Shown: positions 1 through 64,000 of the stretch, piece after piece | How the letters are laid out: each line of letters opens with the position of its first letter | How positions within the stretch are numbered: position 1 is the stretch's first letter | Source: Candidatus Saccharimonadales bacterium | Lineage (GTDB): Bacteria; Patescibacteriota; Saccharimonadia; Saccharimonadales; UBA4665 | Assembly: GCA_035247965.1 (NCBI GenBank) | Contig: DATFHW010000025.1 | Span: forward strand, 510,551-574,550 | DNA: 64,000 nt | Reading direction: 5' to 3' | Translations under genes and position numbers: made by a program | The notes under the pieces: generated by a model | What the model was told of the DNA's origin: nothing | Databases searched by the model: none | The model's input: only the letters and a program-made list of their open reading frames with translations

Positions 1-1
1 C

Positions 2-643
2 CTTCTAGAAAGCGTTGGCGTTATTGGCGGATTGCTGGCAATTGCTGGCATCATTTTTGCCGAAGCCGGCCTGCTGATTGGGTTCTTTCTGCCTGGTGAT
101 ACACTTTTGTTTCCTGCTGGATTTTTTGCTGCGCAGGGTAAATTACCGCTTGCTGGCGTACTAATTGCCGCTTTCGTTGGATCGGTTATTGGCAACGAGG
201 TTGGCTACATTATTGGCAAAAAAAGCGGCCCTCGCGTATTTCGCAAGGAGGACGGCATTATTTTTCGCCGCGAATACATTACCAAAGCTGGCGAATTTTA
301 CGAAAAACACGGTGGCAAAACAATTATCTTTGCTCGATTCATTCCTATTCTGCGCACGTTTGCACCATTGGTTGCGGGCGTTGGCGGTATGAATCGTCGC
401 AAATTCTTCTTGTATAACATTATTGGTGCAATTGGCTGGGTTGGTTCCACCGTTTTGCTGGGGTACTGGCTGGGGAGCAAAATTCCAAATATCGATCATT
501 ATATTTTGCCGGCAATTGGCGTAGCCACGCTGTTTACCTTTGGACCTACGCTGCTACATTTGCTCCGAGAGCCACGTTTACGAGCCTGGATCGGCGACCA
601 ATGGCAGCGCGTTATGATGCGCCTGCAACGACGAAGCAAGTAG
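2..643 (+). CDS. DedA / SNARE-associated family membrane protein (N-terminus may lie upstream of the window)
   Basis: ORF track 32..643 (TTG). The frame stays open back to nt 2. Motif FLPGDTLLFPAGFFAAQG plus several hydrophobic helices is typical of DedA. Confidence 0.8.
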   Translation, partial: LLESVGVIGGLLAIAGIIFAEAGLLIGFFLPGDTLLFPAGFFAAQGKLPLAGVLIAAFVGSVIGNEVGYIIGKKSGPRVFRKEDGIIFRREYITKAGEFYEKHGGKTIIFARFIPILRTFAPLVAGVGGMNRRKFFLYNIIGAIGWVGSTVLLGYWLGSKIPNIDHYILPAIGVATLFTFGPTLLHLLREPRLRAWIGDQWQRVMMRLQRRSK

Positions 644-809
644 TTTCTTTAGCCTAGAGCTTGCAAATTGTGGCAACTCTGGGTACTATAACGCAACCAC
701 TGAGGTGTAGATGCGACTATTTTTTGTTACCTAAACAGCAAAGGATGTCTCATGACGCAGCTATAATCTCATATCTCTTGAAAGATGCGCTTTCAATAAA
801 CCACTGTCG

Positions 810-1175
810 ATGGGAACGGCCTTATTAAGAGTATCCTCTGCTTTGCCGTCCTTCAGGAGAGGTATGAAAAACCGCAACTCTTTTACGCTCGATACGCGGA
901 CTACAGAGTGGCATCAGTACCATTTGGGCGATGCTCTTTTACGCAACGACGTGTCGTGGCGTGCTTGGCGCTATGCGCTTCAGCAACACCTTACACCCCA
1001 GCAGCTTGCCGCCCAGGCCTGTGCTATTTGCCAAACTCCGGTAACACCGCAAAAACTTTTTGCCAGTGATTACCTGGGTGGCTATCACCTGCTTTACTGT
1101 GCTCGACCTTGTCAAACACCGGCCGAACAATCTGCGCGGCGCACCATTGAAGACATAGAAAACGATTTGGGCTAA
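810..1175 (+). CDS. hypothetical protein with Cys pairs (CAIC..YCARPC)
   Basis: 121-aa ORF with no clear SD. An alternative Met lies at 864. No family recognised. Confidence 0.35.
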   Translation: MGTALLRVSSALPSFRRGMKNRNSFTLDTRTTEWHQYHLGDALLRNDVSWRAWRYALQQHLTPQQLAAQACAICQTPVTPQKLFASDYLGGYHLLYCARPCQTPAEQSARRTIEDIENDLG

Positions 1176-1693
1176 TCGTTTTTGTTAATTTCTTGATTAA
1201 TAAGGTCACGAATGATTTCGGACTTGTTCTTGCCTGTCTCGTACGCTTGCGTTCGCAGGTAATTGTAAATCGGACGATCAATAAACATATTAAATCGCAG
1301 ATCTTTGGTAGAAATTGTGTTGGTATGAATAAATCGTGTGAGCAGTTTTGCCAGCTCGTCTTGATTGGCGTATGTTTCCAGCACAAGAAGTCGATTACGA
1401 TATCGCGCCAGCGCTGTATGCTCGAGCGATGCTTGCGAAACAACAAGTGTTGGCTTCTTTTGCTGCAAAGCGATCGCCACCTGCATGCCTTGGTCTAAGC
1501 CATACTCGCTCGCCTCAACCACAACAATATCCGCGTGGCTCATTGCTGCAATTTCGGCCTCCAGCGAAGCATTGCCCTTGGGCTGATCGTATGCCAGCAC
1601 ACAGTCATTTTGTTCGGTAACGTGCTTAATAGTAGCAATAAACGGGGCCGGTTTTTGGAACTGTTTAACAGCACCAGTCACATGAATAATCAT
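1172..1693 (-). CDS. Rossmann-like (nucleoside 2-deoxyribosyltransferase-like) domain protein with C-terminal ribbon-helix-helix
   Basis: Motif ADIVVVEASEYGLDQGMQVAIALQQKKPTLVV resembles the NDT-fold core. The C-terminal RFNMFIDRPIYNYLRTQAYETGKNKSEIIRDLI fits a beta-strand/helix/helix RHH pattern. Confidence 0.6.
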   Translation of the reverse strand: MIIHVTGAVKQFQKPAPFIATIKHVTEQNDCVLAYDQPKGNASLEAEIAAMSHADIVVVEASEYGLDQGMQVAIALQQKKPTLVVSQASLEHTALARYRNRLLVLETYANQDELAKLLTRFIHTNTISTKDLRFNMFIDRPIYNYLRTQAYETGKNKSEIIRDLINQEINKND

Positions 1694-1812
1694 GGCTCAT
1701 TCCTTGGGCTTAACTTGTAATAGAAAGACGAAAGCCCTTATTATAGCCAAATTAAACGGACAACTCAAATCGAATTGTCCGCTGCTTGCTACCTCTGTAA
1801 CTTTACTAAAAA

Positions 1813-2388
1813 TTAGGGTCTGTAATCTTGTCGTTCAATGTCATGTAGCACCAATTCACGCAAGATTTCAGCCTTAGTCTTGCCGCTCTTAAACGATGCC
1901 CAGCGCAAGTAATTGTAGATCTGGCGATCAATAAAGAAGTTAAAACGCATATCCTTGGACTGCACTTCGTTCTCATTTATGAATCCGGAGATAATTTCTT
2001 GCAGATTTTTTTCATCGTACACGCCATGACGCACCCAACCGTCTTCCACACCTGTCACAAACGCATCACGATCGGCGTTCTTGTGGCGCAGTAGCAAAAT
2101 TGGCTTCTTTTGTTGAATTGCGATTGCGATCTGATAACCAACTGCAAAACTGTCGTGGCTCGTTTCGGCAATAATAACGTCCGCTTGTGCAATAGCGCCC
2201 AAGCTCTCTTTAACAATGGTTGCCCAATCTTCAGATACGACACCTGAATCGGTATACGCATTGACGGCTTCGCCGAGCCAATCGCGTGCGACATTGCTGC
2301 CTGCTGCACGGACGGCATCTATAATCATCTTTAAAGAAGCTGTGTCCTCTTGAAGACTTTGCCTTGATGCTGTAAAGTGTACTTTCAT
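1813..2388 (-). CDS. paralog of 1172..1693: NDT-like domain with C-terminal ribbon-helix-helix
   Basis: Same architecture: ADVIIAETSHDSFAVGYQIAIAIQQKKPILLL and the C-terminal RFNFFIDRQIYNYLRWASFKSGKTKAEILRELV. Confidence 0.6.
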   Translation of the reverse strand: MKVHFTASRQSLQEDTASLKMIIDAVRAAGSNVARDWLGEAVNAYTDSGVVSEDWATIVKESLGAIAQADVIIAETSHDSFAVGYQIAIAIQQKKPILLLRHKNADRDAFVTGVEDGWVRHGVYDEKNLQEIISGFINENEVQSKDMRFNFFIDRQIYNYLRWASFKSGKTKAEILRELVLHDIERQDYRP

Positions 2389-2564
2389 GCGCTGACCTGT
2401 TCTAACCGCTTAGTTTTTTACCATTTTTACCACGGGAGAAGTCCCTAAACTCTTTAAACCTATGTTATACTCTATGCATTTCTAGCAAAATTTGCAATAT
2501 TTTGGTTTAATTTTACTATAGAGAGTATGTCATGCCAGGAAACTGGTTAAAATTATAATGAATA

Positions 2565-3185
2565 ATGGAAAGCCCTAACGACCACACACTTGCCGCATAT
2601 AATGAGAATGTTCTAGCCTACAAGAAAAATACGCCACAAGATATCAAATCCCATTCACAGCGAATGCTTGAATGGATCAATGAGTCATTGTCATATCTTC
2701 CGCCCCACGGAAAGGTATTTGAAATAGGTAGTGCAACACTCAGAGACGCCAGCTACATTCGAGAGCGCGGCTTTGTTGTAACATGCAGCGACGCAGCCAT
2801 CGGTTTCGTTAACGACCTTCGTGCACAAGGAGAGCAAGCATTAGTGCTCAACGTGCTCAAAGACCGCATACCACAAGGTTACGACATGATTTTTGCCAAC
2901 TCGGTCTTTCACCACTTCACTGATGACGATGCCAATCGCGCAATTGCGCAGATTTCGGCCGCACTTGAACCGGGCAAAATATTTTCTTTTTGCGTACGAG
3001 TTGGCAGCGGAGAAACGTGGGTCTCTGAAAAGTTCGCCGACAAGCGATATGTCCATTTCTGGAACGTCGATACGTTAGTGCCGTTGTTGTGGAAGAATGG
3101 ATTTGAGGTGTTGCTTACCAGCTCGAACATCGGCAACTTCCCTGACCACTTATGGCTCAATATCATTGCGCGCAAGCGTTCGTAA
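2565..3185 (+). CDS. class I SAM-dependent methyltransferase
   Basis: 206 aa. It has a VFEIGSATLRD glycine-rich SAM motif followed by an acidic loop (TCSD) and a later ANSVFHH motif. Confidence 0.65.
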   Translation: MESPNDHTLAAYNENVLAYKKNTPQDIKSHSQRMLEWINESLSYLPPHGKVFEIGSATLRDASYIRERGFVVTCSDAAIGFVNDLRAQGEQALVLNVLKDRIPQGYDMIFANSVFHHFTDDDANRAIAQISAALEPGKIFSFCVRVGSGETWVSEKFADKRYVHFWNVDTLVPLLWKNGFEVLLTSSNIGNFPDHLWLNIIARKRS

Positions 3186-3248
3186 CAAACTTTACGCATA
3201 CATGCGCGGTGATGTATAATATGTGTATAAGGTAACGTAGGTAATTAT

Positions 3249-3779
3249 ATGCGGCTTACAACTCACATTATTGGGACGCACAAAGCTCCAATTGCAGTGC
3301 TCTGCGATCAGCTTTTGGCACAAGATATCAAGGCAACTCATCCGGGAAACGATGAGTTTTTTAATACTTCAGAATGGTCAGAATACGAAGTTGACCTCTG
3401 TAATTATGAGGCGATTGCCGCTCGCACCATACTAATTGTTTGCAACGTAGGGCCAATCACAACCACCGTGGCACAGCAAATTTGCTACGCGATGGCCAAA
3501 AATAAACCGATAATCCTAACCAATGAACTGGTCTTTGCGCCTGACGTCAATCACCGCCTTGCCGACATCATTGTACGCCACGCACAACAACTTCACAGTT
3601 CAGAATCGGTTGATCATCTGGGCAATTTTTTGCATACCTTACCGCGTAAACAACTATACAATTTGACCACTCCTGAGCAATTGCGCATAGCCATGACCTG
3701 TCGCGAGCACTTCCGTGAGCTGCTGCAAAAGCCTGCCAAACATCTGTCGGCATTGCCGCAAAACGCGCACGCCCTGTAG
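3249..3779 (+). CDS. hypothetical protein, possibly a third NDT-like fold member
   Basis: ILIVCNVGPITTTVAQQICYAMAKNKPIILTNE resembles the core motif of the two upstream paralogs. It has no RHH tail. Confidence 0.4.
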   Translation: MRLTTHIIGTHKAPIAVLCDQLLAQDIKATHPGNDEFFNTSEWSEYEVDLCNYEAIAARTILIVCNVGPITTTVAQQICYAMAKNKPIILTNELVFAPDVNHRLADIIVRHAQQLHSSESVDHLGNFLHTLPRKQLYNLTTPEQLRIAMTCREHFRELLQKPAKHLSALPQNAHAL

Positions 3780-6590
3780 CTAGAGCATCTTCTTTAGGAA
3801 CGTTGCCGTGTAGCTGCCCTTTGCCTTGGCAACCTGCTCTGGAGTGCCTTCGGCCACCACCATGCCGCCACCCGAGCCACCCTCAGGGCCCATGTCAATG
3901 ATCCAGTCAGCGGCTTTTACCACGTCTAGATTGTGTTCGATCACCACCATGCTGTTGCCAGCATCCACCAAAGCGTGCAGCACGTCCAGCAGGCGGTCAA
4001 CGTCTGCCATATGCAAACCAGTGGTTGGCTCGTCCAAAATATACAACGTGCGACCCGTTGGACGACGCGAAAGCTCGCTGGCCAATTTGATGCGCTGCGC
4101 TTCGCCGCCAGACAACTGCGTGGCTGGCTGACCAAGGCTAATATAACCTAGGCCAACGTCCACCATCGTTTGCAATTTACGGGCAATAGTTGGCACATTT
4201 GCAAAAAATTCCAGTGCTTGCTCGCAGGTCATAGACAGCACGTCGCTAATAGTCTGACCTTTGTAGGTAATCTCCAGTGCCTCGCGGTTGTAGCGCTTGC
4301 CGTGACAAACTTCGCACGGTACGTACACATCTGGCAAAAAGTGCATTTCAATCTTGATAATACCGTCGCCGGCGCAGTTTTCGCAGCGGCCGCCCTTAAC
4401 GTTAAAGCTGAAGCGACCGGGGCTATAACCTCGTAGTTTTGCTTCTGGTGTTTGGGCAAATAGCTCACGAATAGGCGTGAACAAACCCGTGTATGTTGCC
4501 GGATTGCTGCGTGGTGTGCGGCCAATTGGCGACTGATCAATAATAATTGCCTTGTCTAGCTCCTTGATGCCTTCAATGTCATCGTGTTTACCTGGAACTG
4601 TGCTAGCGCGATGCAAACGAGCCTGCAGCTCTTTGGCCAGAATGTCGTTAATGAGGCTGGATTTGCCCGAGCCCGAAACACCCGACACAACCACCAACTT
4701 GCCCAACGGAATTTCTACCGTTACGTCACGTAAGTTGTTTTCACGAGCTCCCACAATCTTCAGAGATTTACCATTGCCCTTGCGTCGTTTCTTAGGCACC
4801 GCAATCTGTTTTGTGCCCGACAAATACTGGCCGGTAACACTTTTTGGATTCTTTTCGACTTCAGCAGGAGTTCCTGCGGCAATGACATGGCCACCGTGAA
4901 TGCCAGCGCCGGGGCCAATGTCTAGCAGATAGTCGGCGGTGCGAATTGTGTCCTCGTCGTGCTCGACTACCAAAACGGTGTTGCCCAGGTCGCGCAAATG
5001 CTTCAAGGTGCGGATTAAACGGTCGTTATCGCGTTGGTGCAGCCCAATACTTGGTTCATCCAGTACGTACAACACGCCCTGCAAACCAGAACCAATTTGC
5101 GTTGCCAAGCGAATACGCTGCGCTTCGCCGCCAGACAAGGTAGTTGCGCTACGCAAAAGTGTCAGATAATTCAGCCCCACATCTTGCAAGAATCCCAAGC
5201 GCGCGCCAACCTCCTTCAAGACCAGGCGCGCAATCTGCATATCTTTGTCGTTCAGGCTTAACGCACCAAAGTAGCTCACGGCGTCGTCAATTGACATCTG
5301 ACAGATGTCCATAATGCTGTGGTCGGCAATGGTAATTGCCAGAACTTCGGGCTTCAGGCGCAGGCCATGGCATTTGTAACATGGTTTTTCAACCATAAAT
5401 CGTTCAATGTCAGTGCGCATAAAGTCGCTGTCGGTTTCTTTGTGACGACGTTCCAAGTTTGGAATGACACCCTCGTACGTGGTCTCAAAATTGCGGCCGC
5501 CGCCCAGACTGACTTTGTAGGTTTCGGTGCCAGTGCCGTACATAATTCGTTCCATGTTTTCGGCTGAGATTTCACCGGTTGGCACGTGCAAACTGAACTT
5601 GTATCTATCGGCGACTGCTTGTAGTTTTTTCATATACCAAGCGTCGGTATTGACGCGGTTGAACGGGCGAATCGCGCCTTCGGCGATCGTTAAACGGCCG
5701 TTTGGAATCACCAGCTCGGGGTCAACTTCCAAACGCGAGCCCAAACCAGTACACACCGGGCAAGCTCCTTGCGGCGAGTTAAAGCTGAACGTACGTGGTT
5801 CCAGTTCTGGAATCGCAATTTCGGGGTGGTCAATACACGCGTACATCAGACTGTATTGAAACTCTTCTTGGTTGTCGGCGTTTACCACGCGGATTTTGCC
5901 CTCGGCTACTTCCAGCGCTTGTTCCACAGACTGCGCTAAGCGCGAACGACTTTCTTCGTTGTTTACCAAACGGTCAATTACCACTTCAATAGTGTGCTTG
6001 TAGTTTTTGTCGAGCACCGGAAATTCGTCCAGCGCATACACTACACCGTCCACGCGGGCGCGAGCAAAACCGGCGCGCATGTACTGCTCGGGAATGTGCT
6101 CAAAAGCACCTTTTTTGGCCGAAACCACCGGCGCCATAATCATCAAACGAGCATCAGTCGGCAAGGTGGCAATTTGGTCCACAATGTTCTGCGTGGTTTG
6201 ACGCGTGACTGGCTTGCCACAAACTGGGCAATGCGGCACACCGATGCGCGCAAACAGCAAACGCAAATAGTCATAAATTTCGGTTACCGTAGCCACTGTG
6301 CTGCGCGGGTTGCGGCTGGTAGACTTTTGGTCAATCGAGATTGCAGGTGACAGACCATCAATTTGGTCAACGTCTGGTTTTTCCATGAGTCCCAAAAACT
6401 GTCGAGCATAGGAGCTCAAAGATTCTACGTAACGGCGCTGGCCCTCGGCATAAATAGTATCAAACGCCAAAGATGATTTGCCCGAACCGGACAAACCAGT
6501 AATAACCACCAGCTTTTCGCGTGGTAGCTCTACATCAACATTCTTGAGGTTGTGCTCGCGCGCACCTTTTACAACAATTTTTCCCGACAT
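3780..6590 (-). CDS. uvrA: excinuclease ABC subunit A
   Basis: 936 aa with two ABC ATPase modules ([25 protein letters not shown]), LSGGE signatures and CxxC zinc modules. Confidence 0.97.
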
Positions 6591-6691
6591 GCGGTGGCTC
6601 TCTTTAAACAGGTATAGTATACGCGAAAAATCATCATTTATCTACCCCGCCTTGCACAAACCCCGGCCAGTCTGCAGGTTACGTTCGGCAC

Positions 6692-6979
6692 ATGCGGTAT
6701 AATACGAGAATGAATACATTGTACAAGTGGTGGAAAAGCATTCCGGTTGCCGTGCGTAAACCGTTGGTTTTTATGATTGGTTTTGCGGTGGTTGCGGCAG
6801 GCATTGCCATGTTAGTGTTGCCCGGCCCGGGTTGGGCGGCAATCTTTCTGGGATTCGCCATTTTGGCTACTGAATTTGCCTTTGCTGAGCGCGTTCGCGA
6901 TTGGTTAGTCGGGCAACTGCACAAGCTTATTGACTGGGCGCAAGCCAAGTGGAATAGACTTCGCCGCAAAAAGCGCTAA
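6692..6979 (+). CDS. PGPGW-motif small membrane protein
   Basis: Literal [26 protein letters not shown] motif. TATAAT lies 6 nt upstream of the ATG, so the transcript looks leaderless. Confidence 0.7.
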
Positions 6980-7067
6980 TGCTTATATATAATATATTTG
7001 ACTCTTAAGCAAACTTAAATGTATTATACGTTTAATTAGTTTTATCGGTTTCAAATGGAGGTAGCAC

Positions 7068-7262
7068 ATGTCCGAGTTTATCGTGTTGGGCCTGATTCCT
7101 GGCACCCACGCACAAATCACTTTTGCAATCTGGTTGATTGTTGCAGGTTTTATTACAGCAGCAGTCATCTTGCGTGCAAGTTTAAAAACCCGCGTTTTTC
7201 AAGCCTGGGTTATTGCAACAAGCTTGATGATCGCCGTACAGCGTAGTCAGTTGCGCGCCTAA
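7068..7262 (+). CDS. small 2-TM membrane protein
   Basis: 64 aa. GGAGG lies 7 nt upstream of the ATG. Two hydrophobic helices. Confidence 0.55.
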   Translation: MSEFIVLGLIPGTHAQITFAIWLIVAGFITAAVILRASLKTRVFQAWVIATSLMIAVQRSQLRA

Positions 7263-7297
7263 CGATTCTAGTTCAACGCTAGAAGTGCCCGAAAGTC

Positions 7298-8740
7298 TTA
7301 GTCAACTTCGGGCATTACGCTTTCGGCATACAGTTTGAGCTCTTCTAAAATGTATTCTTGGTGGCCAGTTAGATTGCCCTGGTTGGCAATATCTTGCAAG
7401 CGGCCCATAAACCAGCCCATGCGGCTTTTTGACCCGCCGCCCAGTAGTTGTTTTTTACAAAACTCGTCCCAGGCTTGGCGTTCTTCATCATTTAGCTGCT
7501 TTGGGTGATTGCGCGCTTTGTATAACGGCAACAACGCTTCCAGGCGTTTGTCCTTAAAGTGCAAGCCAAGATCGCCCAATTCTGCGGGCTGTGCAGCGCG
7601 AACCACGCGCATAGATTGTTTGTCTTGCGGCCCAAAAAATCCGTCATATAGCTGGCTATCCACATGTCGATCGTCTGCCAATAATGTGGTTTGGAATCCA
7701 GCGTCCAAAATGTCGGCCGCTTTACGGACGTTATCGGCAAAGCCAGGCATGGCGCGCAAAGCGTTAAAGTTCTTTTGGATTGTTTGCAGGTCTATTTGCA
7801 GACGTTCGCGGCTGGCGTCATCCAGCACGCCCAACGGCGCAACCGCCGGACATTTATTGTAGGCCAATTGCTTAACCGGTAGCCGCGGTTCGGTACTGTC
7901 TTTTTTCCACTTCCAGGCTTCGGCCAACTGTTCTGGTGTCACGTCTTTGTACTGCAACGGATCATTCCGCAAGTCGAACACCAGCGCTGTGCCCTGCTTT
8001 TTGGGATGATCGCCCAGTTTTACCGCCACGGCTGTTTTTTCAAATTCGCTAGAATACTGACCACTGGTGTATACAAACGGCTGCTCGGCGTCCACAAGAT
8101 CTGCAACTTTGCGTTTGTCGCGCATACTAAACAGATAGTCAAACATTTTTGGTTGTTTGTTGCGGATCAGACGAGCAACTTCAATGGTGGCGTACACGTC
8201 GCTGAGTGCGTCGTGAGCGTGCTCGTGGCTCAATCCGTTAAGACCAGTGAGCAGTTCCAGGCGATTGGTTGGTTTACCGTTTACGTCAAATGGCCACTTG
8301 ATGCCTTCTGGCCGAAGCGCACGCACCATTCGAACCACGTCCAGAATATCCCAGCGTGATTTGCCATCTTGCCATTGCCATTCGTAGGCGTCGTAAAAAT
8401 TGCGATAGTGCAAGCAGCGCATAAATTCGTCGTCAAAACGAACAGTGTTAAAACCCAAAAAAACGGTGCCCGGCGTGGCAATATTTTCGGCAAAGTGCTG
8501 CAAAAACTCAGCTTCGGTGATGCCATCGGCCAGCGTTTGTTGCGGTGTAATGCCGGTGATCAAAATGGCGTCAGGATCCGGTAAAATGTCTGGCGTCAGC
8601 TTAATAAGAATGTTTTCGGGCTCGCCAATTGGCTTCAAGTTAAGGTCGGTGCGCACACCAGCGAACTGCATAATTCGGGCGTCACGGCTGTTGATACCGC
8701 TGGTTTCAAGGTCGTAAAAGAAAAAACTGGCAGGTTGCAT
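7298..8740 (-). CDS. sbcB: exodeoxyribonuclease I
   Basis: 480 aa. N-terminal FYDLETSG DEDDh exonuclease motif, later HDALSDV, and an ExoI-type C-terminal domain. Confidence 0.85.
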   Translation of the reverse strand: MQPASFFFYDLETSGINSRDARIMQFAGVRTDLNLKPIGEPENILIKLTPDILPDPDAILITGITPQQTLADGITEAEFLQHFAENIATPGTVFLGFNTVRFDDEFMRCLHYRNFYDAYEWQWQDGKSRWDILDVVRMVRALRPEGIKWPFDVNGKPTNRLELLTGLNGLSHEHAHDALSDVYATIEVARLIRNKQPKMFDYLFSMRDKRKVADLVDAEQPFVYTSGQYSSEFEKTAVAVKLGDHPKKQGTALVFDLRNDPLQYKDVTPEQLAEAWKWKKDSTEPRLPVKQLAYNKCPAVAPLGVLDDASRERLQIDLQTIQKNFNALRAMPGFADNVRKAADILDAGFQTTLLADDRHVDSQLYDGFFGPQDKQSMRVVRAAQPAELGDLGLHFKDKRLEALLPLYKARNHPKQLNDEERQAWDEFCKKQLLGGGSKSRMGWFMGRLQDIANQGNLTGHQEYILEELKLYAESVMPEVD

Positions 8741-8776
8741 ACCTACCAGTGTAACATTTTGAGCCGAGGTGCCAAA

Positions 8777-10063
8777 TTAGTACGTGAATTGGCCGTGGCC
8801 GCCAATACGGATAACGTTGTCGGCTTCGATCCCCTGGCGAACCAGTTCGTGCATAATGCCCATTTTTTTCATGATGTCGCGCAGGCGTTGTACACCGTGT
8901 TCGTTTTCAAAGTCAGTACGAGCCGCAAACTTTTCGATCTTGTGGCCAGTGACCATAAAGGTGGTAGCGTTTTCTTTGGTAACCTTCCAGGCCATTTGTG
9001 TATTTTTAAGACCAAGCACTGGCAAACCAGCAGTTTCGTCTGATTCGGTTTCTTGGGCCAGGCGCTCGCGCTCGGCCGTAACCATAGTGCTGAGGTCTTG
9101 CAGCAGGTCTTGCACACCTTGGTGTGTTTGGGCAGAAATTGCCACAACCTGCGTGCCCTTAGGAACGATTTTCTGCAATTGTTTAATCTGATCTTGCACG
9201 ATATCGGCATCCAAACCCTCAATTTTGGTGACAGCTACAATTTGGGGTTTGCCAGATAGGTCAATCTTGTAAGCTTTTAGCTCATTCTGGATGGTTTGAT
9301 AGGCTTCGACAACGTCGGACTGATAGGCGTCAATCAGATGCAGCAACACAGCCGTGCGCTCTACGTGGCGCAAAAACTCGTCGCCCAAACCCTTGCCTTC
9401 AGCGGCGCCTTCAATGAGGCCAGGAATGTCGGCGATCAAAATACTAGTATGCTTGTCTACGTCGGCAACGCCCAAGTTCGGCGTAATAGTAGTGAACGGA
9501 TAGTTGGCGATCTCGGGGGTGGCATTACTGACCACGCTCAAAAATGTTGATTTACCAGCGTTTGGCAAGCCAACAAGACCTACGTCGGCAATCATTTTGA
9601 GCTCCATGCCAACTTGTAAGCGCTCGCCTTTTTCACCTTTTTCGGCAATACGAGGCGTTTGGCGAACCGAGCTCACAAAGTGTGCGTTACCAAAACCGCC
9701 GCGTCCGCCGCGCGCAATAATTGCCTGCTGGCCATCTTCGACCAAGTCGGCCAAGACGCTGCCATCTTCGGTGGTTACTGCGGTACCAACAGGTACGGGC
9801 ACCAGCAAGTCCTTGCCGCTTCGACCATGCTTGCGACTTTTACCGCCGGACTTACCAGGTTCAGCGGCTATTTCGCGTTGATAGCGAAAGTTTGCCAGCG
9901 TGTTCTGGTTACGGCTGGCCACAAACACGATGTTGCCGCCGTTACCACCGTCGCCGCCGTCTGGCCCACCCTTGTCAACGTAGATTTCATGGCGCCAGCT
10001 AACCACGCCGTTGCCACCGTCGCCTGCTGCGATTGAAACCGTTGCCTTATCAATAAAACTCAT
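8777..10063 (-). CDS. obg: GTPase Obg
   Basis: Glycine-rich Obg fold (GGDGGNGG), G1 motif GLPNAGKST, DIPGLIEGA, and a C-terminal OCT-like domain. Confidence 0.95.
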   Translation of the reverse strand: MSFIDKATVSIAAGDGGNGVVSWRHEIYVDKGGPDGGDGGNGGNIVFVASRNQNTLANFRYQREIAAEPGKSGGKSRKHGRSGKDLLVPVPVGTAVTTEDGSVLADLVEDGQQAIIARGGRGGFGNAHFVSSVRQTPRIAEKGEKGERLQVGMELKMIADVGLVGLPNAGKSTFLSVVSNATPEIANYPFTTITPNLGVADVDKHTSILIADIPGLIEGAAEGKGLGDEFLRHVERTAVLLHLIDAYQSDVVEAYQTIQNELKAYKIDLSGKPQIVAVTKIEGLDADIVQDQIKQLQKIVPKGTQVVAISAQTHQGVQDLLQDLSTMVTAERERLAQETESDETAGLPVLGLKNTQMAWKVTKENATTFMVTGHKIEKFAARTDFENEHGVQRLRDIMKKMGIMHELVRQGIEADNVIRIGGHGQFTY

Positions 10064-10123
10064 TAGGTCCTAGTATACCTGAAATATCCTAAAACATGAA
10101 ATCAAAATTCTTGCAAACTGGCC

Positions 10124-11245
10124 TTAGCGATAGATGTAATGAGGGAATTCTGAGGCCGAAACCCAGCCGCTGTAACCCACACGACCAAAGCCGGCCAGAC
10201 CATTCATATCGCTATATTTGATCATGGTTCCATCTGGCGAAACCGCCTCAACATAGGCTACGTGGCCAAAGGTACCGCGGTCGCGCTGCGCAATGGCACC
10301 CTGCCGAGGCACGCTACTCACAGTCCAACCGCTGCGGGGCGCAAGATTGTCCCAGGTGTTGGCGTTACCCCAGTTGGTCGGCACTGAAATACGGTTTGCC
10401 ACATACCAGGTACAGAATCCCCAGTCGTAGCCGTTGGCACCGTAAATTGCCGACGTGCCAAACGAGTAGGCTGACGTGGTCGTGGTGGATGTAGCCGAAT
10501 AGGTTTGCGTTTTAACCTGACCATTTGGGATCAGGATTTTCTCGCCGGGGCGAAGGCCGTTAATTTCGGCATCGTTAAAGGCAATAATTTGGTCGGCACT
10601 CGCGTTATATTTGCTGGCCAGCGATTGCGGGGTGTCCCCGGCGGCAACGGTGTACACGATGCCGTTCAAAGGTGGAATTTGCAGCGTGCTGCCCACGGTA
10701 ACAGCGTCGCCGTTTAGGTTGTTCGACCAACGGATACTGTCAGAAGTTACATTAAACTGTGCCGCAATGCTCGCTACGGTGTCGCCATCTTTAACCAAGT
10801 AGCTCTTGATGTCGCTGCGTGATTTAAGGTCGGTTGAAACGATCTGCGGCTTCGTAACCAAGCTGTCCGATGCGGTCACGGCCATTTCGGCGCTTACCGT
10901 ATCGGCCTGGTTTTTCACTGCTGTGGCCTCTGGCAAATCAGCGGCACGCGAAACAGACACTGCAATATCTGCAGATGACAACTGGTCGAGCGGGTTAGAT
11001 GCGCTCTGGCTGCTCGTAACTGAATTTTGCGGGGTGTACGATGATGCGCCTCCGCCGTTCAAAACAAAAACAATGATTCCACCCAACAGCAAGAAGTTCC
11101 CAGCCAGCAAACCATATCGAATAGTTCGCTTTTGGGACGCAAAACGCGCTAGTTTGGCACGAGTCCGAGCAAATCGGCTCACGCGAGCCTTTGGTGCAGT
11201 TTGTACTGCTTCCATTGGCTGTGAATATGAATGACTAATATGCAA
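10124..11245 (-). CDS. membrane-anchored peptidoglycan hydrolase with two LysM domains and a C-terminal CHAP domain
   Basis: LysM repeats (YLVKDGDTVASIAAQFNV, YTVAAGDTPQSLASKYNA). The CHAP domain shows the catalytic Cys context GFCTWYVA and a later GHVAYVE. Confidence 0.8.
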   Translation of the reverse strand: MHISHSYSQPMEAVQTAPKARVSRFARTRAKLARFASQKRTIRYGLLAGNFLLLGGIIVFVLNGGGASSYTPQNSVTSSQSASNPLDQLSSADIAVSVSRAADLPEATAVKNQADTVSAEMAVTASDSLVTKPQIVSTDLKSRSDIKSYLVKDGDTVASIAAQFNVTSDSIRWSNNLNGDAVTVGSTLQIPPLNGIVYTVAAGDTPQSLASKYNASADQIIAFNDAEINGLRPGEKILIPNGQVKTQTYSATSTTTTSAYSFGTSAIYGANGYDWGFCTWYVANRISVPTNWGNANTWDNLAPRSGWTVSSVPRQGAIAQRDRGTFGHVAYVEAVSPDGTMIKYSDMNGLAGFGRVGYSGWVSASEFPHYIYR

Positions 11246-11436
11246 CTCCTGTAGACGCTGATGCGCCTCAGATTGACGATTACGTTGATAATTCTGTAAC
11301 CAAAGTTACGACATTATATTTCTAATGGGTCAATCCGAAAGTGTATCCGTTTTATGAACCTACACTTCGTAAAAAGTATAGCAAAAACGCTATGAATTTC
11401 AAGGTTTTTCTGGCTTGCCACCCCTGTTAATGAATA

Positions 11437-12486
11437 TTAATTTCCGCACAACTTATGGCAATATTGGTCGATCAACTGCTGGTGCTCTTCGTATGTTTTA
11501 GAGAAGTGCACCGTACCATCGTCGCCAGCCACAAAATACAGCCAATCAGTACTTGCTGGGTGAGCCACCGCCTGCAGCGAAGTTGCGCTCACGTTACTAA
11601 TTGGTGTTGGTGGCAATCCCTTGTAAATCAAGGTGTTGTACGGGCTGTCATATGATGTCGATTTAGCCTGTCCGGCTAAAATAGCACCATAAAATGCGGT
11701 TACATCCGAACCAAGTGTCATATTTTGATGCAAACGAGTCAAAAACACCTGTGCAACCTGCTGGCGATCAGCCGTTTTGGAGGCTTCCTGCTCCACCATC
11801 GAAGCTAGAACAATACCCTGATACGTGCTGAGCCCCTGATTAGCAAACGCCGCCCGCACATCGGGGGTCAGTTGCTTTTCCATAAGTGCCAATGATTGCG
11901 TGACGATGTCAGTCGGTGTAGTGTTGGCGTCTTTTTCAAAGGTGTCAGGATAAATATACCCCTCTAGGCTGGCGCCCGCTGGCTTATCTACCAGCGCCGA
12001 GTTGCCGGCGTATTGCGTCGGATCCAGCGCCTTATTTACGTCTGACTCGGAATAACCAGCATTCAAAAAGGTTTGCTTAATCTGGTCAATACGCTGGCCA
12101 GGCAAAATGGTGATTTTGTCGGTGGCAATTTTACCGTGTGTGAGCTGCGCCACAATCTGTTCTACTGTTTGGCTCGGCGACAGCGAATACGTGCCCGCCT
12201 GCAAGTCGGACCTGACCTGCTTGCTACTGACATACAGCTTAAACGCCCAGGCACTGCGGATTAGACCAGCATTTTCAAGCTGATTCGCAATAGTATCCAC
12301 CGACGAACCCTGCTCTACAGTAATAAATTTGGCAATTTGATTACTGCTTACTGGCTGTAATTTGCTGTAGTAGACCTGTCGAACGGCAATAGTTGCACCC
12401 ACGGCCAGCGCCAACCCAATGGCCAAAATCATTACTAGTCGTCGCGGCCAGCGTTTGCGAGGCTCTGGTTTTGCAGAATATCGCAT
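11437..12486 (-). CDS. mltG: endolytic murein transglycosylase MltG (YceG-like)
   Basis: 349 aa with an N-terminal TM and YceG-like motifs (YLYFVA, LASMVEQE). Confidence 0.8.
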   Translation of the reverse strand: MRYSAKPEPRKRWPRRLVMILAIGLALAVGATIAVRQVYYSKLQPVSSNQIAKFITVEQGSSVDTIANQLENAGLIRSAWAFKLYVSSKQVRSDLQAGTYSLSPSQTVEQIVAQLTHGKIATDKITILPGQRIDQIKQTFLNAGYSESDVNKALDPTQYAGNSALVDKPAGASLEGYIYPDTFEKDANTTPTDIVTQSLALMEKQLTPDVRAAFANQGLSTYQGIVLASMVEQEASKTADRQQVAQVFLTRLHQNMTLGSDVTAFYGAILAGQAKSTSYDSPYNTLIYKGLPPTPISNVSATSLQAVAHPASTDWLYFVAGDDGTVHFSKTYEEHQQLIDQYCHKLCGN

Positions 12487-12905
12487 CAGAAGGCGCCTTT
12501 CTGACCTAGATAATCATTCAAAATGTAGGTGGCAGCCAAAGCATCAACCTCGCCTTTGGCGTACGGCTTTTTGCGGGCCTCTAATTCTTTTTTAGCCGTG
12601 ACTGAAGTGAGCGCTTCGTCCTGAAAGTGTATGGGTATTGTTATGTGCGTTTGTAAGTCAGCAACAAACTGGCGCACATACCGAGTTTGATCTGTTTCCT
12701 GGCTTTCAAGGCCACGAGGCAGGCCCACAACTAGCTCGTCGGCCTGTTCCTGCTTAACCAGCTGCGCAATGTCGCTCAAAACCTGGTCAGTATGCTGCAA
12801 GGTGGTCAGGGGCGAAGCAATACGTGCAATGCTGTTGGCCCGCGCCACGCCAATGCGCTGCGCGCCGACATCAAGAGCAAGAAAGGTTGCGACGCTAGTT
12901 TGCAT
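12486..12905 (-). CDS. ruvX: YqgF/RuvX putative pre-16S rRNA nuclease
   Basis: 139 aa. LALDVGAQRIGVA N-terminus and typical YqgF length. Its stop is coupled to the mltG start. Confidence 0.85.
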   Translation of the reverse strand: MQTSVATFLALDVGAQRIGVARANSIARIASPLTTLQHTDQVLSDIAQLVKQEQADELVVGLPRGLESQETDQTRYVRQFVADLQTHITIPIHFQDEALTSVTAKKELEARKKPYAKGEVDALAATYILNDYLGQKGAF

Positions 12906-14673
12906 TGGTGGTTGTGGTTGGCTTCTCGATAGTTATCGTTATCTTACTCTGGTTGCCCGGAATCGAAGTCACCCAGAATGGCGAGTAGGTCACGTTAACA
13001 TCGGTAACACCAGGGTTTGCCTTAAGGATTTTTTGCGCGTCGCCGGTCTTTTTGCCAGCAACTTGCTTGCGCAAATCTGCAATTTTGAGGTCCGGACCGG
13101 CAACAGCGGTGATCGCCATGGTGACCGAGCCGCTGCTTGGATCTTGTGATGTGAAAGTAGCGTCGTCTAGGCCGTAATCGGTGATGGTCTGCTTGCTGGT
13201 GTCGATTTTGCCGTCAACTGCGCTGGCCACCAACTTCTTGAGGTCAGCCTGCGCCGCGCCCATCATGGTGTAGGTAATTTTTTCGGTCACCGTAACGTTG
13301 TCAGCGGCAGCGCCGGCGCTCACGCTAGTACTAATAGATGGCGTACCAGCCACGAATGTGGCGTCAATCGCCTTTAGGCCCTGGTTTTCTAACTGACTCT
13401 TGAGCTGCGTCTTAATGGCTGATGTATCTTGCGCGCTAATTTTGGATTTAGCTGACTCAATATCAGAGCTTTGCACAATTTTGGTGATGTCGTCCGTACC
13501 ACCAGACATGTCGGTTCCGGCGCCGGTAACTGACGAAAAGCCAGCGACGCTATATGTGGCAGATGAAACGTTGTATTTAGCGCCAGCATTTTGAGCATTC
13601 ACGTTTACGGTGTCGCTTGGTTGGTCATTTCGACATGAGCCGTCCGGTTTGTAGTGGCTAGGCTGCACAGTTACATTTTGCACAGTAATAAAGGTAAGGC
13701 CATTGGCGGTTATGCCGGTTCCAGCTGGAATAGTCCGACTGGTGCCACTTAATGTATCGCCTTGATTACAGAGGTAAAATCGCACGGTGCCCGAAGCTTT
13801 TTGACCGTTGTTTTGCTGGCCGGTTGCGTCAGCTGCGGCGGTTAGCGTTTTGTCACTTGACTGAGTTTTGGCCGGAATAATGCCCGAATCGGTATTAACC
13901 GAACTTACCGATGAACTCAGCGTAACATTTACGTTGGCGCTGATTGCTTGGCTGTCGGTCTTAATAGTGACGTAAGAATGCGGCAAAACTTTGAAGCACA
14001 CGATCCACAGAACAATTAATGCAACGAGCGCACCGCCACCTATAAAAGTCCAGGCTCGGAAGTTATTAAAATTGGGTACCGATAACTTCTTGTTTCGAGG
14101 ACCTTTTGGAGCCTTGTCTTTGCTCTTATCTTTGCTGGCAGCATCGGCCATATGGCCAACAACCGCGCCAGAACCAGCACCGGCAGCCATATTTCGCATG
14201 ATAGGATTTTTGTCAGCTGCACCGCCAGACATGTCGATTGCGTCGTCAACAACGGTTGGCGAGCCCGTGTCTTTAGCCAAATCACCCACCGCAGACTTTT
14301 TATTCAGCTTTGGTTCGGCTGCGTCCAGTGATAACGATTCTTCAAAGTCATCGGGTAAATCTGCAACGCCTTGTGGCACATCAGGCACTTCAGGTTTGGA
14401 TTGCAGGTTTTTGGCCACGTACAAACCGGTGTTGGCGGCCAGCGGCAACAAACCCGTCTCGGACGTAATCAGTACCAGGTGCTTGTTGTCATTGTCGGCT
14501 GCGCGCTTTAAAAGCTTCATGTTTACAATGCTTTGCAAAGTAGTAGCACGTTTGGGCAAAACTAACGCCAAAATTTTGCTACGCGAGCTAGTAACTTTGT
14601 CGATAATAGTGGTTATTTCGTCTTCAACGTCAATATAAATAACGTCTTTAGCTGGAATGCTGTTGTTGCTCAT
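12895..14673 (-). CDS. hypothetical single-pass membrane protein with an S/T-rich extracytoplasmic domain
   Basis: 592 aa with a TM near residue 210 (AWTFIGGGALVALIVLWIVCF). Its start overlaps the ftsA stop, so it is probably co-transcribed with ftsA. Confidence 0.6.
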   Translation of the reverse strand: MSNNSIPAKDVIYIDVEDEITTIIDKVTSSRSKILALVLPKRATTLQSIVNMKLLKRAADNDNKHLVLITSETGLLPLAANTGLYVAKNLQSKPEVPDVPQGVADLPDDFEESLSLDAAEPKLNKKSAVGDLAKDTGSPTVVDDAIDMSGGAADKNPIMRNMAAGAGSGAVVGHMADAASKDKSKDKAPKGPRNKKLSVPNFNNFRAWTFIGGGALVALIVLWIVCFKVLPHSYVTIKTDSQAISANVNVTLSSSVSSVNTDSGIIPAKTQSSDKTLTAAADATGQQNNGQKASGTVRFYLCNQGDTLSGTSRTIPAGTGITANGLTFITVQNVTVQPSHYKPDGSCRNDQPSDTVNVNAQNAGAKYNVSSATYSVAGFSSVTGAGTDMSGGTDDITKIVQSSDIESAKSKISAQDTSAIKTQLKSQLENQGLKAIDATFVAGTPSISTSVSAGAAADNVTVTEKITYTMMGAAQADLKKLVASAVDGKIDTSKQTITDYGLDDATFTSQDPSSGSVTMAITAVAGPDLKIADLRKQVAGKKTGDAQKILKANPGVTDVNVTYSPFWVTSIPGNQSKITITIEKPTTTTNAN

Positions 14674-16007
14674 GTTCGTAACATCCTATCAAGTTTTTCG
14701 CGCATTGACCCGCTGGTTTGGCTACTTCCCGAGAATTGCAGCGTGTCCAAACCGACGCGCAGCAGACCCATGGCAGTAATAAAAGTATGGTCGTTTACCT
14801 GGCCGGTCTTGTCAACAATGCCCACGACTTGTTCTGGGTGAATGTGGTGCACGATTGGCTTGCGCGTAAATGGCAAGCGAGTGTACCAATCTGTTTGTTC
14901 CAGTTTGTCCATGAGCATATCTAGGCTAGAACCACCGCCACAGAGCAACACGTGATGTGGTAAATGGTCTAATTTGGTGAACTCTGCCAGGGCGACTTCT
15001 ACGCCGCTCATCCAAACGTCGAGCGTCTTGTTCAGCGCGCCTTCTGCCGCAGCGGCTTTGGGCTGCGACAAGTGACTGCTGTGCAGGTCTAACTTAATGT
15101 CTTCGGCTTGTTCAAATTCGATATTTAGTTCGCGCTCGATGGCTCGCGTATAAGCACGGCCGCCGATACCAAACATTTTGGTGCCTTGCACGCCACCGTC
15201 GTTAATGACAGCTATGTCGGTTGTGCCACCGCCAATATCCATCAGAATTGCACTCATGCTAGCACTAGTATCGTCACCAATAACAGATCTTGAGACAGCA
15301 AATGGTTCGGCGGCAACTGCGAGCAAATCCAGATCGAGCTGCTGAGCAGTGCGTTCCAAAGCACCGATGTGAATCAGCGGCGCAAAAGCAGTGTACAGCT
15401 GCACAACCACGTCGCGCCCCTGGAATCCAACCGGGCTAGTCACTTTGTAGCCATCAATTTCAATACCCACCAAAGCGCTGTTTACCAGACGAATTTCGAC
15501 TTCTTTGCCGCCCAGTTCCCAGGCCAGTTGCTGTTTGGCTTTGGCTTGCGCGCGCTCTTGCACCAGTTTTATAATGCGTTCAACTTCGGGCAGGTCCAGC
15601 GCCTTTTCGGCGTCTTTTCGTGTGACGCGCACCGTGGTAGTCATGCCTTTTACTAATTCGCCGGCAATGCCCAAAACAGCGGTACGAGCACTCACGCCAG
15701 CCTGTTGTTCGGCGGCAGCCAGTGCTTTGTCACAGTTTTCTACCACGCGACCGATGTCGGCAATTGCGCCGGCTTGCATATCGCTGAGTGCCTGGTGTTG
15801 GCGGCCCACACCAATAATTTCGATGCCGCCAGCACGAACACGGCCGATTAACGCTTTAACAAATTCGGTACCGATGTCCAAGCCCACCACGTATTGGTCG
15901 TCGGCTGGCGCCGTTCGGGTAGCCTTGGCGTTGACTTCGGCTGCCTTGTCGGCAACTTTACTGGCCATCGATTGGCCCAGGTTTTTCACTTTTTTCAGAT
16001 CAAGCAT
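14670..16007 (-). CDS. ftsA: cell division protein FtsA (actin-like ATPase)
   Basis: GLDIGTEFVKALIG phosphate-1 motif and DIGGGTTDIAV phosphate-2 motif. Length fits FtsA. Confidence 0.8.
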   Translation of the reverse strand: MLDLKKVKNLGQSMASKVADKAAEVNAKATRTAPADDQYVVGLDIGTEFVKALIGRVRAGGIEIIGVGRQHQALSDMQAGAIADIGRVVENCDKALAAAEQQAGVSARTAVLGIAGELVKGMTTTVRVTRKDAEKALDLPEVERIIKLVQERAQAKAKQQLAWELGGKEVEIRLVNSALVGIEIDGYKVTSPVGFQGRDVVVQLYTAFAPLIHIGALERTAQQLDLDLLAVAAEPFAVSRSVIGDDTSASMSAILMDIGGGTTDIAVINDGGVQGTKMFGIGGRAYTRAIERELNIEFEQAEDIKLDLHSSHLSQPKAAAAEGALNKTLDVWMSGVEVALAEFTKLDHLPHHVLLCGGGSSLDMLMDKLEQTDWYTRLPFTRKPIVHHIHPEQVVGIVDKTGQVNDHTFITAMGLLRVGLDTLQFSGSSQTSGSMREKLDRMLRT

Positions 16008-16103
16008 AATCGTAATTTATTATAGCACGCTCTAGTGCGCATGCCAGCCTTGAATAACAGATTACTTGCAAAACCTGATGATTTCCTGTGAGTTGGCTGG
16101 AAA

Positions 16104-16132
16104 TTGCTTAATAACTAAAATTATGGTATAAT
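16104..16132 (+). promoter_or_regulatory. sigma70-type promoter TTGCTT-N17-TATAAT (extended -10 TGG) for GC-rich block A
   Basis: TTGCTT at 16104-16109, a 17-nt spacer, then TATAAT at 16127-16132. It lies in the AT-rich ftsA upstream region. Confidence 0.5.
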
Positions 16133-16190
16133 GTGCTGGTCCGAGTTTTACCCGCGCACATTCACATTCCCGAGAGGAAAAACATTCATC

Positions 16191-16784
16191 ATGCAGCCCG
16201 AGATCGAGGGATCCGAGCGTTCCGCTTCGGCCAAAAACCCCAAGCTCCCGCGTTACGACCTCATTCGGTCGTGGCCGCAGTCGATCATCAGTGCCGGCGC
16301 CGTAGTGCTGCTCGCGCTGTACATGGCCGTCGTCGGACTCACGTCCTTCGAAGCCCTGAAGCGCGTACTCACCTGCGCCACCCCCATCGACGCGTCCACG
16401 GACGTCTACGGCGACTCGTACTACAACTACGGGTACCGCTACGACGACATCGGCAACAGCAAGGTCTGCGTTCCCGCAAACCTGCACGCCAGCTGGGTCC
16501 CGGCCTCGCTCGCCGCGCTGTCGATGACCGCCCTGGCAGTTCTGGCGCTGATCCTGGTCGGCTACCTGCTGCACATGACGTACCAGTACGTCTACAACCT
16601 GCAGAACGCCCCGGTGACGCCCTCCGACGACGACCGTCGCTTGTGGGGCAGCGCCACCCGCAGCCTGTTCGTGATCCCCGACTTCGTCAAGGTCGCCACC
16701 AAGGGCCTGACCGGCGCCGGCGGCATCTTCATGCTCGCGGCCGTCACGTTCTACTGCGTCATCTACCTCGTCGCCCTCGGCTAA
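16191..16784 (+). CDS. block A membrane protein (197 aa, about 3 TM)
   Basis: Internal ATG of track ORF 16131..16784, preceded by GAGAGGAAAA. G/C-rich third codon positions. Hydrophobic helices. Confidence 0.7.
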   Translation: MQPEIEGSERSASAKNPKLPRYDLIRSWPQSIISAGAVVLLALYMAVVGLTSFEALKRVLTCATPIDASTDVYGDSYYNYGYRYDDIGNSKVCVPANLHASWVPASLAALSMTALAVLALILVGYLLHMTYQYVYNLQNAPVTPSDDDRRLWGSATRSLFVIPDFVKVATKGLTGAGGIFMLAAVTFYCVIYLVALG

Positions 16785-16793
16785 GGAGCCACG

Positions 16794-17015
16794 ATGCTCA
16801 AGAAAGCATTGGCCCAGGTCTGTGCGACGCTGCTCATGGTCGCGATCAAGCTCGCACCGCTGCAGTTCGTGCACGCAATCAAGCAGCTCGAACCGCCACC
16901 CCAGGGCACCATGGACCCGAAGCTGGAAGCCAAGCTGCGTCGCCATATCCGCGACGACAATCCGCTGCGGGAGGCCGTCGACCGACGCGTTTTCCCGTTC
17001 GGTCCCCGTTGGTAG
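16794..17015 (+). CDS. block A small protein (73 aa) with a hydrophobic N-terminus
   Basis: AAGGAG lies 6 nt upstream of the ATG. Confidence 0.65.
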   Translation: MLKKALAQVCATLLMVAIKLAPLQFVHAIKQLEPPPQGTMDPKLEAKLRRHIRDDNPLREAVDRRVFPFGPRW

Positions 17016-17038
17016 TCACACCGAAAGGAAGTACCACC

Positions 17039-17332
17039 ATGAACACCCCCGACCCCACCGGCAAGTTCGGCAAGGCCACGCGAATCGTCCGAGACCACCC
17101 GGTGTTCACCGGACTCGCGCTGTTCACTGGCGTTGTTGTCGTCACCCGAACCGTGGTTCGCCGCTCCAACAAGTTCGACATCGTCGAGCTGCCGGCCACC
17201 GACGTTCCCGAGCAGAGCGCCCCCAAGACCGTCAAGGTCGACCTGGGAGACCTCGGCACCATCGAGGAGCCCGCAGATGGCCGGCGCGGCACGGACGGCG
17301 ACGACCCGATCTCCAAGGAGATCCGTCCCTGA
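17039..17332 (+). CDS. block A single-TM protein (97 aa) with an acidic tail
   Basis: ATG preceded by CCGAAAGGAAG. The sequence lies in the frame of track ORF 16133..17332. MNTPDPTGKFGKATRIVRDHPVFTGLALFTGVVVV... Confidence 0.65.
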   Translation: MNTPDPTGKFGKATRIVRDHPVFTGLALFTGVVVVTRTVVRRSNKFDIVELPATDVPEQSAPKTVKVDLGDLGTIEEPADGRRGTDGDDPISKEIRP

Positions 17333-17805
17333 TGAGACCCAGTCCTCAACCGCTCAGCCCGTTCTTCCGGCAGTACCAGCAAGAGCTGGACGCCTGGATG
17401 CGCGAGCAGGGCACCCTACGACGCAACGCGCGTCTGCGCATGGGCATCATCTGCCTGGGCGCGGTCGCATATGCGCTGCTGACGCACTGGTGTCACACGG
17501 CGGTCCGTTCCACGTTCTGCGCCCAGTCCACAATCACCTGCGCGGAGTTCAACAACCCCCGCAACCACTGGCACTGGAGCTACTGGGGAGTCGCCGCAAT
17601 GTTGGCACTCGCCATCATCGGTGCCGGCGCCCTCGCCAGCATGACCGCCATCTGGTTCTCGTCGCTCAGCCGTCGGCTGCACATCCGTGGCCCGGCCACC
17701 AAGACCGAGAACCGTCTGACGTTCATCCGTTGGTACTGCGTGATCACCACGGTGACCCTGGGCTACGGCCTGTTCTGGTACATGATTGTCCACCTCGGGA
17801 GGTAA
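17332..17805 (+). CDS. block A membrane protein (157 aa, about 4 TM)
   Basis: Its ATG overlaps the upstream TGA (TGATG coupling). MRPSPQPLSPFF... lies in the frame of track ORF 16822..17805. Confidence 0.65.
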   Translation: MRPSPQPLSPFFRQYQQELDAWMREQGTLRRNARLRMGIICLGAVAYALLTHWCHTAVRSTFCAQSTITCAEFNNPRNHWHWSYWGVAAMLALAIIGAGALASMTAIWFSSLSRRLHIRGPATKTENRLTFIRWYCVITTVTLGYGLFWYMIVHLGR

Positions 17806-17823
17806 CCCTGTAAAACTCGGATC

Positions 17824-17897
17824 AACCGGGATGACCTGCCACAAGAAGCGTGCCTGACGGCGCGACCAACTTCTTCGCAGTGTTCATCCCGGTTTTT
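17824..17897 (+). terminator. long-loop hairpin AACCGGGATGA/TCATCCCGGTT followed by a T5 run
   Basis: 11-bp complementary arms at 17824-17834 and 17884-17894, followed by TTTTT. Confidence 0.45.
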
Positions 17898-17916
17898 CCA
17901 TATAAAAAATGCTAAC

Positions 17917-17945
17917 TTGAATATATGCGCTATTTATGGCATAGT
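17917..17945 (+). promoter_or_regulatory. promoter TTGAAT-N17-CATAGT
   Basis: AT-rich patch inside the GC-rich block, just upstream of 18002..18310. Confidence 0.35.
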
Positions 17946-18001
17946 ACACATGTTCAAGTTTGCACCTGTTTTGACCCGCGACTCACGAAAGCGAGACATC
18001 C

Positions 18002-18310
18002 ATGGCACAGAAACAGTCTGGCCCGGTCCGCACATTCATCACCGGGGGCCTTCTGGGGCTCGGCCTGTACGGCATCGGCGCGTACGCCATGAGCAGGGCT
18101 ATGCCGCACGGCAACGCTCAGAAGCAGATCTTTCACGGGGGTCCCCTTGCCGCCTCCCCCACCTCCGTGGTCATGATGTTTCTCAGCCTGGTGGTACTGG
18201 CGGCGTTGTACGCCTTCGACTCCGAGGGCCGAAGCGCCAAGGCTACGCTCCTGAAAGTCGCTGCCAGCTGGGTGATCGTATGGGCCACCATCGGCGCCCT
18301 TATCTTCTAG
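18002..18310 (+). CDS. block A membrane protein (102 aa, 3 TM)
   Basis: Track ORF. GC3-rich. Hydrophobic helices. Confidence 0.7.
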   Translation: MAQKQSGPVRTFITGGLLGLGLYGIGAYAMSRAMPHGNAQKQIFHGGPLAASPTSVVMMFLSLVVLAALYAFDSEGRSAKATLLKVAASWVIVWATIGALIF

Positions 18311-18423
18311 CGGCGACGCAAGCAACTTGGACAAGCCGGGAGCGACCTGCAGCAAAAGAGCGCCTTACTGGTGCAGTTTTTCTTTTGTTTCAGTGTTCGC
18401 TTCCGGTTTCTCCTCAGCATTGT

Positions 18424-18451
18424 AAAAACCACCCTGTTACGGGTGGTTTTT
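18424..18451. terminator. bidirectional rho-independent terminator (block A and alaS)
   Basis: AAAAACCACCC-tgttac-GGGTGGTTTTT between two convergent genes. Confidence 0.75.
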
Positions 18452-18456
18452 GTGTC

Positions 18457-20343
18457 TTATTGTAAGACGGCTTTTACGCGGCGGATACCAGCGCTACTGG
18501 CTTCTTCTTTCAGGATCTTGAAGTGCTTGCCGTCTTCGGCCAGCTGGCCAGTGTGATCCACGTGCGGCCCGCCACAGATTTCAAAGCTAAAGCGGTCGTC
18601 GCCCTCGCCCATCTGGTAGATTTTGACGGTATCGCCGTAGCGATCACCAAAGGCGCCCAATGCCCCCATGGCCATCGCTTCTTTGGTTGGATATTCCTTC
18701 CAGAACACTGGCAAATCTTTGGCAATCTGTTCGTTTACAATGTCTTCCACCTGCTTAATTTGCTCGGGAGTCATCTTGGCGTCATGGCTAAAGTCAAAAC
18801 GCAGACGTTCTTCAGTAATGTTAGAGCCGCGTTGGATCACGTGATTGCCCAACACTTGGCGCAGTGCCTGGTACATCAGGTGCGTGGCGGTGTGATACTT
18901 TTTGTGCTGCAACGTTTGGCCACCCAATCCACCCTTGAACACGCCCTTTGCAGCGCCTTGCGAACGCTGGCGTTGCTCATTCATATATCGGTCAAAATTA
19001 GCGCGCCAGTTTTCCTCAACCGGTTTGCTCCAATGGAAGGCTTCTTCTACGGTGAGCTCAGCTGGAAAACCATAGGTGTCGTGTAGTTTGAAGATCATTT
19101 CGCCAGTAATTTCAGCTTCGTTTTCGGCAAGCTTATTAAATTCGCGCACACCCTGACGAATGGTTTGGCGAAAAGCTTTTTCTTCTTTCACAAGCACTGC
19201 GATTACGGTGTCGCGCTTGGCAGCTACCTCTGGAAAATCGGCGTGATACAGATCAGCAATAGCCGGAATAACTTCTTCCAGAAAGTTCTGTTCAATTCCC
19301 AGGTTGAATGATTTCATAATGGCGCGACGAACCAAGCGGCGCATCACGTAACCCTGCTCTTTGTTACTGGGCACGATGCCGTCCACGGCCAAAAAGGCGG
19401 CGGCGCGCAGGTGGTCGGCAATAATGCGCATGGCGTTGGTGTTGCTGCTGTATGGTTTGCCCGAAAGCTTTTCGAGCTTTTGAATGATAGGCCACATGAG
19501 GCTAATCTTGAACACGTCAGGGTCGTTCAAAACTGCTGCCGCGATGCGCTCCAGGCCCGATCCGTGGTCAATGTTTGGTTTTTCCAATGGCACAAACGTA
19601 CCCTCAGCCTCTTTGCGGTAAGCCATAAACACGTTGTTGCCGATTTCCATAAAGCGGCCGCAATCGCAGTTAGGGTGGCATTCGGGACCAAAATCGGTGT
19701 TATGCGGGGTGCCAAAATCGTAGAACATTTCGCTGTCCGGGCCACACGGGTCGCCAATTGGTGTGTTTTCGGGGTTGCCGTTACGGCTCCACCAGTTTTT
19801 GCTGCCATCGTAATAAAAGATGCGCTCGCCTTCTTTAATACCGCGCTGGTAGCCGTCTTCTTCGGAACCAATGTCGGCCACACCGTTGCTCAAGCCTTTT
19901 TGAGCAAACAGTTTTTGCCACAATTCGGCAGCTTCGGTGTCTTTGGGGATGTTATATTCGGGTGCACCAATAAAACAGGTAATGTACAGTTTGCTTGGGT
20001 CCAGGCCAACCACGTCGGTCAAGAATTCAAACATCCACGGCACTTGTTCGGCCTTAAAATAGTCGCCCAAAGACCAGTTGCCGAGCATTTCAAAGAAGGT
20101 GGTGTGGCGGTTGTCGCCCACTTCCAGAATGTCTTGGGCACGCAAGCACGTTTGGCTGTCAACAATCCGCGTGCCTTCGGGGTGTTCCTCGCCTAACAGA
20201 TATGGAATCATGGGCTGCATGCCAGAACCGGTGAACAAAGTGGTGGGATCGTTTTGCGGAACCAACAGCGCTCGAGGAATCGCCGCGTGCTTACGGTGCG
20301 TAAAGAAATCTAAATAAGCGGTGCGGATTTGTTGTGCATTCAT
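18457..20343 (-). CDS. alaS: alanine--tRNA ligase, short form lacking the C-terminal C-Ala/DHHA1 region
   Basis: N-terminal AlaRS catalytic motifs (FTGSGMQP, FEMLGNWSLGDYFK). Editing-domain motifs are present, including CGGPHV. Only 628 aa. Confidence 0.9.
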   Translation of the reverse strand: MNAQQIRTAYLDFFTHRKHAAIPRALLVPQNDPTTLFTGSGMQPMIPYLLGEEHPEGTRIVDSQTCLRAQDILEVGDNRHTTFFEMLGNWSLGDYFKAEQVPWMFEFLTDVVGLDPSKLYITCFIGAPEYNIPKDTEAAELWQKLFAQKGLSNGVADIGSEEDGYQRGIKEGERIFYYDGSKNWWSRNGNPENTPIGDPCGPDSEMFYDFGTPHNTDFGPECHPNCDCGRFMEIGNNVFMAYRKEAEGTFVPLEKPNIDHGSGLERIAAAVLNDPDVFKISLMWPIIQKLEKLSGKPYSSNTNAMRIIADHLRAAAFLAVDGIVPSNKEQGYVMRRLVRRAIMKSFNLGIEQNFLEEVIPAIADLYHADFPEVAAKRDTVIAVLVKEEKAFRQTIRQGVREFNKLAENEAEITGEMIFKLHDTYGFPAELTVEEAFHWSKPVEENWRANFDRYMNEQRQRSQGAAKGVFKGGLGGQTLQHKKYHTATHLMYQALRQVLGNHVIQRGSNITEERLRFDFSHDAKMTPEQIKQVEDIVNEQIAKDLPVFWKEYPTKEAMAMGALGAFGDRYGDTVKIYQMGEGDDRFSFEICGGPHVDHTGQLAEDGKHFKILKEEASSAGIRRVKAVLQ

Positions 20344-20394
20344 GTCTTATATTGTAACAGAGGTACGCGGATTGTAAAACCGGGTGTTGTTTTA

Positions 20395-20423
20395 TTGACA
20401 AAGTACGGTTTTTGTACTATGGT
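20395..20423 (+). promoter_or_regulatory. promoter TTGACA-N17-TATGGT for GC-rich block B
   Basis: TTGACA at 20395-20400 and TATGGT at 20418-20423. It is divergent from the putative alaS promoter. Confidence 0.5.
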
Positions 20424-20515
20424 TATCGCATCGTCTTCATACGTGAGGAGGTGAACATTAATTGCAGAGCTGAGGCGAATAATCGTCTCGGTAGATTTCA
20501 ACCGAAAGGTGCCCA

Positions 20516-20668
20516 GTGTTTCACGGTGTAAGTACCGGAGACGTTGCTGTCATCTTCACGGCTGCCGTCATCGGTAGCTACCTCGGCAAGTATGCTCGGC
20601 CCAGGACGATCATTTTCGCAGCAATTGCGATAACAATCATCGGTGGGCTGGTCATGAAATACGTTTAG
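20516..20668 (+). CDS. block B 2-TM miniprotein (50 aa, GTG start; not in ORF track)
   Basis: MFHGVSTGDVAVIFTAAVIGSYLGKYARPRTIIFAAIAITIIGGLVMKYV. CCGAAAGG lies 7 nt upstream of the GTG. Confidence 0.55.
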   Translation: MFHGVSTGDVAVIFTAAVIGSYLGKYARPRTIIFAAIAITIIGGLVMKYV

Positions 20669-20680
20669 AAGGAAGGTGTC

Positions 20681-20842
20681 ATGGACCCCTACAAACTCTT
20701 GGTTGGCCTGTTGGTGGTGATCATCTTGGGCACTCTGCTCCTGATGATCATCAAGAAGGCCGGCAAGACCGTCGTGCTGTGCGCAATCGGCCTGGCCCTG
20801 ATCCTGGGACCGATGGCCTGCACCGCGCTCACCAAGCAGTAG
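20681..20842 (+). CDS. block B 2-TM miniprotein (53 aa; not in ORF track)
   Basis: MDPYKLLVGLLVVIILGTLLLMIIKKAGKTVVLCAIGLALILGPMACTALTKQ. GAAGGAAGG lies upstream. 49 of 54 codons end in G or C. Confidence 0.65.
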   Translation: MDPYKLLVGLLVVIILGTLLLMIIKKAGKTVVLCAIGLALILGPMACTALTKQ

Positions 20843-20856
20843 TCGAAGGAGTCCGA

Positions 20857-21009
20857 ATGGACAAAACGACACTGATCGTGGGCCTTATGGCCGCGATCAT
20901 CGGTGGTGGAATCGTCGCGAAGTTGGCTAGTAGAGGCTACCGTGCTGCTGCCATAACGATCATCGTTGTGAGTGTGCTCGCAGCCATCGCTGCCGACCTC
21001 GTGAAGTAA
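20857..21009 (+). CDS. block B 2-TM miniprotein (50 aa)
   Basis: MDKTTLIVGLMAAIIGGGIVAKLASRGYRAAAITIIVVSVLAAIAADLVK. Internal Met of track ORF 20779..21009, preceded by GAAGGAG. Confidence 0.65.
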   Translation: MDKTTLIVGLMAAIIGGGIVAKLASRGYRAAAITIIVVSVLAAIAADLVK

Positions 21010-21029
21010 CCAACCGAAAGGAGTGGCGC

Positions 21030-21194
21030 ATGCCGCTTCCCCAGAAAGAAACCCGTGGTGGCTGGTGGTGGCTCCGTCTGCTGATGCTGGTGGCCTTCCT
21101 GGTCGCCTGCCTCATCGCATTCGGGTCGGACCTCATCAACGGCAACTCCAACGAGCCGCACCGCCCGCCGCACAGCACCTCGACCCACAAGTAG
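21030..21194 (+). CDS. block B single-TM miniprotein (54 aa; not in ORF track)
   Basis: MPLPQKETRGGWWWLRLLMLVAFLVACLIAFGSDLINGNSNEPHRPPHSTSTHK. CCGAAAGGAG lies upstream. Confidence 0.6.
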   Translation: MPLPQKETRGGWWWLRLLMLVAFLVACLIAFGSDLINGNSNEPHRPPHSTSTHK

Positions 21195-21201
21195 GAGCAC
21201 T

Positions 21202-21288
21202 ATGAAGCACAAGATTGCCGTGGCCCTGTTCATCCTCCTGGTTTTCGGAGGAATGACCTGGGCCTACCTGGGCCTCGAAGGCAAGTAG
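21202..21288 (+). CDS. block B single-TM micropeptide (28 aa; not in ORF track)
   Basis: MKHKIAVALFILLVFGGMTWAYLGLEGK. TAGGAG lies 5 nt upstream. Confidence 0.5.
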   Translation: MKHKIAVALFILLVFGGMTWAYLGLEGK

Positions 21289-21290
21289 CC

Positions 21291-21470
21291 GTGGAGGTCA
21301 CCGTACCGCTCGTGGGGCTTGGCGTAGCCGCCGTTGCCGTGGTCCTCGGACTGTCGCTGACGGCCCTGCCCAACCCCAAGGTGAGCCTGCTGGGCCGCCG
21401 CATCGCTACGTTCGTGACGCTTGTGAGCGTTGCGGTCGTGCTGCTGTATGTGGCGGTTCATCACAACTAG
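21291..21470 (+). CDS. block B 2-TM miniprotein (59 aa, GTG start; not in ORF track)
   Basis: MEVTVPLVGLGVAAVAVVLGLSLTALPNPKVSLLGRRIATFVTLVSVAVVLLYVAVHHN. It starts 2 nt after the upstream stop. Confidence 0.5.
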   Translation: MEVTVPLVGLGVAAVAVVLGLSLTALPNPKVSLLGRRIATFVTLVSVAVVLLYVAVHHN

Positions 21471-21483
21471 GAAGAAGGTGCTC

Positions 21484-21693
21484 ATGAGTGCTCTGGCACT
21501 CAGACTCAGTGCAGACACGGCAACCACCCTGGCGGTTATCGCCGCCATCGGCAGCCTGCTGATGTGCGCCCTGGGGATCGCCCTGGCCGCCTCGCGTAAA
21601 ACCGAGGTCAAGCGGCGTGGCAAGATCATCATCACGTTCCTCGTGGTGGCCTGGATCGGGTTCTTCCTGATCTGGAAGGCGCTCCATGAGTGA
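21484..21693 (+). CDS. block B 2-TM miniprotein (69 aa)
   Basis: Internal Met of track ORF 21430..21693, preceded by GGAAGAAGG. MSALALRLSADTATTLAVIAAIGSLLMCALGIALAASRK... Confidence 0.65.
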   Translation: MSALALRLSADTATTLAVIAAIGSLLMCALGIALAASRKTEVKRRGKIIITFLVVAWIGFFLIWKALHE

Positions 21694-21728
21694 GCTCGTG
21701 GTAGCCACCTGAACAACCGGTTGCAGGT

Positions 21729-21761
21729 CCGGCGTCATTCGCCTAAAAACGAGGACGCCGG
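21729..21761 (+). terminator. GC-rich hairpin CCGGCGTC/GACGCCGG with no U-tract
   Basis: 8-bp perfect stem between two sub-arrays of block B. Confidence 0.35.
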
Positions 21762-21785
21762 TCTGCCGCATAGAAAGTAACAGAC

Positions 21786-21983
21786 GTGGAAACATTCATT
21801 TCCCTGGCCGCAACCGGACAGAACGACAACACCCTGGGTGCTGCCGCGGTCGCGCTCGTTGTCGCCCTCGTCTTCGTGCTGGCCGGTGCATTCGCCCCGT
21901 TCAGCAAGGCTGGAAGGCTCAAGCTGATCGGTCTCGGCGCACTGACCTGCGTCGCCGCGATCGCCCTGATCTGGGTGTCCTAG
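21786..21983 (+). CDS. block B 2-TM paralog 1 (65 aa, GTG start)
   Basis: Track ORF. AGAFAPFSKAGRLKLIGLGAL matches AGFAAPFSGKTRVCLALIGVV of paralog 4. Confidence 0.65.
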   Translation: METFISLAATGQNDNTLGAAAVALVVALVFVLAGAFAPFSKAGRLKLIGLGALTCVAAIALIWVS

Positions 21984-21993
21984 AGAGGAAAAC

Positions 21994-22200
21994 ATGCACA
22001 CGCTCGTCACACTGGCACAGGCTGGTTCGGACAGCTTTCACACGATGGTGGGCGCGATCGCTCTGGCGATTGTGCTCTGCATCTGTGGAGCCGCCTTCTG
22101 GATCCACCGAAAGGCCGGGCAGGCTACGCCGAAATCGATCGGTCTCGCAGTTCTGGGACTGGCGATCATGGGCGTGGCGCTCGTTCTGATGATCATCTAG
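21994..22200 (+). CDS. block B 2-TM paralog 2 (68 aa)
   Basis: Track ORF. RBS GAGAGGAAAA. Confidence 0.7.
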   Translation: MHTLVTLAQAGSDSFHTMVGAIALAIVLCICGAAFWIHRKAGQATPKSIGLAVLGLAIMGVALVLMII

Positions 22201-22208
22201 GGAGGAAC

Positions 22209-22424
22209 ATGAACGTCGCACAAACCCTCGCAGCCGCAAGTAACATGACCCCCACGTCGTGGGTCGGCCTTCTGGTCGCCTTCATTGGCGTGGTAGTCAT
22301 GTGCTTCAACGGCCTGCGTGCGCAGATCACCGGTAAACCGAGCCTCAAGCTCTGGGTGATCGGCGCAATCCTGGTCGTCGGCGGCATCGTGCTCGCAGCC
22401 CAGACAGGCATTCACTCGACCTGA
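22209..22424 (+). CDS. block B 2-TM paralog 3 (71 aa)
   Basis: Track ORF. RBS GGGAGGAA. Confidence 0.7.
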   Translation: MNVAQTLAAASNMTPTSWVGLLVAFIGVVVMCFNGLRAQITGKPSLKLWVIGAILVVGGIVLAAQTGIHST

Positions 22425-22436
22425 GAGGAAAAAGGA

Positions 22437-22625
22437 ATGCTCGAAAAATTGGCCGCAGCGGATCTGAACAACGCGGTCTTTCCCCCGGCCCTTTTTGGGG
22501 TCGTCGCCCTCGCCTTCATCACGGCCGGCTTCGCCGCTCCGTTCAGCGGAAAGACACGCGTCTGCCTGGCCCTCATCGGCGTGGTGGCCGCTGTGATCTG
22601 CTTCCGTCTGATCACAAAGTCCTAG
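22437..22625 (+). CDS. block B 2-TM paralog 4 (62 aa)
   Basis: Track ORF. RBS GAGAGGAAAAAGGA. Confidence 0.7.
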   Translation: MLEKLAAADLNNAVFPPALFGVVALAFITAGFAAPFSGKTRVCLALIGVVAAVICFRLITKS

Positions 22626-22664
22626 GAAAGCGTGTACGCGCTTCGGCCAACCGAGAGGAAAAGG

Positions 22665-22895
22665 ATGCAACAAACGCTAGCTGTAACACCCGGTGAAAGC
22701 CTGCAGGGCATGGCGCTGGTCGTTGGCTACTTCGCCACCGCCGGCTTCCTGGCCCTTACAGCCTACTGCCTGCACGGGACGTTCATGCGCCCGGGCAGCT
22801 TGGGCAAACGAGCCACCAGGTTCCTGGTCGCTGTTCTGTCGATTGTGGCCATGGCGTTCATCGTCATGCACACGGTACCGAGGAGAAATCAATGA
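22665..22895 (+). CDS. block B 2-TM paralog 5 (76 aa)
   Basis: Internal Met (MQQTLAV) of track ORF 22632..22895, preceded by GAGAGGAAAAGG. Confidence 0.65.
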   Translation: MQQTLAVTPGESLQGMALVVGYFATAGFLALTAYCLHGTFMRPGSLGKRATRFLVAVLSIVAMAFIVMHTVPRRNQ

Positions 22896-23107
22896 AGGAA
22901 GCGCTCATCATCGCGGCCGCCCAGCAGACGACGTCTGTGGGTGAGCACAAGGCCGAGCTCATCGGGATGGCCATCGGTTTCATCCTGACCATCGCCGGAG
23001 TCTGGCGAAACGCCAACAACCAAAGCGACAAGAACAAGGGCGGTTTCCTCGTCGGCCTGGGCCTCGTGATCGTCGTCGGGAGCGGGATCATCCTGCTGTA
23101 CTCATAG
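22892..23107 (+). CDS. block B 2-TM paralog 6 (71 aa)
   Basis: Track ORF. ATGA overlap with the upstream gene. RBS GAGGAGAAA. Confidence 0.7.
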   Translation: MKEALIIAAAQQTTSVGEHKAELIGMAIGFILTIAGVWRNANNQSDKNKGGFLVGLGLVIVVGSGIILLYS

Positions 23108-23160
23108 TAGGCGCCGCGACCTAAGTCGCTCTGCAATTCTGAACAACCCGCACGAAGACG

Positions 23161-23212
23161 GCCTCCGGGCTGGCACCCGCCAGCAACCTGCCGTTCCCCG
23201 GCATCCGGAGGC
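23161..23212 (+). terminator. nested GC-rich hairpin GCCTCCGG...CCGGAGGC with no U-tract
   Basis: Outer 8-bp stem enclosing an inner GCTGGC-accc-GCCAGC stem. It follows the six-paralog array. Confidence 0.4.
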
Positions 23213-23314
23213 ACGTCGTGTAAACATATGGTTGAGCGCCCGCGCTCCCATCACTGTTTGCACGACTTTTTCATACTTATTTATTTTTTACGAACATCAT
23301 ACACATTACATACG

Positions 23315-23343
23315 TTGACATTGCATGCTCGCGGGCGTACACT
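23315..23343 (+). promoter_or_regulatory. promoter TTGACA-N17-TACACT
   Basis: Consensus -35 at 23315-23320 and TACACT at 23338-23343, within an AT-rich patch. Confidence 0.55.
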
Positions 23344-23382
23344 GTCCACGTCTGTAAAAAACGACGACCCCAAGGGGGAAAC

Positions 23383-23535
23383 ATGAGCAAGTCCAAGCAC
23401 GCTCGCGGTCGCTGGGACGGTTGCATTGTGCCGGCCGTTCTGCTGACTGTCGCCTTGGCGGCTGGGATCTACGTCTTCCACAGTGAGCTCGGGACGTTCT
23501 TTGTCAATCTGGTGCAGCAGCTCGTAGGACGCTAA
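23383..23535 (+). CDS. basic-N-terminus single-TM miniprotein (50 aa; not in ORF track)
   Basis: MSKSKHARGRWDGCIVPAVLLTVALAAGIYVFHSELGTFFVNLVQQLVGR. AAGGGGGAA lies upstream. Confidence 0.6.
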   Translation: MSKSKHARGRWDGCIVPAVLLTVALAAGIYVFHSELGTFFVNLVQQLVGR

Positions 23536-23765
23536 TGTCCAACGAACACAAGCACCGCAAGGGCAAACAGCCCGATACCTACGCCGCGGCTAGGAAACGT
23601 GTGCGCCGAGCGGACTGCCGCCGTCGCTGCCATGAACGGTGCGAGTGCGTACGCGACGCGACTGCCTCTGCCGCCCGCGGCTGCTTCAGTGGCTCTACCG
23701 TAATGATCGTGGCGGTTTTACTGGCTGCTGTGGTCGCTCTCGCAGCGATTACCGGCAAGCTCTAG
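23535..23765 (+). CDS. basic, Cys-rich N-terminus with a C-terminal TM anchor (76 aa)
   Basis: Track ORF. TAATG stop/start overlap with the upstream gene. MSNEHKHRKGKQ... ending in VMIVAVLLAAVVALAAITGKL. Confidence 0.65.
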   Translation: MSNEHKHRKGKQPDTYAAARKRVRRADCRRRCHERCECVRDATASAARGCFSGSTVMIVAVLLAAVVALAAITGKL

Positions 23766-23941
23766 CTCCACCGCTCTACCCGCCTTCTGTGGTGGCCACC
23801 GTGAGCAATTAAACTCGGTGGCCACCAATGGGCCGTTTTACAGACATGGTCGTGCAGGATTGCACGAAAACAGCTTGCATTACCGCTTCCGCGGCTCTTT
23901 TTGTTTTCCTTTCTGCACGACCTACACACATCATGAGTATT

Positions 23942-23970
23942 ATTGACAACGCTTATCCCCATGTGTACAC
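23942..23970 (+). promoter_or_regulatory. promoter TTGACA-N17-TACACT (second copy)
   Basis: TTGACA at 23942-23947 and TACACT at 23965-23970. Confidence 0.55.
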
Positions 23971-24018
23971 TGGTGTACGTCCATTTGTTTGTTCATTCAT
24001 GCACTACCGGAGGCCCTT

Positions 24019-24153
24019 ATGGGGACCCACGTCAAAACGCGCGCACCCAAGGCAGCCAAGTCGTCACCCACGGGTGGCTTCGGACGAAAGTTCCTGCTGT
24101 TGATCGTCGTCGCCGGGCTCATCGCCTGGGGCATCACGTCGATCGGTCACTGA
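24019..24153 (+). CDS. basic-N-terminus tail-anchored miniprotein (44 aa; not in ORF track)
   Basis: MGTHVKTRAPKAAKSSPTGGFGRKFLLLIVVAGLIAWGITSIGH. CCGGAGG lies upstream. Confidence 0.6.
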   Translation: MGTHVKTRAPKAAKSSPTGGFGRKFLLLIVVAGLIAWGITSIGH

Positions 24154-24401
24154 CCACACGCTCCTCCAGCACGCCTTCCCAGCCTGATTAGAAAAAGCAG
24201 TGAGCCTCCCGCTGGGCAGCCCGCACCACAAGTGCCCTGCCCCGGGAGGATCCTGTAACACCCCATACCCGCCCCTTTGCTATGAACCCGGACAACCCCC
24301 ACAAACCTTTGTTGAGGTCGCACTCGCGACATCCGAAGGCACAATCGTGCACGCAACCCTACCCTACCAACTTTTACGTGCACGATTTTTTCCTATTTAC
24401 A

Positions 24402-24430
24402 TTGACAATACCTAATATCGGTGATATAAC
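24402..24430 (+). promoter_or_regulatory. promoter TTGACA-N17-TATAAC
   Basis: TTGACA at 24402-24407 and TATAAC at 24425-24430. Confidence 0.5.
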
Positions 24431-24489
24431 GTACGCAGTTCGTCTGAACATAGTACGTTGAAAATTTAGTTGTATTGGAGGTGAGATCT

Positions 24490-24630
24490 TTGCAGCTCGC
24501 TTCAGAGGGCTTCGGCAGTGCCGGGCCTATTTTTTGTTACATCGGAATGGTCCTATTCGTCCTATGGTGGTGGCGTGGACGTGGTCCTCGACCTCCCAGG
24601 GGTGGCGGCCGTTCCGATATCGTCCACTAG
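24490..24630 (+). CDS. single-TM miniprotein with a WWW and Arg/Gly/Pro-rich tail (46 aa, TTG start; not in ORF track)
   Basis: MQLASEGFGSAGPIFCYIGMVLFVLWWWRGRGPRPPRGGGRSDIVH. GGAGGTGA lies 6 nt upstream of the TTG. Confidence 0.4.
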   Translation: MQLASEGFGSAGPIFCYIGMVLFVLWWWRGRGPRPPRGGGRSDIVH

Positions 24631-24720
24631 GACGGCGACACTGACGTGAGCTGTTCACACGCACAATCCGTGGACTTTCCCCGTCCATTCAAACACCGCC
24701 GAGTAAAACGGAGGTAACAC

Positions 24721-25044
24721 ATGAGTGCATCCGCGCTCATCACGGCCACCCAGCTGGCCAGTTCGTCCGGCACCAGCCTTGCGGCGGCAGCCAGCCCCGA
24801 CGTGCAGACCGCAATCCTGGTGGGTTGTGGCATCGTGCTCGGGGCCGGTCTGCTCATCAAGCTGGTGATGCCCAAGATCCCGCTCTGGCTGATCATGTTG
24901 GTCGCCTGCGTGATCTGCGCCGGCGTCAGCTTCATGGGCCTCTACGCCGGCAACCTGCCGTTCAAGTCGATCGCCGGCGCCCTCCTGGTGCTGTCGATCC
25001 TCACCTTCCTGGCGGCCAAGCTCGTCAAGGGCTCGCGGCACTAG
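24721..25044 (+). CDS. block B membrane protein (107 aa, 3 TM), MSASAL family
   Basis: Track ORF. RBS ACGGAGGTAAC. Confidence 0.7.
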   Translation: MSASALITATQLASSSGTSLAAAASPDVQTAILVGCGIVLGAGLLIKLVMPKIPLWLIMLVACVICAGVSFMGLYAGNLPFKSIAGALLVLSILTFLAAKLVKGSRH

Positions 25045-25086
25045 GACACCGTCCTGTCCGACTCACCGTAAAGGGGATCTCGGTTC

Positions 25087-25182
25087 ATGCCGACTTCCTG
25101 TGGGATGACCCCCGGCCAGACGGTAATCGCAGTCGCGTTCGTCCTTCTGGCCGGTGTGGTCGTGATCGCAGGGCTTAGCTAG
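25087..25182 (+). CDS. CGMTPG-motif single-TM micropeptide (31 aa; not in ORF track)
   Basis: MPTSCGMTPGQTVIAVAFVLLAGVVVIAGLS. Homologous to 25469..25585. Confidence 0.5.
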   Translation: MPTSCGMTPGQTVIAVAFVLLAGVVVIAGLS

Positions 25183-25210
25183 ATCCGAGTCCATCAACGG
25201 AGGTAACCAT

Positions 25211-25456
25211 ATGGGTGCATCCGCACTCGTACCCCTCGCAAGCATGCTGCAGAAGGAGCACCCCGTTCCCGGGATGTTCCTCGTGGCAGTCTTCGGCGTG
25301 GGGTTCGTCGTCTCGGCGATCGCGGTCGCGAGGTACGGCAATAAGAAGGGCGCCGAGAAGGTACTGCTCGTCAGCACCATCGTCGGTGCCCTGGGCGGCG
25401 GAGCAGCTGTCTGGATCATGATCATGCTGCTCAGCGCCATACGCATGCAGGGATGA
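25211..25456 (+). CDS. block B membrane protein (81 aa, 2 TM), MGASAL family
   Basis: Track ORF. Its RBS and first codons are near-identical to those of 24721 (ACGGAGGTAAC..ATGnGTGCATCCGC). Confidence 0.7.
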   Translation: MGASALVPLASMLQKEHPVPGMFLVAVFGVGFVVSAIAVARYGNKKGAEKVLLVSTIVGALGGGAAVWIMIMLLSAIRMQG

Positions 25457-25468
25457 GGGCCTGAATCC

Positions 25469-25585
25469 GTGGGAAGCTTCTGTGGAATGACCCCGGGCGA
25501 GCTGATGTTCGCAGGCGTCTTCGTCCTTCTGTTCGGAATTGTGTACGCCATCGGGCGACGCAACAAGAACAAGGAGGGCGACTGA
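25469..25585 (+). CDS. CGMTPG-motif single-TM micropeptide (38 aa, GTG start; not in ORF track)
   Basis: MGSFCGMTPGELMFAGVFVLLFGIVYAIGRRNKNKEGD. Confidence 0.5.
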   Translation: MGSFCGMTPGELMFAGVFVLLFGIVYAIGRRNKNKEGD

Positions 25586-25644
25586 TGCTCACCGCACCAC
25601 TCGCCGGGGTCAGCTCCGCTACCGACACGTCCGCCAACAAGTAG
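25585..25644 (+). CDS. possible 19-aa peptide (not hydrophobic)
   Basis: MLTAPLAGVSSATDTSANK. TGATG coupling, with AAGGAGGG 6 nt upstream. It may be a remnant. Confidence 0.25.
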   Translation: MLTAPLAGVSSATDTSANK

Positions 25645-25663
25645 ACCAACGGAGGTATCTACT

Positions 25664-25900
25664 GTGCAACACCTCGCTGTTGCGGCATTCGCTGCCGGCA
25701 ACACCGGAAACCTCGTCTCCGCCCAGATGCTGGTGGGAGAGTTCGTTGGGATATTCATCATCGCGACGATCTACACCATCGTCAAGGCAAAGCGGAAGAA
25801 CACCAGGAATCCGGTCGCGTTCGGCATCACCATGGGCGCCGTCACCGGCATCCTCGCCGTCCTGCTCACGGTCTTCCTGGGCACCTACTTTCGGCTGTAA
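25664..25900 (+). CDS. block B 2-TM protein (78 aa, GTG start)
   Basis: Track ORF. RBS ACGGAGGTA. Confidence 0.65.
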   Translation: MQHLAVAAFAAGNTGNLVSAQMLVGEFVGIFIIATIYTIVKAKRKNTRNPVAFGITMGAVTGILAVLLTVFLGTYFRL

Positions 25901-25910
25901 GGAGGGGTAA

Positions 25911-26114
25911 ATGAGCTCCGCGAGCTCTGTTCTGGAAACGGGCGTCACCATCGGCGGCACGCACATCAACGGCCTGCTTCTGATCGCAGCGATCATCGTG
26001 GTCGTGGCGATTGTGGCGTTTGCGCTGCTGAAAACCACCAAGGCAGTGATCGTCTCGGTGGCAACGGCCGCCATCATCGCCGGTGCAACCGCACACGGAT
26101 GGTGGTGGCACTGA
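25911..26114 (+). CDS. block B 2-TM protein (67 aa)
   Basis: Track ORF. RBS AAGGAGGGG. Confidence 0.7.
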   Translation: MSSASSVLETGVTIGGTHINGLLLIAAIIVVVAIVAFALLKTTKAVIVSVATAAIIAGATAHGWWWH

Positions 26115-26203
26115 TGTCCAGCGTCAGCCCTGGTGCCCTTGGCTGGGCAGTGGCCCTGATCGTCGTGGGCGTCATCGTCGTCATACGACGAGGCCGCCGG
26201 TGA
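26114..26203 (+). CDS. single-TM micropeptide with an RRGRR tail (29 aa; not in ORF track)
   Basis: MSSVSPGALGWAVALIVVGVIVVIRRGRR. TGATG coupling with the upstream gene. Confidence 0.5.
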   Translation: MSSVSPGALGWAVALIVVGVIVVIRRGRR

Positions 26204-26225
26204 CCAAATCAACGGGGGACTTCCG

Positions 26226-26303
26226 ATGAAGTGGGTCGGCGTGCTGATCGTACTCATCGGAATTGTCGCGATGTTCTACGGAACTCGTGGCACACGAAGG
26301 TAA
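26226..26303 (+). CDS. single-TM micropeptide (25 aa; not in ORF track)
   Basis: MKWVGVLIVLIGIVAMFYGTRGTRR. GGGGGA lies upstream. Confidence 0.45.
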   Translation: MKWVGVLIVLIGIVAMFYGTRGTRR

Positions 26304-26355
26304 TCGCAGATAACGGCAGCAGATCGCTCGCCGTTCAACGGAGGGAAACCCGCAC

Positions 26356-26499
26356 ATGAGTCACCTCGTCCGCGCCATCAACCTGGCGGCCGTCGACAAC
26401 CGCGCGTTCAAGCTGGAGGACCACCCGGTCTTCTGCATCGTGTCGATCGTCGTGTTCGCCGCCGGCGTCATCTACCTGTGGCGCAAGAAGAGCTCGTAA
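26356..26499 (+). CDS. tail-anchored miniprotein (47 aa; not in ORF track)
   Basis: MSHLVRAINLAAVDNRAFKLEDHPVFCIVSIVVFAAGVIYLWRKKSS. ACGGAGGGAAA lies upstream. Confidence 0.6.
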   Translation: MSHLVRAINLAAVDNRAFKLEDHPVFCIVSIVVFAAGVIYLWRKKSS

Positions 26500-26508
26500 G
26501 GGGGCATC

Positions 26509-26649
26509 ATGCACATCACACAGGCAGCGCTGGAGTACCTGGCGTACACGCCGAGCAACAAGCACTTCGGCATGAACAACACCACCTTCTTCACGGTGGT
26601 GTTCGGCGGAATCGGTCTGGTCATCTTCCTTCTCACGAAGAAGAAGTAG
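26509..26649 (+). CDS. tail-anchored miniprotein (46 aa; not in ORF track)
   Basis: MHITQAALEYLAYTPSNKHFGMNNTTFFTVVFGGIGLVIFLLTKKK. AAGGGGG lies upstream. Same architecture as 26356. Confidence 0.6.
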   Translation: MHITQAALEYLAYTPSNKHFGMNNTTFFTVVFGGIGLVIFLLTKKK

Positions 26650-26747
26650 TTCTTGGCCGTCGTCGGACTTCTTCTGATCAAGCGGCGTGGCGACTAGCCT
26701 CGACCGCACACTCCACCCACGCAACACCTCACGGAAGGAACACGCGC

Positions 26748-26906
26748 ATGTCGCGTCTCACCGTCAGCGCACAGACCCTCGCGGGCGACGTCGCCGCCAA
26801 GTCCGGACACGGGATCCCCGTCGGCTGGATCGGCTTCGGCGCCGTCATGATCGTCCTGCTGGTCATCGGTGTCCGCTGGGCCCGCGGTCGCAACAACAAG
26901 GGCTGA
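26748..26906 (+). CDS. single-TM miniprotein (52 aa)
   Basis: MSRLTVSAQTLAGDVAAKSGHGIPVGWIGFGAVMIVLLVIGVRWARGRNNKG. Internal Met of track ORF 26478..26906, preceded by CGGAAGGAA. Confidence 0.6.
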   Translation: MSRLTVSAQTLAGDVAAKSGHGIPVGWIGFGAVMIVLLVIGVRWARGRNNKG

Positions 26907-26953
26907 CCAGCACTCAACGGGCAACTGCCCACTAACGAAGGGAGACCCCGGAC

Positions 26954-27454
26954 ATGTCCGGTCTCAACCCCGACATGGTCACCACGGCCGCCGACATCAA
27001 CTTCGGTGGTGACCAGGCGTTCCGGTCGCTGTACAGCGGCGTCGGCCTCACCGGTCTGCTGTTCTCGGCCGCGATCGTGTTCGTCTACCACTGGGCCAAG
27101 AGTCCGAAGTGGGGCATCGGCACCGGCGTGATCATCGTGTTCTTCACGAACTTCCTGATCACCGGGCTGCTCATCCCGCTCGCGCTCAGCTACAACACTG
27201 GCTCCCTCAACTTCATGGGCGCCAGCAAGTTCAAGGGCCTCCTGAACATGGCCGGCATCGGTCAGGCCGAGCAGCTCGGCACGTTCGTCATCTGCGTCGT
27301 GCTGGTGTTCCTGCTGGGGAAGAAGTTCAAGTGGGGGAAGGGAGCGCAGCTCGTCATGATCGTCGTGCTACCGCTGTTCTACCTCCACTGGTTCCGCCCC
27401 TTCTGGGAGTCCACCGGCATCGACCTCGGCAGCATGAACATCCCGTTCCTCTGA
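26954..27454 (+). CDS. block B polytopic membrane protein (166 aa, about 4 TM)
   Basis: Track ORF. RBS GAAGGGAGA. Confidence 0.75.
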   Translation: MSGLNPDMVTTAADINFGGDQAFRSLYSGVGLTGLLFSAAIVFVYHWAKSPKWGIGTGVIIVFFTNFLITGLLIPLALSYNTGSLNFMGASKFKGLLNMAGIGQAEQLGTFVICVVLVFLLGKKFKWGKGAQLVMIVVLPLFYLHWFRPFWESTGIDLGSMNIPFL

Positions 27455-27504
27455 CCGTCGGCCGGTCCGATACAACTAAACAATAACTGAATGTTCGACG
27501 CGAA

Positions 27505-27572
27505 CGACGTGTCTCTGGCAGCCCCGCGGGCCCAGAAAGGACTCTCGGCACCCTGCCGGAGACACGCCGTCG
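27505..27572 (+). terminator. long GC-rich hairpin CGACGTGTCTC-TGGCAG...CTGCC-GGAGACACGCCGTCG at the end of block B
   Basis: Complementary arms of about 17 nt are visible by eye. No U-tract. Confidence 0.4.
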
Positions 27573-27772
27573 TGCGAATAGTAGATCGGTAGATCAGGTG
27601 GTCGTAGCATTGCGATGTTGGCGGCTCCTAGCGAGTTTTTTTGTAGCGGTCATTCCCGCTGCTCCCGCCTTCGATCCCATTGCTATTCGCACGACAAACC
27701 ACCATGTATGATTTTTATGCAACGATGCGACCCGTTTGGTCGTTCGCATCTTTACCCAAGAACCATAGAAAT

Positions 27773-27800
27773 AAAAAAGCCCGAGTTTGTTCGGGTTTTT
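27773..27800. terminator. rho-independent terminator downstream of mnmA
   Basis: AAAAAAGCCCGA-gtttgt-TCGGGTTTTT. Confidence 0.7.
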
Positions 27801-27821
27801 AGGTTTGAGCCGGAACAGTTG

Positions 27822-28982
27822 TTACTGAACGATGCCGCCGCCCACCACGCGGTCGCCCTGGTAAATCACGGCCGACTGTCCTGGTGTGATAGCGCGAACT
27901 TCCTCGGCTAAATCTAATCGCAATTGGTTGTTACCGGTGAATTCCAAACCCGAAACAGCCACCAGCGGCGCGCGATATCGGGTGCGCACCTGGTATTGCT
28001 CGCCTGGTTTTGGTGCATCGTTAATCCAATGCAAGCTGGTAAGCATCAAATGCTTCTTCCATAAACGATCATCCTGCAAGTCGGTAGTCACGTACACTTC
28101 GTTTTTGGCCATGTCTTTGCCCACCACGTAGTACGGCAAGCCGCCGCCCACGTTCAGGCCATGACGCTGGCCGATGGTATAAAACAGTGCGCCGTCATGC
28201 TCGCCAACCACCTGCCCGTGTTGTTCAACAATATTACCTGGTTCGGTGGTCACAAATTGCTGCAAGAATTCCTTAATTCCCACCTTGCCCACAAAGCAAA
28301 TACCCTGACTGTCCTTTTTCTCGGCCGTTGCCAGGCCTAGTTTTTTGGCCATCTCGCGAATCTGCGGCTTTTCAAAATCGCCAATTGGCATCAGGGTTTT
28401 GCTAAGTGCGTCTTCGGTCACTCGATATAAAAAGTAGCTTTGGTCTTTATTCGCGTCCAACCCCACTAGCAGCTGCGCGGTTGCGGGTAACGCGTCCGTG
28501 CGCGAGCCTGCCTGCTCTAGCGAGGGATATGCCAGCGGCATCATTGCCGACTCTGAGTCGGTAGGCGGAAGCGCGGATTGGCCGTGTTTGATGCGCGCAT
28601 AATGACCAGTGGCGATCATGTCGGCGCCGTCTTCCAAAGCCGCATTCAAAAACAGTTTAAACTTCACCTCTTGGTTGCACATAATGTCCGGATTTGGCGT
28701 AAGACCAGCTTTGTAGCCCTCCAACATGTAGTCCACGACTTTATGGCGATATTCTTTTTCAAAATCATACATTTTGAACGGAATGCCCAGTTGCACGGCA
28801 ACGCGTTTGGCATCCTGATAATCTTCTTTCCACGGGCAATCAAAGCCCGGCAGATCCTGGCTCCAATTTTTCATATACACGCCGGTTACATCGTAGCCCT
28901 GCTCTTTTAGTAACGCTGCCGTTACCGAGCTGTCTACGCCGCCGCTCATGCCAACAAAGACTTTTTGTGGTGAATGCGTCAT
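27822..28982 (-). CDS. mnmA: tRNA 2-thiouridine(34) synthase MnmA, carrying an in-frame insertion of about 30 aa
   Basis: SGGVDSSV PP-loop, the ATGHYAR and KDQSYFLY motifs, and ICFVG. There are 40 aa between HYAR and LLVG. Confidence 0.92.
   Translation of the reverse strand: MTHSPQKVFVGMSGGVDSSVTAALLKEQGYDVTGVYMKNWSQDLPGFDCPWKEDYQDAKRVAVQLGIPFKMYDFEKEYRHKVVDYMLEGYKAGLTPNPDIMCNQEVKFKLFLNAALEDGADMIATGHYARIKHGQSALPPTDSESAMMPLAYPSLEQAGSRTDALPATAQLLVGLDANKDQSYFLYRVTEDALSKTLMPIGDFEKPQIREMAKKLGLATAEKKDSQGICFVGKVGIKEFLQQFVTTEPGNIVEQHGQVVGEHDGALFYTIGQRHGLNVGGGLPYYVVGKDMAKNEVYVTTDLQDDRLWKKHLMLTSLHWINDAPKPGEQYQVRTRYRAPLVAVSGLEFTGNNQLRLDLAEEVRAITPGQSAVIYQGDRVVGGGIVQ
28498..28577. repeat. copy of the dispersed hairpin repeat module, located inside the mnmA coding sequence
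   Basis: GTGCGCGAGCC..GCGAGGGATATGCCAGCGGCATCATTGC includes a 28-nt exact match to 42641-42668. It also aligns to 35301-35365. Confidence 0.8.
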
Positions 28983-29024
28983 AACTGCAAGATATTTTAC
29001 CAGATTTTGGCCTGTTTTACCAGA

Positions 29025-29918
29025 TTACGAGCGAGAGGCGCGTTCCAAATGCTTGCGCAAAACCAGCAGTGCGTGCTTGCGGCCCAACCAAAACGAAACC
29101 AGTAGCAAAGGCAGCATGATCAGCGACGGCAGCCACAACACCTTGGTAATAATGGTGGTCGATCCGTTATTGGAGGCCGCGCTGTTACTGGACGACGTAA
29201 TTGCTCCGTTCGCCACCGCCACCACCTGCAGGTACGCCGTGAGTCCGTTTTTGTCAGTGGCCTTGATAATTACCGAGTATTCGCCAGCCGTATCGTACAC
29301 GTGCTGAATGTTAAATGTGCCTGGCAACTCCAAGCTCATTAGGGTGGTCGCCTTGTTATCACCCCAGTCAATACTTATAGCGTACGGCCCATTTCCGCCC
29401 GAAAGGCTGATCGGCCACGTGAGCGTTTCACCCGGATTCGCGCCACGACGAGCGTAGTCACTGGTTAGAATCAGCAACGCTGTACCGCTGGGGTTAAACT
29501 GATTGTCGTTGAATGTCACCCTTACCACATTAGAGTCGGGACTTGCCTGGTCGAGCGCATCATATTGGCGCACCACAAGATCGTTTTCGCCACTAAATAA
29601 GTCAATTTGAATGCTGTAACTGCCGTTCTGGCAGATAGCCGATCCCATAAAAACATTGTTGTCGAACACTTTTACCAACAGGCCGGTTTTACACAAACCC
29701 GAAACCGTAATCGGCACATTGGTAAATGTTTGGCCGTTCGTTGGCGTGGTGATAGTTGGTGGCGTTGAAGGAGCTGCGCTCGCAACCGCCCCTGTTAAAC
29801 CTGTTGCGTTATCTTGCGGGTTCGTGAGCGCTTGCGCCGAACCAGGCAGCAAGCAGAGTGCGAGCGCAGCAACAAGACTGCTCGTGATCCGCCCTAACTT
29901 CTGCATTGCTTGCTTCAT
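29025..29918 (-). CDS. secreted, C-terminally anchored surface protein with Ig-like and PKD-like domains
   Basis: Signal peptide ending in GSAQA. The segment ISIDWGDNKATT...HVYDTAGEYSVIIKATD looks like a PKD domain. C-terminal TM. Confidence 0.7.
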   Translation of the reverse strand: MKQAMQKLGRITSSLVAALALCLLPGSAQALTNPQDNATGLTGAVASAAPSTPPTITTPTNGQTFTNVPITVSGLCKTGLLVKVFDNNVFMGSAICQNGSYSIQIDLFSGENDLVVRQYDALDQASPDSNVVRVTFNDNQFNPSGTALLILTSDYARRGANPGETLTWPISLSGGNGPYAISIDWGDNKATTLMSLELPGTFNIQHVYDTAGEYSVIIKATDKNGLTAYLQVVAVANGAITSSSNSAASNNGSTTIITKVLWLPSLIMLPLLLVSFWLGRKHALLVLRKHLERASRS

Positions 29919-29960
29919 AGTTTTGTGAGCGAGCGCGCTGCAATGCGCGCTGCAACTTTG

Positions 29961-30983
29961 CTATTTCTTCTTTTTGGTTGATGTGCCCGTAGCCTTCTGG
30001 ACGATGCGGCGGTTGTACGACTTGATCATCTTTGGCAGAACCAGTACCGCAAAGGCGATCAGCGCCAAGATAACAACAACGGTAACAATAATTGGGATCG
30101 GCACAACGTAGAAGGTTTTGGTGGCGGTCAGCAGTTGACCCTTGTCGCCATAGCCCAAGTTTGCTTCAAGGGTATATTTACCGAACGACGTTGCTTTGGT
30201 ACTGATGTCGAACTCAAATCGGCGGATGCTATCTGGCAGAACGTTGCCGCGTGGTTGTGTGTTGTTGATTTCGTAGGTAGCAACTACCTTGCCGGATTTT
30301 TTGAGCTGAATCTTGCCGAATGGCTGCACTTGTACGTTACCGGTATTCTTGATGCGCACTGCACCAACCAGGTTTTTGCCGCTCGTAAAGAATGAGCCAA
30401 TAGATTCCTGATGTGTCTTGGAGTCTACCGTGCGAGTTTCCAGGCTTGCGATGCTGGCTTGCTGCACCAGATTACCAGGGACCGTTACCAGCACCAGCGA
30501 GCCAACACTTGCCGACAAACTAAGGTTCTTGCTGCTATCTACGTCGGCGGGCTCAAAACGAACCGCACCATAGTAGCCGCCAGCGTCAGCATCAGCAGGA
30601 ATGGTGATGGTCACTTTTACATCGTGCTGCTCGTTGGCCTTAATACTAAAGTCAGCCAGTGGTGACGCGTACTTTTTGAAACTGCGCAGTGGTGCCGCTT
30701 GATTGCCGTCGAGCAAAATATTTGGTGTGCCAGATTCGTCCTTGCCAGCTACAAAGTCGTTCACAACTGGATGCAGCGTAACTGTTTCCGACGACATGTT
30801 GGTCACGTACACATCAATAGTTTTACTGTTGCCAGGTTTAATTTCTAAATCGGTTCGCACCGGAGAAACACGAAGTGCGTTACCTGAACCGGCTGTTGCA
30901 GCCATGGCTTGAGCGCCACTGGCTGCAATAATTGCCAGCGCGCTTACGATGATCCCAAATGAGGCAAAAATTTTGCGTCGCAT
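29961..30983 (-). CDS. surface protein with a beta-sandwich N-domain and a C-terminal TM (DUF916/DUF3324-like architecture)
   Basis: Signal peptide, LRVSPVRTDLEIKPGNSKTIDVYVTNMS, a C-terminal TM and a basic tail. Confidence 0.55.
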   Translation of the reverse strand: MRRKIFASFGIIVSALAIIAASGAQAMAATAGSGNALRVSPVRTDLEIKPGNSKTIDVYVTNMSSETVTLHPVVNDFVAGKDESGTPNILLDGNQAAPLRSFKKYASPLADFSIKANEQHDVKVTITIPADADAGGYYGAVRFEPADVDSSKNLSLSASVGSLVLVTVPGNLVQQASIASLETRTVDSKTHQESIGSFFTSGKNLVGAVRIKNTGNVQVQPFGKIQLKKSGKVVATYEINNTQPRGNVLPDSIRRFEFDISTKATSFGKYTLEANLGYGDKGQLLTATKTFYVVPIPIIVTVVVILALIAFAVLVLPKMIKSYNRRIVQKATGTSTKKKK

Positions 30984-31030
30984 CTGATATTCCCTTTTTA
31001 AATTCTTATGTTAATCATACCACGAAAGCA

Positions 31031-32107
31031 CTAGAAGTTTGCCAGACAGACATAGGTTAGCGTTGTAGAATAGACACCCGGCGCTTCATCTTTGGTGATA
31101 TTCACAATATAACTCACCGTGTATTTTTTATAATCTTGCGCTTCCGTTGCTTGGGCAATCGACTGCCCACTTACAAATCTAAAATTATTTGGCGTGTTGT
31201 AGTTGGTAGTTACATGACCCGTGCCCGGTCCTACTGCGTCAGATCCAATCTTGGGCGTGGTATTAGCGCGCAGATTTATGCCGAACTGACTGGTGCCAAC
31301 CTTGGATGTTTGCCCCGTCATGGCCGGAATTTCATTGTTACCAGAGGTCATGGTGAGCCCACTGGCCGTAATGCTATAGCCGCTACCGGCATTTGTTGCT
31401 GCCAACAGTTGCGAACTACCGGTGCTCGTTACCGCAGAACTGAACTGGCCAAAATCTAACTGGTCACCAGATGCCGAGGAGCAGTCAAAGTTGATAATTG
31501 TGGTGCCACCGCAAAAGGTCAAATACGGCGGAACTTCGGTGCTGATCTGGTAATCAAGCCCAATAGGAAATGCCATGGCGCCGAAGTCCAAAGGCGTGCC
31601 AGTTGCGTCCGAGCTGGAATACGTGAACACCTTTAGGTAATACGACCCCATAGTAGTTGGGTTTACGATGTTGTCAAACGTAAAACTTACCGGTCCGGCA
31701 TTCGTGTTGCTGGGAGGCAGCTGCGTCATAATAATGTCGTTCACCGATGAGCTACCGGACTTCACAAAGCCCGCCGTGCCCGTCTGCGCCGTTAATATTG
31801 CGTTCAGGGCGTCAAAACCAAATGGCGCCACACAGGGGTCAATAATCAAAGCCGAGTTCGAGCAAAACTGAAACTCCATAGAACCAATGGCGCCACCCGT
31901 TGCCACGTTAAACGCCAATTTATAAGTAACGTTGTGGGCACCAGCTAACTCATTATTCATCTGCAGACTGCGCGATGTTAGCTGCGCGCCCAGCACCTGC
32001 GGTGCATTATATTGCGCCAGACTAATACATAAGCTGGAAACAATAAGGAGCCACAGTAGAATATGCGAGCGAGCCTTGCGCAAAACTAGCAGGCATTGCT
32101 GCACCAC
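31031..32107 (-). CDS. secreted beta-rich surface protein, paralog group
   Basis: Signal peptide, S/T/G-rich sequence, and a C-terminal APGVYSTTLTYVCLANF motif. Confidence 0.6.
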   Translation of the reverse strand: MVQQCLLVLRKARSHILLWLLIVSSLCISLAQYNAPQVLGAQLTSRSLQMNNELAGAHNVTYKLAFNVATGGAIGSMEFQFCSNSALIIDPCVAPFGFDALNAILTAQTGTAGFVKSGSSSVNDIIMTQLPPSNTNAGPVSFTFDNIVNPTTMGSYYLKVFTYSSSDATGTPLDFGAMAFPIGLDYQISTEVPPYLTFCGGTTIINFDCSSASGDQLDFGQFSSAVTSTGSSQLLAATNAGSGYSITASGLTMTSGNNEIPAMTGQTSKVGTSQFGINLRANTTPKIGSDAVGPGTGHVTTNYNTPNNFRFVSGQSIAQATEAQDYKKYTVSYIVNITKDEAPGVYSTTLTYVCLANF

Positions 32108-32123
32108 TGTAACTCCTTATGGC

Positions 32124-33215
32124 CTAGAAACGGCCTGTTGCGATTAACTGGTGAGTTGCGGTGTAGATACCGGCTGCGCTGGTGTTCGAAGCAGTTGCGC
32201 CGTAGGTTAGCGTTGTAACTGAGGTGTTTGTTGGGCCGCTCATGCCAGCAATTTGCTGACCGTACGTGCTTGTGGTGTTAGGAGTGTCAAGCGCGTAATT
32301 GCTGGCGGTTGAACTGTACGGTGAAGTGGCTGTCACGTTCGTGCCTAATGTAGATAAGTACAGACCGAATGCCGCGGTACCAGCAGTAATAGCACCAGCC
32401 GTAGCACCCTTAGCTGCAATAGTGTTAGAACCTGACGTTAGCGTGCCGCCCTTTAGGAAAATATCTGCGCCGCTTTGTGCATTGGTTGCCAGGCTAAAGT
32501 TGACAGTTTTGGTGTACACAGCCGAGGTATCCAACACATTGTTGGCGTTACCAATGGTAAAGCTCGGGTCGTCGCCGCAGCTTGTTTTGTACACACAGAA
32601 GGCAATGCTTTCCATAACGCGAGCGGTGATCACAATTGGCGTACCAGTTGCAAGCGCAACACCACCGTAATCTATGTAGCTACCTTCCGTACCCGCAACA
32701 TACCCAGTTGCACCGCCCGGAGTTGCGTACGTTAAGATACGAGCATAAAACGTGTGGTTAGCTGTACTTGGGTTAGTGGCGGTGGTAAGCGTAAATTCTA
32801 CAGCTGTGCCGCTGTTAACGCTTGCACCGCTTGAGTTCGTTAATGTAAGTGTACGGTTAGTGTTGAGCTGGCCTGCCGTCCACGTTCCAGCAGTTAGTCC
32901 GGTCACACCTGTAACCGTTGGCGTTCCCACTGAAAAGCCAGTTGGCTTAGTACAAGTGGCATCGCCAATCAATGGCGTCTCATCACAAAAATCTACTACA
33001 ACACCTTGAATCACGCCAGTAGTGGCAGTCGTGAATTTAACGTCATACGAGGTGCCGGTGTTGCCTGCTGTTGAGCTACTCATTTGAATACTGCGCGACG
33101 TCACCTGTGCAGCGCTCACCTTGGCGCTCAAGCTCGGAATAAGCGTAGCCACGGCCAACGCAAGCGCACTTGCGGAGTAAACGGCACGTCGCAGACGACG
33201 ATTTTTGATTTTCAT
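32124..33215 (-). CDS. secreted beta-rich surface protein, paralog group
   Basis: Signal peptide and a C-terminal AAGIYTATHQLIATGRF motif. Confidence 0.6.
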   Translation of the reverse strand: MKIKNRRLRRAVYSASALALAVATLIPSLSAKVSAAQVTSRSIQMSSSTAGNTGTSYDVKFTTATTGVIQGVVVDFCDETPLIGDATCTKPTGFSVGTPTVTGVTGLTAGTWTAGQLNTNRTLTLTNSSGASVNSGTAVEFTLTTATNPSTANHTFYARILTYATPGGATGYVAGTEGSYIDYGGVALATGTPIVITARVMESIAFCVYKTSCGDDPSFTIGNANNVLDTSAVYTKTVNFSLATNAQSGADIFLKGGTLTSGSNTIAAKGATAGAITAGTAAFGLYLSTLGTNVTATSPYSSTASNYALDTPNTTSTYGQQIAGMSGPTNTSVTTLTYGATASNTSAAGIYTATHQLIATGRF

Positions 33216-33326
33216 GGGAGGATTCTCCTTTTTTGATTTTTTTAGGAATGCACGGTTATATACGACAACTCTATCATGCTTACGCTAATTCCGCAACAAA
33301 AACCCGCACCCACTTTTCCACAGTTT

Positions 33327-34115
33327 TTAATACGTGGAGGTGGCGACCAGCACGTGGTCGAATTCGTATGCTCCAGCTGCGGTTACGTTTGAAATGTTAA
33401 ACAGATACGAAATGGTGTAATCTGTCTCGCCTGAGCTGCGCGTGGAATAGGCGATTGTGTCGCCCTTGACGTATTTAAACAACCCGCAGGTATTGTAGCC
33501 GCTGCTCACCTGGCCGTAGCTAAACGAGCTGCTGGGCACCTGAATTGGGTTGGAGCCAAAGTTTGTTGGTGCTCCACAAACAGTAGTGTTGGCAACCAAA
33601 TTGATGCCGAACTGCTCGGTACCTGGGCTAGAGGCAGTGGGCGAGGTTAACCCCGCCATCGCCGGGTGGTTTGGCAAAGTGCTCGTGGGCGGGTTTGACG
33701 CGGTCTGCACGACGTATCCGCCAGCCAAATACGTCTTAACCGAGAACGTTCCGGTAGCAGTTTTGGCGTTCGCGGTAGTTAACACGCCCAAATCAGTCGT
33801 GCCACCAGTGACAATAAACTGAATATATGGGGTGCGATCGGTGTTAAACCCACCTTGTGCCTGATAATTTGTGCTTGCCGTGTTACCCACGCCCATCTCG
33901 CCAGCCGATTGCTTAGAACAGTAACTAGAAGAACAGGCGTTCAGCTCGCCACCGGTGCCAAAATACACTTCATTCACCTGATAATGTGACGACGACGATT
34001 GCTGTGCGTAGGCCAACGGACTCATTGCCACAATCACCGTTGCAACTGCAATACCGAGCAATCCAAGCCGTCTTCTCATGCTTACAATTGTGCAATATCG
34101 CGCCAATAAACGCAA
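33327..34115 (-). CDS. secreted beta-rich surface protein, paralog group
   Basis: Signal peptide (an alternative Met lies 12 codons in) and a C-terminal AAGAYEFDHVLVATSTY motif. Confidence 0.6.
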   Translation of the reverse strand: MRLLARYCTIVSMRRRLGLLGIAVATVIVAMSPLAYAQQSSSSHYQVNEVYFGTGGELNACSSSYCSKQSAGEMGVGNTASTNYQAQGGFNTDRTPYIQFIVTGGTTDLGVLTTANAKTATGTFSVKTYLAGGYVVQTASNPPTSTLPNHPAMAGLTSPTASSPGTEQFGINLVANTTVCGAPTNFGSNPIQVPSSSFSYGQVSSGYNTCGLFKYVKGDTIAYSTRSSGETDYTISYLFNISNVTAAGAYEFDHVLVATSTY

Positions 34116-34166
34116 TCAGCTTACGCTTTTTGGACATTTTTAGTATTATAAACATAAGAAAACATC

Positions 34167-35207
34167 ATGGATCCATCAGCACTACAGTCCGACAACGATA
34201 ACGACGTGCACTCATTGGAGGGTACTGATACTGTTGTGGAGCAAGGCGCTGGGCAACCGCAACCCACGCCGAGCGGCTCCGCACCGTATGGTCCTGCCCC
34301 TGGCCCAGTCTCCGCTCCTGGCCAATCCCCGGAGCCGCCTAAGGCCAAACGTTCACTCAAAGGGTCAGTCAAAGACCTGTGGTCTCGGCTAAACATTTAT
34401 TTGCTGCTGTTTATTTTGGTAATGCTGGTTGCTGGCGCGGTCGTGATTGTACTCACCGTTAAGGGCCGCCAGGCCGACAAAGACAACGCGGCCACTACGA
34501 GCACGCAAAATCTCAGTGAAGACACGTTAAAACAGCTCGCCAACAGCGAGACAACCATTGGCAGCTCATCGCAGATCTTAAATATTGAGTCAAACGCCAT
34601 TTTTAACGGCGCTGTTTTGGTAAAGAAAGACCTGGAAGTTGCCGGGGCCATTAAAGTGAACGGTGCTTTGACACTGCCTGGCATTACCGTTTCGGGAACC
34701 AGCAATTTTAATCAGATTCAGGCGTCCACCCTGAATTTGTCTGGCGCAGCCACCGTTTCGGGTGCGCTAACTGCAAAAAATGGATTGAGTGTGAACGGAA
34801 ACGGAAACTTTACCGGCAGCGTTACCGCCACACAAATCTCGACCAGTTCGTTGCAGATTAACGGAAACCTAATTTTGACCCACCACGTGGTGGGCGGCGG
34901 TGCAATTCCCAGCTTATCCAAGGGCATTGCTTTGGGTGGCGGTGGAACCGCATCGGTTAGTGGGTCCGACACATCTGGATCGATTACCATTGCCACCGGT
35001 AGTGGACCGGGCGCCGGCTGTTTTGCAACCATCAATTTTGCCAGCGATTACAGCAGCACACCACACGTGGTGGTTACGCCAATTGGTGCCGCAGCGGGTA
35101 GCCTAGATTACTACGTCAACCGATCAACATCGTCATTCAGCGTTTGCACTGCCTCCGCACCAAGTGCCGGCCAAACCTTTGGCTTCGACTATATCATCTT
35201 CAACTAA
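34167..35207 (+). CDS. membrane-anchored protein with beta-helix-like repeats and an H-type-lectin-like C-terminus
   Basis: Pro-rich N-terminus, a TM, NG/SG-containing repeats (VNGALTLPGITVSGTSNF, LSGAATVSGALTAKNGLSVNGNGNFTGS), and a C-terminal FASDYSSTPHVVVTPIG. Confidence 0.55.
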   Translation: MDPSALQSDNDNDVHSLEGTDTVVEQGAGQPQPTPSGSAPYGPAPGPVSAPGQSPEPPKAKRSLKGSVKDLWSRLNIYLLLFILVMLVAGAVVIVLTVKGRQADKDNAATTSTQNLSEDTLKQLANSETTIGSSSQILNIESNAIFNGAVLVKKDLEVAGAIKVNGALTLPGITVSGTSNFNQIQASTLNLSGAATVSGALTAKNGLSVNGNGNFTGSVTATQISTSSLQINGNLILTHHVVGGGAIPSLSKGIALGGGGTASVSGSDTSGSITIATGSGPGAGCFATINFASDYSSTPHVVVTPIGAAAGSLDYYVNRSTSSFSVCTASAPSAGQTFGFDYIIFN

Positions 35208-35210
35208 AGC

Positions 35211-35400
35211 TGCGGGTCCCTCCTGCTCCCGTCCACTAACTTTTAGCTCGGCAATGATGCCGCTGGCATATCCCTCGCAAAAGTAAGTAGGCTCACGCAC
35301 AATTCGCGCAAGCTTGCCTGCGCTAGCGAGGGATTTGCCGAAGGCAACCTGCCCGAGTCTGTGTCGGCAAGCGAGAGCAGAAGGGCGGCAGGACTCGCAA
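35211..35400. repeat. ~190-bp structured dispersed repeat (MITE-like), copy A
   Basis: 35225-35300 matches the reverse complement of 42619-42695, with about 4 differences over about 76 nt. Internal hairpin ATGCC-GCT-GGCAT. Arms ATCCCTCGC and GCGAGGGAT. Confidence 0.8.
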
Positions 35401-35403
35401 GCG

Positions 35404-37869
<2,466 letters not shown>

Positions 37870-37873
<4 letters not shown>

Positions 37874-39297
37874 TTTTTGAGCTCCATCATGCTTTTAATT
37901 TTCAGCGCGTCACGTACGCCTTCAAAATCTTTGTCATCTTTGATTTGCGCCGCCGCCTCCATTACATTTTGCTTGAGCAGCTCTACGCTGATCGCCTCGC
38001 CCTCGTGCGAATTCAAAATAATGTCCAGCATTAACGTTTGGGCGTTCACCGAATAGCGCTCCCCTGGTATCTGGTTGAGCATTTTGTAAAGCATGACGCC
38101 GCGGGCCAAATCCTGCTTGGCGCTCAGTGCTAGTTCTGAACCAAAATGAGCAAATTCCTGGGCCTGCGCATAGGTGGTTAGCGCCTTGAATGTCTGGCCA
38201 GCCAGCTGCTTTTGGCGCGTGCTTTGGCCGCGACCGCCCACGCGAGACACACTCAGGCCCACACTTACCGCTGGACGCATAGTGTCGCGAAAAACATTCA
38301 TATCTAGGATCCACTGGCCATCGGTGATCGACATAATGTTGGTCGGCAAAAACGCCGTAATGTCACCGCTGGCGGCAAACACCAAAGGGATCGCCGTGAG
38401 CGTTTTGTGGTTGCGGCCCAATTTACCGGCGCGCTCCAACAGGCTGGAATGCACGTAAAACATATCACCAGGATACGAGTCGCGACCCGGACTCATGCCG
38501 CTGAGCAGTGCAATTTCACGGTAGGTGTGTGCGTGCGCCGTCAGGTCATCATAAACAATCGCTACGTCTTGGTCAGCTTTTTGCCAGAGGTATTCGGCCA
38601 TCGCGCAGCCTACATATGGTGCCAAATAGCTCATAATTAAAGAGTCGGACATGGTAGACACCACCACAATCGCTTTTTTAAGCGCGTCGTTGGCTTGCAG
38701 GCGGTTCAGTAGCGTGTCCACATCACTGCGGCGTTTTGCAATCAGCACGTACACCGTCACAATGTCGCTGTCTTTCTGATTCAAAACAATCTGTGTTGCC
38801 AGTGTGGTTTTGCCGGATTTTCCATCGCCCAGCATTGCCATACGCTGACCGCGCATCAGCGGGAAGAGCGTATCCACAACCGTTACACCAGTATTAAGCG
38901 CTGCGTCTAATTCCTCACGCTCGTATAATAACGGTGCCGGATTGAATACCGGCCACACGCCGTCGGCCGCAATTGGTCCTTTGCCGTCCAGCGGTTCGCC
39001 CGTTACCGAAACTACGCGGCCCACAAAATCCTTGCCCACTTTGGTGACTAATTTGTCGTACTGCACAACCACCGTCATGCCCACGCGTGCCGTGCGCGTG
39101 CCCAAGTGCAGAACTACCACATGATCTTCATACACGTGATGCACGTAGCCCTTGCTGCCATCTTCAAACAGCACTAACGAATGCAACGTGACTGGCTGCA
39201 AACCCTTCACTCGCACCAAAAATCGGTCCACAGCAATCACTTCACCAACAGGCTTGCCATTGTGCACTAACTGATCAAAGTGCCGATTGTCGCTCAT
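37870..39297 (-). CDS. atpA: F-type ATP synthase alpha subunit
   Basis: Walker A motif GDGKSGKT and the SLLERAGKL / [16 protein letters not shown] motifs. Confidence 0.95.
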
Positions 39298-39824
39298 GCC
39301 TGCTTGCCTCGCAACGATTCCAGCAATAATTCGGTATTTTGGGAAAATTGACTGCGCAAACTGAGGTCAAAAACTTTGTTGGTGGTGCGCACGACGCAAC
39401 CAGCCGCAATAGTCGGCTGCAAGCCAACCTCAAGCAAGGCTAGCGGGTCAATATTGGCGCGCAACCAGCCCACAATTTTAGCGCTAAAACTTGCCGACGG
39501 ATCAGCCGCAAAACTCATATGAATAACAGGGGCAGAGCGGTCAATTTCCTGCAAAAAGTCGCCTAAAGCTTTTCGGTCATTACCTTTCAGCAAATCCTTG
39601 CCATTTTCGCGGCCCAAAGCCTCAAGCATACGGCTGACGCGAGGCATCTCGAACTTGGTCTCACGCCTGATGGCCATCCCGCGCAAAAATTCGTCCAGAC
39701 TCTCTAGCTCCAAACGCAAACGACGCACCTCTACAATGCCAAAAATCAGCGTTGGCAAAACCAGTTGCACCGAAGAACCCGCGGTGGCCTTAGCCTTAGG
39801 CGCCATTGGTAATATCCTCCACAA
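39294..39824 (-). CDS. atpH: F-type ATP synthase delta (OSCP) subunit
   Basis: Positioned between atpF and atpA. Length is about 170 aa. The true start may be the Met at 39806. Confidence 0.7.
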
Positions 39825-40422
39825 TTGCCTGTTTGTGTGTTTCCAGTTCGCTCAAAATGTATTCCAACTGATCATTCAGGTCGATTTGGTTGCCCACCGA
39901 TGCCAAAACATAGTGATTAATAACCTGCGCCATGTTTTCCTCGAACAGCTTAATGCGGCGAGCTTTTTCTTCGGCGATTTCTTTTTCCAGCTGCGCGCCC
40001 ATCTGTTGACGCTGCTCGTCAATGGCCGTTTTGGTTTTTTCAATCGATTCCACGGCCAGCTGCTTGGCGTCGCCAATGGCACTCTCGTAGTTCGTAAAGG
40101 CTTCTTTTAGCTCCTTACTGATTTCTTCCTTCATGTAATCGTTGAGCTGCGACGTTGTCAGACGCAAATCTTGCTGCAAAAACATGGCATTTTCGCCCAA
40201 AATCTTCTCAAAGTGTAAACGACCGCGGTTGCGCAACTCTTCACGGAATTCTTCGTTAAAAATATGTTCTACGTCTTCTTCGGCCGCTTTTTGTGCCGAT
40301 TCGCTGAGGCTAGGACTGCGGCCGGCGCCCCGTCCACGGTGCAGCACAACAATCAGGTATATAAACCCGCATCCTACTACGAAGATGCAACCTAGGATAA
40401 ATAAGAGCCACCAGATTGTCAT
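39796..40422 (-). CDS. atpF: F-type ATP synthase b-like subunit
   Basis: One N-terminal TM followed by a long charged coiled-coil. Positioned upstream of atpH. Confidence 0.7.
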   Translation of the reverse strand: MTIWWLLFILGCIFVVGCGFIYLIVVLHRGRGAGRSPSLSESAQKAAEEDVEHIFNEEFREELRNRGRLHFEKILGENAMFLQQDLRLTTSQLNDYMKEEISKELKEAFTNYESAIGDAKQLAVESIEKTKTAIDEQRQQMGAQLEKEIAEEKARRIKLFEENMAQVINHYVLASVGNQIDLNDQLEYILSELETHKQAIVEDITNGA

Positions 40423-40453
40423 TATATTTCCACCCCGCCTGTAAGCTCAAGCA

Positions 40454-41299
40454 TTATATCTTCAGTAATAAATATACCGCAATTAGGCCAATTATGAAAA
40501 CAATTAACGATATAATTATCACTTGAAACAGGCTGCGCATGATAGATTTTTTAGCTAACGGATTACGACCAATAGAGGTCATGCCGTTGCGTACGCCCGA
40601 GTACAACAAAACACCAGCGACAATCACCGCCAGCAGTAACACCGCAACACTGGCGTAAATGCGCATGGCACTCACTGGTTTGTCGGTAACAATTTGCGCA
40701 GCTTTAGATAAAAACGACGGCACACCCGCAACAGTTGTGTCGGTAGCCTGGTATGCCGGGTTGTGCGCCACGTTAATATTTACGGCGATGCGTCCAATAG
40801 CCACAGTTGTCTCGTGTCCGGCAGAATCTTTGAGCACTGCAGTGCTCTGCGTAGCGCTTTTGCCGTCAAAACTTTGCACGGCTTTGCCCAAAATCGCCTC
40901 GCGTTTAGAATCAGCCTTCATTCCTACGCCATCGAGCGACGACACGGCAACAGTGTCCCCAGCCTGGATCACGCCGTTTTGCGTGCTCACCAGCACACCG
41001 TACTGGCCGTAACTGGCTACGTACACTTGGTCTTGGTTGGCGTTGTTAGTCAAAGAAACTGGCGCGTCGTTTGGCGACACCACCACTCCCAAAATATCAG
41101 TTTCGTCAGTTTGACTAACCGGCACAACTTTGCTGGCATCGCCGTGTTTCAGTTGCACAATGATTCCCTGTTGAATCGAGGTATCGCTCAGGTATCCTTG
41201 TGTAACATTTTGCGCAACAGCTTTGGCCACGAACACCACAAATAGTACAAGCCCTGTCAGGATAAACGTATACTCAACGAACCGCTTGCGTTTAAACAT
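40454..41299 (-). CDS. membrane protein with an N-terminal anchor, an extracytoplasmic domain, and a C-terminal c-subunit-like helical hairpin
   Basis: The C-terminus GVRNGMTSIGRNPLAKKSIMRSLFQVIIISLIVFIIGLIAVYLLL resembles the ATP synthase c loop (ARQP...R) but has no D or E in helix 2. Confidence 0.5.
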   Translation of the reverse strand: MFKRKRFVEYTFILTGLVLFVVFVAKAVAQNVTQGYLSDTSIQQGIIVQLKHGDASKVVPVSQTDETDILGVVVSPNDAPVSLTNNANQDQVYVASYGQYGVLVSTQNGVIQAGDTVAVSSLDGVGMKADSKREAILGKAVQSFDGKSATQSTAVLKDSAGHETTVAIGRIAVNINVAHNPAYQATDTTVAGVPSFLSKAAQIVTDKPVSAMRIYASVAVLLLAVIVAGVLLYSGVRNGMTSIGRNPLAKKSIMRSLFQVIIISLIVFIIGLIAVYLLLKI

Positions 41300-41355
41300 T
41301 ATCTCAAGTATACACGCAAACGGTGAGCGTGCGGAACCTTAAATTATTGTCGTAT

Positions 41356-42504
41356 TTACACTACTATCAGATCGGCGAGCGTGCGAATTGCAGCCACGAC
41401 GTCTTCTTCGGTTGTGTGCCGGCCCATGGTCAGGCGCAGGCTGGCCTGAGCCTCTTGGTCACTGCGCCCTAGAGCGCGCAAAACGTGCGACGGTTCTTCG
41501 TTGCTGGCGCTGCAGGCAGACCCCGCGGCACACATCACATCGGCTTCGTCCAAGGCCATTAGTAGGCGCTCGTTGTCTTGGCCAGGAATTGTAATATGAA
41601 TGTTATTGGGCAAACGCTGGCTTTTTGACCCGTTCAGCTGGGCAGTTGGGATTTTTTGGGCAATTTCGTCGAGCGCCAGCTTTTGCAGGCGCTGCAATCG
41701 TACCGACTCTTGGTGGCGATCTTTTTGCACCAGATCAAGCGCCGTTGCAAGGCCAATAAATCCAGGCACGTTTTCGGTGCCGCTGCGCACACCACGCTCT
41801 TGGCCACCGCCCAAAATTTGTGGTTGCAATCTGACCTTAGCGCTCACAAATAATGCGCCGGTTTGTTTAGGACCATAGATTTTACCTCCGTTAATAGAAA
41901 TAAAATCCGCGCCTAACCGGCTAGCATGAATGTCTAAGTAATTTGCAGCTTGCGCGGCGTCGGTGTGCAGGTAAATTGGCAGTTCCACGCCCCTGGCGCG
42001 ACGATCGCGACGGATTTCTTCCAGCAGCTGGCCAATGTGGCGAATCGGCTGCACGGTGCCAATCTCGTTGTTAGCATACATAATGCTAACCAGCGCCGTT
42101 TGGTCGTTGATAGTCTGCTTTAGCGCGTCCACGTCAATCAGTCCCTGCGGCGTCACGGGTACTTCGCGGCAGTCATATTGATGCGTCGGAGCCAAAACCG
42201 ACTCGTGCTCAATGGCACTCACCACAATATTTGCCTGTGGGTATTGTTGCATAATGCCATTAATCGCGAGGTTGTTGGCCTCTGTTGCGCCGGCCGTAAA
42301 AATTACTTCGCTGGGCCGCGCGCCAAACCAGTGCGCCACTTTTGCACGAGCAGCTTCCAGATCTTTTTTGACTGCTTTGGCGCGCAAATACGTGGCCGAC
42401 GGATTATAAAAATGCTCCCAAAAATACGGCTCCATGGCCGCATGCACCGTTTTGTCCATCGGGGTTGCTGCTGCGTAATCCAGGTAAATCATATTCTTCA
42501 TCAT
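41356..42504 (-). CDS. cysteine desulfurase (class V aminotransferase, NifS/IscS-like)
   Basis: IYLDYAAATP N-terminus, the GGKIYGPKQTGAL PLP-lysine region, and CAAGSACSA with the active-site Cys. Confidence 0.85.
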   Translation of the reverse strand: MMKNMIYLDYAAATPMDKTVHAAMEPYFWEHFYNPSATYLRAKAVKKDLEAARAKVAHWFGARPSEVIFTAGATEANNLAINGIMQQYPQANIVVSAIEHESVLAPTHQYDCREVPVTPQGLIDVDALKQTINDQTALVSIMYANNEIGTVQPIRHIGQLLEEIRRDRRARGVELPIYLHTDAAQAANYLDIHASRLGADFISINGGKIYGPKQTGALFVSAKVRLQPQILGGGQERGVRSGTENVPGFIGLATALDLVQKDRHQESVRLQRLQKLALDEIAQKIPTAQLNGSKSQRLPNNIHITIPGQDNERLLMALDEADVMCAAGSACSASNEEPSHVLRALGRSDQEAQASLRLTMGRHTTEEDVVAAIRTLADLIVV

Positions 42505-42705
42505 ACCACGCTCCCGAGTTTTGCGGGTCCTGCCGCCTCTGTTCGGCTTTCGTCCTCACCACCCAGGCTCGTCGCTGCGTTGCAGAGCGAGCCTGGTCGG
42601 AGTCGGGCTACGCCGAATGTGCGCGAGCCTACTTACTTTTGCGAGGGATATGCCAGCGGCATCATTGCAGAGCTAAAAGTTAGTGGGGCGGGAGCACAAG
42701 CGGAG
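42505..42705. repeat. ~200-bp structured dispersed repeat (MITE-like), copy B, inverted relative to copy A
   Basis: See 35211..35400. The ends also match (GCGGGTCCTGCCGCC versus the reverse complement of GGCGGCAGGACTCGC). Confidence 0.8.
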
Positions 42706-42707
42706 GA

Positions 42708-43070
42708 CTAGGCGACGGCGTAGAGTTCGGTGTTCACACGCTTGTTGTACATGCGTACCGCTTGGTTGAAGCGCTTGGCTTCATCGTACCCAATGTACTG
42801 ATATGGGCGACCATCTTGCGCTTTCAAGATTCCGGTTGGACGAATATCGTATCGAGTAGTAATAGCCTGGCGAATGCCCTGCTGATCAACCCATTCTTCG
42901 TGCCACACCCAGGTGCGGTCATTCAGGCAGAAGAATTCACGACGACCACCAGCAGGAATCGGACCAAACAGCTCGCCGCCAATTTTGGCTTCGCGGCGAA
43001 TTGCTTCGCGGTATTCGCGAGTTCGAGCATCGTCTTGGTTGGTGGTACTAAGCAGCTTGAGCAAGTTCAT
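42708..43070 (-). CDS. hypothetical protein
   Basis: 120-aa ORF. No family recognised. Confidence 0.55.
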   Translation of the reverse strand: MNLLKLLSTTNQDDARTREYREAIRREAKIGGELFGPIPAGGRREFFCLNDRTWVWHEEWVDQQGIRQAITTRYDIRPTGILKAQDGRPYQYIGYDEAKRFNQAVRMYNKRVNTELYAVA

Positions 43071-43414
43071 TACTGCATCTCCACCGTTTGTGTCAAAACA
43101 AAGGCTTCAGGTGATTGGGCAAAAAAGATATCGGATTCGGCTGGAGCGATCTGTTCAGGAACTTCAACGGTTTGCATGGCGGTAGCGCCAGCTGCAACTT
43201 CGGTTGTTGGGTACACTTGGGGAGCCACCTGCGCGACCGCAGGGGCCTGCTCGTCAAACGACATACCAGGAAACTGACCTTGCTGCAAAGCAACATCAAT
43301 TTGCCGTAAAGCACTGTCCAAGATAGCTACGCGTGATCGTGTAGTCTCGGCCGAAAATAATTGCCGCGGGCTACGCTCGCGGTTGCCAAATGGTAGTGGC
43401 ATAAAAGAACCCAT
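43070..43414 (-). CDS. hypothetical protein
   Basis: 114-aa ORF. Its stop is coupled to the downstream gene. Confidence 0.5.
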   Translation of the reverse strand: MGSFMPLPFGNRERSPRQLFSAETTRSRVAILDSALRQIDVALQQGQFPGMSFDEQAPAVAQVAPQVYPTTEVAAGATAMQTVEVPEQIAPAESDIFFAQSPEAFVLTQTVEMQ

Positions 43415-43431
43415 GGTATGTATCTCTCACC

Positions 43432-44253
43432 TTATTCTGTTGAAAACAACTGTCGCGCGTTGCGCGTGGTGGCGTTGGCAAGATTGTCAATCGTATCACC
43501 GCGCAACTCAGCCAAAAATTGGGCTGTTAATCGCACGTGTTGAGGCTCACATATGTTACCACGAACTGCCTTTGGAGTCAAGTAGGGAGCATCGGTTTCC
43601 AACACCATTCTCTCGAGAGGAACGGCTTTTGCGGCTTGCAATTGTGCAGAGTCATTTGTGAACGTCATGATGCCGTTCAGGCCTACATACAGCCCGTGAG
43701 CTAGCACGGGCTGTAGTTCTGCCTCGGTTGCCGTAAAACTGTGGATAACGCCCCGAATCCCGTTAAATTCTTCTAATATGGGCCAAAAATCGTCAAAGGC
43801 GTCACGCACGTGAAAAATCACCGGTAAATTGTGTTTTTGAGCTAATTCCAGCTGGAATCGCAAAATCTGGGCTTGCGCGTCTTTTGGCGAATTTTCGTAG
43901 TAATAATCCAGGCCACATTCGCCAATAGCCACCACGTTTTTGTCTGCGACCAGCACAGTAAATTGAGCAAGCCACCGGGGGTTATCCAAATGTTTTTGTG
44001 CCTCATGCGGATGAATACCAATGCTGGCCCACACCTTTGGCTGATGGCTGGCCAATATAACAGCTTTTTTGCTGTCTTCCAGCGTACAGCCCACGGCCAT
44101 CAGGCGCGTTACGCCAACGTTACGGGCACGCTCAATCAATTCCTGTGGCAACATATTGCCGTTTTTGAGCCAGCGCTTGCGCGTTGGGTCGGTCTCGGCC
44201 TCGGTAACATCGCCAGATTCCTGAATGTGGCAGTGCGTGTCAAAAAATTCCAC
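43432..44253 (-). CDS. TatD family metal-dependent hydrolase
   Basis: FDTHCH N-terminus, GECGLDY, and HSF...D motifs. Confidence 0.88.
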   Translation of the reverse strand: MEFFDTHCHIQESGDVTEAETDPTRKRWLKNGNMLPQELIERARNVGVTRLMAVGCTLEDSKKAVILASHQPKVWASIGIHPHEAQKHLDNPRWLAQFTVLVADKNVVAIGECGLDYYYENSPKDAQAQILRFQLELAQKHNLPVIFHVRDAFDDFWPILEEFNGIRGVIHSFTATEAELQPVLAHGLYVGLNGIMTFTNDSAQLQAAKAVPLERMVLETDAPYLTPKAVRGNICEPQHVRLTAQFLAELRGDTIDNLANATTRNARQLFSTE

Positions 44254-44259
44254 GGTTTT

Positions 44260-45708
44260 CTAGGCCTTTGCGGGCTCGGGCTGATCGTGCTTGGGGAACA
44301 ACGTTCCTTCGGTTGGCTGAATCACACCCTTTTCAAATATGTGCTTAATTTTTTCGGCAGTCTGAGGTAACAGCGGCGTTAGCAGATCAGCAATTTCCAG
44401 CAAACAGCTCACTTGGTACGCCAAAACTTCCTGCAAGTGCTGCTCGTCATTTTCTTTGGCAATCTGCCAGGGCTTTTCTTCGTCAATATATTGGTTGAGA
44501 CCACGGACTTGCTCCCAGATTTCGTCAAAAGCACGGTCAAAGCGGCAGTCTTCAATTGCCCGCGTAACAGGGGCGCTGTCGTGCGATGCCTCTGGAATTT
44601 GGCCAATAATGCCGTTTTGGTACTTCATGATCATGGCGCTGGTGCGCTGCACGGCGTTTCCTAATTCGTTGGCCAGTTCGTTGTTGTAGGCTTTTTCGAA
44701 CAATTCCCAGCTAAAGTCACCGTCGTTGTAGCTTGGAATGTGACGCAAGAAGTAATAGCGGAAGGCGTCAGGGCCGTATTTTTCTACGATCTCGGACGGT
44801 GCAACCACGTTGCCAATGGATTTGCTCATTTTTTCGCCGTTCATGGTGATAAAACCGTGCACGTAGAGCTGCTTTGGCAGTGGCAGGTTCAGGCTTAGCA
44901 GCATGCCAGGCCAGATTGCAGCATGGAAGCGCAAAATGTCTTTGCCGATCACCTGCACACTTGCCGGCCAAAAGTCTTTAAAGTCTTTGTGCTCGGGGTA
45001 GCCTAGCACGGTAATGTAGTTCATCAACGCCTCGAACCACACATACATAACCTGCGTTGGATCGCCCGGCACCGGAATTCCCCACTCCAGCTTGTCTTTG
45101 GGGCGCGAAATGCTGATATCGTCCAGACCTTCTTCTAGCACCGCCAAAATCTCGTTTTTACGAGTTTCGGGCACAATGCGAAACGCACCAGATTGAATTG
45201 CTTCGCGAATTTGGTCGGTGTAATTGCTCAGCTTAAAAAAGTAGTTTTCTTCCTTCAGTTTTTGGTAGGCCTGCGGGTGCTCCGGATTCATGCGAGTCGG
45301 ATCTGCCTTGGCCTCGGGCACAAATTCCTCTTCTTTAACGTCGTACCAACCAGTGTAGCTGGACTTGTAGATGTCTTTTTCGAGCGCTTTCCAGATCAGT
45401 TGCGCACGCTGTTCGTGCGGCTTGTCGGTGGTGCGAATAAATCGGTCATTACTAACATTTAGCAACTTGCCTAGGTCGCGAAATTTTTGGCTAATTTCGT
45501 CCACAAAAGCTTGCGGTTTAACCCCGGCGGCCAGCGCTTTTTCGGCAATTTTGGTACCGTGTTCGTCGGCGCCGGTGCTAAATATGGTGGCCTGCCCTTT
45601 TTGACGAGCGGCGCGAGCCAGAACATCGGCGGCAATCAGCTCCATTCCAAATCCAACGTGCGGATCAGCGTTTACATACGGAATAGAAGTGGTTACATAA
45701 AAATTCAT
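44260..45708 (-). CDS. metG: methionine--tRNA ligase (short form)
   Basis: PYVNADPHVGF (HIGH-type) and KMSKS motifs. Confidence 0.93.
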   Translation of the reverse strand: MNFYVTTSIPYVNADPHVGFGMELIAADVLARAARQKGQATIFSTGADEHGTKIAEKALAAGVKPQAFVDEISQKFRDLGKLLNVSNDRFIRTTDKPHEQRAQLIWKALEKDIYKSSYTGWYDVKEEEFVPEAKADPTRMNPEHPQAYQKLKEENYFFKLSNYTDQIREAIQSGAFRIVPETRKNEILAVLEEGLDDISISRPKDKLEWGIPVPGDPTQVMYVWFEALMNYITVLGYPEHKDFKDFWPASVQVIGKDILRFHAAIWPGMLLSLNLPLPKQLYVHGFITMNGEKMSKSIGNVVAPSEIVEKYGPDAFRYYFLRHIPSYNDGDFSWELFEKAYNNELANELGNAVQRTSAMIMKYQNGIIGQIPEASHDSAPVTRAIEDCRFDRAFDEIWEQVRGLNQYIDEEKPWQIAKENDEQHLQEVLAYQVSCLLEIADLLTPLLPQTAEKIKHIFEKGVIQPTEGTLFPKHDQPEPAKA

Positions 45709-45790
45709 ACTATCAGTCTACCTGCTTATGGAAGTGTTGTAAAAGTTTAGAAAAAGAAAAATTAAGCCCGCGGGGGCATCATACGCATAG

Positions 45791-45822
45791 AAAAAAGTGG
45801 CGCGATATGTTTCATCACCACT
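45791..45822 (-). terminator. rho-independent terminator at the distal end of block C
   Basis: On the minus strand: AGTGGTG...CGCCACT followed by TTTTTT. Confidence 0.45.
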
Positions 45823-46130
45823 TACTATACTATGTTTAGCTGGTTGTTGCTAGTTCCCTTTCGTCGTCTCACGAGCTCGTATCCTTCGGATAGGAGCCGG
45901 ATTTCTCGGAAAATGTACAAATATGTAAACACATTTGTCCGCTTTCCTGCGAAATCCACTCATCGGTGCAACTATGCGTTTGCAGAGGGACAAACAAACA
46001 GAACGGCACAGAATCAAACAGAGGGACATGGCTGGCGGCCACATACAACGCATCTGTTTCTGCATCATTCTGCCTGTTTGTACGCTCGGTTGAGTGGACG
46101 GCTAGATCAGTTCAGGCGACGGCGTTCGGG

Positions 46131-46760
46131 TCAGCGACCGATGGGGTAGAACTCGCGGTGGATGCGGTCGAGCTGGTCCAGCGTGATGGTCATGTCGATG
46201 AAGCCGGGAAGAACCAGCGCGAACTCAGGGATGGCAGCGTTCTGCTTGTAGAACCTCTTGATCGACGGCGAGTACATGACCATGACGGCCAGCACCGCGT
46301 CGCGGTTGTAGATCTGGTCCAGCGGGGTGAGGGTGATCTCCTCGACGGAGCGCTTGTCGAACATGAGCGAGCCGGGGATGCCCGTGGCGGCGCGGAAGGC
46401 GCGCAGGAACGTGCCGTAGACGGCCGGCTTCATGACGTCGACCGCGCTGTTGCGGATGGAGTCGTTCTGCACGGTGGGACCGTAGCCAGCCATGGCCGAC
46501 AGCAGCCAGACCAAGTTGAGTCGCGCCGCAGAGTCCAGAGCGCCGTGAACGGCCTCCGCCATCTGGCGGGTGTTGGTGAACTTCTCGGGGAGCGAGTCGG
46601 CGCTGGTGCGCTGCTCAGGGGTCGCGGGCTGTACGGCCGAGGTCTCGCGACGGAGCCACGGGTTCCTCAGGGTCTTGCGCGCCAGGAAGGCGAACAGGAC
46701 GATGAGCACGACGGCACCGCCAATGAGCCAGGGATACAGCTCGGGCTGGATCGAAGACAT
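46131..46760 (-). CDS. block C protein (209 aa) with an N-terminal TM and a soluble domain of unknown function
   Basis: Internal ATG of track ORF 46131..46859. The GC-rich part starts here. MSSIQPELYPWLIGGAVVLIVLFAFLARK... Confidence 0.65.
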   Translation of the reverse strand: MSSIQPELYPWLIGGAVVLIVLFAFLARKTLRNPWLRRETSAVQPATPEQRTSADSLPEKFTNTRQMAEAVHGALDSAARLNLVWLLSAMAGYGPTVQNDSIRNSAVDVMKPAVYGTFLRAFRAATGIPGSLMFDKRSVEEITLTPLDQIYNRDAVLAVMVMYSPSIKRFYKQNAAIPEFALVLPGFIDMTITLDQLDRIHREFYPIGR

Positions 46761-46963
46761 GACAGGATCTCTTTCTCTCGCTTGAACGACAAAGCCGTTT
46801 CTCCAAACGTCGGAGAATGATGTGTGATTCTGTAACACACGGCTAAAGCGAGTACCCAATTCACCTCTGTTATAAGGTGCGCTCGGTACTCACTTTAAAC
46901 CGATGTTCTGTTTGTTAAGGCGGCAGTGGAAAATACCTATAAGTCTCTCCAAAGCCACGTAAT

Positions 46964-46992
46964 ATAATACCATAAATGCAACAAAAAAGCAA
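46964..46992 (-). promoter_or_regulatory. promoter TTGCTT-N17-TATTAT (minus strand)
   Basis: The plus strand shows ATAATA at 46964-46969 and AAGCAA at 46987-46992. A structured leader of about 190 nt follows. Confidence 0.45.
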
Positions 46993-47016
46993 TGCTTATG
47001 ACTACTTTTATGCACT

Positions 47017-47040
47017 AAAAAACAGCCCAAAAATGGCTGC
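47017..47040 (-). terminator. rho-independent terminator (linker copy 1)
   Basis: On the minus strand: GCAGCC-attttt-GGGCTG followed by TTTTTT. Homologous to 47997..48020. Confidence 0.7.
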
Positions 47041-47056
47041 AAATTATAGGGTGATG

Positions 47057-47070
47057 CTTTGAGAAGAAGT
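47057..47070. repeat. 14-nt cassette-boundary inverted repeat (CTTTGAGAAGAAGT)
   Basis: One mismatch to the reverse complement of 47879-47892. Confidence 0.6.
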
Positions 47071-47147
47071 TGGTTTGAAAGAGATCGAGCCGAGGCGGCC
47101 AGCGTGAGCATGAAGCTCCGAGCTGGCCGCCAACAGGCGTGAGTGGA

Positions 47148-47414
47148 TCAGAGGTGTGTGGCGTACAGGTACGTCGTGGCCACGAGTGATCCCAGAGGAA
47201 GCAGCAGCAGGCACGCGCCCAGCTTGGTGGACCGACGAACCCACAGCATCGCGGCGACAACGATCAGCATGGTGATACCGAGCATCGCGGTGGCGAGTGC
47301 CGTGTAGTGGGGGTGAAGCCAGAACTTCCAGATGATGCCAGCCGTGAGGGCCAGAATCTTCAGGGTGGTCTTGGCCCACCAGCGCGGCGTGAGGTCTTCG
47401 GCGTTGTTGCTCAT
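47148..47414 (-). CDS. block C membrane protein (88 aa, 3 TM)
   Basis: Track ORF. GGGGGGA lies upstream of the ATG. Confidence 0.7.
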   Translation of the reverse strand: MSNNAEDLTPRWWAKTTLKILALTAGIIWKFWLHPHYTALATAMLGITMLIVVAAMLWVRRSTKLGACLLLLPLGSLVATTYLYATHL

Positions 47415-47453
47415 GGTCCCCCCGTACAGTAGGTGATGGTCAATGCGGGAAGG

Positions 47454-47804
47454 TCAGCGGGCGTTGAGCCACGGGATGAACAGTGTCAGGTGGCCGGCGG
47501 TGATGCCGAGCAGGAAGACAGCGCAAGTGAGCGTGAGGCGTCCTACGACGACCAGGTCGCGGCGGTTCGCGAAGCTTCGAATGATGTAGTTGCCGGCGGT
47601 GATGCCTGTAAGGCTCAGGACGCCCAAGACCAGGAGCACGTCGCGGCCGTACGTCATGTTGCGGTAATGCATGTCCAGGTTGAGCTCGCGCTGGCTGAAG
47701 CCAACGGCAGAGTCCCAGCCAACGGCGTAGCCGAGGGCGAGCACCAGGCCATAAGCCAACAGAACAGCAAGAAGCTTGCGCGATTCGCGGAATGCGATGT
47801 TCAC
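47454..47804 (-). CDS. block C membrane protein (116 aa, about 4 TM, GTG start)
   Basis: Track ORF. GC3-rich. Confidence 0.65.
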   Translation of the reverse strand: MNIAFRESRKLLAVLLAYGLVLALGYAVGWDSAVGFSQRELNLDMHYRNMTYGRDVLLVLGVLSLTGITAGNYIIRSFANRRDLVVVGRLTLTCAVFLLGITAGHLTLFIPWLNAR

Positions 47805-47878
47805 GTTATCTCTCTTTCGTGCGACACGTTTCTAGGGGTAGTGCTACAGGGCATTACGGCGTAGAACGCGGTATCACA

Positions 47879-47892
47879 ACTCCTTCTCAAAG
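47879..47892. repeat. 14-nt cassette-boundary inverted repeat (ACTCCTTCTCAAAG; carries the SD on the minus strand)
   Basis: Exact reverse complement of 48041-48054. Confidence 0.65.
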
Positions 47893-47923
47893 GTCGTGCT
47901 CTCTGGTTGAGAACAGAATCTAT

Positions 47924-47952
47924 ATTATACCACTTATTCATTAAAAATGCAA
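47924..47952 (-). promoter_or_regulatory. promoter TTGCAT-N17-TATAAT with extended -10 (minus strand)
   Basis: The plus strand shows ATTATA at 47924-47929 and ATGCAA at 47947-47952. Confidence 0.55.
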
Positions 47953-47996
47953 TTTTAGCGTAAGCAGTAAGGCCGGGATAAAAAATAAAAATCATC

Positions 47997-48020
47997 AAAA
48001 AACAGCCCCAAATGGGGCTG
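47997..48020 (-). terminator. rho-independent terminator (linker copy 2)
   Basis: On the minus strand: CAGCCCC-attt-GGGGCTG followed by TTTTTT. Confidence 0.75.
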
Positions 48021-48040
48021 CAAAAATTACAGGGGTGGTG

Positions 48041-48054
48041 CTTTGAGAAGGAGT
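48041..48054. repeat. 14-nt cassette-boundary inverted repeat (CTTTGAGAAGGAGT)
   Basis: Pairs with 48667-48680 and with 47879-47892. Confidence 0.65.
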
Positions 48055-48137
48055 GCGTAGAGGGTGGCAAGGCGGCCGACACAGAGCTGATGCTCCAAGC
48101 CGGCCACCAGCCCACGATTTTCTTGCAGCTTTTGCGC

Positions 48138-48395
48138 TTATGGCGTCAGGTAGGACTGCACCTGGGTGAAGAACGGCGTTAGAAGTCCGAGTGCGACGCC
48201 GAAGGTAACTCCGAAGAGCACCAATGCGGCATAAGGCACACTCTCGCGATCGAAGTGTTCCCAGATCCAGCCGATCAGGCCAGAAACAATCAGGACAGCC
48301 ACAGCAGGTGCTGTTGCAGGATGAGTTGTCCGTACAACACCCGCAGCCAGCCCAACGGCGAGCCCGAATACCACAAGCTTACGTCCAGTGTTCAT
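48138..48395 (-). CDS. block C membrane protein (85 aa, 3 TM)
   Basis: Track ORF. AAAGGGA lies upstream. Confidence 0.7.
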   Translation of the reverse strand: MNTGRKLVVFGLAVGLAAGVVRTTHPATAPAVAVLIVSGLIGWIWEHFDRESVPYAALVLFGVTFGVALGLLTPFFTQVQSYLTP

Positions 48396-48408
48396 GAATC
48401 CCTTTCGC

Positions 48409-48663
48409 TCAGTGGAACATGTTCAGTGCGACGTACACGCCGACGGCCATGCCCAAGTTGGCGGAACCGGAATACCGGCAGACCCGGGTGATGTACTGAC
48501 TCCCGCTGAGTGCTGCGATAGCGAACCACACGGCCGTGGCGAAAAAGCCGACAACACACAGCGTGTGGGCGAACCGCACGTGGTCCTGGATGTCTACCCG
48601 AATGATCTGGACACCCAGCGCGACCAGGACAGCGGTCAGTACGCAGTTGCGGAATTGTTTCAT
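48409..48663 (-). CDS. block C membrane protein (84 aa, 3 TM)
   Basis: Track ORF. GAGAAGGAG lies 3 nt upstream of the ATG. Confidence 0.7.
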   Translation of the reverse strand: MKQFRNCVLTAVLVALGVQIIRVDIQDHVRFAHTLCVVGFFATAVWFAIAALSGSQYITRVCRYSGSANLGMAVGVYVALNMFH

Positions 48664-48666
48664 GAT

Positions 48667-48680
48667 CTCCTTCTCAAAGG
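48667..48680. repeat. 14-nt cassette-boundary inverted repeat (CTCCTTCTCAAAGG; carries the SD on the minus strand)
   Basis: Reverse complement of 48041-48053 plus one extra base. Confidence 0.65.
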
Positions 48681-48708
48681 TCGGTTCTCGGTCGAGAACA
48701 TGAGGTCT

Positions 48709-48737
48709 GTTATATCATTAATCTTTTAAAATAGCAA
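48709..48737 (-). promoter_or_regulatory. promoter TTGCTA-N17-TATAAC (minus strand), followed by the hairpin GTTCTC-gacc-GAGAAC
   Basis: The plus strand shows GTTATA at 48709-48714 and TAGCAA at 48732-48737. Confidence 0.5.
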
Positions 48738-48858
48738 GGGAGGAGGGACTCGACACTAATTGACTGCAAGCGTGCCACCGGCACACTTGCTATTACTCGT
48801 TCGAGTCCCTTTTAACGCAAGAAATTAAAAAGACCACCAAATGGTGATCTTTTTAATT

Positions 48859-48945
48859 TGGTGGGCGAGGAGGGACTCGAACCCTCAAGACTGTAAGGTC
48901 AGCGGATTTTAAGTCCACCGCGTATACCAATTCCGCCACTCGCCC
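48859..48945 (-). tRNA. tRNA-Leu (anticodon UAA), CCA encoded
   Basis: 87-nt cloverleaf: acceptor GGGCGAG/CTCGCCC, anticodon loop CTTAAAA, a long variable arm, and T-arm GAGGG-TTCGAGT-CCCTC. Confidence 0.9.
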
Positions 48946-48993
48946 GCAGCGCAAAAAGCTACTGCGTATTGTAGCAGACCACCCCAGTAAAAG

Positions 48994-50373
48994 CTAGTTA
49001 GCGACTGGCCAGCTGCTAAAGCCAATTGGATTGGCGTCGTTCAGCGTTTGATCGGCAACACCTTGCGGGAAGCTGTATTCAATGTAGCGATGACTGTAGC
49101 TAGTGGTTGTTTGCTCGGTACCAGCGCCGGTTAAACCTGGGGTTGATTCGGCAACAGAGTACACCGGCAGCTGCGAAACAGGGTCAAAGTAATAGGCAAT
49201 GTGGGCGCCCTCGGTACCCGATCCAAAGAACGTGTACGGCTGCTTGGACGCGTTTAGGCCGGTGGCCAAGAAAGCGTTCATGAGGTTTTGCATGCCAAAG
49301 TAGTCGCTGCCTGATTTTTGCGGTGTAATATCCAGATCAATTTTGATGTATTGCTTGCCCTGGTTGGTCACAAGGGTCAGGTTGTTCACCTTTACCACAC
49401 CATAGCCTTTGAGCTTGCTCAAGAACGTGTTGGCTTGCGTCTCTGATAAACCGCCGGTGTTCACGCCATCGTTCAGGTGCATTGCCACAGTTGGCAATTC
49501 GCAGTCAGTACTATCGCTGGCGGCATCCCACGAGGCACCAGTGGCAATTTTGGTGGCGTTATAGTTGTACTGTTTGTCGCCAATGCAGCGCGTTAGAAAG
49601 AGCCCCAAGTTGCTATACGAGTTCTCGTTGTATGAAAACTTTTTGGAGGTGTAGTCGATAGCGGTATCGTACAAGGTGTATTGATCGCCGCGCTGACCGT
49701 CTTTTTGGGCGGTGTAATACTCGTCCCATTTGGTCTGCACAATCTGTTGCATGGCGGCTTTTTTGAAAATCGTGTAAAACGTGGCAGTTTTGTCCAGGCC
49801 ATTTACCTGGTCATTGGTGATTGTACCGTTGGCCAAGGCAGCTATTGCATCATTATTATACGCAATAGCTGTGTTCGCTTGCGCCTGTTTTTGGTTGGCC
49901 GTGTCTTGCGACATTTTGGTCCACACGGTGATTGCCAAAATAATAGCCGGAATGATCACCAAAAGACCCACACCAATCCACGCCAAAAAGCGCTGCTTTT
50001 TTTGCTGTGGCGACAATGGCGAGCCACTAGAATTGTGCGACAACTGTGGCAGTTCGGGCATCTGGCCACCGTATTGCTGAGTCGGCGCAATCGGCTGATT
50101 CGGCCCTGCCCCCGCGTTCCATGGCTGCGGTGTTACTGGCTGCTGCCATTGGTGTTGCGCTGGCTGCTGAGGCTGCGGTGCAGCTTGCTGATGTTGCTCG
50201 TGTGGTCGAGTAAACGGCGAGGTCTGCGCATTTGGCACCTGGGTTTCAGACAAAGGATGCTGCCAGGTTATTTCTCCCTGTTCAAAGGTATTTGGAACCG
50301 GCTTCTGAGTGTTTTCAGAAGGTTCATTTGGCTGATAGGGTTTGGGTGACCACGGCTGGTTATCTGGATCCAT
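48994..50373 (-). CDS. hypothetical membrane-anchored protein with a Pro/Gln-rich N-terminus
   Basis: 459 aa. A low-complexity PQ region, one TM, and a large extracytoplasmic domain. Confidence 0.65.
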   Translation of the reverse strand: MDPDNQPWSPKPYQPNEPSENTQKPVPNTFEQGEITWQHPLSETQVPNAQTSPFTRPHEQHQQAAPQPQQPAQHQWQQPVTPQPWNAGAGPNQPIAPTQQYGGQMPELPQLSHNSSGSPLSPQQKKQRFLAWIGVGLLVIIPAIILAITVWTKMSQDTANQKQAQANTAIAYNNDAIAALANGTITNDQVNGLDKTATFYTIFKKAAMQQIVQTKWDEYYTAQKDGQRGDQYTLYDTAIDYTSKKFSYNENSYSNLGLFLTRCIGDKQYNYNATKIATGASWDAASDSTDCELPTVAMHLNDGVNTGGLSETQANTFLSKLKGYGVVKVNNLTLVTNQGKQYIKIDLDITPQKSGSDYFGMQNLMNAFLATGLNASKQPYTFFGSGTEGAHIAYYFDPVSQLPVYSVAESTPGLTGAGTEQTTTSYSHRYIEYSFPQGVADQTLNDANPIGFSSWPVAN

Positions 50374-50447
50374 AGTATTTAGTATAGTCGCTTCACGCTT
50401 GATTTATCTACATTATAGCAAAAATAGTCCACCCATAGTGAACTATT

Positions 50448-50521
50448 TGGAGGCACCGACCGGATTTGAACCGGTGTACAAGGTTTTGCAGACCTCTGCG
50501 TAACCACTCCGCCACGGCGCC
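50448..50521 (-). tRNA. tRNA-Cys (anticodon GCA), CCA encoded
   Basis: 74 nt: acceptor GGCGCCG/CGGTGCC, anticodon loop CTGCAAA, and T-arm ACCGG-TTCAAAT-CCGGT. Confidence 0.9.
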
Positions 50522-50586
50522 GTACCGGGTTAACGAGTGCTATTGTACCAGCTTTTTGCGGCAATGAACAGATAGACCTGCGCGCT

Positions 50587-51366
50587 TTATTGCGCTTTGC
50601 CGCCTTTTTTCCAATTTACCGCCAGCAAGAACGGCGCAAACAAGTCTTCTTCTACCGGAATGATCGTTTCTTGCAGTTCTTCGGCGCTTGGATCGCGGCC
50701 TTGAAATGTTACAAACGGCACGTCGCTTACTACGGCAATCGGCGTTTGCTCGGTTCCCTCGCCCATCTGTAAAACGGCTGCGGCCGAAATACCGCCGGCA
50801 ATGTCGGCCTGCGACACCGCAAATGGTCGGCCAAACAGATCTGGCTTCCCTACATAATTGTTGAGTGCGCTAAAACCGCTGTGCGCCAGAGTAATGCCCA
50901 TGGTGCCACGGCGTAACGGATGGCAGGTACTGTCGGTAATCACCACACCCACGTTTTGCAGATTGAAGCGGTTGCGCAAATATACCCGAATATCGTTGGC
51001 GGTTTTTTGTGGATCACGCGGCCACAAAACGTAATCATCGCCACCGTTTGAGCCGTCGATGCCGGCCGCCGGAATCAGCGTGTTGTCATTAATGGTAAAG
51101 TGATGGCCGTATTTGCTGAGCTCAGCTGGCAGGTAGCGTTCGGATTCCTGAATAATCAGCGCTTCGCGGTCGGTGCCTTCCATGGGAACCACGGCGCCCT
51201 CACACAATGAAACAATTTTAGAGGTAATTGCTACCACGCTTCCCTCTTCCAGCTGATCCAGGTAGCGGTCCAGTAAGTCAGTTAAGCTAAGCACGCCAGC
51301 GGTAATTACATCAGTTTTTACAGTTCGGACTATCATAGTGGGCAGTATACCAGGCTTTTTTGGCAA
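50587..51366 (-). CDS. CofE-like (F420-0:gamma-glutamyl ligase family) protein
   Basis: AITSKIVSLCEG, IPAAGIDGSN and VITDS motifs resemble the CofE/FbiB N-domain family. Confidence 0.55.
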   Translation of the reverse strand: MPKKPGILPTMIVRTVKTDVITAGVLSLTDLLDRYLDQLEEGSVVAITSKIVSLCEGAVVPMEGTDREALIIQESERYLPAELSKYGHHFTINDNTLIPAAGIDGSNGGDDYVLWPRDPQKTANDIRVYLRNRFNLQNVGVVITDSTCHPLRRGTMGITLAHSGFSALNNYVGKPDLFGRPFAVSQADIAGGISAAAVLQMGEGTEQTPIAVVSDVPFVTFQGRDPSAEELQETIIPVEEDLFAPFLLAVNWKKGGKAQ

Positions 51367-51386
51367 ACAAAAAGCCCCGTGGGGCG
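51365..51386 (-). terminator. rho-independent terminator of block D
   Basis: On the minus strand: GCCCC-ac-GGGGC followed by TTTTTGTTT. Confidence 0.6.
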
Positions 51387-51543
51387 TGTAGTTCGTGTGG
51401 GATGGTTCAAGCGGACAATTCGGGGAAAACGGGGTGGGGCGTGGAAGCCCAGTGGTGGCACTTCCACGCCCGCGGTTCTCCGTTCCTTCGATCGTAGGTG
51501 GCCAGATGGCCGGGTCAGGTTGGCCGACGGCCGAGGTTCTTGG

Positions 51544-52446
51544 TCAGGCGGCGAGCTCGGCGTTCTCCAGGAGGACCTTCAGGCTCCTCAGGATCTGTCC
51601 GATCCCGGAGAGCGGGTTCTGGGCCTGCCAGATGGGCTGGCCTTCGACGCCGACCTGGATGGTGTCGCCGAACATGAACAGCTGGCTGCCGTTGTGGTCG
51701 TACGACTTGTCGAGGTCGCGGGCGGCGAGACGGAACTGGCCGGCGGCCTGGATCGTGTTCGGCGCGTTGCCGATGACCAGCGTGTAGTGGTCGGCGTCCA
51801 GGAGCTCGCGGTGCTCGTCGAAGAGCTGCTCCAGGACGTCGGCGGCGTGACCGCTCTCGACGGGGATCAGCTGCGTCCTTGCGAAGCCGGCGGCCGCGAG
51901 CGCGGGCTCGATGAACCGGTCGACGAACGCCGCCTCGGTGGGCAGCCTCCCGCTCTCGTTGGCGAACGTGCGGACCAGCTGGTGCTCGGCGACGCTCATG
52001 ACACGGTTGCCCATCGGCAGGAGGACCTGTCCGACGGAGTTGGGGTCGATCCGCTGGGCGAGCGCCAGACGCCGGAGCATCCAGTTGGCGACGCCGCCCG
52101 AGAAGACGAGCGTGTCGACCTGCTGCGGTACGGCCACGGTGGGGTCGCAGAACGACCCGCGGAGCGCGGCCATGGCGCCGGAGCGCTGCAGCCAGTCGGC
52201 GCCGACCTGGAACGCGTCCTCGCCGAGGTACTTGAGGGCATGGACGATGTTGTCCTGGAGCGTCTTGTGCGGAGCCACCTTGCTGGTGACTTCGCTCAGG
52301 AACTGGGACGTGAGCTGGTCGGGGACCGCCAGGCCGAAGGACTGGATGATCTCTGTCAGGACGCCGCCGTTCTCGCTCTCACCGATGGTGAGGAGCAGGT
52401 CGGGGTGGTTCCGCACGGCGTGCAGGCTGTAGCAGCCGAAGTGCAT
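51544..52446 (-). CDS. block D soluble protein of unknown function (300 aa)
   Basis: Internal ATG of track ORF 51544..52530, preceded by GGAGGGA. GC3-rich. No TM helix and no recognised motif. Confidence 0.65.
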   Translation of the reverse strand: MHFGCYSLHAVRNHPDLLLTIGESENGGVLTEIIQSFGLAVPDQLTSQFLSEVTSKVAPHKTLQDNIVHALKYLGEDAFQVGADWLQRSGAMAALRGSFCDPTVAVPQQVDTLVFSGGVANWMLRRLALAQRIDPNSVGQVLLPMGNRVMSVAEHQLVRTFANESGRLPTEAAFVDRFIEPALAAAGFARTQLIPVESGHAADVLEQLFDEHRELLDADHYTLVIGNAPNTIQAAGQFRLAARDLDKSYDHNGSQLFMFGDTIQVGVEGQPIWQAQNPLSGIGQILRSLKVLLENAELAA

Positions 52447-52526
52447 GATGAATCCCTCCGAAGGGGCTAGAATTGTCTGCTTGAACGAGCTGTGATGGAT
52501 CTGTAAAAGCCTCCAAAACAGCCTAT

Positions 52527-52555
52527 ACAATACTATGATTCACCTTTTTTTGCAA
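52527..52555 (-). promoter_or_regulatory. promoter TTGCAA-N17-TATTGT (minus strand)
   Basis: The plus strand shows ACAATA at 52527-52532 and TTGCAA at 52550-52555. Confidence 0.4.
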
Positions 52556-52598
52556 GCCACCGAACAACTACGCCTTCAGGATATTTGCGACTTGCTAG

Positions 52599-53063
52599 CT
52601 ACGCTTCTTTTTTATGAGCTAGTGGCTTAGCCGACGCTGCAATGCCAATGGCCACCGCTACAACCACCACGTTCTTGATAATGTACTGCCCTTCCAGCGT
52701 GGGCACGCCAAATTGTTGCCAGGTATATTCCGACACCAACACCAGTGGCGAGCACACAATAATCATGTGAAATAACAGGAGTGGAATAACAACTCGTGTT
52801 GCCTTGGGGAACAAAAACAAAATGCCAATAACGCACTCCAGCGCCGCCAGCACGTAAAACAAGACATCAAAATATTGAGCACCCACCGTTTTGGCAGTCA
52901 GCGCTTCGGCAAGTGGGCTCGCCGGGCTCAGCCCCAGTAGCTTTATAAATCCGAACCAAAAGAACACCACAAAAATCGACACCCGCGCCACTGGCACGAA
53001 CGTTCGACGAAAGAAGGCAATGAGCTGTAAATCTAGGTCAGTTATTTTTGGTTTTGCGCTCAT
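52599..53063 (-). CDS. small polytopic membrane protein (DoxX/DUF417-like, uncertain)
   Basis: 154 aa with 4 hydrophobic helices. Confidence 0.5.
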   Translation of the reverse strand: MSAKPKITDLDLQLIAFFRRTFVPVARVSIFVVFFWFGFIKLLGLSPASPLAEALTAKTVGAQYFDVLFYVLAALECVIGILFLFPKATRVVIPLLLFHMIIVCSPLVLVSEYTWQQFGVPTLEGQYIIKNVVVVAVAIGIAASAKPLAHKKEA

Positions 53064-53107
53064 GCTTACAGTATAACATTGCGCCGGTCGATCTTGCCTG
53101 TGACGTT

Positions 53108-53788
53108 TTACAACGCAAGCTCTTTTTGCAGAATATACAAAATGCGCTTGCGAGATTCGTCGTCGTCAAAGTTATGGTTTCCGTCCAGGGTGACAAACGA
53201 AATAGCGGGATCGATGCCCTCGAAATTCTGCGAGCCAAGCACTTCGTCGTTACGAGCGTTGATGATACGCAGCGCCGTAAATCGCGCCAGGCGATTATAC
53301 AGCTTTACGGGCACAATGCCAGCAAGGCTCTGCCAATATTCAGGACGCACAACAGTAGTGCTGCCATCAGCACGCGGCAGGCGTGTTCGGCTATTGACGT
53401 CAATGTCTACCCCAGTAAGCGATTCTAATTGCTTAACAAGTACAGCTTCGCTGACATCATCTGGGGGCGTCAGCATAATAACTTTGCGAATGCCGCGTGG
53501 CTTCAAAATTGCAGCCGGAACACAACCCTGTGAATGGCACACCAGATCAATAACCGCGCCCGGATACTCGATTCGTGCAGTGTTAATAACCTTGCGAAGC
53601 TTTTGAGCTTGCTCGTTGAGCGGCTTGGCGGTTAGGGTGTTTGTTTTATCGTTAATGGGATTGTAATGAAACATAACATGTTCAGCATCGGGCGCAACTT
53701 TGGCAATCGCCGTGAACAAACCCCGGTCGTCTTTGCGGACACCAAAGCCATGCGAATAAATAATAACGTGTGGACTTGTAGAATTCAT
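53108..53788 (-). CDS. alpha/beta hydrolase
   Basis: IIYSHGFG N-terminus and a nucleophile-elbow-like CHSQG. Confidence 0.65.
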   Translation of the reverse strand: MNSTSPHVIIYSHGFGVRKDDRGLFTAIAKVAPDAEHVMFHYNPINDKTNTLTAKPLNEQAQKLRKVINTARIEYPGAVIDLVCHSQGCVPAAILKPRGIRKVIMLTPPDDVSEAVLVKQLESLTGVDIDVNSRTRLPRADGSTTVVRPEYWQSLAGIVPVKLYNRLARFTALRIINARNDEVLGSQNFEGIDPAISFVTLDGNHNFDDDESRKRILYILQKELAL

Positions 53789-53995
53789 TTATTTGTTCTT
53801 TAGATATTTTCCGGCGACGCTGAGGGCAAATGAAGGCAAAATTATAAACACCGTTGCCATCAGGAGTCGCATAATAACTCGGTTAAAGTCCGACATGTCG
53901 TTATCGTTTTGAGGCAAGGTAAGAACCTGAATAATGCCCAAAACACCAAACGCCACGGATGCACCAATAAAAATTCTTGTAGCTGCTTTTTGCAT
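53789..53995 (-). CDS. small 2-TM membrane protein (short start chosen; the track start at 54139 overlaps the upstream gene)
   Basis: The Met at 53995 (MQKAATRIF) is preceded by TGGTATTAT-N6, which looks leaderless. Confidence 0.45.
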   Translation of the reverse strand: MQKAATRIFIGASVAFGVLGIIQVLTLPQNDNDMSDFNRVIMRLLMATVFIILPSFALSVAGKYLKNK

Positions 53996-54080
53996 AGTTA
54001 CATAATACCAAATTCTGTTTGATACGGTTGCAATTTTATACTTTGCCGCCTTTCCAGTTCCACCATTTAAGTTTTTTGCC

Positions 54081-54683
54081 TTAAAGGTCGCCCACGGTCC
54101 CAGTTTTGACTTCTCCGGCACGGACGTATCGTGCGGCAATTACGCCAGTTTTGCCCACGTGACTCTCGGTAAGCGTAAAAGTTCTGGGAGCTGCGCCCTC
54201 GGCAAAGAGTTTTTTGCCCTGGCCAAGAATAATCGGGTACGTCATAAGGCAAAGCTCGTCGACCAAATTGTTGGCAAGGAGTAATTGCACCACCTTACTA
54301 CTGCCCCATACATGAAGGTCTGGGCCATCTGATTCCTTCAGTCTTTTAATGTCTTCCAGATTGCGCAAGAACGTCGTATTCTGCCAATTTGTGTCGGTCT
54401 GCGTTCCAGAAAGCACGTATTTCATATTCTTGTTAATGAACGGCCACACGTCACCATGTTTAGGCCAGTAATTCGACCAGATTTCAAAAGTGTAGCCGCC
54501 CAACAGAAATTCAACGTCAGATTTGAGCGCCGGTCCAGTTATGGCAGCGGCGGCATCGTCGTCCATAAAGGGTGCCTGCCAGCCGCCAAACTCAAACTTT
54601 GCCGACGGGTCTTCCTCGGGTCCGCCCGGTGCCTGCATAACACCGTCAATGGTTATAAATTCTTGCACGATAATCTTGCGCAT
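54081..54683 (-). CDS. dihydrofolate reductase-like (RibD C-terminal domain) family protein
   Basis: MRKIIVQEFITIDGVMQAPGGPEED N-terminus is typical of this family. Confidence 0.7.
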   Translation of the reverse strand: MRKIIVQEFITIDGVMQAPGGPEEDPSAKFEFGGWQAPFMDDDAAAAITGPALKSDVEFLLGGYTFEIWSNYWPKHGDVWPFINKNMKYVLSGTQTDTNWQNTTFLRNLEDIKRLKESDGPDLHVWGSSKVVQLLLANNLVDELCLMTYPIILGQGKKLFAEGAAPRTFTLTESHVGKTGVIAARYVRAGEVKTGTVGDL

Positions 54684-54695
54684 GATCGCCGCCGC

Positions 54696-55190
54696 CTAGA
54701 TGACTTTTGCTAAGTTATCAAGTTCGTTCTGACGACCGGCAACAAGCCGACCGGTCCATTCTTCATCGTGTAGTGGCTGCATTTCCATAGTGACTTTGGT
54801 GGTGTTGTCATCAATTGATTCCAGGTTCACCACAGTCAGAAAGTTATAGGGCTCGTGGCCAGGGACAAAATCAACTAACGAATTATAAGACAGCTTTTTG
54901 TCTTCTTCTAACTCTACAAATGTTTTACGCGAGGTGGTGGCGAGCGGCATTCCCATTGACTGCATAAATTCAATCTGAGGCTGCGCAGTAGCAGTCATGG
55001 TGTAAACTAATTCACCTTCTGGCTTGAGCTCCAGCTTTTCAACCTTAACGGTGAAACCTTCAGGCGCCCACCAAGACTGAATGCCCTCGGGCGTTGTCCA
55101 TAACTCCCAAATTTTGTGAGGAGTAGCAGCATAAACCTTTTCTAATCTGATTGGTGCAACTTGTTGATTTACATTTGTTTCGTCTGTCAT
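54696..55190 (-). CDS. SRPBCC / AHSA1-like protein
   Basis: The segment PHKIWELWTTPEGIQSWWAPEGF resembles SRPBCC/AHSA1 proteins. Confidence 0.65.
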   Translation of the reverse strand: MTDETNVNQQVAPIRLEKVYAATPHKIWELWTTPEGIQSWWAPEGFTVKVEKLELKPEGELVYTMTATAQPQIEFMQSMGMPLATTSRKTFVELEEDKKLSYNSLVDFVPGHEPYNFLTVVNLESIDDNTTKVTMEMQPLHDEEWTGRLVAGRQNELDNLAKVI

Positions 55191-55214
55191 AGGTGTTCCT
55201 TTTGTTACATGACC

Positions 55215-56666
55215 TTATTCGTAATGCAGGGCCTCTACTGGATCGAGGCGCGCAGCACGGCGCGCTGGATACAAGCCAGCCAAGATGCCGATGATGGTTG
55301 TTAAGCCAATAACGCTCAGTATGAGCCATGGTGGCAAGGTGATAATGTTGGAGCTCGTTATATTGTTGCTGGCAAGCTGTTTGTTGAGGAATGGGTTAGC
55401 AATAAGTGTTAGGACCCAACCAATCAGTAAACCAAAAACGCCGCCAAAGAAGCCAAGCAGTGCTGCCTCAAATGTAAACAGTCGGCTGACGGTACCACGC
55501 CGCGCGCCTACAGCACGCATAACGCCAATTTCCCGGGTGCGCTCTAGGATGGACATAATCATGGTATTAACCACGCCAACCGCAGCCACGACGAGTGCAA
55601 TGCCTCCTATGCCGCCAAGCACCATACCAAGAATATTAAAGATACTAAGCTGCTGTTTGATCTGTGTTTGAGCATCGGCCGAACCAACTTTGTATGTATT
55701 GCGTATGGCCGTGGCTACGCCTGCCGCATTAGAAGACTGGTCTGCTTTGACAATAAAAGAGCCGTAACCTTGCTTGGCCAATTCGTCCGTAACGGTAATG
55801 CTCGATGGCTGTGGCTGTGAATTACAGTTTGGTGTGCGAGCAGCACGGCATTTGGCTTGGGCGGCGTCTTGATCTGCCTGCGTTATCTGAGGCGTTTGGG
55901 TTTCTTGCATAGCACGAGCCCATTCCAGCGGAACGCGGATGACGTAGTTGCCGCTATCATTGCTGGCAGCAACACCCACAATGGTACCGGTTAGCGTTAC
56001 GGGCGGTGGGTTGTAATCACGGCCATCCTGGCCTGGATGCGCTTGGAACCATGCCTGTTGATCTTTATAGGTCTGGAGCGGGTCAGAGCCAACGCCGCTG
56101 TAATAATTCTGAGTCACCAGCCCAACCTGCTTGCCAATCAGCGCTTGATAATTGTGCTTAAAGCCTAGTTTGTCCGCATAGTCAGAACTAATAGTGAGTA
56201 CGCCCGTCTTGTCAGCTTGTCTAATGTCACGGCCGGCCAGTATCTGGTTGGTTAAAATACCGTTGGCGTCATAGGCAGTGATTTGTTGGGTGCGCAATTT
56301 TTGACTACCATACGTCAGCGCCTGAAATTGGCCAACTTGTGTCACGCGTGTTAAACCCGCTACATGCTGCATCGATGCAATCTTGTTCGCCAGATCATCC
56401 GTTAGCTTTACGCAATTTTGACAGTTGTAGCTGCCGTTACTGTGATCGTCCCAGGTTATGTCAGTCTGTGGCGACACAGCCACCTGTTGAAATGTACCAT
56501 TTGCCTCGAGCTGCTTAGTCATAAAACCCTTCAGGCTAAAGACCACCGACAGCATAATGGTCACGCTGGTTGCACCGATTACCACGGCAAAAATAGTCAG
56601 CGCACTGCGCAGTTTTTGGCGCCAAATGTTATGCAAGGCAATAGTAATGTAGTCCGTAAATCTCAT
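55215..56666 (-). CDS. ABC transporter permease, FtsX/MacB type
   Basis: N-terminal ALHNIWRQKLRSALT, a large periplasmic-type loop, and a C-terminal FtsX 3-TM domain. Confidence 0.85.
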   Translation of the reverse strand: MRFTDYITIALHNIWRQKLRSALTIFAVVIGATSVTIMLSVVFSLKGFMTKQLEANGTFQQVAVSPQTDITWDDHSNGSYNCQNCVKLTDDLANKIASMQHVAGLTRVTQVGQFQALTYGSQKLRTQQITAYDANGILTNQILAGRDIRQADKTGVLTISSDYADKLGFKHNYQALIGKQVGLVTQNYYSGVGSDPLQTYKDQQAWFQAHPGQDGRDYNPPPVTLTGTIVGVAASNDSGNYVIRVPLEWARAMQETQTPQITQADQDAAQAKCRAARTPNCNSQPQPSSITVTDELAKQGYGSFIVKADQSSNAAGVATAIRNTYKVGSADAQTQIKQQLSIFNILGMVLGGIGGIALVVAAVGVVNTMIMSILERTREIGVMRAVGARRGTVSRLFTFEAALLGFFGGVFGLLIGWVLTLIANPFLNKQLASNNITSSNIITLPPWLILSVIGLTTIIGILAGLYPARRAARLDPVEALHYE

Positions 56667-57334
56667 CGTGCAATTTTCCCATCCTGAATGCGCACAATGC
56701 GATCAGCTTGCTTGGCTATAGACATATCGTGCGTAATGACAATAAGAGTAATACCTTGTTTATTAAGATTACGGAGCAGCTTCATAATTTCATCACCACG
56801 AGCGGTATCCAAGTTCCCCGTTGGTTCATCGGCCAGAATAATACTGGGCTTGACCGCCAAGGCCCGTGCAATTGCCACGCGCTGACGTTGACCGCCAGAC
56901 AGTTGGCTTGGCCTGTGTTTAAGCCGATCGCCTAGGCCTACTGCCTCTAAACATTCTTTGGCCCGTACTTTACGGTCTTTTGGTTTCATACGCGCAAAAA
57001 CCAGCGGCAACATAACGTTTTCTAATGCTGTCTGAGTACCTTGCAAATTAAATGACTGGAACACAAAACCAATGTGTCGATTGCGATAGTCAGATAGTTG
57101 TTTGTCATGGACATGCGAAAGGTCGTTACCGTCCACTATTACTGTGCCTGAGCTTGGCTGGTCTAACCCACCAACGATATTTGCAAAGGTGGACTTGCCC
57201 GACCCCGATGGTCCGGTAATAGCCACAAATTCCCCAGCCTGCACGGTCAGCGATACATCATCTAATGCATGAAGGATTTCGTCACCCAATTTGTATGTTT
57301 TGGTCAGATTTTTTAGTTCAATAACGGCTGGCAT
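56663..57334 (-). CDS. ABC transporter ATP-binding protein (MacB/LolD-like)
   Basis: Walker A motif GPSGSGKST, LSGGQRQR, and Walker B motif ILADEPTGNLD. Confidence 0.92.
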   Translation of the reverse strand: MPAVIELKNLTKTYKLGDEILHALDDVSLTVQAGEFVAITGPSGSGKSTFANIVGGLDQPSSGTVIVDGNDLSHVHDKQLSDYRNRHIGFVFQSFNLQGTQTALENVMLPLVFARMKPKDRKVRAKECLEAVGLGDRLKHRPSQLSGGQRQRVAIARALAVKPSIILADEPTGNLDTARGDEIMKLLRNLNKQGITLIVITHDMSIAKQADRIVRIQDGKIAR

Positions 57335-57400
57335 GGCGCCTACTTTATCAATGTAATGTCTTAAGCATAAGCGGAATTGCAGCGTTATTCAAGCTAAATA

Positions 57401-58063
57401 TCAAGCATTCTGCGCAGCCGCTAATTTATATGCATACTGCTCCACGGCGTACGGTATGGCCATAATCCAGATGCCGCATAGCGTTATGTAGTAATGCTGG
57501 GACCAGTTGCCGTTGCCGGCCGGAAATACTGCTTCTATCAGGGATACGACACCAAAAAGTATGTACCCCAATAATAAGCCATTGAGTAACACGCTACGTC
57601 GTTGGTGCGCCCACATAATGCAAAGGCTTACGAATAAAAATATCGAGGCCAGTATGCTGAAAAAACCGTGTACCAGAAGAATGTGACTATGCGTAAAGCT
57701 TGGGCATTGTTCAAAACCTGGGATACATTGTTCGGGCAATAACGCATCAGCGATTGTTCCGATCCCAAATAGAGCAGCCGATACGAGCGTAATATGCATT
57801 GCCTGAAGCGGCGAACGCCCTTTAAGCGCCCGCCAGAACGACCAACTAAGAGCGATAACGAGCAGACCGCTCGCAACGTCAGCTCCTATAAATAACCAGT
57901 TGTATGGTTGTCCAACCGCCTCCAGGCCACTTGCCAGACTATTCTTTGATACTGCAGGATTGAGCCAATATCCAAGCGGCCATGAAATATACAGCAGCCC
58001 AGCAACAATGCCCAGCCACCAGAGTGTGCGCCTTTTGCTTTCCATTATGGCAATTTTATTCAT
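57401..58063 (-). CDS. polytopic membrane protein (about 6 TM)
   Basis: 220-aa hydrophobic ORF. Confidence 0.6.
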   Translation of the reverse strand: MNKIAIMESKRRTLWWLGIVAGLLYISWPLGYWLNPAVSKNSLASGLEAVGQPYNWLFIGADVASGLLVIALSWSFWRALKGRSPLQAMHITLVSAALFGIGTIADALLPEQCIPGFEQCPSFTHSHILLVHGFFSILASIFLFVSLCIMWAHQRRSVLLNGLLLGYILFGVVSLIEAVFPAGNGNWSQHYYITLCGIWIMAIPYAVEQYAYKLAAAQNA

Positions 58064-58108
58064 ATCACCAGTGTATCAGAGGATTGACTTTGTGAAAGTT
58101 GGGATAAA

Positions 58109-58717
58109 TTAATTTGGTGCGACTTTGTCCAACCCCGATTGATTGCGCGCGCGTAGCAGAACAATAGCCACAACTGCCGCATTTGCCAAGCCGGCAGTCA
58201 GCGGATATGCAATTGTTAAAAATGAGTAGGTTTGCAGGGCAAAGATTGCTGGCAAAAACTTTATCGCATTCAGCGCAAACGACAAAGCAGCCTCTTCGTG
58301 TGGCAATCGCCAAGCCTTCCGCCATGTCATGCTAAAACCAAGCAGCGTGGCAAATAATGTTACACATAACGACAAAGTTTTATCTTCAATAACAAACAGC
58401 AGGCTAAAACTTATAAGCGCCAAGATAAATAATAACCAATCCAGGCGCAACACTTTTGTGTCTCCACGAAACATAGCTATCCCAAAAATGGTCAAACAAG
58501 CAACTGAAGTTACGCCAGTTGCCCAAGCGCCAATGCCAGCATGAGCGCTGACTTGCGCTATGAAACCATTGCCTGCAAGCAGCCCCCATATTAACCATGA
58601 GAAAGCGTGCGGTTTGATTTTGCCGGCAAGCAAACCTTTAAAGTACAGCGTGTATGCGATGGCGGCTGGAATGAGCGAAAGGATACCAAATGCTACTTTT
58701 ACTGCTGAAGAATCCAT
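58109..58717 (-). CDS. polytopic membrane protein (about 6 TM)
   Basis: 202-aa hydrophobic ORF. Its start overlaps the stop of the HAD gene. Confidence 0.6.
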   Translation of the reverse strand: MDSSAVKVAFGILSLIPAAIAYTLYFKGLLAGKIKPHAFSWLIWGLLAGNGFIAQVSAHAGIGAWATGVTSVACLTIFGIAMFRGDTKVLRLDWLLFILALISFSLLFVIEDKTLSLCVTLFATLLGFSMTWRKAWRLPHEEAALSFALNAIKFLPAIFALQTYSFLTIAYPLTAGLANAAVVAIVLLRARNQSGLDKVAPN

Positions 58718-59472
58718 TATCGTAAGTATTCTTGATGGTTGTCGTCAAAGATTGGTCGAGCTTGCTGAAGCACATAACCATCTTTGCTCGGTGCCAACTC
58801 ATAAATCATGTTCTTACGTTCGAGCACAATTTGCCAGCTACGTTTGACGGCTTCTTCGTACAATGCAGCGTTGGGATTGAAGGCTACAGCATGCTCGGTC
58901 ACTTGCAACATTGAAAGGTCCCGATGTGTGTCACCAACACCGATGCTATCTTCTAATGACAAGCCATGTTCGGCAACTAGGTCACGCAGAATCTGGTCTT
59001 TGCCGTGCTTTGTCTCGGTCGCCCGTTCGCCAGTAAACTTACCATCTACAATTTCGAGTCCAGAAGCTACGACATAGTCAAAGCCCAACGACTTCGCAAA
59101 AGGCTCAATTATATTGGCAATCGAGCCTGAAATCGCGATAAGCGTCCGGCCCTCTTTTTTAAATTTCTGTACTAGCTGCGTTGTATACGCATAGCAATAG
59201 GACTGCTTTTGGTCCAGCAAGTCATTAATAACTTCCGCAAGTTGATCTGGAGTCGTGTGTTTTAGAATGCTCTTAAATACGCTAAGAATGGTTTTATTGT
59301 ACGCCCAGTAGGCCTCTGTGGAGCCACGTGACTTATAAATATGGCGAGCCTCGGCAAGCAGCTTTGATTCTTCTGGAAAATCGTAGCGGGCGATCAGTTC
59401 TTCGGCAACAATGAAAGACATGGCTTCACGGTAAATAGTTCCGTCAATGTCGAATACGGCAATTTTATTCAT
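58717..59472 (-). CDS. HAD-superfamily hydrolase (subfamily IB-like)
   Basis: Motif I is FDIDGT. Later GD..D motif. Confidence 0.8.
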   Translation of the reverse strand: MNKIAVFDIDGTIYREAMSFIVAEELIARYDFPEESKLLAEARHIYKSRGSTEAYWAYNKTILSVFKSILKHTTPDQLAEVINDLLDQKQSYCYAYTTQLVQKFKKEGRTLIAISGSIANIIEPFAKSLGFDYVVASGLEIVDGKFTGERATETKHGKDQILRDLVAEHGLSLEDSIGVGDTHRDLSMLQVTEHAVAFNPNAALYEEAVKRSWQIVLERKNMIYELAPSKDGYVLQQARPIFDDNHQEYLR

Positions 59473-59539
59473 ACCATCAGTGTATCAGAGTAATCCCTTG
59501 TACTAAATTTTGGCGATAACATCGTTAGGGTGCACGATT

Positions 59540-60184
59540 TTATTCCAACCCACCTTTTACAACCAGTTGGTGTAAATCGGCAAAACTATCTACGAGGTAG
59601 TCTGGTGTTGATTCTGCCAGCAATTGCCTTGAACCAAATCCGTGTGTAATGGCAACGAGGGCTTTTAAGCCAGCCGCACGTCCAGCTTCAATATCGGCCG
59701 GCAGGTCACCCACGATTATCGCCTCTTTTGGCGAGACCCCCAATGAATGTAACGCAAAAAGCACTGGCTCTGGATCTGGCTTGTGCTTGGCGGTAGTATT
59801 GCCGCCAACAATTACATCAAAAAGGTCGCCGAGTCCGTAAGATTTGACAAAATCTTCGGCTGCGCGAGCTGAACTTACTATGCCAAGCCTATAACCTTGC
59901 TCGTGCAATTGTTTTAATATCGTCTGAGCATTTTCATAAGGCTCAATTTTGTTACATTCGGTTTTATATATTTCCCGAAAATAATCTAGCATTTCTTGCC
60001 GCTTATTTTCTGGCGCCAGTTGCGCGAATAAGCGCGCTGATCCTGCATGAACTTCAGATATCACAGCCTCCCTGGACGGAGTGGGCAAACCAAATTGCTG
60101 AAATGTTTTATCCATACAAAAAAATACAACGTCACGCGAGTCATGAATCGTTCCATCGAGGTCGAATAGGATAGCCTTTATCAT
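59540..60184 (-). CDS. HAD-superfamily phosphatase (phosphoglycolate-phosphatase-like)
   Basis: Motif I is FDLDGT. VGD..DI motif. Confidence 0.8.
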   Translation of the reverse strand: MIKAILFDLDGTIHDSRDVVFFCMDKTFQQFGLPTPSREAVISEVHAGSARLFAQLAPENKRQEMLDYFREIYKTECNKIEPYENAQTILKQLHEQGYRLGIVSSARAAEDFVKSYGLGDLFDVIVGGNTTAKHKPDPEPVLFALHSLGVSPKEAIIVGDLPADIEAGRAAGLKALVAITHGFGSRQLLAESTPDYLVDSFADLHQLVVKGGLE

Positions 60185-60227
60185 GTCGTCAGTATACCAG
60201 GTTGGACCTTATGCGACTTTATTCCAA

Positions 60228-60902
60228 CTATTTAGCGGTAGGAGACTGCTTGACTCCTACCTCCGGCAGTAGAAGTATTCCGTCCATACTTACGATAAAT
60301 TCGACCATCTTTGCAACGTCGTCCGGATTGAGAGCGTGCGAAACATCTTTAGGAACTCCAGACTTTGCGAACATTTCAGTATTAAGCGTTGCAGGATACA
60401 AGCCAGTGACACCAATGCCAAACGGCTCCAGTTCTTGCTGCATAGCCTTGGTAAAGCCAGTGATTGCCCACTTGCTAGCGGTGTAAATTGGCCAGCCCTC
60501 ACGGGTGTTTAGGCCACCCTGTGAAATAACGTTAATAATAAGGCCGCTTTTTTGTTGTTTCATCCGTGGTAGCACGGCTTTCGTGAGACTAATTGTACCG
60601 TTAACATTTGTATCTATGGTCTCTTGGATACGCTTGTCGTCTGTCTTATCAAGTGGTCCCTGCAACCAGACGCCTGCGTTATTGATAAGACAATCAATGG
60701 CGCCGAGCTCATCGCACATTTTCTGCATAGCTGCATAGTCACGCACGTCTCCCACAACGTAGCGACAGCCCAATTCCTCAGCAGCTGCTTTTAATTTAGA
60801 TTCATCACGAGCCAGAATGATCACGTTATTGTTTCGTACTAAATTTTGGGCGATTGCTTTGCCCAAGCCTTCACTTCCACCAGATATAAGTATAGTTTTC
60901 AT
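60228..60902 (-). CDS. short-chain dehydrogenase/reductase
   Basis: ISGGSEGLGKAIA cofactor motif, NNAG, and a YTASK catalytic motif. Confidence 0.88.
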   Translation of the reverse strand: MKTILISGGSEGLGKAIAQNLVRNNNVIILARDESKLKAAAEELGCRYVVGDVRDYAAMQKMCDELGAIDCLINNAGVWLQGPLDKTDDKRIQETIDTNVNGTISLTKAVLPRMKQQKSGLIINVISQGGLNTREGWPIYTASKWAITGFTKAMQQELEPFGIGVTGLYPATLNTEMFAKSGVPKDVSHALNPDDVAKMVEFIVSMDGILLLPEVGVKQSPTAK

Positions 60903-61320
60903 CTTTCCATCATATCAGTTAGGGTTGAAAGTGTCATATTGGTGCGGGTCAGGTCCTCTAGCGCCCTCTAGCCGAGAGGGCGCTACCGTGGCCTATTCTC
61001 TATCTATTAGATGATGCCAGGCCCAAAGCCGCACTAGCTCAGACCAAACAAAAAACGCCACTTTCGTGACGTCCTTTGTTTGGTGCACCGTTCTAGCCGA
61101 AGTTAGAACCGCATTGCTCACTTATTCTATCGCTTAAAACAGATTGCATCAACAAATTAAACAGAGGTAACTACGCTCCGGCGCGGTGATGCACGCACAC
61201 CCACCGTTGTCGCCTACATTGTTCATAGGGGCGGGGGTAGGTAGTGTACCTCTTACCCTACACGTGTATAGGTCGCGGGTCAGAATTTTTTTAGATTTTT
61301 GGAAAATAGGTTAGAACCGG

Positions 61321-61923
61321 TTACTTATCGGGCAAGTCTTTTAGCTTATGACCATTAAATTGCCAGTAGTTTGCACCCTGATAAGCACCGCTGCTGTTTA
61401 ACTGGCCCTTGTCCTCAAAAATCTTGTAGGTTAGTGGCGATAGCTTCCACGTTTGTCCGCCGTACTCAACTTCGCGCTCGCCGGTTACCGTGGCAATAAT
61501 CGTCTTGTCAGCTATAAAGCTGATTTCATCTCCGTCTTGCAAGCCTTTGCGGTAAAAGCTGAACAGTGCGCCTTGCTTGCGGGCGGTGGCTACTTCGTCA
61601 AACTCTTTTTCTTTGTTGATTTTCTCTGGATAGATGACCTTGCCGTCAAATGATAGCAACAGTTGGCGTACTAGGTCTTGGTCTAGGGCAAACAGCTCGC
61701 TAGTGCCAACTTGGTGCTTGCTAAAGATTTCGTGTAACAGGCTTTCTTTATCGTCGTAGTCGTCTAGCTCAATCGCAAAGTAGCGGCGCAGCCCCGCCAC
61801 ATTGTAGTAGCCGTTAGCCTCCAAGAAGCGCATCCGCTCGACATAGTTGTTGGTGCCGGTTTTGCCAATCTTTACCAGGCCGGATACGGCTGTGGACATT
61901 AAGTAGATTATTCCTTTTGCCAT
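61321..61923 (-). CDS. GIY-YIG / T5orf172-like nuclease-domain protein
   Basis: N-terminal IIYLMS...VKIGKT pattern. Located directly downstream of hsdR. Confidence 0.6.
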   Translation of the reverse strand: MAKGIIYLMSTAVSGLVKIGKTGTNNYVERMRFLEANGYYNVAGLRRYFAIELDDYDDKESLLHEIFSKHQVGTSELFALDQDLVRQLLLSFDGKVIYPEKINKEKEFDEVATARKQGALFSFYRKGLQDGDEISFIADKTIIATVTGEREVEYGGQTWKLSPLTYKIFEDKGQLNSSGAYQGANYWQFNGHKLKDLPDK

Positions 61924-61928
61924 AGCCG

Positions 61929-63998
61929 CTATTCCTCCAACTTGCCACTTGATATGTCAAAGAACTTGTTGAAGAAGTTGGTTAGCTTGTCCAGCACGGT
62001 TTCGCGCTTTTTGCCGCGCGAGTTGTCTGCTGAAAAACGTGATACGGGCGGCAGGATTTTGGCTATGGCCGTGCCGGTTGATTGTAACGAGCCGTCGCGG
62101 AAAGCATTGTCTATAAAACGGTAGGTTTCGTCGTGGTCAAGCCCCTCGTCGGCGATAATCGCATTAAGCTCTTCTACCTTTTTGGCGTCAACAAATTTGC
62201 GCCAATCATCGTCCACCGATGAGTTGACATTGAGCGAGATAATAAACTGCTCTATCAGGTCTTTCTTGTTGCGCAGCTCAACACTACTATCAATCGCCTT
62301 GTTGATGTCCACCAGCAGTTCTTTGTCCTCTTGGTTGCCTGCGTGGTATTTGCGTATCAGCTCTAGGATGTAGTCAATGTTTATCTCTACCTGCTTAATC
62401 AGCTCCATCTCAAAAACAACATCATCGTTGACGTTTTCTTTGTCGGCATCAGTGCCCTTACGGAACTCGTTGTACAAGTTGATGTACATACTGTGGTAGT
62501 CCTGAATGTCGCGGGCGGACAGGATTTCGTTGCCCACAAAATCATCAAATGTAGTCAGGATGTTGCGCACGCGCAGGATACCGCCGTACAACTTGATGAA
62601 CTCTTTTTGGGCCTGCTCGCCGATTATTTGTTGCCCTACAGGGAACCGCTCCGTTAATTCAGCTACCAGCTCGGCGTAGCCGCGCTGGTGTTTGCCATTA
62701 TCGTCGTAGCCATTGTAATACTCGTTGTAACTCTTAAGCAGCACAATGCCACCGGCTTCCTTGTCGCCGAACAGCGCCAGTGCCTCATTAGTGGCTTTTT
62801 CGAGGTTGCGGAAACTCACGATGTTACCGAATGTCTTAACGGAGTTAAGGATGCGATTAGTACGAGAGTAGGCTTGCAGCAAGCCGTGTGAGCGCAGGCG
62901 CTTGTCTACCCATAATGTATTGAGCGTGGTGGCGTCAAAGCCAGTCAGAAACATATTGACCACTATCAGCAGGTCAATTTCTCGGTTTTTCATCCTTAGC
63001 GATACATCTTTGTAATAGTTTTGGAAGTTATCCGCTGATGTATCGTAGCTGGTAGCAAACATCTGATTGTAGTCGCGGATTGCGCCGTCTAGGAAATCAC
63101 GTGAGCCGCTGTCCAGTCCCTCTGTACCCTCGCTGTTTTCGTCTTCTAGCCCGTCCAGCAGGGCTTCGTCTTCGTTGACGCCGTAGCTATAAATAATTGC
63201 TACCTTGAGCCGCGTTGCTTCGGGCGCTTCGGCTTGCTGGCGCTTGAACTCGGCATAATACTTTTTAGCGGCTTCTATGGAACTGACAGCAAAGATACTA
63301 TTAAAGCCGCTAAGCCGAATGCGCTGCTTGATTTCCTCTATGGCGTGGCGGTCGCGGGCAGTGGCAACCTCGTGGATGTTTCGCAGTGCACCAAACGCAT
63401 AACTGCTGTTGCGTTTGGTCTTTTGGTCAAAGTGCTCACGGATGTACTGCACCACTTTGCTAATGCGCTCTGGCGCTCCCAGTATGGCTTCGGTGTCTAT
63501 GCTGCGTACCTGCGCGTCGTCTATGTCTTCGGCTTCCCGCACGGTGCTTATGTAGTCTATACGGAACGGCAGGACGTTTTTATCGGTAATGGCGTCAACG
63601 ATGGTGTAAGTATGCAGCTTTTCACCAAAGGCTTGCTCGGTGGTTTTGAGGTCAGCACGCCCGCTACTAGAGATGTTGGCGGAGAATATCGGCGTGCCAG
63701 TAAAACCAAAGATGTGATAATTCTTGAAGCTCTTGGTAATAGAGTGGTGCATATCGCCAAACTGTGAGCGGTGGCACTCGTCAAAAATCAAAACTATGTG
63801 CCCGTCAAAGATGCGGTGCCCCTCGTTTTTCTTAATGAACTTGTCTAGCTTCTGAATGGTAGTAATGATAATACGAGCGTTCGGATTTTCTAGTTGCTTC
63901 TTAAGCTTGGCGGTGCTGGTATTGCTGTTAGCTGCGCCTTTCTCAAACTTGTCGTATTCTTTCATTGTCTGGTAGTCCAAGTCTTTGCGGTCTACCAC
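61929..63998 (-). CDS. hsdR: type I restriction enzyme R subunit (N-terminus beyond the window)
   Basis: Helicase motif II is FDECHRS. It also has GFTGTPIF, QAYSRTNR, and a long C-terminal helical domain. The ORF is open to the window edge. Confidence 0.88.
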   Translation of the reverse strand: MVDRKDLDYQTMKEYDKFEKGAANSNTSTAKLKKQLENPNARIIITTIQKLDKFIKKNEGHRIFDGHIVLIFDECHRSQFGDMHHSITKSFKNYHIFGFTGTPIFSANISSSGRADLKTTEQAFGEKLHTYTIVDAITDKNVLPFRIDYISTVREAEDIDDAQVRSIDTEAILGAPERISKVVQYIREHFDQKTKRNSSYAFGALRNIHEVATARDRHAIEEIKQRIRLSGFNSIFAVSSIEAAKKYYAEFKRQQAEAPEATRLKVAIIYSYGVNEDEALLDGLEDENSEGTEGLDSGSRDFLDGAIRDYNQMFATSYDTSADNFQNYYKDVSLRMKNREIDLLIVVNMFLTGFDATTLNTLWVDKRLRSHGLLQAYSRTNRILNSVKTFGNIVSFRNLEKATNEALALFGDKEAGGIVLLKSYNEYYNGYDDNGKHQRGYAELVAELTERFPVGQQIIGEQAQKEFIKLYGGILRVRNILTTFDDFVGNEILSARDIQDYHSMYINLYNEFRKGTDADKENVNDDVVFEMELIKQVEINIDYILELIRKYHAGNQEDKELLVDINKAIDSSVELRNKKDLIEQFIISLNVNSSVDDDWRKFVDAKKVEELNAIIADEGLDHDETYRFIDNAFRDGSLQSTGTAIAKILPPVSRFSADNSRGKKRETVLDKLTNFFNKFFDISSGKLEE

Positions 63999-64000
63999 GA

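Follow-up and report, generated by a model that had tools for sequence, protein, structure and literature searches.

The window, a 64,000-nucleotide stretch of a Candidatus Saccharimonadales genome, contains a 7-kb island of tiny membrane-protein genes, and the stretch studied here is the conserved core of this island. Three promoters (P1 to P3) lead into four tiny open reading frames (ORFs), i.e., the coupled genes p50 and p76, then p44, and finally p46. This three-unit layout is shared by eight Saccharibacteria lineages (the window, L005, L006, L008, which is identical to L007, L009, L010, L013, and L014), the order and content of the units being the same in all eight. The promoters, leaders, and stem-loops of the locus are far better conserved than its proteins. 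We propose, with a probability of roughly 60%, that the pairs of stem-loops following the units are compound 3′-end structures, serving as terminators or insulators beside the next promoter, within a conserved scaffold for the miniprotein island.

The neighbors of the units are alaS, mnmA, and other small membrane-protein ORFs, and no phage genes were found nearby. As judged by AlaRS, the nearest named relatives are Candidatus Saccharibacteria or Saccharimonadales metagenome-assembled genomes, and the locus has kept its fixed, syntenic position by vertical inheritance at least since the split of lineages whose AlaRS proteins are 87% identical. A DNA search with the 1.6-kb region against 60 related species genomes returned two short chance-level matches and nothing else, which means that species representatives of the same genus lack the core. 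The island occurs in a narrow clade of uncultivated Saccharibacteria. Other copies of the elements of the locus were not found in the genome. The G+C content of the island is 60%, that of the genome approximately 51%. Of the three AT-rich patches described in the initial annotation, the outer two are clearly AT-rich (35 to 37% G+C), whereas the middle one is only mildly so (45% versus 60% for the island).

P1 (positions 23315 to 23343) and P2 (23943 to 23971), located on the plus strand like all leaders, boxes, ORFs, and stem-loops described below, both read TTGACA-N17-TACACT and agree with the consensus at 10 of 12 positions, and P3 (24402 to 24430) reads TTGACA-N17-TATAAC. The initial annotation had recognized these near-consensus promoters with their 17-nt spacers, placing the first and third correctly and the second one nucleotide off, and phylogenetic footprinting in the eight lineages upholds them. 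Among the six genomes aligned at P1, the −10 hexamer is invariant (6/6) and the −35 hexamer is the same in five, with TTGACT in L008, while 6 of the 17 spacer positions are invariant. The P2 hexamers are invariant in 6/6 aligned genomes, as is the upstream 30-nt flank, together with 11/17 spacer positions; the −10 hexamer of L013 is TATAAT. For P3, which was found also in L013 and L014, the hexamers are invariant in 5/5 aligned genomes and 11/17 spacer positions are invariant. Counted over all three promoters, invariance extends to 35 of 36 hexamer positions versus 28 of 51 spacer positions, and L008 has the entire P1 spacer replaced with both hexamers kept. The promoters thus combine TTGACA and TATAAT-like hexamers at a spacing within 16 to 18 nt with the footprint of a sigma-70-type promoter, i.e., conserved hexamers around a free spacer, and on this pattern transcription would be expected to start at P1, P2, and P3. 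TTGACA-N17-TACACT occurs three times in the 1.137-Mb genome, twice at this locus. P3 does precede the miniprotein ORF at position 24490 and leads into the rest of the array, as had been noted before.

Over the whole alignment, 54% of the intergenic columns but only 31% of the coding columns are invariant (Fisher p = 3e-18), and the near-invariant blocks of at least 15 nt are all noncoding. Mean pairwise identity amounts to 83% for the intergenic region IG1 compared to 48% for p50, and between the window and L013, IG1 is 84% identical, whereas the ORF driven by it, which occupies the p50 slot, is only 22% identical at the protein level. The third codon positions of alaS are just 65% identical between the window and L006. 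Selection would act mainly on the noncoding scaffold, which comprises the promoter hexamers with their upstream flanks as well as the leaders and stems. The proteins would need to retain only a cytoplasmic basic segment and one transmembrane (TM) helix and could so diverge rapidly.

In the proposed organization, every unit, and also the island itself, would end in a pair of conserved RNA stem-loops, a G+C-rich hairpin followed by a structure whose arms have the core GUCGUGC/GCACGAC in common. In the DNA, the latter appears as a 10- to 16-bp inverted repeat of the form (G)TCGTGC...GCACGA(C), which follows a G+C-rich hairpin at each unit's close. Ahead of P1, a G+C-rich three-way stem-loop (HPa1, 23150 to 23222) lies 3′ of the last ORF of the upstream unit; it has a fold z score of −5.2 and 26 pairs conserved in six genomes, its loops vary, and changes in its stems are exclusively G·U compatible. 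It is followed by IR1 (23215 to 23266), GTCGTG(T/C)AAACA...TGTTTGCACGAC, in which the short terminal loop is reached only through nested helices and the 3′ arm corresponds to the first TGCACGAC of the initial annotation. In IR1, 20 pairs are conserved in eight genomes, where a single A-U pair has been exchanged for U-A in a compensatory manner and a single U·G wobble occurs, a T-rich run follows in five of the eight, and the joint fold with HPa1 reaches a z score of −6.8. The p50-p76 unit is closed by HP2 (23790 to 23827; GGTGGCCACCG...CGGTGGCCACC), a G+C-rich hairpin of 11 to 12 bp located 3′ of p76, with 11 conserved pairs and variable loops; in L009 and L010, a C-G pair is replaced by U-A through compensatory change, the same variant occurring in L014. 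The repeat accompanying it, IR2 (23848 to 23922; GGTCGTGCAGGA...TTCTGCACGACC), has a 12-bp stem and a variable 51-nt loop, and its 3′ arm is the second TGCACGAC; 11 of its pairs are conserved in six genomes, the exact pair GTCGTGC...GCACGAC is found at just one other place in the genome, and HP2 and IR2 fold jointly with a z score of −6.1.

The p44 unit ends in the G+C-rich hairpin HP3 (24197 to 24256; fold z score, −3.2), with 18 predicted pairs and one compensatory inner-stem change from GCAC/GUGC to GCGC/GCGC. Between HP3 and IR3, a small hairpin with both arms conserved is predicted at 24306 to 24339 (CCTTTGT.GAGG.CGC...GCG..ATCC.AAGG). IR3 (24343 to 24387; AATCGTGCACG...CGTGCACGATT) has an 11-bp stem, a pyrimidine-rich, variable loop of 23 to 37 nt, and TTTTTT directly after it, a T-run being present here in all genomes; its 3′ arm is the third copy of the motif, TGCACGAT. 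IR3 is conserved in seven genomes, with both arms changed together in L013 (ATCGTGCAGC/GCTGCACGAT) and one G·U pair in L006, and folds with a z score of −4.6. At the end of the island, IR4 (27569 to 27695; GTCGTGCGAATAGTAG...TTGCTATTCGCACGAC), with a 16-bp stem and the same core, is conserved in L009 and belongs to a structured tail (z score, −5.3), a conserved element of 300 nt. The stem extensions beyond the core differ among IR1 to IR4, yet are complementary within every repeat. The stem arms are invariant, and such changes as occur are compensatory or G·U compatible on the plus strand. Covariation is thin, since most pairs are invariant and each stem shows just one or two events; the case for selection on the structure therefore rests largely on invariant stems combined with variable loops.

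Intrinsic terminators and tandem 3′ stem-loops of the REP/BIME type stabilize or insulate bacterial mRNAs. The structures described here resemble them in their conserved G+C-rich stems after stop codons, their drifting loops, and the U-runs after IR3 and, in five of eight genomes, after IR1, but differ in that an adjacent U-run is absent for HPa1, HP2, HP3, IR2, and IR4 and in that the loops of IR2, IR3, and IR4 are large (arm spacing, 23 to 95 nt). The closure of units by G+C-rich hairpins without U-tracts had been pointed out in the initial annotation and is seen at 23790 to 23827 and 24197 to 24256. Compared with an intrinsic terminator, the stems are stable and G+C rich, but the loops of IR2, IR3, and IR4 fall outside the range of 3 to 8 nt; since a terminator scan was limited to such loops, it did not flag the sites. 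Unlike in either class, the second stem of each unit shares the 7-nt core GUCGUGC/GCACGAC, and unlike REP/BIME elements, the repeat occurs in four copies in a single island and is so not a dispersed repeat. No Rfam family was matched at gathering or permissive thresholds (E up to 1).

The 3′ arms contain the TGCACGA(C/T) motif that had originally been seen before each promoter at variable distance, an observation that holds, with approximately 48, 20, and 14 nt to the −35 hexamer in the window and about 7 to 8 nt at P3 in L013. TGCACGAY occurs five times in 1.12 kb, compared to 0.097 per kb genome-wide, and forms the genome's only such cluster; in the G+C-rich islands of the genome, TGCACGA shows no general enrichment (0.26 versus 0.20 per kb genome-wide). 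It is conceivable, if improbable, that the inverted TCGTGCA/TGCACGA half-sites are DNA operators through which a regulator, possibly by looping, governs the three promoters jointly, making them a small regulon. The same 7-nt core is present at all three promoters and, genome-wide, TGCACGA is followed by a strong promoter nowhere else; the core is moreover invariant in all lineages while neighboring stem positions covary, which suggests that its sequence matters beyond pairing, and what may be a fifth copy precedes a further TTGACA promoter (C25:487302-487380). However, IR4 carries the core without a plus-strand promoter downstream, the arms are spaced very variably, as are the 3′ arm and the −35 hexamer (about 7 to 48 nt apart), and the compensatory and G·U-type changes point to plus-strand pairing rather than two independent protein half-sites. 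Under loose criteria, inverted repeats of this kind are at background frequency (14 matches versus 13 in a reversed-sequence control); only the clustered copies with the shared core are meaningful. The motif, initially put forward as a candidate operator and suggested as a query for the whole genome, thus proved to be clustered uniquely at this locus but to be the descending arm of a conserved stem-loop, and the operator role was not borne out.

In the terminator or insulator reading favored here, three housekeeping-type (sigma-70-like) promoters would begin three short messages, P1 giving p50 and p76, P2 giving p44, and P3 giving p46 and then the remaining array. In IG1 and IG3, the U-run directly after the second stem-loop would most likely let this structure terminate (intrinsically) or insulate the unit before it, abutting the UP region and the −35 hexamer of the next promoter. 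The missing U-runs at IR2 and IR4 and the loop of IR3, which is large for an intrinsic terminator, speak against this assignment. What the sequences show directly are these features, how they are conserved, which ORFs are coding, and how base pairs covary; where transcripts start and stop, how the stem-loops act at the RNA level, and any role of the island in the cell are inferred from them. The 7-nt core common to four stems, which a plain terminator would not need, hints at sequence-specific recognition. In a more speculative and rather unlikely version, the core stem-loops, G+C-rich hairpins, and invariant leaders would constitute a dedicated RNA or single-stranded-DNA punctuation system read by a sequence-specific factor. 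By binding the folded core, such a factor would choose between stop, read-through, and RNA processing at each boundary, so that different sets of miniproteins could be produced from the island. Such a switch would find a substrate in IG1 and at the island end, where two alternative partners, the hairpin before it and the 3′ arm, are available for pairing with the 5′ arm of the repeat. If a specific factor does recognize the shared-core stem-loops, they would represent a new regulatory element for the phylum; bolder still, the factor might be p76 itself, whose gene is part of the system and whose product is a basic Cys/His protein tethered to the membrane.

The leaders are conserved as well. 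The P1 leader (23344 to 23382), with the invariant box GTCCACGTCTGTAAAA and the Shine-Dalgarno (SD) sequence AAGGGGGA, lies inside a near-invariant block, and its box is complementary over 10 to 13 bp (13 of 14 positions) to a box in the 3′ region of the same unit (23836 to 23849; TTTTACAGACATGG), whose core TTTACAGA is invariant in six genomes. The 59-nt P3 leader (24431 to 24489; GTTCGTCTGAAC, with the SD sequence GGAGGTGA) is almost invariant, being covered by near-invariant blocks at 24419 to 24451 and 24456 to 24483, and is more conserved than the p46 ORF itself. An SOS box, considered because the P3 leader contains GTTC-N4-GAAC and P1 is preceded by CGAACA, was dropped, such motifs being scattered at background level; LexA is present, but the upstream region of lexA carries a different palindrome. 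A conservation that far exceeds the needs of the hexamers alone might mean that the intergenic blocks represent noncoding RNA genes in their own right or leader RNAs regulating in cis, with promoters and terminators just part of the picture, e.g., a small RNA derived from the 3′ untranslated region (UTR) and comprising HPa1 and IR1, or a 5′/3′ pairing that closes the p50-p76 message. Besides the complementary boxes, the strong folding of the tandem stem-loops (z scores of −4.6 to −6.8) and the structured element in the island tail fit this idea, to which we give little credence: the Rfam search found no match, no stable fold is predicted for the P3 leader (z score, +0.4), and the 5′/3′ complementarity is limited to one unit and is weakened in L008 without compensation. 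In a duplex test, the P1 leader paired with its own 3′ UTR with a mean z score of approximately −1.8, compared to approximately 0 with others, a weak effect restricted to unit 1.

The four ORFs are all preceded by SD sites. p50 (23383 to 23535; 50 amino acids [aa]) has a basic N terminus, a W(D/S)GCG.P motif, a central TM segment, and a C-terminal tail of 18 to 19 aa. It overlaps p76 (23535 to 23765; 76 aa) by TAATG, a stop/start arrangement by which p76 is translationally coupled to p50. p76 features a basic head, a Cys/His cluster, and a C-terminal TM segment. p44 (24019 to 24153; 44 aa) starts with MG.H and combines an S/T/K-rich head and a GGFG(R/W)KF motif with a TM segment reaching the C terminus. 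p46 (24490 to 24630; 46 aa), the first gene of the downstream array, has a conserved TTG start and, as described initially, a hydrophobic N-terminal segment, its TM helix, followed by an Arg/Gly/Pro-rich C-terminal tail. The four ORFs are intact in every lineage, with indels exclusively in frame and dN/dS ratios of about 0.2 to 0.4, and are therefore regarded as real genes on the basis of their sequence evolution. Specifically, p50 is intact in six genomes, p44 in five aligned genomes plus L013 and L014, and p46, including its TTG start, likewise in five plus L013 and L014; the dN/dS ratios of the closest pairs are 0.22 for p50, 0.24 for p76, 0.24 for p44, and 0.12 for p46, at dS values of 0.5 to 1.7. 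The exact p50 sequence is a singleton in the protein collection. The earlier picture of three separately promoted mini-units encoding small basic-headed membrane proteins thus withstands comparison, the ORFs being intact with dN/dS ratios below 1. A basic head with a single C-terminal TM segment is found in p76 and p44; the central TM segment and the tail of p50 mean that this protein is not strictly tail anchored. In all orthologs, the basic segment stays on the same side of the TM segment, i.e., charge and TM layout are conserved, and by the positive-inside rule p50, p76, and p44 are predicted to have their N termini, and p46 its C terminus, in the cytoplasm.

The p76 family comprises 12 members of 76 to 83 aa with a head of net charge +6 to +11, a conserved KRVR...C-(H/Q)-x-R-C-E-(C/H)...G-C cluster, and a C-terminal (T/A)GK(L/F), which is TGKL in 9 of the 12. 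The cytoplasmic part measures only about 55 aa; the AlphaFold2 model, which is of low confidence (pLDDT of 64), shows a helix followed by the TM helix. The Cys/His cluster probably binds metal. Zinc-binding anti-sigma factors have an HxxxCxxC motif. p76 resembles them in its basic cytoplasmic domain, conserved Cys/His cluster, and single TM tether, but the spacing of its cluster does not fit that motif, there is no Pfam match to zf-HC2 or others, and an adjacent sigma-factor gene is absent. Profile searches with the miniproteins (Pfam, NCBIfam, PADLOC, PHROGs, and PDB) gave no credible match to known families; a PAN_2 match to p76 (E = 9e-5) was rejected as an artifact of the Cys pattern and is absent from the precomputed Pfam domains of other family members. 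In a six-frame search of the genome, no paralogs of p50, p76, p44, p46, or the downstream p107 were found.

Same-strand arrays of small, highly divergent membrane proteins are also known in Saccharibacteria and other Patescibacteria as VirB2-like pilin arrays of 2 to 11 members with an average within-array identity of about 25%, for which promoter/terminator scaffolds are not described (bioRxiv 10.1101/2025.01.22.634366). The four miniproteins differ from these pilins, which are two-TM hairpins, in having a single TM segment, and neither they nor six neighbors matched TrbC/VirB2 (PF04956) or T4SS_pilin (PF18895) at E values up to 1.

In type I toxin mRNAs, the leader is typically better conserved than the ORF. 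It was considered whether the miniproteins, especially p46 in view of its N-terminal TM segment, basic tail, TTG start, and invariant leader, are membrane toxins of type I toxin-antitoxin loci, restrained by small RNAs that are antisense or bind the leader. Like such toxins (Hok, TisB, Fst, TxpA, and others, surveyed by Fozo et al. 2010, PMC2887945), the miniproteins are very small, hydrophobic single-TM peptides, p50, p44, and p46 having 44 to 50 aa, where type I toxins usually stay below 60 aa, each under a strong promoter of its own; p46 shares the layout of an N-terminal TM segment and a charged tail, and its leader, as in toxin mRNAs, is conserved beyond the peptide. A weak minus-strand promoter-like match (9/12) overlapping P2 would read antisense toward the 3′ end of p76. 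However, this sole match is the palindromic P2 region read backwards, and neither a convincing conserved antisense promoter nor an antitoxin RNA was found in the sequence; plus-strand features account for the conserved blocks, and the G·U-type changes favor a plus-strand RNA. The genes are single copy, syntenic, and vertically inherited, the ORFs are under purifying selection without sequence relation to known toxin families (Pfam, NCBIfam, PADLOC, and PHROG), and three of the four proteins, in which the cytoplasmic head is long and basic and the TM segment C-terminal, are opposite in topology to typical toxins. This makes a toxin function quite unlikely, and the likeness to type I toxins or phage membrane effectors drawn in the initial annotation was not sustained, there being no holin match either. 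Least plausibly, the units would be mobile gene cassettes with attC- or terminal-inverted-repeat-like palindromes or phage-derived effectors such as holins: the same-strand array of short ORFs, the imperfect palindromes with a common core, and the elevated G+C content would suit this, but unit order and content are fixed in 8/8 lineages, each unit, in contrast to integron cassettes, comes with a promoter, no further copies of the elements exist in the genome, and the best PHROG match (E = 0.005) covers the TM stretch only, with no phage genes nearby.

Saccharibacteria are obligate epibionts with tiny genomes. To our knowledge, few regulators and almost no mapped promoters or terminators have been described for them, and the locus supplies three promoters supported by phylogenetic footprinting, together with leaders and 3′ structures, that could serve directly as reference parts. 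The locus further illustrates clearly how the regulatory scaffold of an island can be nearly fixed while its small membrane proteins turn over, a pattern which argues that the timing and amount of expression are under strong selection. As p46 is not called in relatives and spurious antisense ORFs are called, standard gene calling misses such genes or assigns them to the wrong strand. A second island in the same genome shows the same design, with mini-units that are each individually promoted and terminated.

The three mini-units lie in the middle of a 7-kb island of 60% G+C (at about 20.4 to 27.8 kb) within a host genome of 1.14 Mb and 51% G+C. The island is flanked by the minus-strand genes alaS and mnmA, and the nearest proteins to the AlaRS of the window belong to Candidatus Saccharibacteria or Saccharimonadales MAGs. 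It holds about 30 densely packed plus-strand ORFs of 19 to 166 amino acids; these have SD sites, are G+C-rich at third codon positions, and encode between one and four hydrophobic segments. A promoter at its head (20395-20423, TTGACA-N17-TATGGT; within 20344-20475), the leader, and the SD site GAGGAGGTGA are nearly invariant in comparison with the related loci L006 and L009. The ORFs that follow cannot be aligned, nor do they agree in their first start codon, which is TTG in the window, ATG in L006, and unclear in L009.

No DNA match to the mini-unit region was present in 60 related species genomes, 7 of the same genus included, and no paralogs of the four miniproteins were found in the host genome. 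The p50 protein as such is a singleton, whereas two homologs of p76 were recovered when 1.8 billion representatives were searched exhaustively, and word-index and profile searches extended the p76 family to 12 members of 76 to 83 amino acids, none of them annotated. Scanning metagenome contigs for exact matches to one invariant noncoding block added two further contigs, which do not differ from each other in this region. Eight lineages were compared on DNA: the window, L005, L006, L008 (equal to L007), L009, L010, L013, and L014. All eight share one order, i.e., upstream two-TM ORFs, intergenic region IG1, a p50-like ORF, p76, IG2, p44, IG3, p46 (TTG start), and a variable downstream array. 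In L006 and L009, alaS also adjoins the island, and AlaRS of L006 is 87% identical to that of the window. The locus is old and vertically inherited within a tight sub-clade.

All four miniprotein ORFs, i.e., p50 and p76 (overlapping in TAATG), p44, and p46, were present with their SD sites, and they are intact in every contig covering them, length differences being in-frame. For the closest pairs, dN/dS (Nei-Gojobori) was 0.22 for p50, 0.24 for both p76 and p44, and 0.12 for p46, with dS across these ORFs overall at 0.5 to 1.7, near saturation. The four ORFs are real genes subject to relaxed purifying selection. The basic head and TM segment that had been proposed are retained in the relatives for p50, p76, and p44 (net-positive N-side of +2 to +11), but a tail anchor does not describe p50, in which the TM is central and followed by a tail of 18 to 19 residues; p46 keeps an N-terminal TM and a positive C-side. 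Conserved in p76 are KRVR, the cluster C-(H/Q)-x-R-C-E-(C/H), a G-C pair ahead of the TM, and the ending (T/A)GK(L/F) (TGKL in 9 of the 12 members). Profile searches matched none of the four proteins to any family or solved structure, and the predicted model of p76 was of low confidence. The miniproteins would act as small modulators anchored in the membrane and facing the cytoplasm, and p76 probably binds a metal.

Conservation was higher outside these genes than within them. Mean pairwise nucleotide identity was 83% for IG1, 62% for IG2, and 67% for IG3 and, in the coding regions, 48% for p50, 61% for p76, 55% for p44, and 63% for p46. Columns invariant across all genomes made up 54% of the noncoding versus 31% of the coding alignment (Fisher p = 3e-18), and in a three-way alignment all near-invariant blocks of at least 15 nt were noncoding. 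As a neutral yardstick, third codon positions of alaS reach only 65% identity in the comparison of the window with L006. The notable result is a regulatory scaffold, with a new shared-core stem-loop among its parts, that is better conserved than its genes. In L013, the most divergent lineage, the p50 slot (1121-1291) holds a 56-residue ORF of the same general shape, a charged head followed by a TM, which at 22% protein identity to p50 is essentially unrecognisable; since it stands behind an IG1 84% identical to that of the window, this ORF has turned over within a fixed regulatory frame.

The three promoters lie where they had first been placed, the second shifted by one base: P1 (23315-23343) precedes p50 and p76, P2 (23943-23971) p44, and P3 (24402-24430) p46 and the downstream array. 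The AT-rich patches around them are also present, although the middle one is only mildly AT-rich (45% G+C). TTGACA-N17-TACACT occurs three times in the whole genome, two of them here and 628 nt apart. Alignment of the genomes shows no variation at 35 of 36 hexamer positions, compared with 28 of 51 in the spacers; in P1 of L008 the entire spacer differs, yet TTGACT-N17-TACACT is still present, and the P2 -10 box of L013 reads TATAAT. Invariant hexamers with drifting spacers are, at the level of alignment, the classic footprint of functional promoters. With promoters footprinted, ORFs intact, and the layout conserved in relatives, the proposal of separately promoted miniproteins has stood up. 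About 30 nt upstream of each -35 box and most of each leader are conserved as well; the 59-nt leader of P3 is almost invariant, with no stable fold predicted. The invariant box GTCCACGTCTGTAAAA in the P1 leader (23344-23359) is complementary at 13 of 14 positions to the invariant box TTTTACAGACATGG (23836-23849) in the 3′ UTR of unit 1. Across seven genomes, the predicted pairing of this leader is stronger with the 3′ UTR of unit 1 than with those of the other units; in L008 the pairing is broken without compensation, and units 2 and 3 have nothing comparable.

The genome-wide search for TGCACGAY suggested in the initial annotation returned 110 copies (0.097 per kb), with a single cluster of at least three, namely the five copies that lie here within 1.12 kb. 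TGCACGA(C/T), first described as a motif ahead of each promoter, belongs to a larger element, a perfect inverted repeat in every intergenic region, of which it forms the 3′ arm, with the 5′ arm upstream: GTCGTG(T/C)AAACA and TGTTTGCACGAC in IR1 (23215-23266), GGTCGTGCAGGA and TTCTGCACGACC in IR2 (23848-23922), and AATCGTGCACG and CGTGCACGATT in IR3 (24343-24387). A fourth repeat, IR4 (GTCGTGCGAATAGTAG and TTGCTATTCGCACGAC, 27569-27695), lies at the island end and is conserved in L009; no plus-strand promoter follows it. Exact GTCGTGC...GCACGAC pairs no more than 160 nt apart occur only twice genome-wide, as IR2 and IR4. The arms are invariant in all lineages, the loops of IR2 and IR3 differ in sequence and length, and the stem extensions outside the shared core are unlike between repeats yet complementary inside each. 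The few changes seen in the stems keep the pairing: the base of IR1 shows an A-U to U-A swap in three lineages and U.G in the window, both arms of IR3 changed in coordination in L013, and L006 has a G.U. The G.U cases are compatible with the plus strand only. With stems this close to invariant, few covariation events could be counted.

Each intergenic region runs from the stop codon through a G+C-rich hairpin, the shared-core stem-loop, and AT-rich DNA to the next promoter, with a T-run directly after the stem-loop in IG1 and IG3. The hairpins (HPa1, 23150-23222; HP2, 23790-23827; HP3, 24197-24256), of which those after p76 and p44 had been noted before, have invariant stems and variable loops, and HP2 and HP3 each show a single compensatory pair; the hairpin and stem-loop tandems fold at z -4.6 to -6.8 versus shuffles. 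From these patterns, the simplest account would be that each intergenic region carries a compound 3′-end structure belonging to the unit before it, which would serve as terminator, insulator, or stabiliser and is set against the next promoter. In IG1 and IG3, the TGCACGA(C/T) motif and the T-rich stretch after it would then correspond to the descending arm of an intrinsic terminator and its U-run. Both in IG1 and at the island end, the preceding hairpin shares nucleotides of its 3′ arm with the 5′ arm of the repeat, so the two structures could compete, which is the basis for a more speculative reading of the stem-loops as switchable.

The initial annotation suggested the TGCACGA motif as a candidate operator, a reading now weakened and not supported overall: IR4 lacks a promoter, spacings vary, and sequence changes preserve pairing. 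In its favour, a 7-nt core is common to the four stems and frozen in all lineages, which suggests that sequence is read as well as structure. Elsewhere in the genome, another TTGACA promoter has what may be a fifth copy upstream of it, but under loose criteria repeats of this kind are found at background frequency. This similar inverted repeat, GATCGTGCGC...GCGCACGATT (C25:487302-487380, on the contig of the window and about 23 kb upstream of it), is separated by about 60 nt from a downstream TTGACA-N18-TATGCT promoter, which precedes the gene of a Pro/Ser/Thr-rich single-TM protein and is divergent from a CorA-like gene; a nearby box, CATACACATTGCAT, resembles CATACACATTACAT upstream of P1. 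The likeness of this site to the island repeats may be chance.

Tandem arrays of divergent VirB2-like pilins have been described in Saccharibacteria (bioRxiv 10.1101/2025.01.22.634366), and the two-TM neighbours of the mini-units may be related to them; the four miniproteins, with a single TM and no Pfam match, are unlike such pilins. Variable cassettes were rejected on the fixed unit order in the eight lineages. The type I toxin and phage effector analogies drawn initially found no support: there was no convincing minus-strand promoter (the sole 9/12 match mirrors the palindromic P2 region), no paralog in the genome, no match to toxin, holin, or defence families, and no phage neighbourhood.

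Automatic gene calls in the G+C-rich islands of L005, L009, and L014 are unreliable: p46 is never called, and spurious minus-strand calls cover real plus-strand genes, e.g., one of 343 residues (L009 8771-9802) over the homolog of the last island ORF of the window. The noncoding island tail of about 300 nt (27455-27775) shares about 90% identity with L009:9870-10170, matched no Rfam family, and folds into a large structure (z -5.3) made of a G+C-rich hairpin, IR4, and a long-range stem, GCGAACGACG...GGTCGTTCGC, that closes it. The tail may serve as a structured 3′ UTR or constitute an RNA of its own. Outside the window, a TATACA-N7-TGTATA palindrome upstream of lexA (C25:799630-799720) might be the SOS box of the lineage, unrelated to the mini-unit motifs. 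A second island of small membrane ORFs lies on another contig of the genome (C33:37000-46000; L004 3200-12600). A modular cassette recurs between its ORFs in about nine copies and runs, in order, from the hairpin GGCGGCTG...CAGCCGCC through the box CCTCCTTCTCAAAG, a canonical terminator, and a -10 box to a conserved leader ending in CTTTGAGAAGGAGG, which points to individually promoted mini-units as a general design in this genome. Within the cassette, the upstream box and the SD region downstream are exact reverse complements, so that read-through transcripts could mask the SD site.

What the first reader, a model, noticed from the sequence alone, without database searches (positions are those of the whole stretch)
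28498..28577. A dispersed hairpin repeat is inserted in-frame inside the essential tRNA-modification gene mnmA
About 80 nt of mnmA coding sequence are homologous to the intergenic repeat found at 35.3 kb and 42.6 kb. This includes a 28-nt exact match, GCGAGGGATATGCCAGCGGCATCATTGC, to 42641-42668. The insert keeps the reading frame. It accounts for extra residues (...GQSALPPTDSESAMMPLAYPSLEQAGSRTDALPATAQ...) between the conserved HYAR and LLxGxDxxKDQSYFL motifs. E. coli-type MnmA has only about 9 residues in that position. In-frame colonisation of protein-coding genes by palindromic repeats is known from Rickettsia palindromic elements. To my knowledge it is not an established feature of CPR genomes.
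Basis: partly seen in the sequence, partly recalled or inferred. Interest (0 to 1): 0.66.

Follow-up and report, generated by a model that had tools for sequence, protein, structure and literature searches.

The report
Palindromic repeat inserted in-frame in mnmA
A 105-base piece of a dispersed hairpin-forming repeat sits in-frame inside the tRNA-thiolation gene mnmA of a Saccharibacteria (CPR) genome, adding a floppy 35-residue surface loop; the same repeats sit in-frame in DNA polymerase I, DnaX and an rRNA-methyltransferase-like gene in related genomes, as Rickettsia palindromic elements do in Rickettsia genes.

Summary
mnmA (27822-28982, minus strand) carries a 105-nt, 35-aa insert (28473-28577). 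A close relative (L003) has a clean empty site, IKDGQ|LLTGLD. The insert is one 'A' hairpin module plus a 14-nt remnant of a second module type, 'B'. A modules also make up the intergenic elements at 35.3 kb (an inverted doublet) and 42.6 kb. Across 15 copies, compensatory changes preserve the hairpin. AlphaFold places the insert as a low-confidence coil at a beta-hairpin turn. In related root-metagenome Saccharimonadales, A and B modules lie in-frame in PolA, DnaX, a TlyA-like methyltransferase and a membrane protein. The mnmA turn is a hot spot: about a third of species carry inserts there, and strains whose mnmA differs by about 1.4% carry modules in opposite orientation or of different type. 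The embedded module is far better conserved (6.5% divergence) than synonymous sites in the flanking gene (47%), so the DNA or RNA sequence is being kept, not the peptide. The mobilising enzyme, any target duplication, and translation of the insert remain unshown. I file it as a new member of a known kind, in a phylum where I found no earlier report.

The parts
27822..28982 (-). mnmA (tRNA 2-thiouridine synthase), 386 aa, host gene of the insert
   Evidence: PDB MnmA chains match at E 2e-97. Pfam finds tRNA_Me_trans, tRNA_Me_trans_M and tRNA_Me_trans_C. Orthologs are Saccharimonadales MnmA.
28473..28577 (-). In-frame insert of 105 nt = residues S136-Q170 (SALPPTDSESAMMPLAYPSLEQAGSRTDALPATAQ). 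The boundary is ambiguous by one codon, because Q flanks both ends.
   Evidence: Delimited against the empty-site ortholog L003 (ATCAAAGACGGCCAA|CTATTGACT) and alignment A2. AlphaFold gives coil with pLDDT<50 for 136-165, between strands 128-133 and 169-173.
28498..28574 (-). A-type palindromic module, a single copy with 'type-1', stop-free stems. Sense-strand sequence: GCGCTTCCGCCTAC...GCAGGCTCGCGCAC.
   Evidence: nhmmer E 1e-21; alignment A3 and covariation; open in the host frame.
28520..28547 (.). 28-nt core identical in all three window sites. It holds the apical hairpin ATGCC-AGC-GGCAT and the conserved GCGAGGGA motif.
   Evidence: The 24-nt core TGATGCCGCTGGCATATCCCTCGC (sense-strand reading) is also invariant in L001, L002, L094, L099, L108 and L109.
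28480..28493 (-). Remnant of the right terminus of a B-type module (GCGTTACCCGCAAC, encoding ALPAT)
   Evidence: One mismatch to the B-right consensus GCGTCACCCGCAAC. The same terminus ends the B modules in L004, L114, L115, L088, L094 and L110.
35208..35403 (.). Composite intergenic element between the convergent bactofilin-like gene (34167-35207, +) and atpC (35404-35724, -). It is an inverted doublet of A modules, with a B-type arm on its atpC side and a degenerate inverted arm on the other side.
   Evidence: (D1, I1, I2). Folds with z -4.5. The site is empty in L001, L003 and L115, holds a singlet in L002, and holds B+A in L004.
35224..35299 (+). A module (type-2 stems, stops in 5 of 6 frames)
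   Evidence: nhmmer E 4e-20; frame analysis.
35305..35379 (-). A module (type-1 stems, UUCG-type apical loop GGTTGCCTTCGGCAAAT). It is the closest window relative of the L002 mnmA insert (88% identity).
35385..35398 (-). B-left-type terminal arm, GCGAGTCCTGCCGC
   Evidence: One mismatch to GCGGGTCCTGCCGC.
42505..42707 (.). Composite intergenic element between the class-V aminotransferase gene (Cys-desulfurase-like, 41356-42504, -) and a 120-aa ORF (42708-43070, -)
   Evidence: The orthologous IGR in L108 keeps only the A module.
42523..42536 (+). B-left terminal arm GCGGGTCCTGCCGC (exact). Its inverted partner GCGGAGGAC lies at 42700-42708.
42512..42619 (+). 108-nt segment (B-left arm plus an unrelated GC-rich hairpin 'X') that is present here but absent from the orthologous site in L108
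   Evidence: Pairwise alignment A4.
42620..42696 (-). A module (type-2 stems), orthologous to the L108 copy
   Evidence: nhmmer E 3e-19.

Best explanation
The window comes from a Saccharimonadales (CPR) genome that carries a lineage-restricted family of modular palindromic repeats. The family has two module types. A modules are about 77 nt, with inverted ends GTGCKCSMGCCTAC and an apical hairpin flanked by conserved CTCGG and CCCTCGC. B modules are about 85 nt, with conserved ends GCGGGTCCTGYC...CACCCRCAAC and a variable palindromic interior. In intergenic regions the modules occur as singlets, as inverted doublets, or as composites of about 190 nt bracketed by 14-nt inverted arms. One A module plus a B-end remnant (105 nt) lies in frame in mnmA, at the tight beta-hairpin turn after the HYAR strand. 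Inferred, not shown: it is transcribed and translated into a disordered, Pro/Ser/Ala-rich surface loop that MnmA tolerates. Only stop-free stem variants survive inside genes, and only at permissive loops or linkers, which is the same logic as for Rickettsia palindromic elements. What is conserved is the nucleotide sequence, not the peptide. That fits a selfish element kept uniform by copy-to-copy conversion or by the sequence requirements of its own propagation. Intergenic copies may also act as RNA hairpins at the 3' ends of genes. Once colonised, the mnmA turn is a hot spot where modules are replaced, inverted, doubled and partly deleted much faster than the gene diverges. Whether a transposase or ectopic recombination drives this is unresolved.
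For: Shown directly:
- Exact and extended homology among the three window sites.
- A precise empty site in L003 and an ancestral 4-residue turn in about two thirds of species.
- Presence/absence and content differences at orthologous intergenic sites: the atpC 3' IGR is empty in L001, L003 and L115, holds a singlet in L002 and composites in L004 and the window. The 42.6 kb IGR has 108 nt more than L108.
- Hairpin covariation: 11 of 22 pairs keep pairing after changes on both sides.
- In-frame copies in PolA, DnaX, an S4+FtsJ methyltransferase and a membrane protein. The same frame is re-used for each orientation, giving recurring peptides such as VLPPTDSDSG.LPSANPSLEQ.GSR and AGPAAHGDPSS....
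- All in-CDS A copies have type-1 stems and are open in 3-4 of 6 frames, including the host frame. Most intergenic copies have stop-rich type-2 stems (0-3 of 6 frames open).
- The insert is coil with pLDDT<50 between two confident strands.
- Turnover: L004 and L114 mnmA differ by 1.4% outside the insert, but their inserts are in opposite orientation. The L114 insert is 96.7% identical to L004's intergenic copy and 81% to L004's mnmA copy. L116 and L117 differ by 1.3% and carry unrelated modules.
- B-family modules sit in the mnmA turn in lineages at 67-92% aa identity, in both orientations and as a doublet.
- Nucleotide-level conservation: the module differs at 5/77 sites, against 64/135 four-fold sites in the flanks (P 4e-15), and 4 of the 5 differences are non-synonymous.
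Against: - No transposase or recombinase was linked to the repeats. A tblastn with two Y1 transposase sequences recalled from memory found nothing in 1.7 Mb, but this is a weak and biased test.
- No target-site duplication could be identified at any junction.
- Copy density is low, 3 sites in 64 kb.
- The mnmA copy's own hairpin is not more stable than shuffled sequence, so any structural role of this particular copy is doubtful.
- Translation of the insert is inferred only from frame and stop-codon preservation. That inference is partly an ascertainment effect, because disrupted genes would not have been retrieved as orthologs.
- The loci used are strongly biased towards mnmA neighbourhoods, so genome-wide CDS versus IGR proportions are unknown.
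- Some diversity at the mnmA site could come from in-frame partial deletions of one ancestral A+B composite rather than from repeated insertion.
Confidence: 0.8

Rival explanations
1. The embedded module is a functional cis element kept by selection, not a passenger. It could be an RNA hairpin or protein-binding site inside the mnmA message that controls translation, stability or pausing. It could also be a DNA site for a nucleoid or recombination protein. On this reading the peptide is a by-product.
For: The module is far more conserved than neutral sites of the same gene, and its few changes are mostly non-synonymous. A 24-nt core (TGATGCCGCTGGCATATCCCTCGC) is invariant in copies from several genomes whose mnmA genes differ by about 16-19%. 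The second loop variant is a C(UUCG)G tetraloop on the sense strand. The stems show compensatory change.
Against: The same pattern is expected from gene conversion among dispersed copies, or from recent re-insertion. Close relatives do without the element at this site (L003) or carry unrelated modules there (L115, L116). The mnmA copy's fold is no better than shuffled sequence. There is no Rfam match.
Confidence: 0.12
2. The segment is removed before the mature enzyme forms, either as a small intron-like RNA element or by protein splicing, so MnmA is not really lengthened.
For: The insert sits at one precise position in a conserved gene and is structured at the nucleic-acid level in the family as a whole.
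Against: All in-gene copies keep the frame and lack stops in the host frame, while most intergenic copies are stop-rich. RNA excision would impose no such constraint. Insert lengths and junction residues vary (28-74 aa) with no conserved Cys/Ser/Thr...Asn splice junction. At 77-105 nt the segment is far below the size of group I or II introns (general knowledge), and there is no Rfam hit.
Confidence: 0.04
3. The extra loop is an old lineage-specific MnmA feature, and the intergenic copies are fragments copied out of mnmA, or the similarity is spurious.
For: The insert is shared with at least two other lineages (L001, L002), so it is not very recent.
Against: The similarity is far beyond chance. 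Empty sites occur in the nearest relative and in most of the order. The same modules occur in at least four other genes and in several intergenic sites. The intergenic copies are full palindromes and inverted doublets, not gene fragments.
Confidence: 0.02
4. The pattern is an assembly artefact: repeats caused chimeric joins in metagenome assemblies.
For: Dispersed repeats are a known cause of misassembly, and most comparison loci are metagenome contigs.
Against: Homologous in-frame inserts at the same codon were recovered from independent samples and assemblers (JGI, ENA, Logan and NCBI). The modules (about 80 nt) are shorter than a sequencing read, and flanking synteny is intact on both sides.
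Confidence: 0.02

Closest known systems
Rickettsia palindromic elements (RPE; Ogata et al. 2000 Science 290:347, as summarised in the MITE review PMC10969869)
   Same: Both are short palindromic dispersed repeats found in intergenic DNA and in frame inside unrelated housekeeping genes. Both add a peptide at a position compatible with the fold, use a recurring reading frame that gives a recognisable peptide, have no transposase of their own, and occur in a small host-dependent genome.
   Different: The modules here are shorter (about 77-86 nt, against about 100-150 bp). They are modular, with two types that combine. Copy density in the window is low. One site (the mnmA turn) shows rapid replacement and inversion between near-identical strains, whereas RPE insertions are, to my knowledge, mostly old and fixed.
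Bacterial MITEs with intragenic in-frame copies (ERIC, BOX, Coxiella QMITE1 in PMC5896051, Anabaena MITEs; listed in PMC10969869)
   Same: Small size, terminal inverted repeats (14-nt arms bracket the L004 composite; 11 of 14 pairs for the A-module ends), no coding capacity, presence/absence polymorphism at orthologous sites, and occasional translational fusions.
   Different: No target-site duplication and no parent IS with matching ends were found. The interior is itself built of smaller palindromic modules that also occur alone.
REP / BIME / REPIN elements mobilised by RAYT (Y1) transposases (GTAG- or CGTC-tagged REPs, PMC3733652)
   Same: Imperfect palindromes in gene-end intergenic regions. 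They often occur as inverted doublets, as at 35.3 kb and inside L118 mnmA. Hairpins are maintained by compensatory change. A possible role is as a 3' RNA hairpin.
   Different: REPs are 20-40 nt and extragenic by definition. These modules are about twice as long and occur inside genes. A GTAGG is present in the A stem, but not as a 5' tag. No RAYT gene was seen, though the test was weak.

Membership tests
RPE-like in-frame palindromic repeats (functional class) | Dispersed multi-copy palindromic element | tested here: met
   4 A modules at 3 window sites, and 15 A copies plus 10 B copies across related loci. Hairpin covariation is present.
RPE-like in-frame palindromic repeats (functional class) | Inserted in frame in unrelated protein-coding genes without disrupting them | tested here: met
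   Found in MnmA (the window and 10 other loci), PolA, DnaX, an S4+FtsJ methyltransferase and a membrane protein. All are open in the host frame.
RPE-like in-frame palindromic repeats (functional class) | Insertion at a surface-exposed position compatible with the fold | tested here: met
   The AlphaFold model shows coil with pLDDT<50 at a beta-hairpin turn between confident strands. The PolA and DnaX copies lie in inter-domain linkers. Contact with tRNA was not assessed.
RPE-like in-frame palindromic repeats (functional class) | Insert is transcribed and translated | not testable with these tools
   Only frame and stop-codon preservation are available as indirect evidence.
Rickettsia RPE sequence families (RPE-1 to RPE-10) | Sequence homology to an RPE consensus | not tested
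Homology is not expected across phyla, so this is not filed as a member.
MITE | Terminal inverted repeats | tested here: met
   GCGGGTCCTGCCGC / AGCGGCAGGACCCG bracket the L004 composite. The window has arms at 42523-42536 / 42700-42708 and at 35385-35398. The A-module ends are inverted repeats.
MITE | Target-site duplication flanking the element | tested here: inconclusive
   Filled and empty junctions were compared at mnmA, the atpC IGR and the 42.6 kb IGR. No consistent direct repeat was recognisable, and the insertions may be too old or reworked.
MITE | Presence/absence polymorphism at orthologous sites | tested here: met
   Seen at mnmA, the atpC IGR and the 42.6 kb IGR.
MITE | A parent autonomous IS with matching ends in the same or related genomes | not testable with these tools
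   Only fragments of 21 kb or less of related genomes could be read. Nothing was found in them.
REP/REPIN-RAYT | 20-40 nt extragenic palindrome with a 5' GTAG or CGTC tag | tested here: not met
   The modules are 77-86 nt and occur inside genes. GTAGG lies inside the A stem rather than as a terminal tag.
REP/REPIN-RAYT | A RAYT (Y1 transposase) gene in the genome | tested here: inconclusive
   tblastn with IS608 and IS200 TnpA sequences recalled from memory gave no hit in 1.7 Mb of held DNA. The whole genome was not available.
Diversity-generating retroelement (TR/VR pair) | Mismatches between the repeat copies confined to adenines of the template | tested here: not met
   The 17 and 23 mismatches are spread over A, T, G and C. 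There are more than two copies, in several genes.
Intein or self-splicing intron | Conserved splice-junction residues or catalytic RNA core, and adequate size | tested here: not met
   Junctions and lengths vary. There is no Rfam hit. The frame and stop constraint argues for translation.

The most novel reading that the evidence does not exclude
The beta-turn after HYAR in MnmA may be an order-wide, actively targeted recombination site, not merely a permissive loop. B-family modules, which have conserved ends and variable palindromic interiors much like recombination sites, are swapped, flipped and doubled there between strains whose mnmA differs by about 1.4%. In other species the same turn holds heptanucleotide tandem arrays (3 of the 5 perfect arrays found in 1.5 Mb). 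This would imply a hairpin- or site-specific single-strand DNA recombinase or transposase working inside an expressed housekeeping gene. It might also allow slippage-driven on/off switching of tRNA 2-thiolation.
Probability: 0.12. Interest if true: 0.8.

Novelty: new member of a known kind. Interest (0 to 1): 0.55.

Why it matters
CPR/Saccharibacteria genomes are small and usually described as streamlined and poor in repeats. Here a family of selfish palindromic repeats has entered the coding sequence of core information-processing genes (MnmA, PolA, DnaX and an rRNA-methyltransferase-like gene). This parallels the one classic case, Rickettsia, another reduced host-dependent lineage, and suggests the phenomenon goes with that lifestyle rather than with one genus.

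There are three practical consequences.
- The inserts create strain-level length variation in marker genes.
- They can confound alignments and the clustering of orthologs.
- They provide natural 'permissive-site' maps for engineering these enzymes.

The nucleotide-level conservation of an embedded module (6.5% against 47% at neutral sites) and its turnover between near-identical strains give a tractable system for asking how such repeats spread and are kept uniform.

Tried and rejected
- Rfam at gathering thresholds over the whole window, and at E<=10 over the 42.6 kb element, found only two tRNAs and noise.
- DGR template/variable repeat: rejected, because mismatches hit all four bases.
- mnmA as the source of the intergenic copies: rejected by the empty sites and by copies in other genes.
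- Intein or intron: rejected (see the membership test).
- The degenerate-core scan of metagenome contigs returned 29 loci, of which only 6 were true family members. The other 23 were chance matches in unrelated coding DNA.
- The GTDB genome scan found no representative closer than 76% MnmA identity, so the host species and its full repeat census could not be obtained.
- Inserts of distant species (L007, L021, L041, L061 and others) gave no blastn match elsewhere in their own 20-kb loci. Whether they are dispersed repeats remains open.
- The search for a Y1 transposase used IS608 and IS200 TnpA sequences recalled from memory. It found nothing, and it is a weak test.
- Viral contigs: neither A-core variant nor the B-termini pattern was found.
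- Target-site duplications: none was recognisable.
- A resemblance of B modules to integron attC sites (conserved ends, variable palindromic interior, ...CAAC / GTTG... ends) was considered but not tested. The ends do not fit the GTTRRRY consensus exactly.
Full report
**1. Observation**

The 28-mer GCGAGGGATATGCCAGCGGCATCATTGC occurs exactly three times in the window: 28520-28547 (+), 42641-42668 (+) and 35251-35278 (-). None is expected in 100 shuffles. A 44-nt degenerate extension hits the same three places. Alignment and blastn extend the similarity to 73-103 nt, at E 1e-11 to 1e-13. No further copy of the family is detectable in the 64 kb, either by blastn, by nhmmer profiles or by terminal-motif searches.

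**2. The host gene and the exact insert**

ORF 27822-28982 (-) is MnmA. It matches PDB MnmA chains at E 2e-97 in two blocks, leaving query residues 135-166 opposite only two residues of the solved protein. All three Pfam MnmA domains are present. The homolog search places it in Saccharimonadales.

Most orthologs are 347-351 aa. The nearest one without extra residues (P0004, locus L003, 95% identical outside the insert) reads HYARIKDGQ|LLTGLD, from ...ATCAAAGACGGCCAA|CTATTGACT.... Against this empty site, the window has exactly 105 extra bases (28473-28577), encoding S136-Q170 in frame.

An AlphaFold model built from the ortholog alignment has mean pLDDT 73. It gives coil with pLDDT<50 for residues 136-165, between confident strands 128-133 and 169-173. 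The insert therefore expands the turn of a beta-hairpin.

**3. Anatomy of the repeat**

The repeat finder showed that the mnmA segment also matches 35306-35378 on the opposite strand of the 35.3 kb element. That element is therefore an inverted doublet of two modules of about 77 nt. With copies from relatives, two module types can be defined.
- A modules run GTGCTCCCGCCTAC - stem - apical hairpin (TGATGCCGCTGGCATAT or GGTTGCCTTCGGCAAAT) - CCCTCGC - stem - GTAGGCTCGCGCAC.
- B modules run GCGGGTCCTGYC ... variable palindromic interior ... GCGTCACCCRCAAC.

Full intergenic elements are about 190-220 nt. They are composites of these modules bracketed by the B-left arm and its inverted copy, for example L004 3551-3768 and window 42505-42707. 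The window's mnmA insert is one A module (28498-28574) plus a 14-nt remnant of a B right end (28480-28493, GCGTTACCCGCAAC).

In RNAalifold on 15 A copies, 11 of 22 pairs keep pairing after changes on both sides. Examples are CG:7/UA:7, CG:7/UA:6 and AU:9/UA:6. The palindrome is therefore maintained, although the double changes trace to only two or three subfamilies. Intergenic elements fold better than shuffled sequence, at z -4.5 and -2.2. The mnmA copy does not, at z +0.9 and +0.1. Rfam has no match.

**4. Evidence that it is an inserted, dispersed element**

(a) Empty sites. L003 lacks the mnmA insert, the atpC-IGR element and any other copy in 21 kb. L001 and L115 have empty atpC IGRs. L002 has a single A module there. 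L004 has B+A. The window has A+A.

(b) The orthologous 42.6 kb IGR of L108 is about 85% identical in its flanks. It keeps only the A module and lacks 108 nt (42512-42619) and the right arm.

(c) A scan of metagenome contigs with a degenerate core found six true copies, all in root-associated Saccharimonadales contigs.

(d) Some of these and other copies lie inside genes, in frame:
- L088 is DNA polymerase I, with a B module and an A module in the region between the 5'-3' exonuclease domains and the DNA_pol_A domain.
- L094 is DnaX, with a B module in the region after domain III.
- L109 is an S4+FtsJ (TlyA-like) methyltransferase, with an A module in the opposite orientation inside the FtsJ domain.
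- L110 is a low-complexity membrane protein with A+B+B.

The same frame is used for each orientation, so the peptides recur. For example, VLPPTDSDSGRLPSANPSLEQEGSR in PolA resembles GVLPPTDADSGGLPSANPSLAQVGSR in L002 MnmA.

(e) All in-gene A copies carry 'type-1' stems, open in 3-4 of 6 frames. Most intergenic copies carry 'type-2' stems (TAACTTTTAG...AAAAGTAAG), with stops in most frames and 0-3 of 6 open. This is what a filter for translatability would produce, and it argues against removal of the insert at the RNA level.

**5. The mnmA turn is a hot spot**

Among 65 GTDB Saccharimonadales species whose loop could be read, 44 have the ancestral 4-residue turn and 21 have 3-42 extra residues at this one position. 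No other position of the protein shows comparable variation.

In the window's own clade the content changes much faster than the gene:
- The window, L001 and L002 carry A. The L002 copy has the other apical loop, and is closer to window 35305-35379 (88%) than to the window's mnmA copy (82%).
- L115 carries B forward.
- L004 carries a 15-nt A end plus B forward.
- L114 has mnmA only 1.4% different from L004 and identical junctions, yet it carries B in reverse orientation. That insert is 96.7% identical to L004's intergenic B copy but only 81% identical to L004's mnmA copy.
- L116 and L117 differ by 1.3% and carry, respectively, a third palindrome type (z -5.6) and a B-like module.

Further out, L118 has an inverted B doublet (74 aa), L119 has B reverse, and L120 and L025 (67% aa identity) have B ends with other interiors. 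Some of this variety could come from in-frame partial deletions of an ancestral A+B composite. The L004/L114 and L116/L117 pairs, however, require replacement.

**6. What is conserved**

Between the window and L001, four-fold degenerate sites in flanking mnmA differ at 64/135 (47%) and first and second codon positions at 3.5%. The embedded A module differs at only 5/77 sites (6.5%; binomial P 4e-15), and four of those five changes alter the amino acid. The peptide is therefore not under detectable constraint, while the nucleotide sequence is either constrained or repeatedly homogenised against other copies. The 24-nt core TGATGCCGCTGGCATATCCCTCGC is invariant in copies from several genomes.

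**7. Mechanism**

The mechanism I commit to is a selfish, non-autonomous palindromic repeat family. Its members reach genes as well as intergenic DNA, and they survive in genes only as stop-free variants at loops and linkers, where they are translated as disordered segments. Copies are kept similar by ectopic conversion or re-insertion, and colonised sites attract further rearrangement.
- Shown: homology, empty sites, polymorphism, in-frame occurrence in several genes, palindromic covariation, the predicted loop position, turnover, and nucleotide-level conservation.
- Inferred: translation, tolerance by the enzyme, and the mode of movement.
- Not found: a transposase (a weak test), target duplications, and viral carriers.

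**8. Comparison with known systems**

The closest analogue is the Rickettsia palindromic element, which inserts in frame into many unrelated genes (Ogata et al. 2000, as summarised in PMC10969869). Intragenic ERIC, BOX, Coxiella QMITE1 and Anabaena MITEs are further precedents (PMC10969869, PMC5896051). REP/REPIN elements share the inverted-doublet habit and hairpin maintenance, but they are shorter and extragenic (PMC3733652). DGR, intein and intron readings fail their defining tests.

Full-text searches found no paper linking Saccharibacteria, TM7 or CPR with MITEs, REPs or in-frame palindromic repeats. This is absence in the searchable library only.

**9. Verdict**

I file it as a new member of a known kind: RPE-like in-frame palindromic repeats, here in a CPR lineage. 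Its unusual aspect is one site in MnmA that undergoes rapid module turnover across an order. Interest is 0.55. It is not a new principle, but it is a clear, extensible and previously unreported case with a testable population-level dynamic.

Noticed in passing
L026 4027-4058; L060 3878-3907; L084 ~10420-10450; also L053, L047, L050 (mnmA loop of distant Saccharimonadales): In several distant species the same MnmA turn holds heptanucleotide tandem arrays in frame: (AGAGCCA)x4, (CGAGACT)x4 and (CCCAACA)x4. Perfect heptamer arrays are rare, 5 in 1.53 Mb, yet 3 of them lie in this loop. A one-unit slip would frameshift mnmA.
   Followed up: partly
window 27455-27821: The 367-nt non-coding stretch downstream of mnmA holds a terminator-like hairpin right after the stop codon (AAAAACCCGAAC...CTCGGGCTTTTTT). 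It also has several other inverted repeats, including 13-nt perfect arms at 27569-27581 / 27683-27695 and 18-nt arms at 27504-27521 / 27553-27570. Several relatives (L001, L002, L004, L114, L115) have a GGDEF-domain gene at this position, which the window lacks.
   Followed up: partly
window 48799-48882, next to tRNA-Leu at 48859-48945: A 41-nt inverted repeat (80% complementary, 2-nt spacer) has one arm overlapping the 3' part of tRNA-Leu. The other arm begins GTTCGAGTCCC, like a tRNA T-arm. It looks like a partial tRNA copy facing the gene, possibly the scar of an integration site.
   Followed up: no
L001 10.8-17.2 kb, L003 11.9-18.8 kb, L004 12.8-19.9 kb, L115 12.8-19.8 kb; window ~20.9-25.6 kb (repeat families D2, D5, D6): Downstream of mnmA, the relatives carry long same-strand arrays of 20-30 very small genes (45-100 aa) with no Pfam match. 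The window shows internal direct-repeat families in the corresponding region, which suggests a paralogous small-protein array.
   Followed up: no
L116 10382-10501; L119 4179-4292: Further unrelated palindromic elements occupy the same two sites in other lineages. One is a strong 78-nt palindrome (GACGCATCGAGG...CGATGCGTC, z -5.6) in the L116 mnmA turn. The other is a long, near-perfect hairpin in the L119 atpC 3' intergenic region.
   Followed up: partly
window 41356-42504: A class-V aminotransferase gene (cysteine-desulfurase-like; this family includes the sulfur donors that work with MnmA in other bacteria) lies directly beside the 42.6 kb repeat element, 12.4 kb from mnmA. This is probably a coincidence.
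   Followed up: no

Follow-up and report, generated by a model that had tools for sequence, protein, structure and literature searches.

Complementary untranslated-region boxes in a strain-variable tRNA-Leu–metG islet of Saccharimonadales

In a Saccharimonadales genome, three separate transcription units occupy the interval from tRNA-Leu to metG, and a short inverted repeat lies near the two ends of two of them. The question raised by this locus is what such a repeat is for. A sequence-only reading of the window (the whole stretch of 64,000 nucleotides analyzed) had offered two answers, that the units are cassettes shuffled by recombination or that the 3' copy acts as an anti-SD which masks an SD in the same RNA.

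The islet and the build of units A and B

The tRNA-Leu–metG region is a strain-variable islet composed of three independent units encoding orphan membrane proteins. Across the order, tRNA-Leu and metG lie between 367 nt and 6.5 kb apart. The sequence-only reading listed ORFs of 84+85, 116+88 and 209 aa on the minus strand, all of which are present and agree with the gene calls of the source record (HJP96455-59). Their codon usage looks foreign, with GC3 of 0.57–0.91 (at least 0.79 in four of the five) against ~0.53–0.62 for host genes. The islet is framed by the following features:

48859–48945 (-): tRNA-Leu(taa), called by ARAGORN and scoring 58.7 bits as Rfam tRNA; upstream anchor of the islet
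48736–48753 (-): degenerate direct repeat of the tRNA-Leu 3' end (TCGAGTCCCTCCTCCCTT); only 2 copies in the window, 0.01 expected
44260–45708 (-): metG; downstream anchor of the islet

A terminator-like hairpin containing an inverted T-arm copy follows tRNA-Leu (48799–48882), and the repeat of the tRNA 3' end, which is also found in all relatives, is probably an old integration scar. The first two units consist of the following parts:

48709–48717 (-): unit A promoter, extended -10 (TGATATAAC); its TATAAT column is kept in 10 aligned 5' modules
48684–48699 (-): unit A 5'-terminal hairpin (GTTCTC-GACC-GAGAAC), from sequence and module alignment
48667–48682 (-): unit A 5' box GACCTTTGAGAAGGAG, containing the SD, 3 nt ahead of the ATG of A1
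48409–48663 (-): A1 (84-aa ORF), hydrophobic protein with two strongly hydrophobic segments, GC3 0.79; no protein family match found
48138–48395 (-): A2, 85-aa protein with three hydrophobic segments and a homologue in the relative L108
48071–48108 (-): unit A 3'UTR GC-rich hairpin, predicted -29.5 kcal/mol
48041–48053 (-): unit A 3' box CTCCTTCTCAAAG, exact complement of the unit A 5' box; predicted helix probability 0.99, in MFE and centroid
47997–48021 (-): unit A intrinsic terminator (GCAGCCCC-ATTT-GGGGCTG-T6)
47924–47932 (-): unit B promoter, consensus extended -10 (TGGTATAAT)
47897–47915 (-): unit B 5'-terminal hairpin (TGTTCTC-AACCA-GAGAGCA)
47880–47895 (-): unit B 5' box GACCTTTGAGAAGGAG
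47805–47877 (-): type-B leader, a GTG + 7-codon mini-ORF (47854–47877), then conserved GTGATACC...CATCACACGAAAGAGAGA ahead of the real GTG start
47454–47804 (-): B1, 116-aa membrane protein ending ..IPWLNAR; family of 6 in relatives
47148–47414 (-): B2, 88-aa membrane protein with motif IWKFWLHPHYT; family of 7 in relatives
47094–47131 (-): unit B 3'UTR GC-rich hairpin, predicted -30.1 kcal/mol
47057–47069 (-): unit B 3' box CTTCTTCTCAAAG, with one C->T that gives G.U with the 5' box; predicted helix probability 0.986
47017–47040 (-): unit B intrinsic terminator

The two types reuse one UTR scaffold, which runs in the order of extended -10, 5'-terminal hairpin, box GACCUUUGAGAAGGAG, cargo genes, GC-rich 3' hairpin, complement CUCCUUCUCAAAG and intrinsic terminator. 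Promoter, 5' hairpin and the invariant GACCTTTGAGAAGGAG form a common 5' module, while the covarying GC hairpin, CTCCTTCTCAAAG and the terminator form a common 3' module. The 5' part of the linker matches at 78% over 74 nt (48737–48667 vs 47952–47880) and the 3' part at 83% over 58 nt (48054–47997 vs 47070–47017). The 5' box begins at about +23 to +25 and the 3' box lies ~15–25 nt ahead of the terminator stem, both within the predicted transcript. The terminator, extended -10 and repeat homology that had been ascribed to the linkers are there, but the GTTCTC hairpin placed in the 46960–47056 linker sits only in the two 5' modules (48684–48699, 47897–47915). Likewise, the proposal that the 5' copy is the ribosome-binding site holds for unit A and fails for unit B, whose 116-aa ORF starts 75 nt downstream with a weak SD of its own; this type-B leader is kept in the window and in L082, L105, L107/108, L109 and L115. 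The 3' modules are already homologous from the GC-rich hairpin, ~55 nt ahead of the anti-SD, and therefore the conserved block does not stop at the repeat.

This architecture bears directly on integron-like shuffling, or any other site-specific capture in which a repeat-bounded linker acts like attC. Although the islet, like integron cassette arrays, has tandem small ORF units, strain-variable content and inverted-repeat-bounded linkers, which start with CTCCTTCTCAAAG, end with CTTTGAGAAGGAG and could fold as a stem around ~150 nt, it has no intI, attI, attC-type site, GTTRRRY-type core or common Pc promoter, and each unit is served by a promoter and a terminator of its own. The array does lie beside a tRNA gene and its integration-type direct repeat, in an interval of widely varying length; however, a search for an integrase or other recombinase found none within ~10 kb in either the window or the relatives, the third linker lacks a right-hand arm, the order (A-B-c3) and orientation are constant, and the edges of indels fall at whole units. 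No other place in the 1.7 Mb of examined loci carries the cassette modules, and a scan of JGI metagenomes for the box gave a single true match, at the same locus. Site-specific capture is already largely refuted, and we give it almost no credence.

Occurrence and conservation of the boxes

The inverted repeat itself is real. The 13-mer CTTTGAGAAGGAG occurs exactly at 48667–48679 (-), 48041–48053 (+) and 47880–47892 (-) and with one mismatch at 47057–47069 (+), with no further site at ≤1 mismatch in the 64 kb; a fifth match, at 62403–62415, has two mismatches. The total of 5 sites (4 at ≤1 mismatch) compares with ~0.96 expected and was reached in 0 of 100 shuffles. The sole mismatch among the four boxes, the C->T of the unit B 3' copy, gives a G.U pair as RNA. 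The box is specific to the tRNA-Leu–metG locus, and ~1.3 Mb of metG loci from other Saccharibacteria contain 0 sites. Seventeen exact matches in a viral collection were rejected as chance matches in coding sequence.

Close relatives (L082, L105, L107, L108, L109, L111 and L113–L117, with 1–2 cassettes per genome) contain 13 distinct cassettes, each of which has a 5' box and a 3' box together. The box is always paired in relatives. Such pairing around a coding block, with the promoter outside the left repeat and the terminator outside the right, is also the geometry of an inverton, in which a recombinase would flip the ORF pair against a fixed promoter and terminator to give phase variation. 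All 13 distinct cassettes, from independent assemblies, nevertheless share one orientation, and an invertase, like the integrase, is absent within ~10 kb, in the window and in relatives. Wobble-type differences between the arms would lower DNA identity at the crossover site, and complements of the same geometry in the third unit and in a unit at 16 kb (see below) lie in long structured UTRs. An inverton is accordingly very improbable.

The 16-nt 5' box is invariant in the 13 cassettes and the 3' box nearly so, while the hairpin loops, spacers and coding DNA around them vary or resist alignment. Changes in the 3' arm are C->U (giving G.U), A->G (giving U.G) or a terminal G->A, and 96.7% of 182 cells are paired. 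The wobble argument is thin, with two wobble-preserving substitutions arising by chance at odds of roughly 0.25–0.45 given transition bias, by our own estimate. The SD/anti-SD helix has no two-sided change, the 5' arm being constant throughout, and the shuffle test is uninformative there. In type B the main ORF does not use the box as its SD, and translation alone therefore fails to explain why the box is conserved. Pairing does not account for the conserved bases outside the helix, CACCACCCCTGTAA after the 3' box and GAC before the 5' box. One arm of the 5' hairpin, TGTTCTC, is identical in 10 of 10 aligned modules and the 3' arm varies with pairing kept via wobbles; in L115 one base has been lost from each arm. 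In the 3' GC hairpin, 4 of the 10 outer-pair positions show compensatory pair types (11 modules), which indicates that the cassette UTRs are under selection for RNA structure.

The third unit and the 16-kb unit

Unit c3 has the same general plan with other sequences:

46964–46972 (-): unit c3 promoter, extended -10 (TGGTATTAT), kept in relatives
46761–46957 (-): c3 structured leader, ~200 nt, holding the single-stranded 5' box AACAAACAGAAC at 46905–46916
46131–46760 (-): c3 (209 aa), member of an orphan family, with a TM helix at its N terminus and an all-alpha domain
45993–46004 (-): unit c3 3' box GTTCTGTTTGTT, complement of the leader box (5/2000 shuffles)
45853–45991 (-): type III hammerhead relic, core CCGATGAG (U4->C), with a ~97-nt insertion ahead of stem II

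The leader matches no Rfam family, and RNAalifold of seven leaders gives 57 pairs, 5 of them showing compensatory change. The protein family has 10 representatives in 1.84 billion, and the AF2 model (pLDDT 82) has no fold match in the PDB. The box helix is paired in 84 of 84 cells in 7 genomes; once the distant relatives L002 and L006 are added, four pairs are changed on both sides (equaled by 0 of 500 shuffles), although this test is partly circular, the 5' segments of these two having been placed by pairing register. A fourth high-GC unit, at 16.1–17.9 kb in the window, has its own 12-nt 5'UTR/3'UTR complement. The longest such complements in the four high-GC units are 13, 10 (13 with G.U), 12 and 12 nt, reached by 0, 20, 5 and 0 of 2000 shuffles respectively, and the background maximum is 11 nt among 95 intergenic-region pairs. 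The sequences suggest that the c3 and 16-kb units follow the same end-pairing idea with different boxes.

Relatives carry compact hammerhead copies, four of which resemble type III hammerheads of Rfam RF00008 in having the canonical core CUGAnGAG...CGAAA, three stems and 5 compensatory pairs, although the Rfam score reaches 24.2 bits against a gathering score of 48.5. The CCGAnGAG hammerhead variant recurs in several lineages. In relatives, the 3' end of c3 is probably made by the ribozyme; the window copy is probably inactive because of U4->C and the ~97-nt insertion.

The variation between strains permits an explanation in which the repeat has no function as RNA. Units A and B occur in some genomes and are missing from others, A1/A2 alleles form the mosaics (a,x), (b,x), (b,y) and (c,y), and L107 and L108 are 97–100% identical outside a recombination tract of ~740 nt whose right edge is exactly the anti-SD and whose left edge lies just past the tRNA-Leu terminator. 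This presence/absence and mosaicism fit homologous recombination between conserved modules, and the repeated linkers, being direct repeats, are suited to unequal crossing-over. The modules might then be kept as homology arms for exchange, duplication or deletion by homologous recombination or gene conversion, with the complementarity accidental. Homology arms, however, require neither inverted complementarity nor a single invariant core of 13–16 nt in variable modules, and the indel edges lie at whole transcription units, not at boxes. The 12-nt complements of the c3 and 16-kb units and the c3-type covariation would be left unexplained. We judge accidental complementarity unlikely; a role as homology arms is compatible with end pairing and does not exclude it.

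Probable pairing of the mRNA ends

Folding of the full cassette transcripts predicts the 5'-3' helix in the MFE of 11 of 11 full-length RNAs (probability 0.90–0.997), and in a separate prediction the helix is in both MFE and centroid with z = -5.2, although such predictions are not selective, as pairing would be predicted for any perfect 13-mer complement. The predicted probability of an unpaired SD is 0.00 in full-length RNA vs 0.21–0.58 in 5' fragments, including RNA short of only the last ~60 nt.

Of the two answers offered earlier, masking of the SD by a 3' anti-SD in the same RNA is the better supported: the boxes lie within the predicted transcript and are invariant or near-invariant in 13 cassettes, internal changes in the 3' arm preserve pairing via wobbles, the helix is in all predicted folds and neighboring units have complements of their own, one of them covarying. 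Building on the observed architecture, conservation and complementarity, the thermodynamic plausibility of the helix and the covariation of neighboring helices, we think it probable that a long-range 5'-3' UTR duplex, carried on a reused UTR module, occludes the ribosome site. In nascent RNA the box, which in type A is the SD of the first gene, would be partly open and would permit ribosome loading. Once the 3' UTR is made, the boxes would form an end-to-end duplex of 13–14 bp and bury the ribosome site. We infer that this pairing occurs in vivo, represses translation and is reversed by trimming: the full-length mRNA would be translationally quiet until its 3' end is trimmed, and until then it may also be protected, or cleaved by a double-strand RNase. 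Type B is less clear, since its real start lies 75 nt downstream and would not be shielded directly by masking of the box.

Three known systems come close. In Staphylococcus aureus icaR, a UCCCCUG motif in the 3'UTR pairs with the SD region of its own mRNA, which blocks initiation and makes an RNase III substrate (PMC3868564). Cassette mRNAs likewise carry an anti-SD in their own 3' UTR, here perfect over 13–14 nt and ~15–25 nt before the terminator stem. icaR is a single regulator gene with a 7-nt UCCCCUG core and a long 3' UTR, whereas the perfect 13–14 bp cassette helix, predicted here from sequence, would close two- or three-gene operons of 0.67–1.3 kb, belongs to a UTR module that recurs on paralogous, hypervariable cassettes and in type B masks a box other than the SD of the main ORF. 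[quoted passage not shown] The cassette mRNAs, too, are predicted to join their two UTRs in a long-range helix of ~14 bp, but the hbs helix overlaps an RNase Y site and belongs to a housekeeping gene. The c3 and 16-kb units resemble hbs more than icaR because their predicted end pairing does not cover the SD. [quoted passage not shown]

The mechanism of hok/Sok (fbi-tac) and Helicobacter aapA/IsoA is a precedent for a narrower version of end pairing, in which the cassettes would be type I toxin-antitoxin-like modules whose hydrophobic membrane toxins, perhaps encoded together with an immunity protein, are expressed from mRNAs that are inert at full length and activated by 3' trimming. As in those systems, the cargo is hydrophobic and the RNA without its 3' end is predicted to be the open form, the SD being wholly masked in full-length RNA only; all cargo proteins are small and TM-rich, and hypervariable coding regions contrast with conserved UTRs. 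Typical type I toxins, including those of hok and aapA, are shorter than 60 aa, and those of hok and aapA are translated from monocistronic mRNAs of a few hundred nt, whereas the cassette ORFs are 70–151 aa and paired. No convincing antisense promoter or sRNA corresponding to the antisense antitoxin was found, the other strand having weak -10-like matches only. Metastable hairpins that block co-transcriptional translation in hok and aapA are not predicted here, where the SD would be 21–58% open in nascent fragments, and the cargo has no match in the PADLOC, Pfam, PHROG and NCBIfam libraries. A toxin function is possible but doubtful.

Under the broader end-pairing explanation, the conserved modules would double as recombination homology and so give rise to the presence or absence of units and to the allelic mosaics among strains. 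Bacteria are known, if rarely, to control expression by the self-closing of a finished mRNA, and in this islet such closing is most likely used as a module.

Complementary boxes at the ends of units A and B

Three units on the minus strand occupy the interval between tRNA-Leu(taa) and metG: unit A (ORFs A1 and A2, 84 and 85 aa), unit B (B1 and B2, 116 and 88 aa) and unit c3 (209 aa). The five ORFs are the source record's own genes HJP96455-59, on a contig of 809,595 bp, and the neighbours are a 459-aa conserved protein, tRNA-Cys, F420 ligase, metG and TatD. The elements of the interval that concern units A and B are the following.

48859-48945, minus strand: tRNA-Leu(taa), one bound of the region
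48709-48717, 47924-47932 and 46964-46972, minus strand: predicted extended -10 boxes
48021-47997 and 47040-47017, minus strand: predicted intrinsic terminators
47805-47877, minus strand: type-B leader, conserved in the type-B cassettes of relatives
44260-45708, minus strand: metG, the other bound of the region

The inverted repeat reported around the two ORF pairs is confirmed, with four sites for CTTTGAGAAGGAG at no more than one mismatch in 64 kb, where about one is expected, and a fifth site with two mismatches at 62403-62415. The sole mismatch among the four sites is a C to T change in the 3' copy of unit B, and at the RNA level this position still pairs as G.U. [quoted passage not shown] Predicted extended -10 promoters and intrinsic terminators enclose both boxes; a generic sigma-70 scan did not pick up these promoters because they have no -35 box.

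The sequence around the boxes is homologous in two pieces, a 5' module of promoter, hairpin and SD box (78% over 74 nt) and a 3' module (83% over 58 nt) with anti-SD box and terminator. The repeated linker of the sequence-only reading survives as these two pieces with their terminators, while its GTTCTC hairpin is found in both 5' modules and not in the third linker, which is also without a right arm. The repeat that bounds the cassettes (type A or B units with a box pair) is not the edge of the homologous sequence, since the 3' homology already begins at the GC-rich hairpin about 55 nt before the anti-SD. As the ribosome-binding site of the ORF pairs, the box holds for type A, where the start codon follows after 3-4 nt, and fails for unit B, where ttGTG and a mini-ORF of 7 codons come next and the 116-aa ORF, which a conserved leader precedes, begins 75 nt further on.

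Relatives were taken as contigs encoding a MetRS 92-96% identical to that of the window (clade L082-85, L087 and L105-L117), and all MetRS relatives of the window protein are from Saccharibacteria. Every member of this clade has one or two cassettes, each with a 5' box that is exact and with CTCCTTCTCAAAG or a close variant of it, and all 13 of the 13 distinct cassettes of relatives have the SD/anti-SD complement. In type A the two ORFs are 70-87 and 84-88 aa long. Type B has an ORF of 116-151 aa ending in ..IPWLNAR and one of 77-90 aa with IWKFWLHPHYT, with an additional 76-aa ORF in L082; in its conserved leader, GTG and a mini-ORF of 6-10 codons come after the box, and GTGATACC...CATCACACGAAAGAGAGA comes next, ahead of the real start. 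The -10 box, TGTTCTC and the 16-nt GACCTTTGAGAAGGAG are invariant in an alignment of 10 5' modules, and the second arm and loop of the hairpin vary with pairing kept; L115, outside this alignment, has lost one base pair of the hairpin. In the GC hairpin of the 3' module, 4 of the 10 outer pairs show compensatory changes (CG/UA/UG, GC/AU, GC/AU/GU and CG/UA) that preserve the shape; the spacer after the hairpin is variable and the 14-nt block A-CTCCTTCTCAAA-G/A is almost invariant. The coding DNA between the boxes is sometimes unalignable although the genome flanks are 97-100% identical.

Pairing in the 14-bp helix amounts to 96.7% over the 13 distinct cassettes. The changes are in the 3' arm: C to U giving G.U in unit B of the window, A to G giving U.G in L116/117, and a terminal G to A in type A of five genomes. 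No two-sided covariation was found in the 13 cassettes and the shuffle control is uninformative, because the 5' arm never varies; the pattern of substitutions is consistent with RNA pairing without proving it.

The 13-mer, allowing one mismatch, is missing from about 1.3 Mb of other Saccharibacteria loci and is therefore not a generic ribosome-site context, the explanation by which the repeat might have been dismissed. A blastn search of the modules in 80 GTDB Saccharibacteria metG loci gave 0 matches, the common parts being the tRNA and the metG promoter region only. The 16-mer gave 17 chance coding matches in a viral collection, and the 3' module gave one chance match and one true match (L087, same locus) in JGI metagenomes. 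Two other readings were rejected: an engineered construct, because diverged forms of the arrangement are found in more than 10 independent environmental assemblies, and an antisense gene with the 3' box for its SD, because a conserved start codon or ORF is absent.

Predicted closure of the transcripts

When full-length transcripts were folded, the box pair was in the minimum-energy structure of 11/11 (673-1286 nt), with probabilities of 0.90-0.997. In the fold of unit A of the window (z = -5.2), the 5' hairpin, the closing 13-bp helix, the GC hairpin and the terminator are all in both the minimum-energy and centroid structures. The segment GAGAAGGAG is predicted to be unpaired 0% in full-length RNA and 21-58% in 5' fragments of 60-400 nt and in RNA without its last ~60 nt, and the 3' box is therefore its only strong partner.

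[quoted passage not shown] In type A this duplex would cover the first gene's ribosome site, and in all units it would close the ends of the mRNA; according to the folding model, nascent or 3'-trimmed RNA would be open and the finished RNA closed. Conservation, pairing and predicted folds support the earlier suggestion of a 3' anti-SD that masks the SD. Pairing in vivo, repression and reactivation are steps that we infer from the architecture. Parallels for such a duplex are icaR, hok and aapA (PMC6733600) and hbs (PMC5737220). In these units an icaR-type effect, with less translation or with RNase cleavage, may follow from the pairing, which is predicted on thermodynamic grounds.

The comparison with hok and aapA raises the possibility that the cargo is toxin-like. 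Type I toxins with a long-distance interaction are small, hydrophobic and usually shorter than 60 aa. A toxin-like role is plausible here, as the cargo ORFs are hydrophobic and both geometry and prediction fit an SD that would be sequestered by a 5'-3' interaction and relieved by 3' trimming. However, the ORFs are 70-151 aa long and come two or three per unit, and no convincing opposite-strand promoter for an antisense RNA antitoxin lies beside the 5' modules. Opposite-strand -10-like matches occur near unit c3 only, at 46960-46968 (TAATATAAT, plus strand) and 46868-46876 (TGTTATAAG, plus strand).

Box pairs of c3 and a fourth unit, and a hammerhead motif

The duplex reading extends to units with boxes of their own, whose elements are listed here.

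46905-46916, minus strand: c3 leader box, AACAAACAGAAC
45993-46004, minus strand: c3 3' box, GTTCTGTTTGTT, exact complement of the leader box, about 125 nt past the c3 stop
46761-46957, minus strand: c3 leader, about 200 nt
45853-45991, minus strand: type III hammerhead motif between c3 and metG
L105 9807-9850: hammerhead motif in a relative; also in L085, L107, L109 and L111
16.1-17.9 kb, plus strand: fourth high-GC unit, with ends at 16124-16151 and 17806-17895

In the close clade the c3 helix is paired in 84/84 cells, with AU, GU and GC at one position. Taken by itself, this clade gives no significant covariation (241/500 shuffles), and 92% pairing is seen for an alternative, local helix. 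The homologous unit of the more distant L006 has different boxes that still match, TACAAGCAAGCA and TGCTTGCTTGTA (12 nt, 1/1000 shuffles), and that of L002 has different boxes again, of 11 bp with one G.U. With these two included, their 5' segments being placed by pairing register, 4 pairs are changed on both sides (0/500 shuffles), and slid controls of the helix fall to 31-46% paired. The fourth unit has TCCGAGTTTTAC at the RNA 5' end, directly after the promoter TGGTATAAT, and the exact complement GTAAAACTCGGA lies 5 nt past the last stop codon, ahead of the terminator.

The longest complements between 5' and 3' UTRs are 13, 10 (13 with G.U), 12 and 12 nt in units A, B, c3 and the fourth unit, lengths reached by 0, 20, 5 and 0 of 2000 shuffles, those for the fourth unit being shuffles of its 3' UTR. 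Among 95 intergenic pairs of the window, complements are at most 11 nt long, with a median of 7, a control to be read as a background distribution only, as it rests on crude gene calls that mis-called the high-GC units.

RNA structure is conserved in the c3 leader, with one long hairpin in the centre and two small ones, and 5 of 57 predicted pairs show compensatory change. No Rfam family matches the leader, which makes a candidate for a cis-regulatory element.

The hammerhead motif has the canonical core, CUGANGA...GAAA, in L085, L105, L109 and L111. Three core types can be distinguished, an L105 type (CUGACGAG), an L107 type (CCGAAGAG) and that of the window, which departs from the canonical core by CCGATGAG (U4 to C) and an insertion of about 97 nt; the motif of L082 is degenerate in the same two ways. 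The U4 to C form recurs across lineages and may therefore not simply be decay. The three stems are found in the relatives, with 15 pairs, 97.3% paired and 5 changed on both sides (0/500 shuffles), and stems I and II covary among the four relatives with a canonical core. An Rfam search of the window region returned tRNA only, with no hammerhead at E of 1 or below, and one of 58 kb of relatives returned tRNAs only; a hammerhead appeared only in a 361-nt search of L105, where RF00008 scored 24.2 bits (E = 0.0057), below the gathering threshold of 48.5. The predicted cleavage site is directly 3' of the c3 3' box.

A hammerhead-like motif with the unusual core CCGACGAG is also present at about 6720-6770 of L002 and 3550-3600 of L006, after the 255/292-aa high-GC units.

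A hypervariable interval and its cargo

The foreign-looking codon usage of the ORFs is real, with GC3 of 0.79-0.91 in 4 of the 5 and 0.57 in the 85-aa ORF, against 0.53-0.62 in host genes. All five are hydrophobic, each forms a singleton when clustered at 90%, and nothing above noise was found for them in Pfam, PHROGs, PADLOC or NCBIfam. Homologue searches gave 2 relatives only for c3 and 0 for the 88-aa protein, and tblastn of the five proteins against 80 GTDB Saccharibacteria metG loci and the window gave no relatives. An exhaustive HMMER search among 1.84 billion proteins gave only 10 representatives of the c3 family; no donor of the ORFs, actinobacterial or other, could therefore be shown from it. 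The AF2 model of c3 (pLDDT 82, confident) has a TM helix and an all-alpha domain and matched no PDB fold. A protein of 1396 aa, P0135, matches c3 residues 107-142 in 7 separate places and may be a repeat protein made from this c3 sub-motif.

Across Saccharimonadales (metG loci L002-L081) the interval between tRNA-Leu(taa) and metG varies in length between 367 nt and 6.5 kb, the tRNA-Leu is inverted in three genomes, and the contents in more distant genomes are unrelated to the window ORFs. These comparisons mark the interval as a hotspot of recombination or integration. The 3' end of tRNA-Leu recurs as a degenerate direct repeat at 48736-48753, 127 nt downstream of the tRNA, and an inverted copy of the T arm lies inside the tRNA-Leu terminator hairpin (48799-48882); both are kept in relatives and resemble the scar of an old integration. 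Further GC-rich blocks (60-69% GC; genome ~50%) are at 20500-27500 and 51380-52500 of the window. The first has many small ORFs, AT-rich spacers with TTGTCAA/TTGACA-type boxes and repeated CGTGCACG motifs, and is unlike the box-pair modules.

The site-specific cassette shuffling proposed from the repeats is not supported, whereas the regulatory interpretation is. A recombinase domain was found neither within about 10 kb in the window nor in the relatives' gene tables, and there is no intI with attI and Pc as in an integron. Integron cassettes are promoterless and flanked by attC sites, which are imperfect palindromes (R''/L''/L'/R') with a GTTRRRY core, whereas the linkers here lack such a core and hold both a terminator and a promoter. 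The units are arranged as A-B-c3 (window, L107, L108), B-c3 (L105, L109, L115), B-c3-c3' (L082) and A-c3 (L111, L113, L114, L116, L117), with order and orientation constant throughout rather than shuffled. An inverton would need an invertase, and none was found; 13/13 distinct cassettes are forward in the assemblies. Both the inverton and the integron readings are unlikely. A MITE or IS element was also rejected: no transposase was found and the box flanks (..CCGAC before the first box, CACCA.. after the last) show no target-site duplication, the homology running on past both repeats.

Units A and B are present or absent as whole transcription units. A1 has three forms unrelated by BLAST and A2 has two, in the combinations (a,x), (b,x), (b,y) and (c,y). 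L107 and L108, with identical MetRS and flanks 97-100% identical, have unrelated second genes in cassette A; they differ only in a divergent patch (L107 6942-7750, L108 1645-2445), which begins just past the tRNA-Leu terminator and stops exactly at the unit A anti-SD. Such variation is what conserved anchors would produce by homologous recombination, and dedicated machinery would be unnecessary.

To our knowledge, regulation through base pairing between the two UTRs of one mRNA has been described in only a few bacterial genes, e.g. icaR, hbs, hok and aapA, and no literature was found on such RNA elements in Saccharibacteria, including hammerhead and genomic-island topics. Here it would be a conserved, reusable module on several adjoining units of a candidate-phyla-radiation bacterium, with perfect 13-14 bp helices across 0.7-1.3 kb, a second box pair that covaries and a ribozyme motif at one 3' end. 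The type of control is itself known and the variant is new; the interest lies in its modularity, its recurrence and the poorly studied phylum. A bolder and rather improbable extension is that end-to-end pairing is a general modular expression platform in this lineage, in which a few reusable UTR scaffolds bracket exchanged, hypervariable membrane-protein orphans of foreign codon usage. One scaffold would have promoter, 5' hairpin and box with anti-box and terminator, the other a leader box with 3' box and hammerhead, and both would hold mRNAs closed until a processing event opens them. If so, a tiny-genome episymbiont would gate acquired or fast-evolving surface or toxin genes in a previously undescribed way. 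If the mechanism itself is confirmed, these units would be a clean natural system for long-range mRNA closure and would hint at how an episymbiont with a reduced genome controls hypervariable membrane proteins, possibly acting on its host or competitors.
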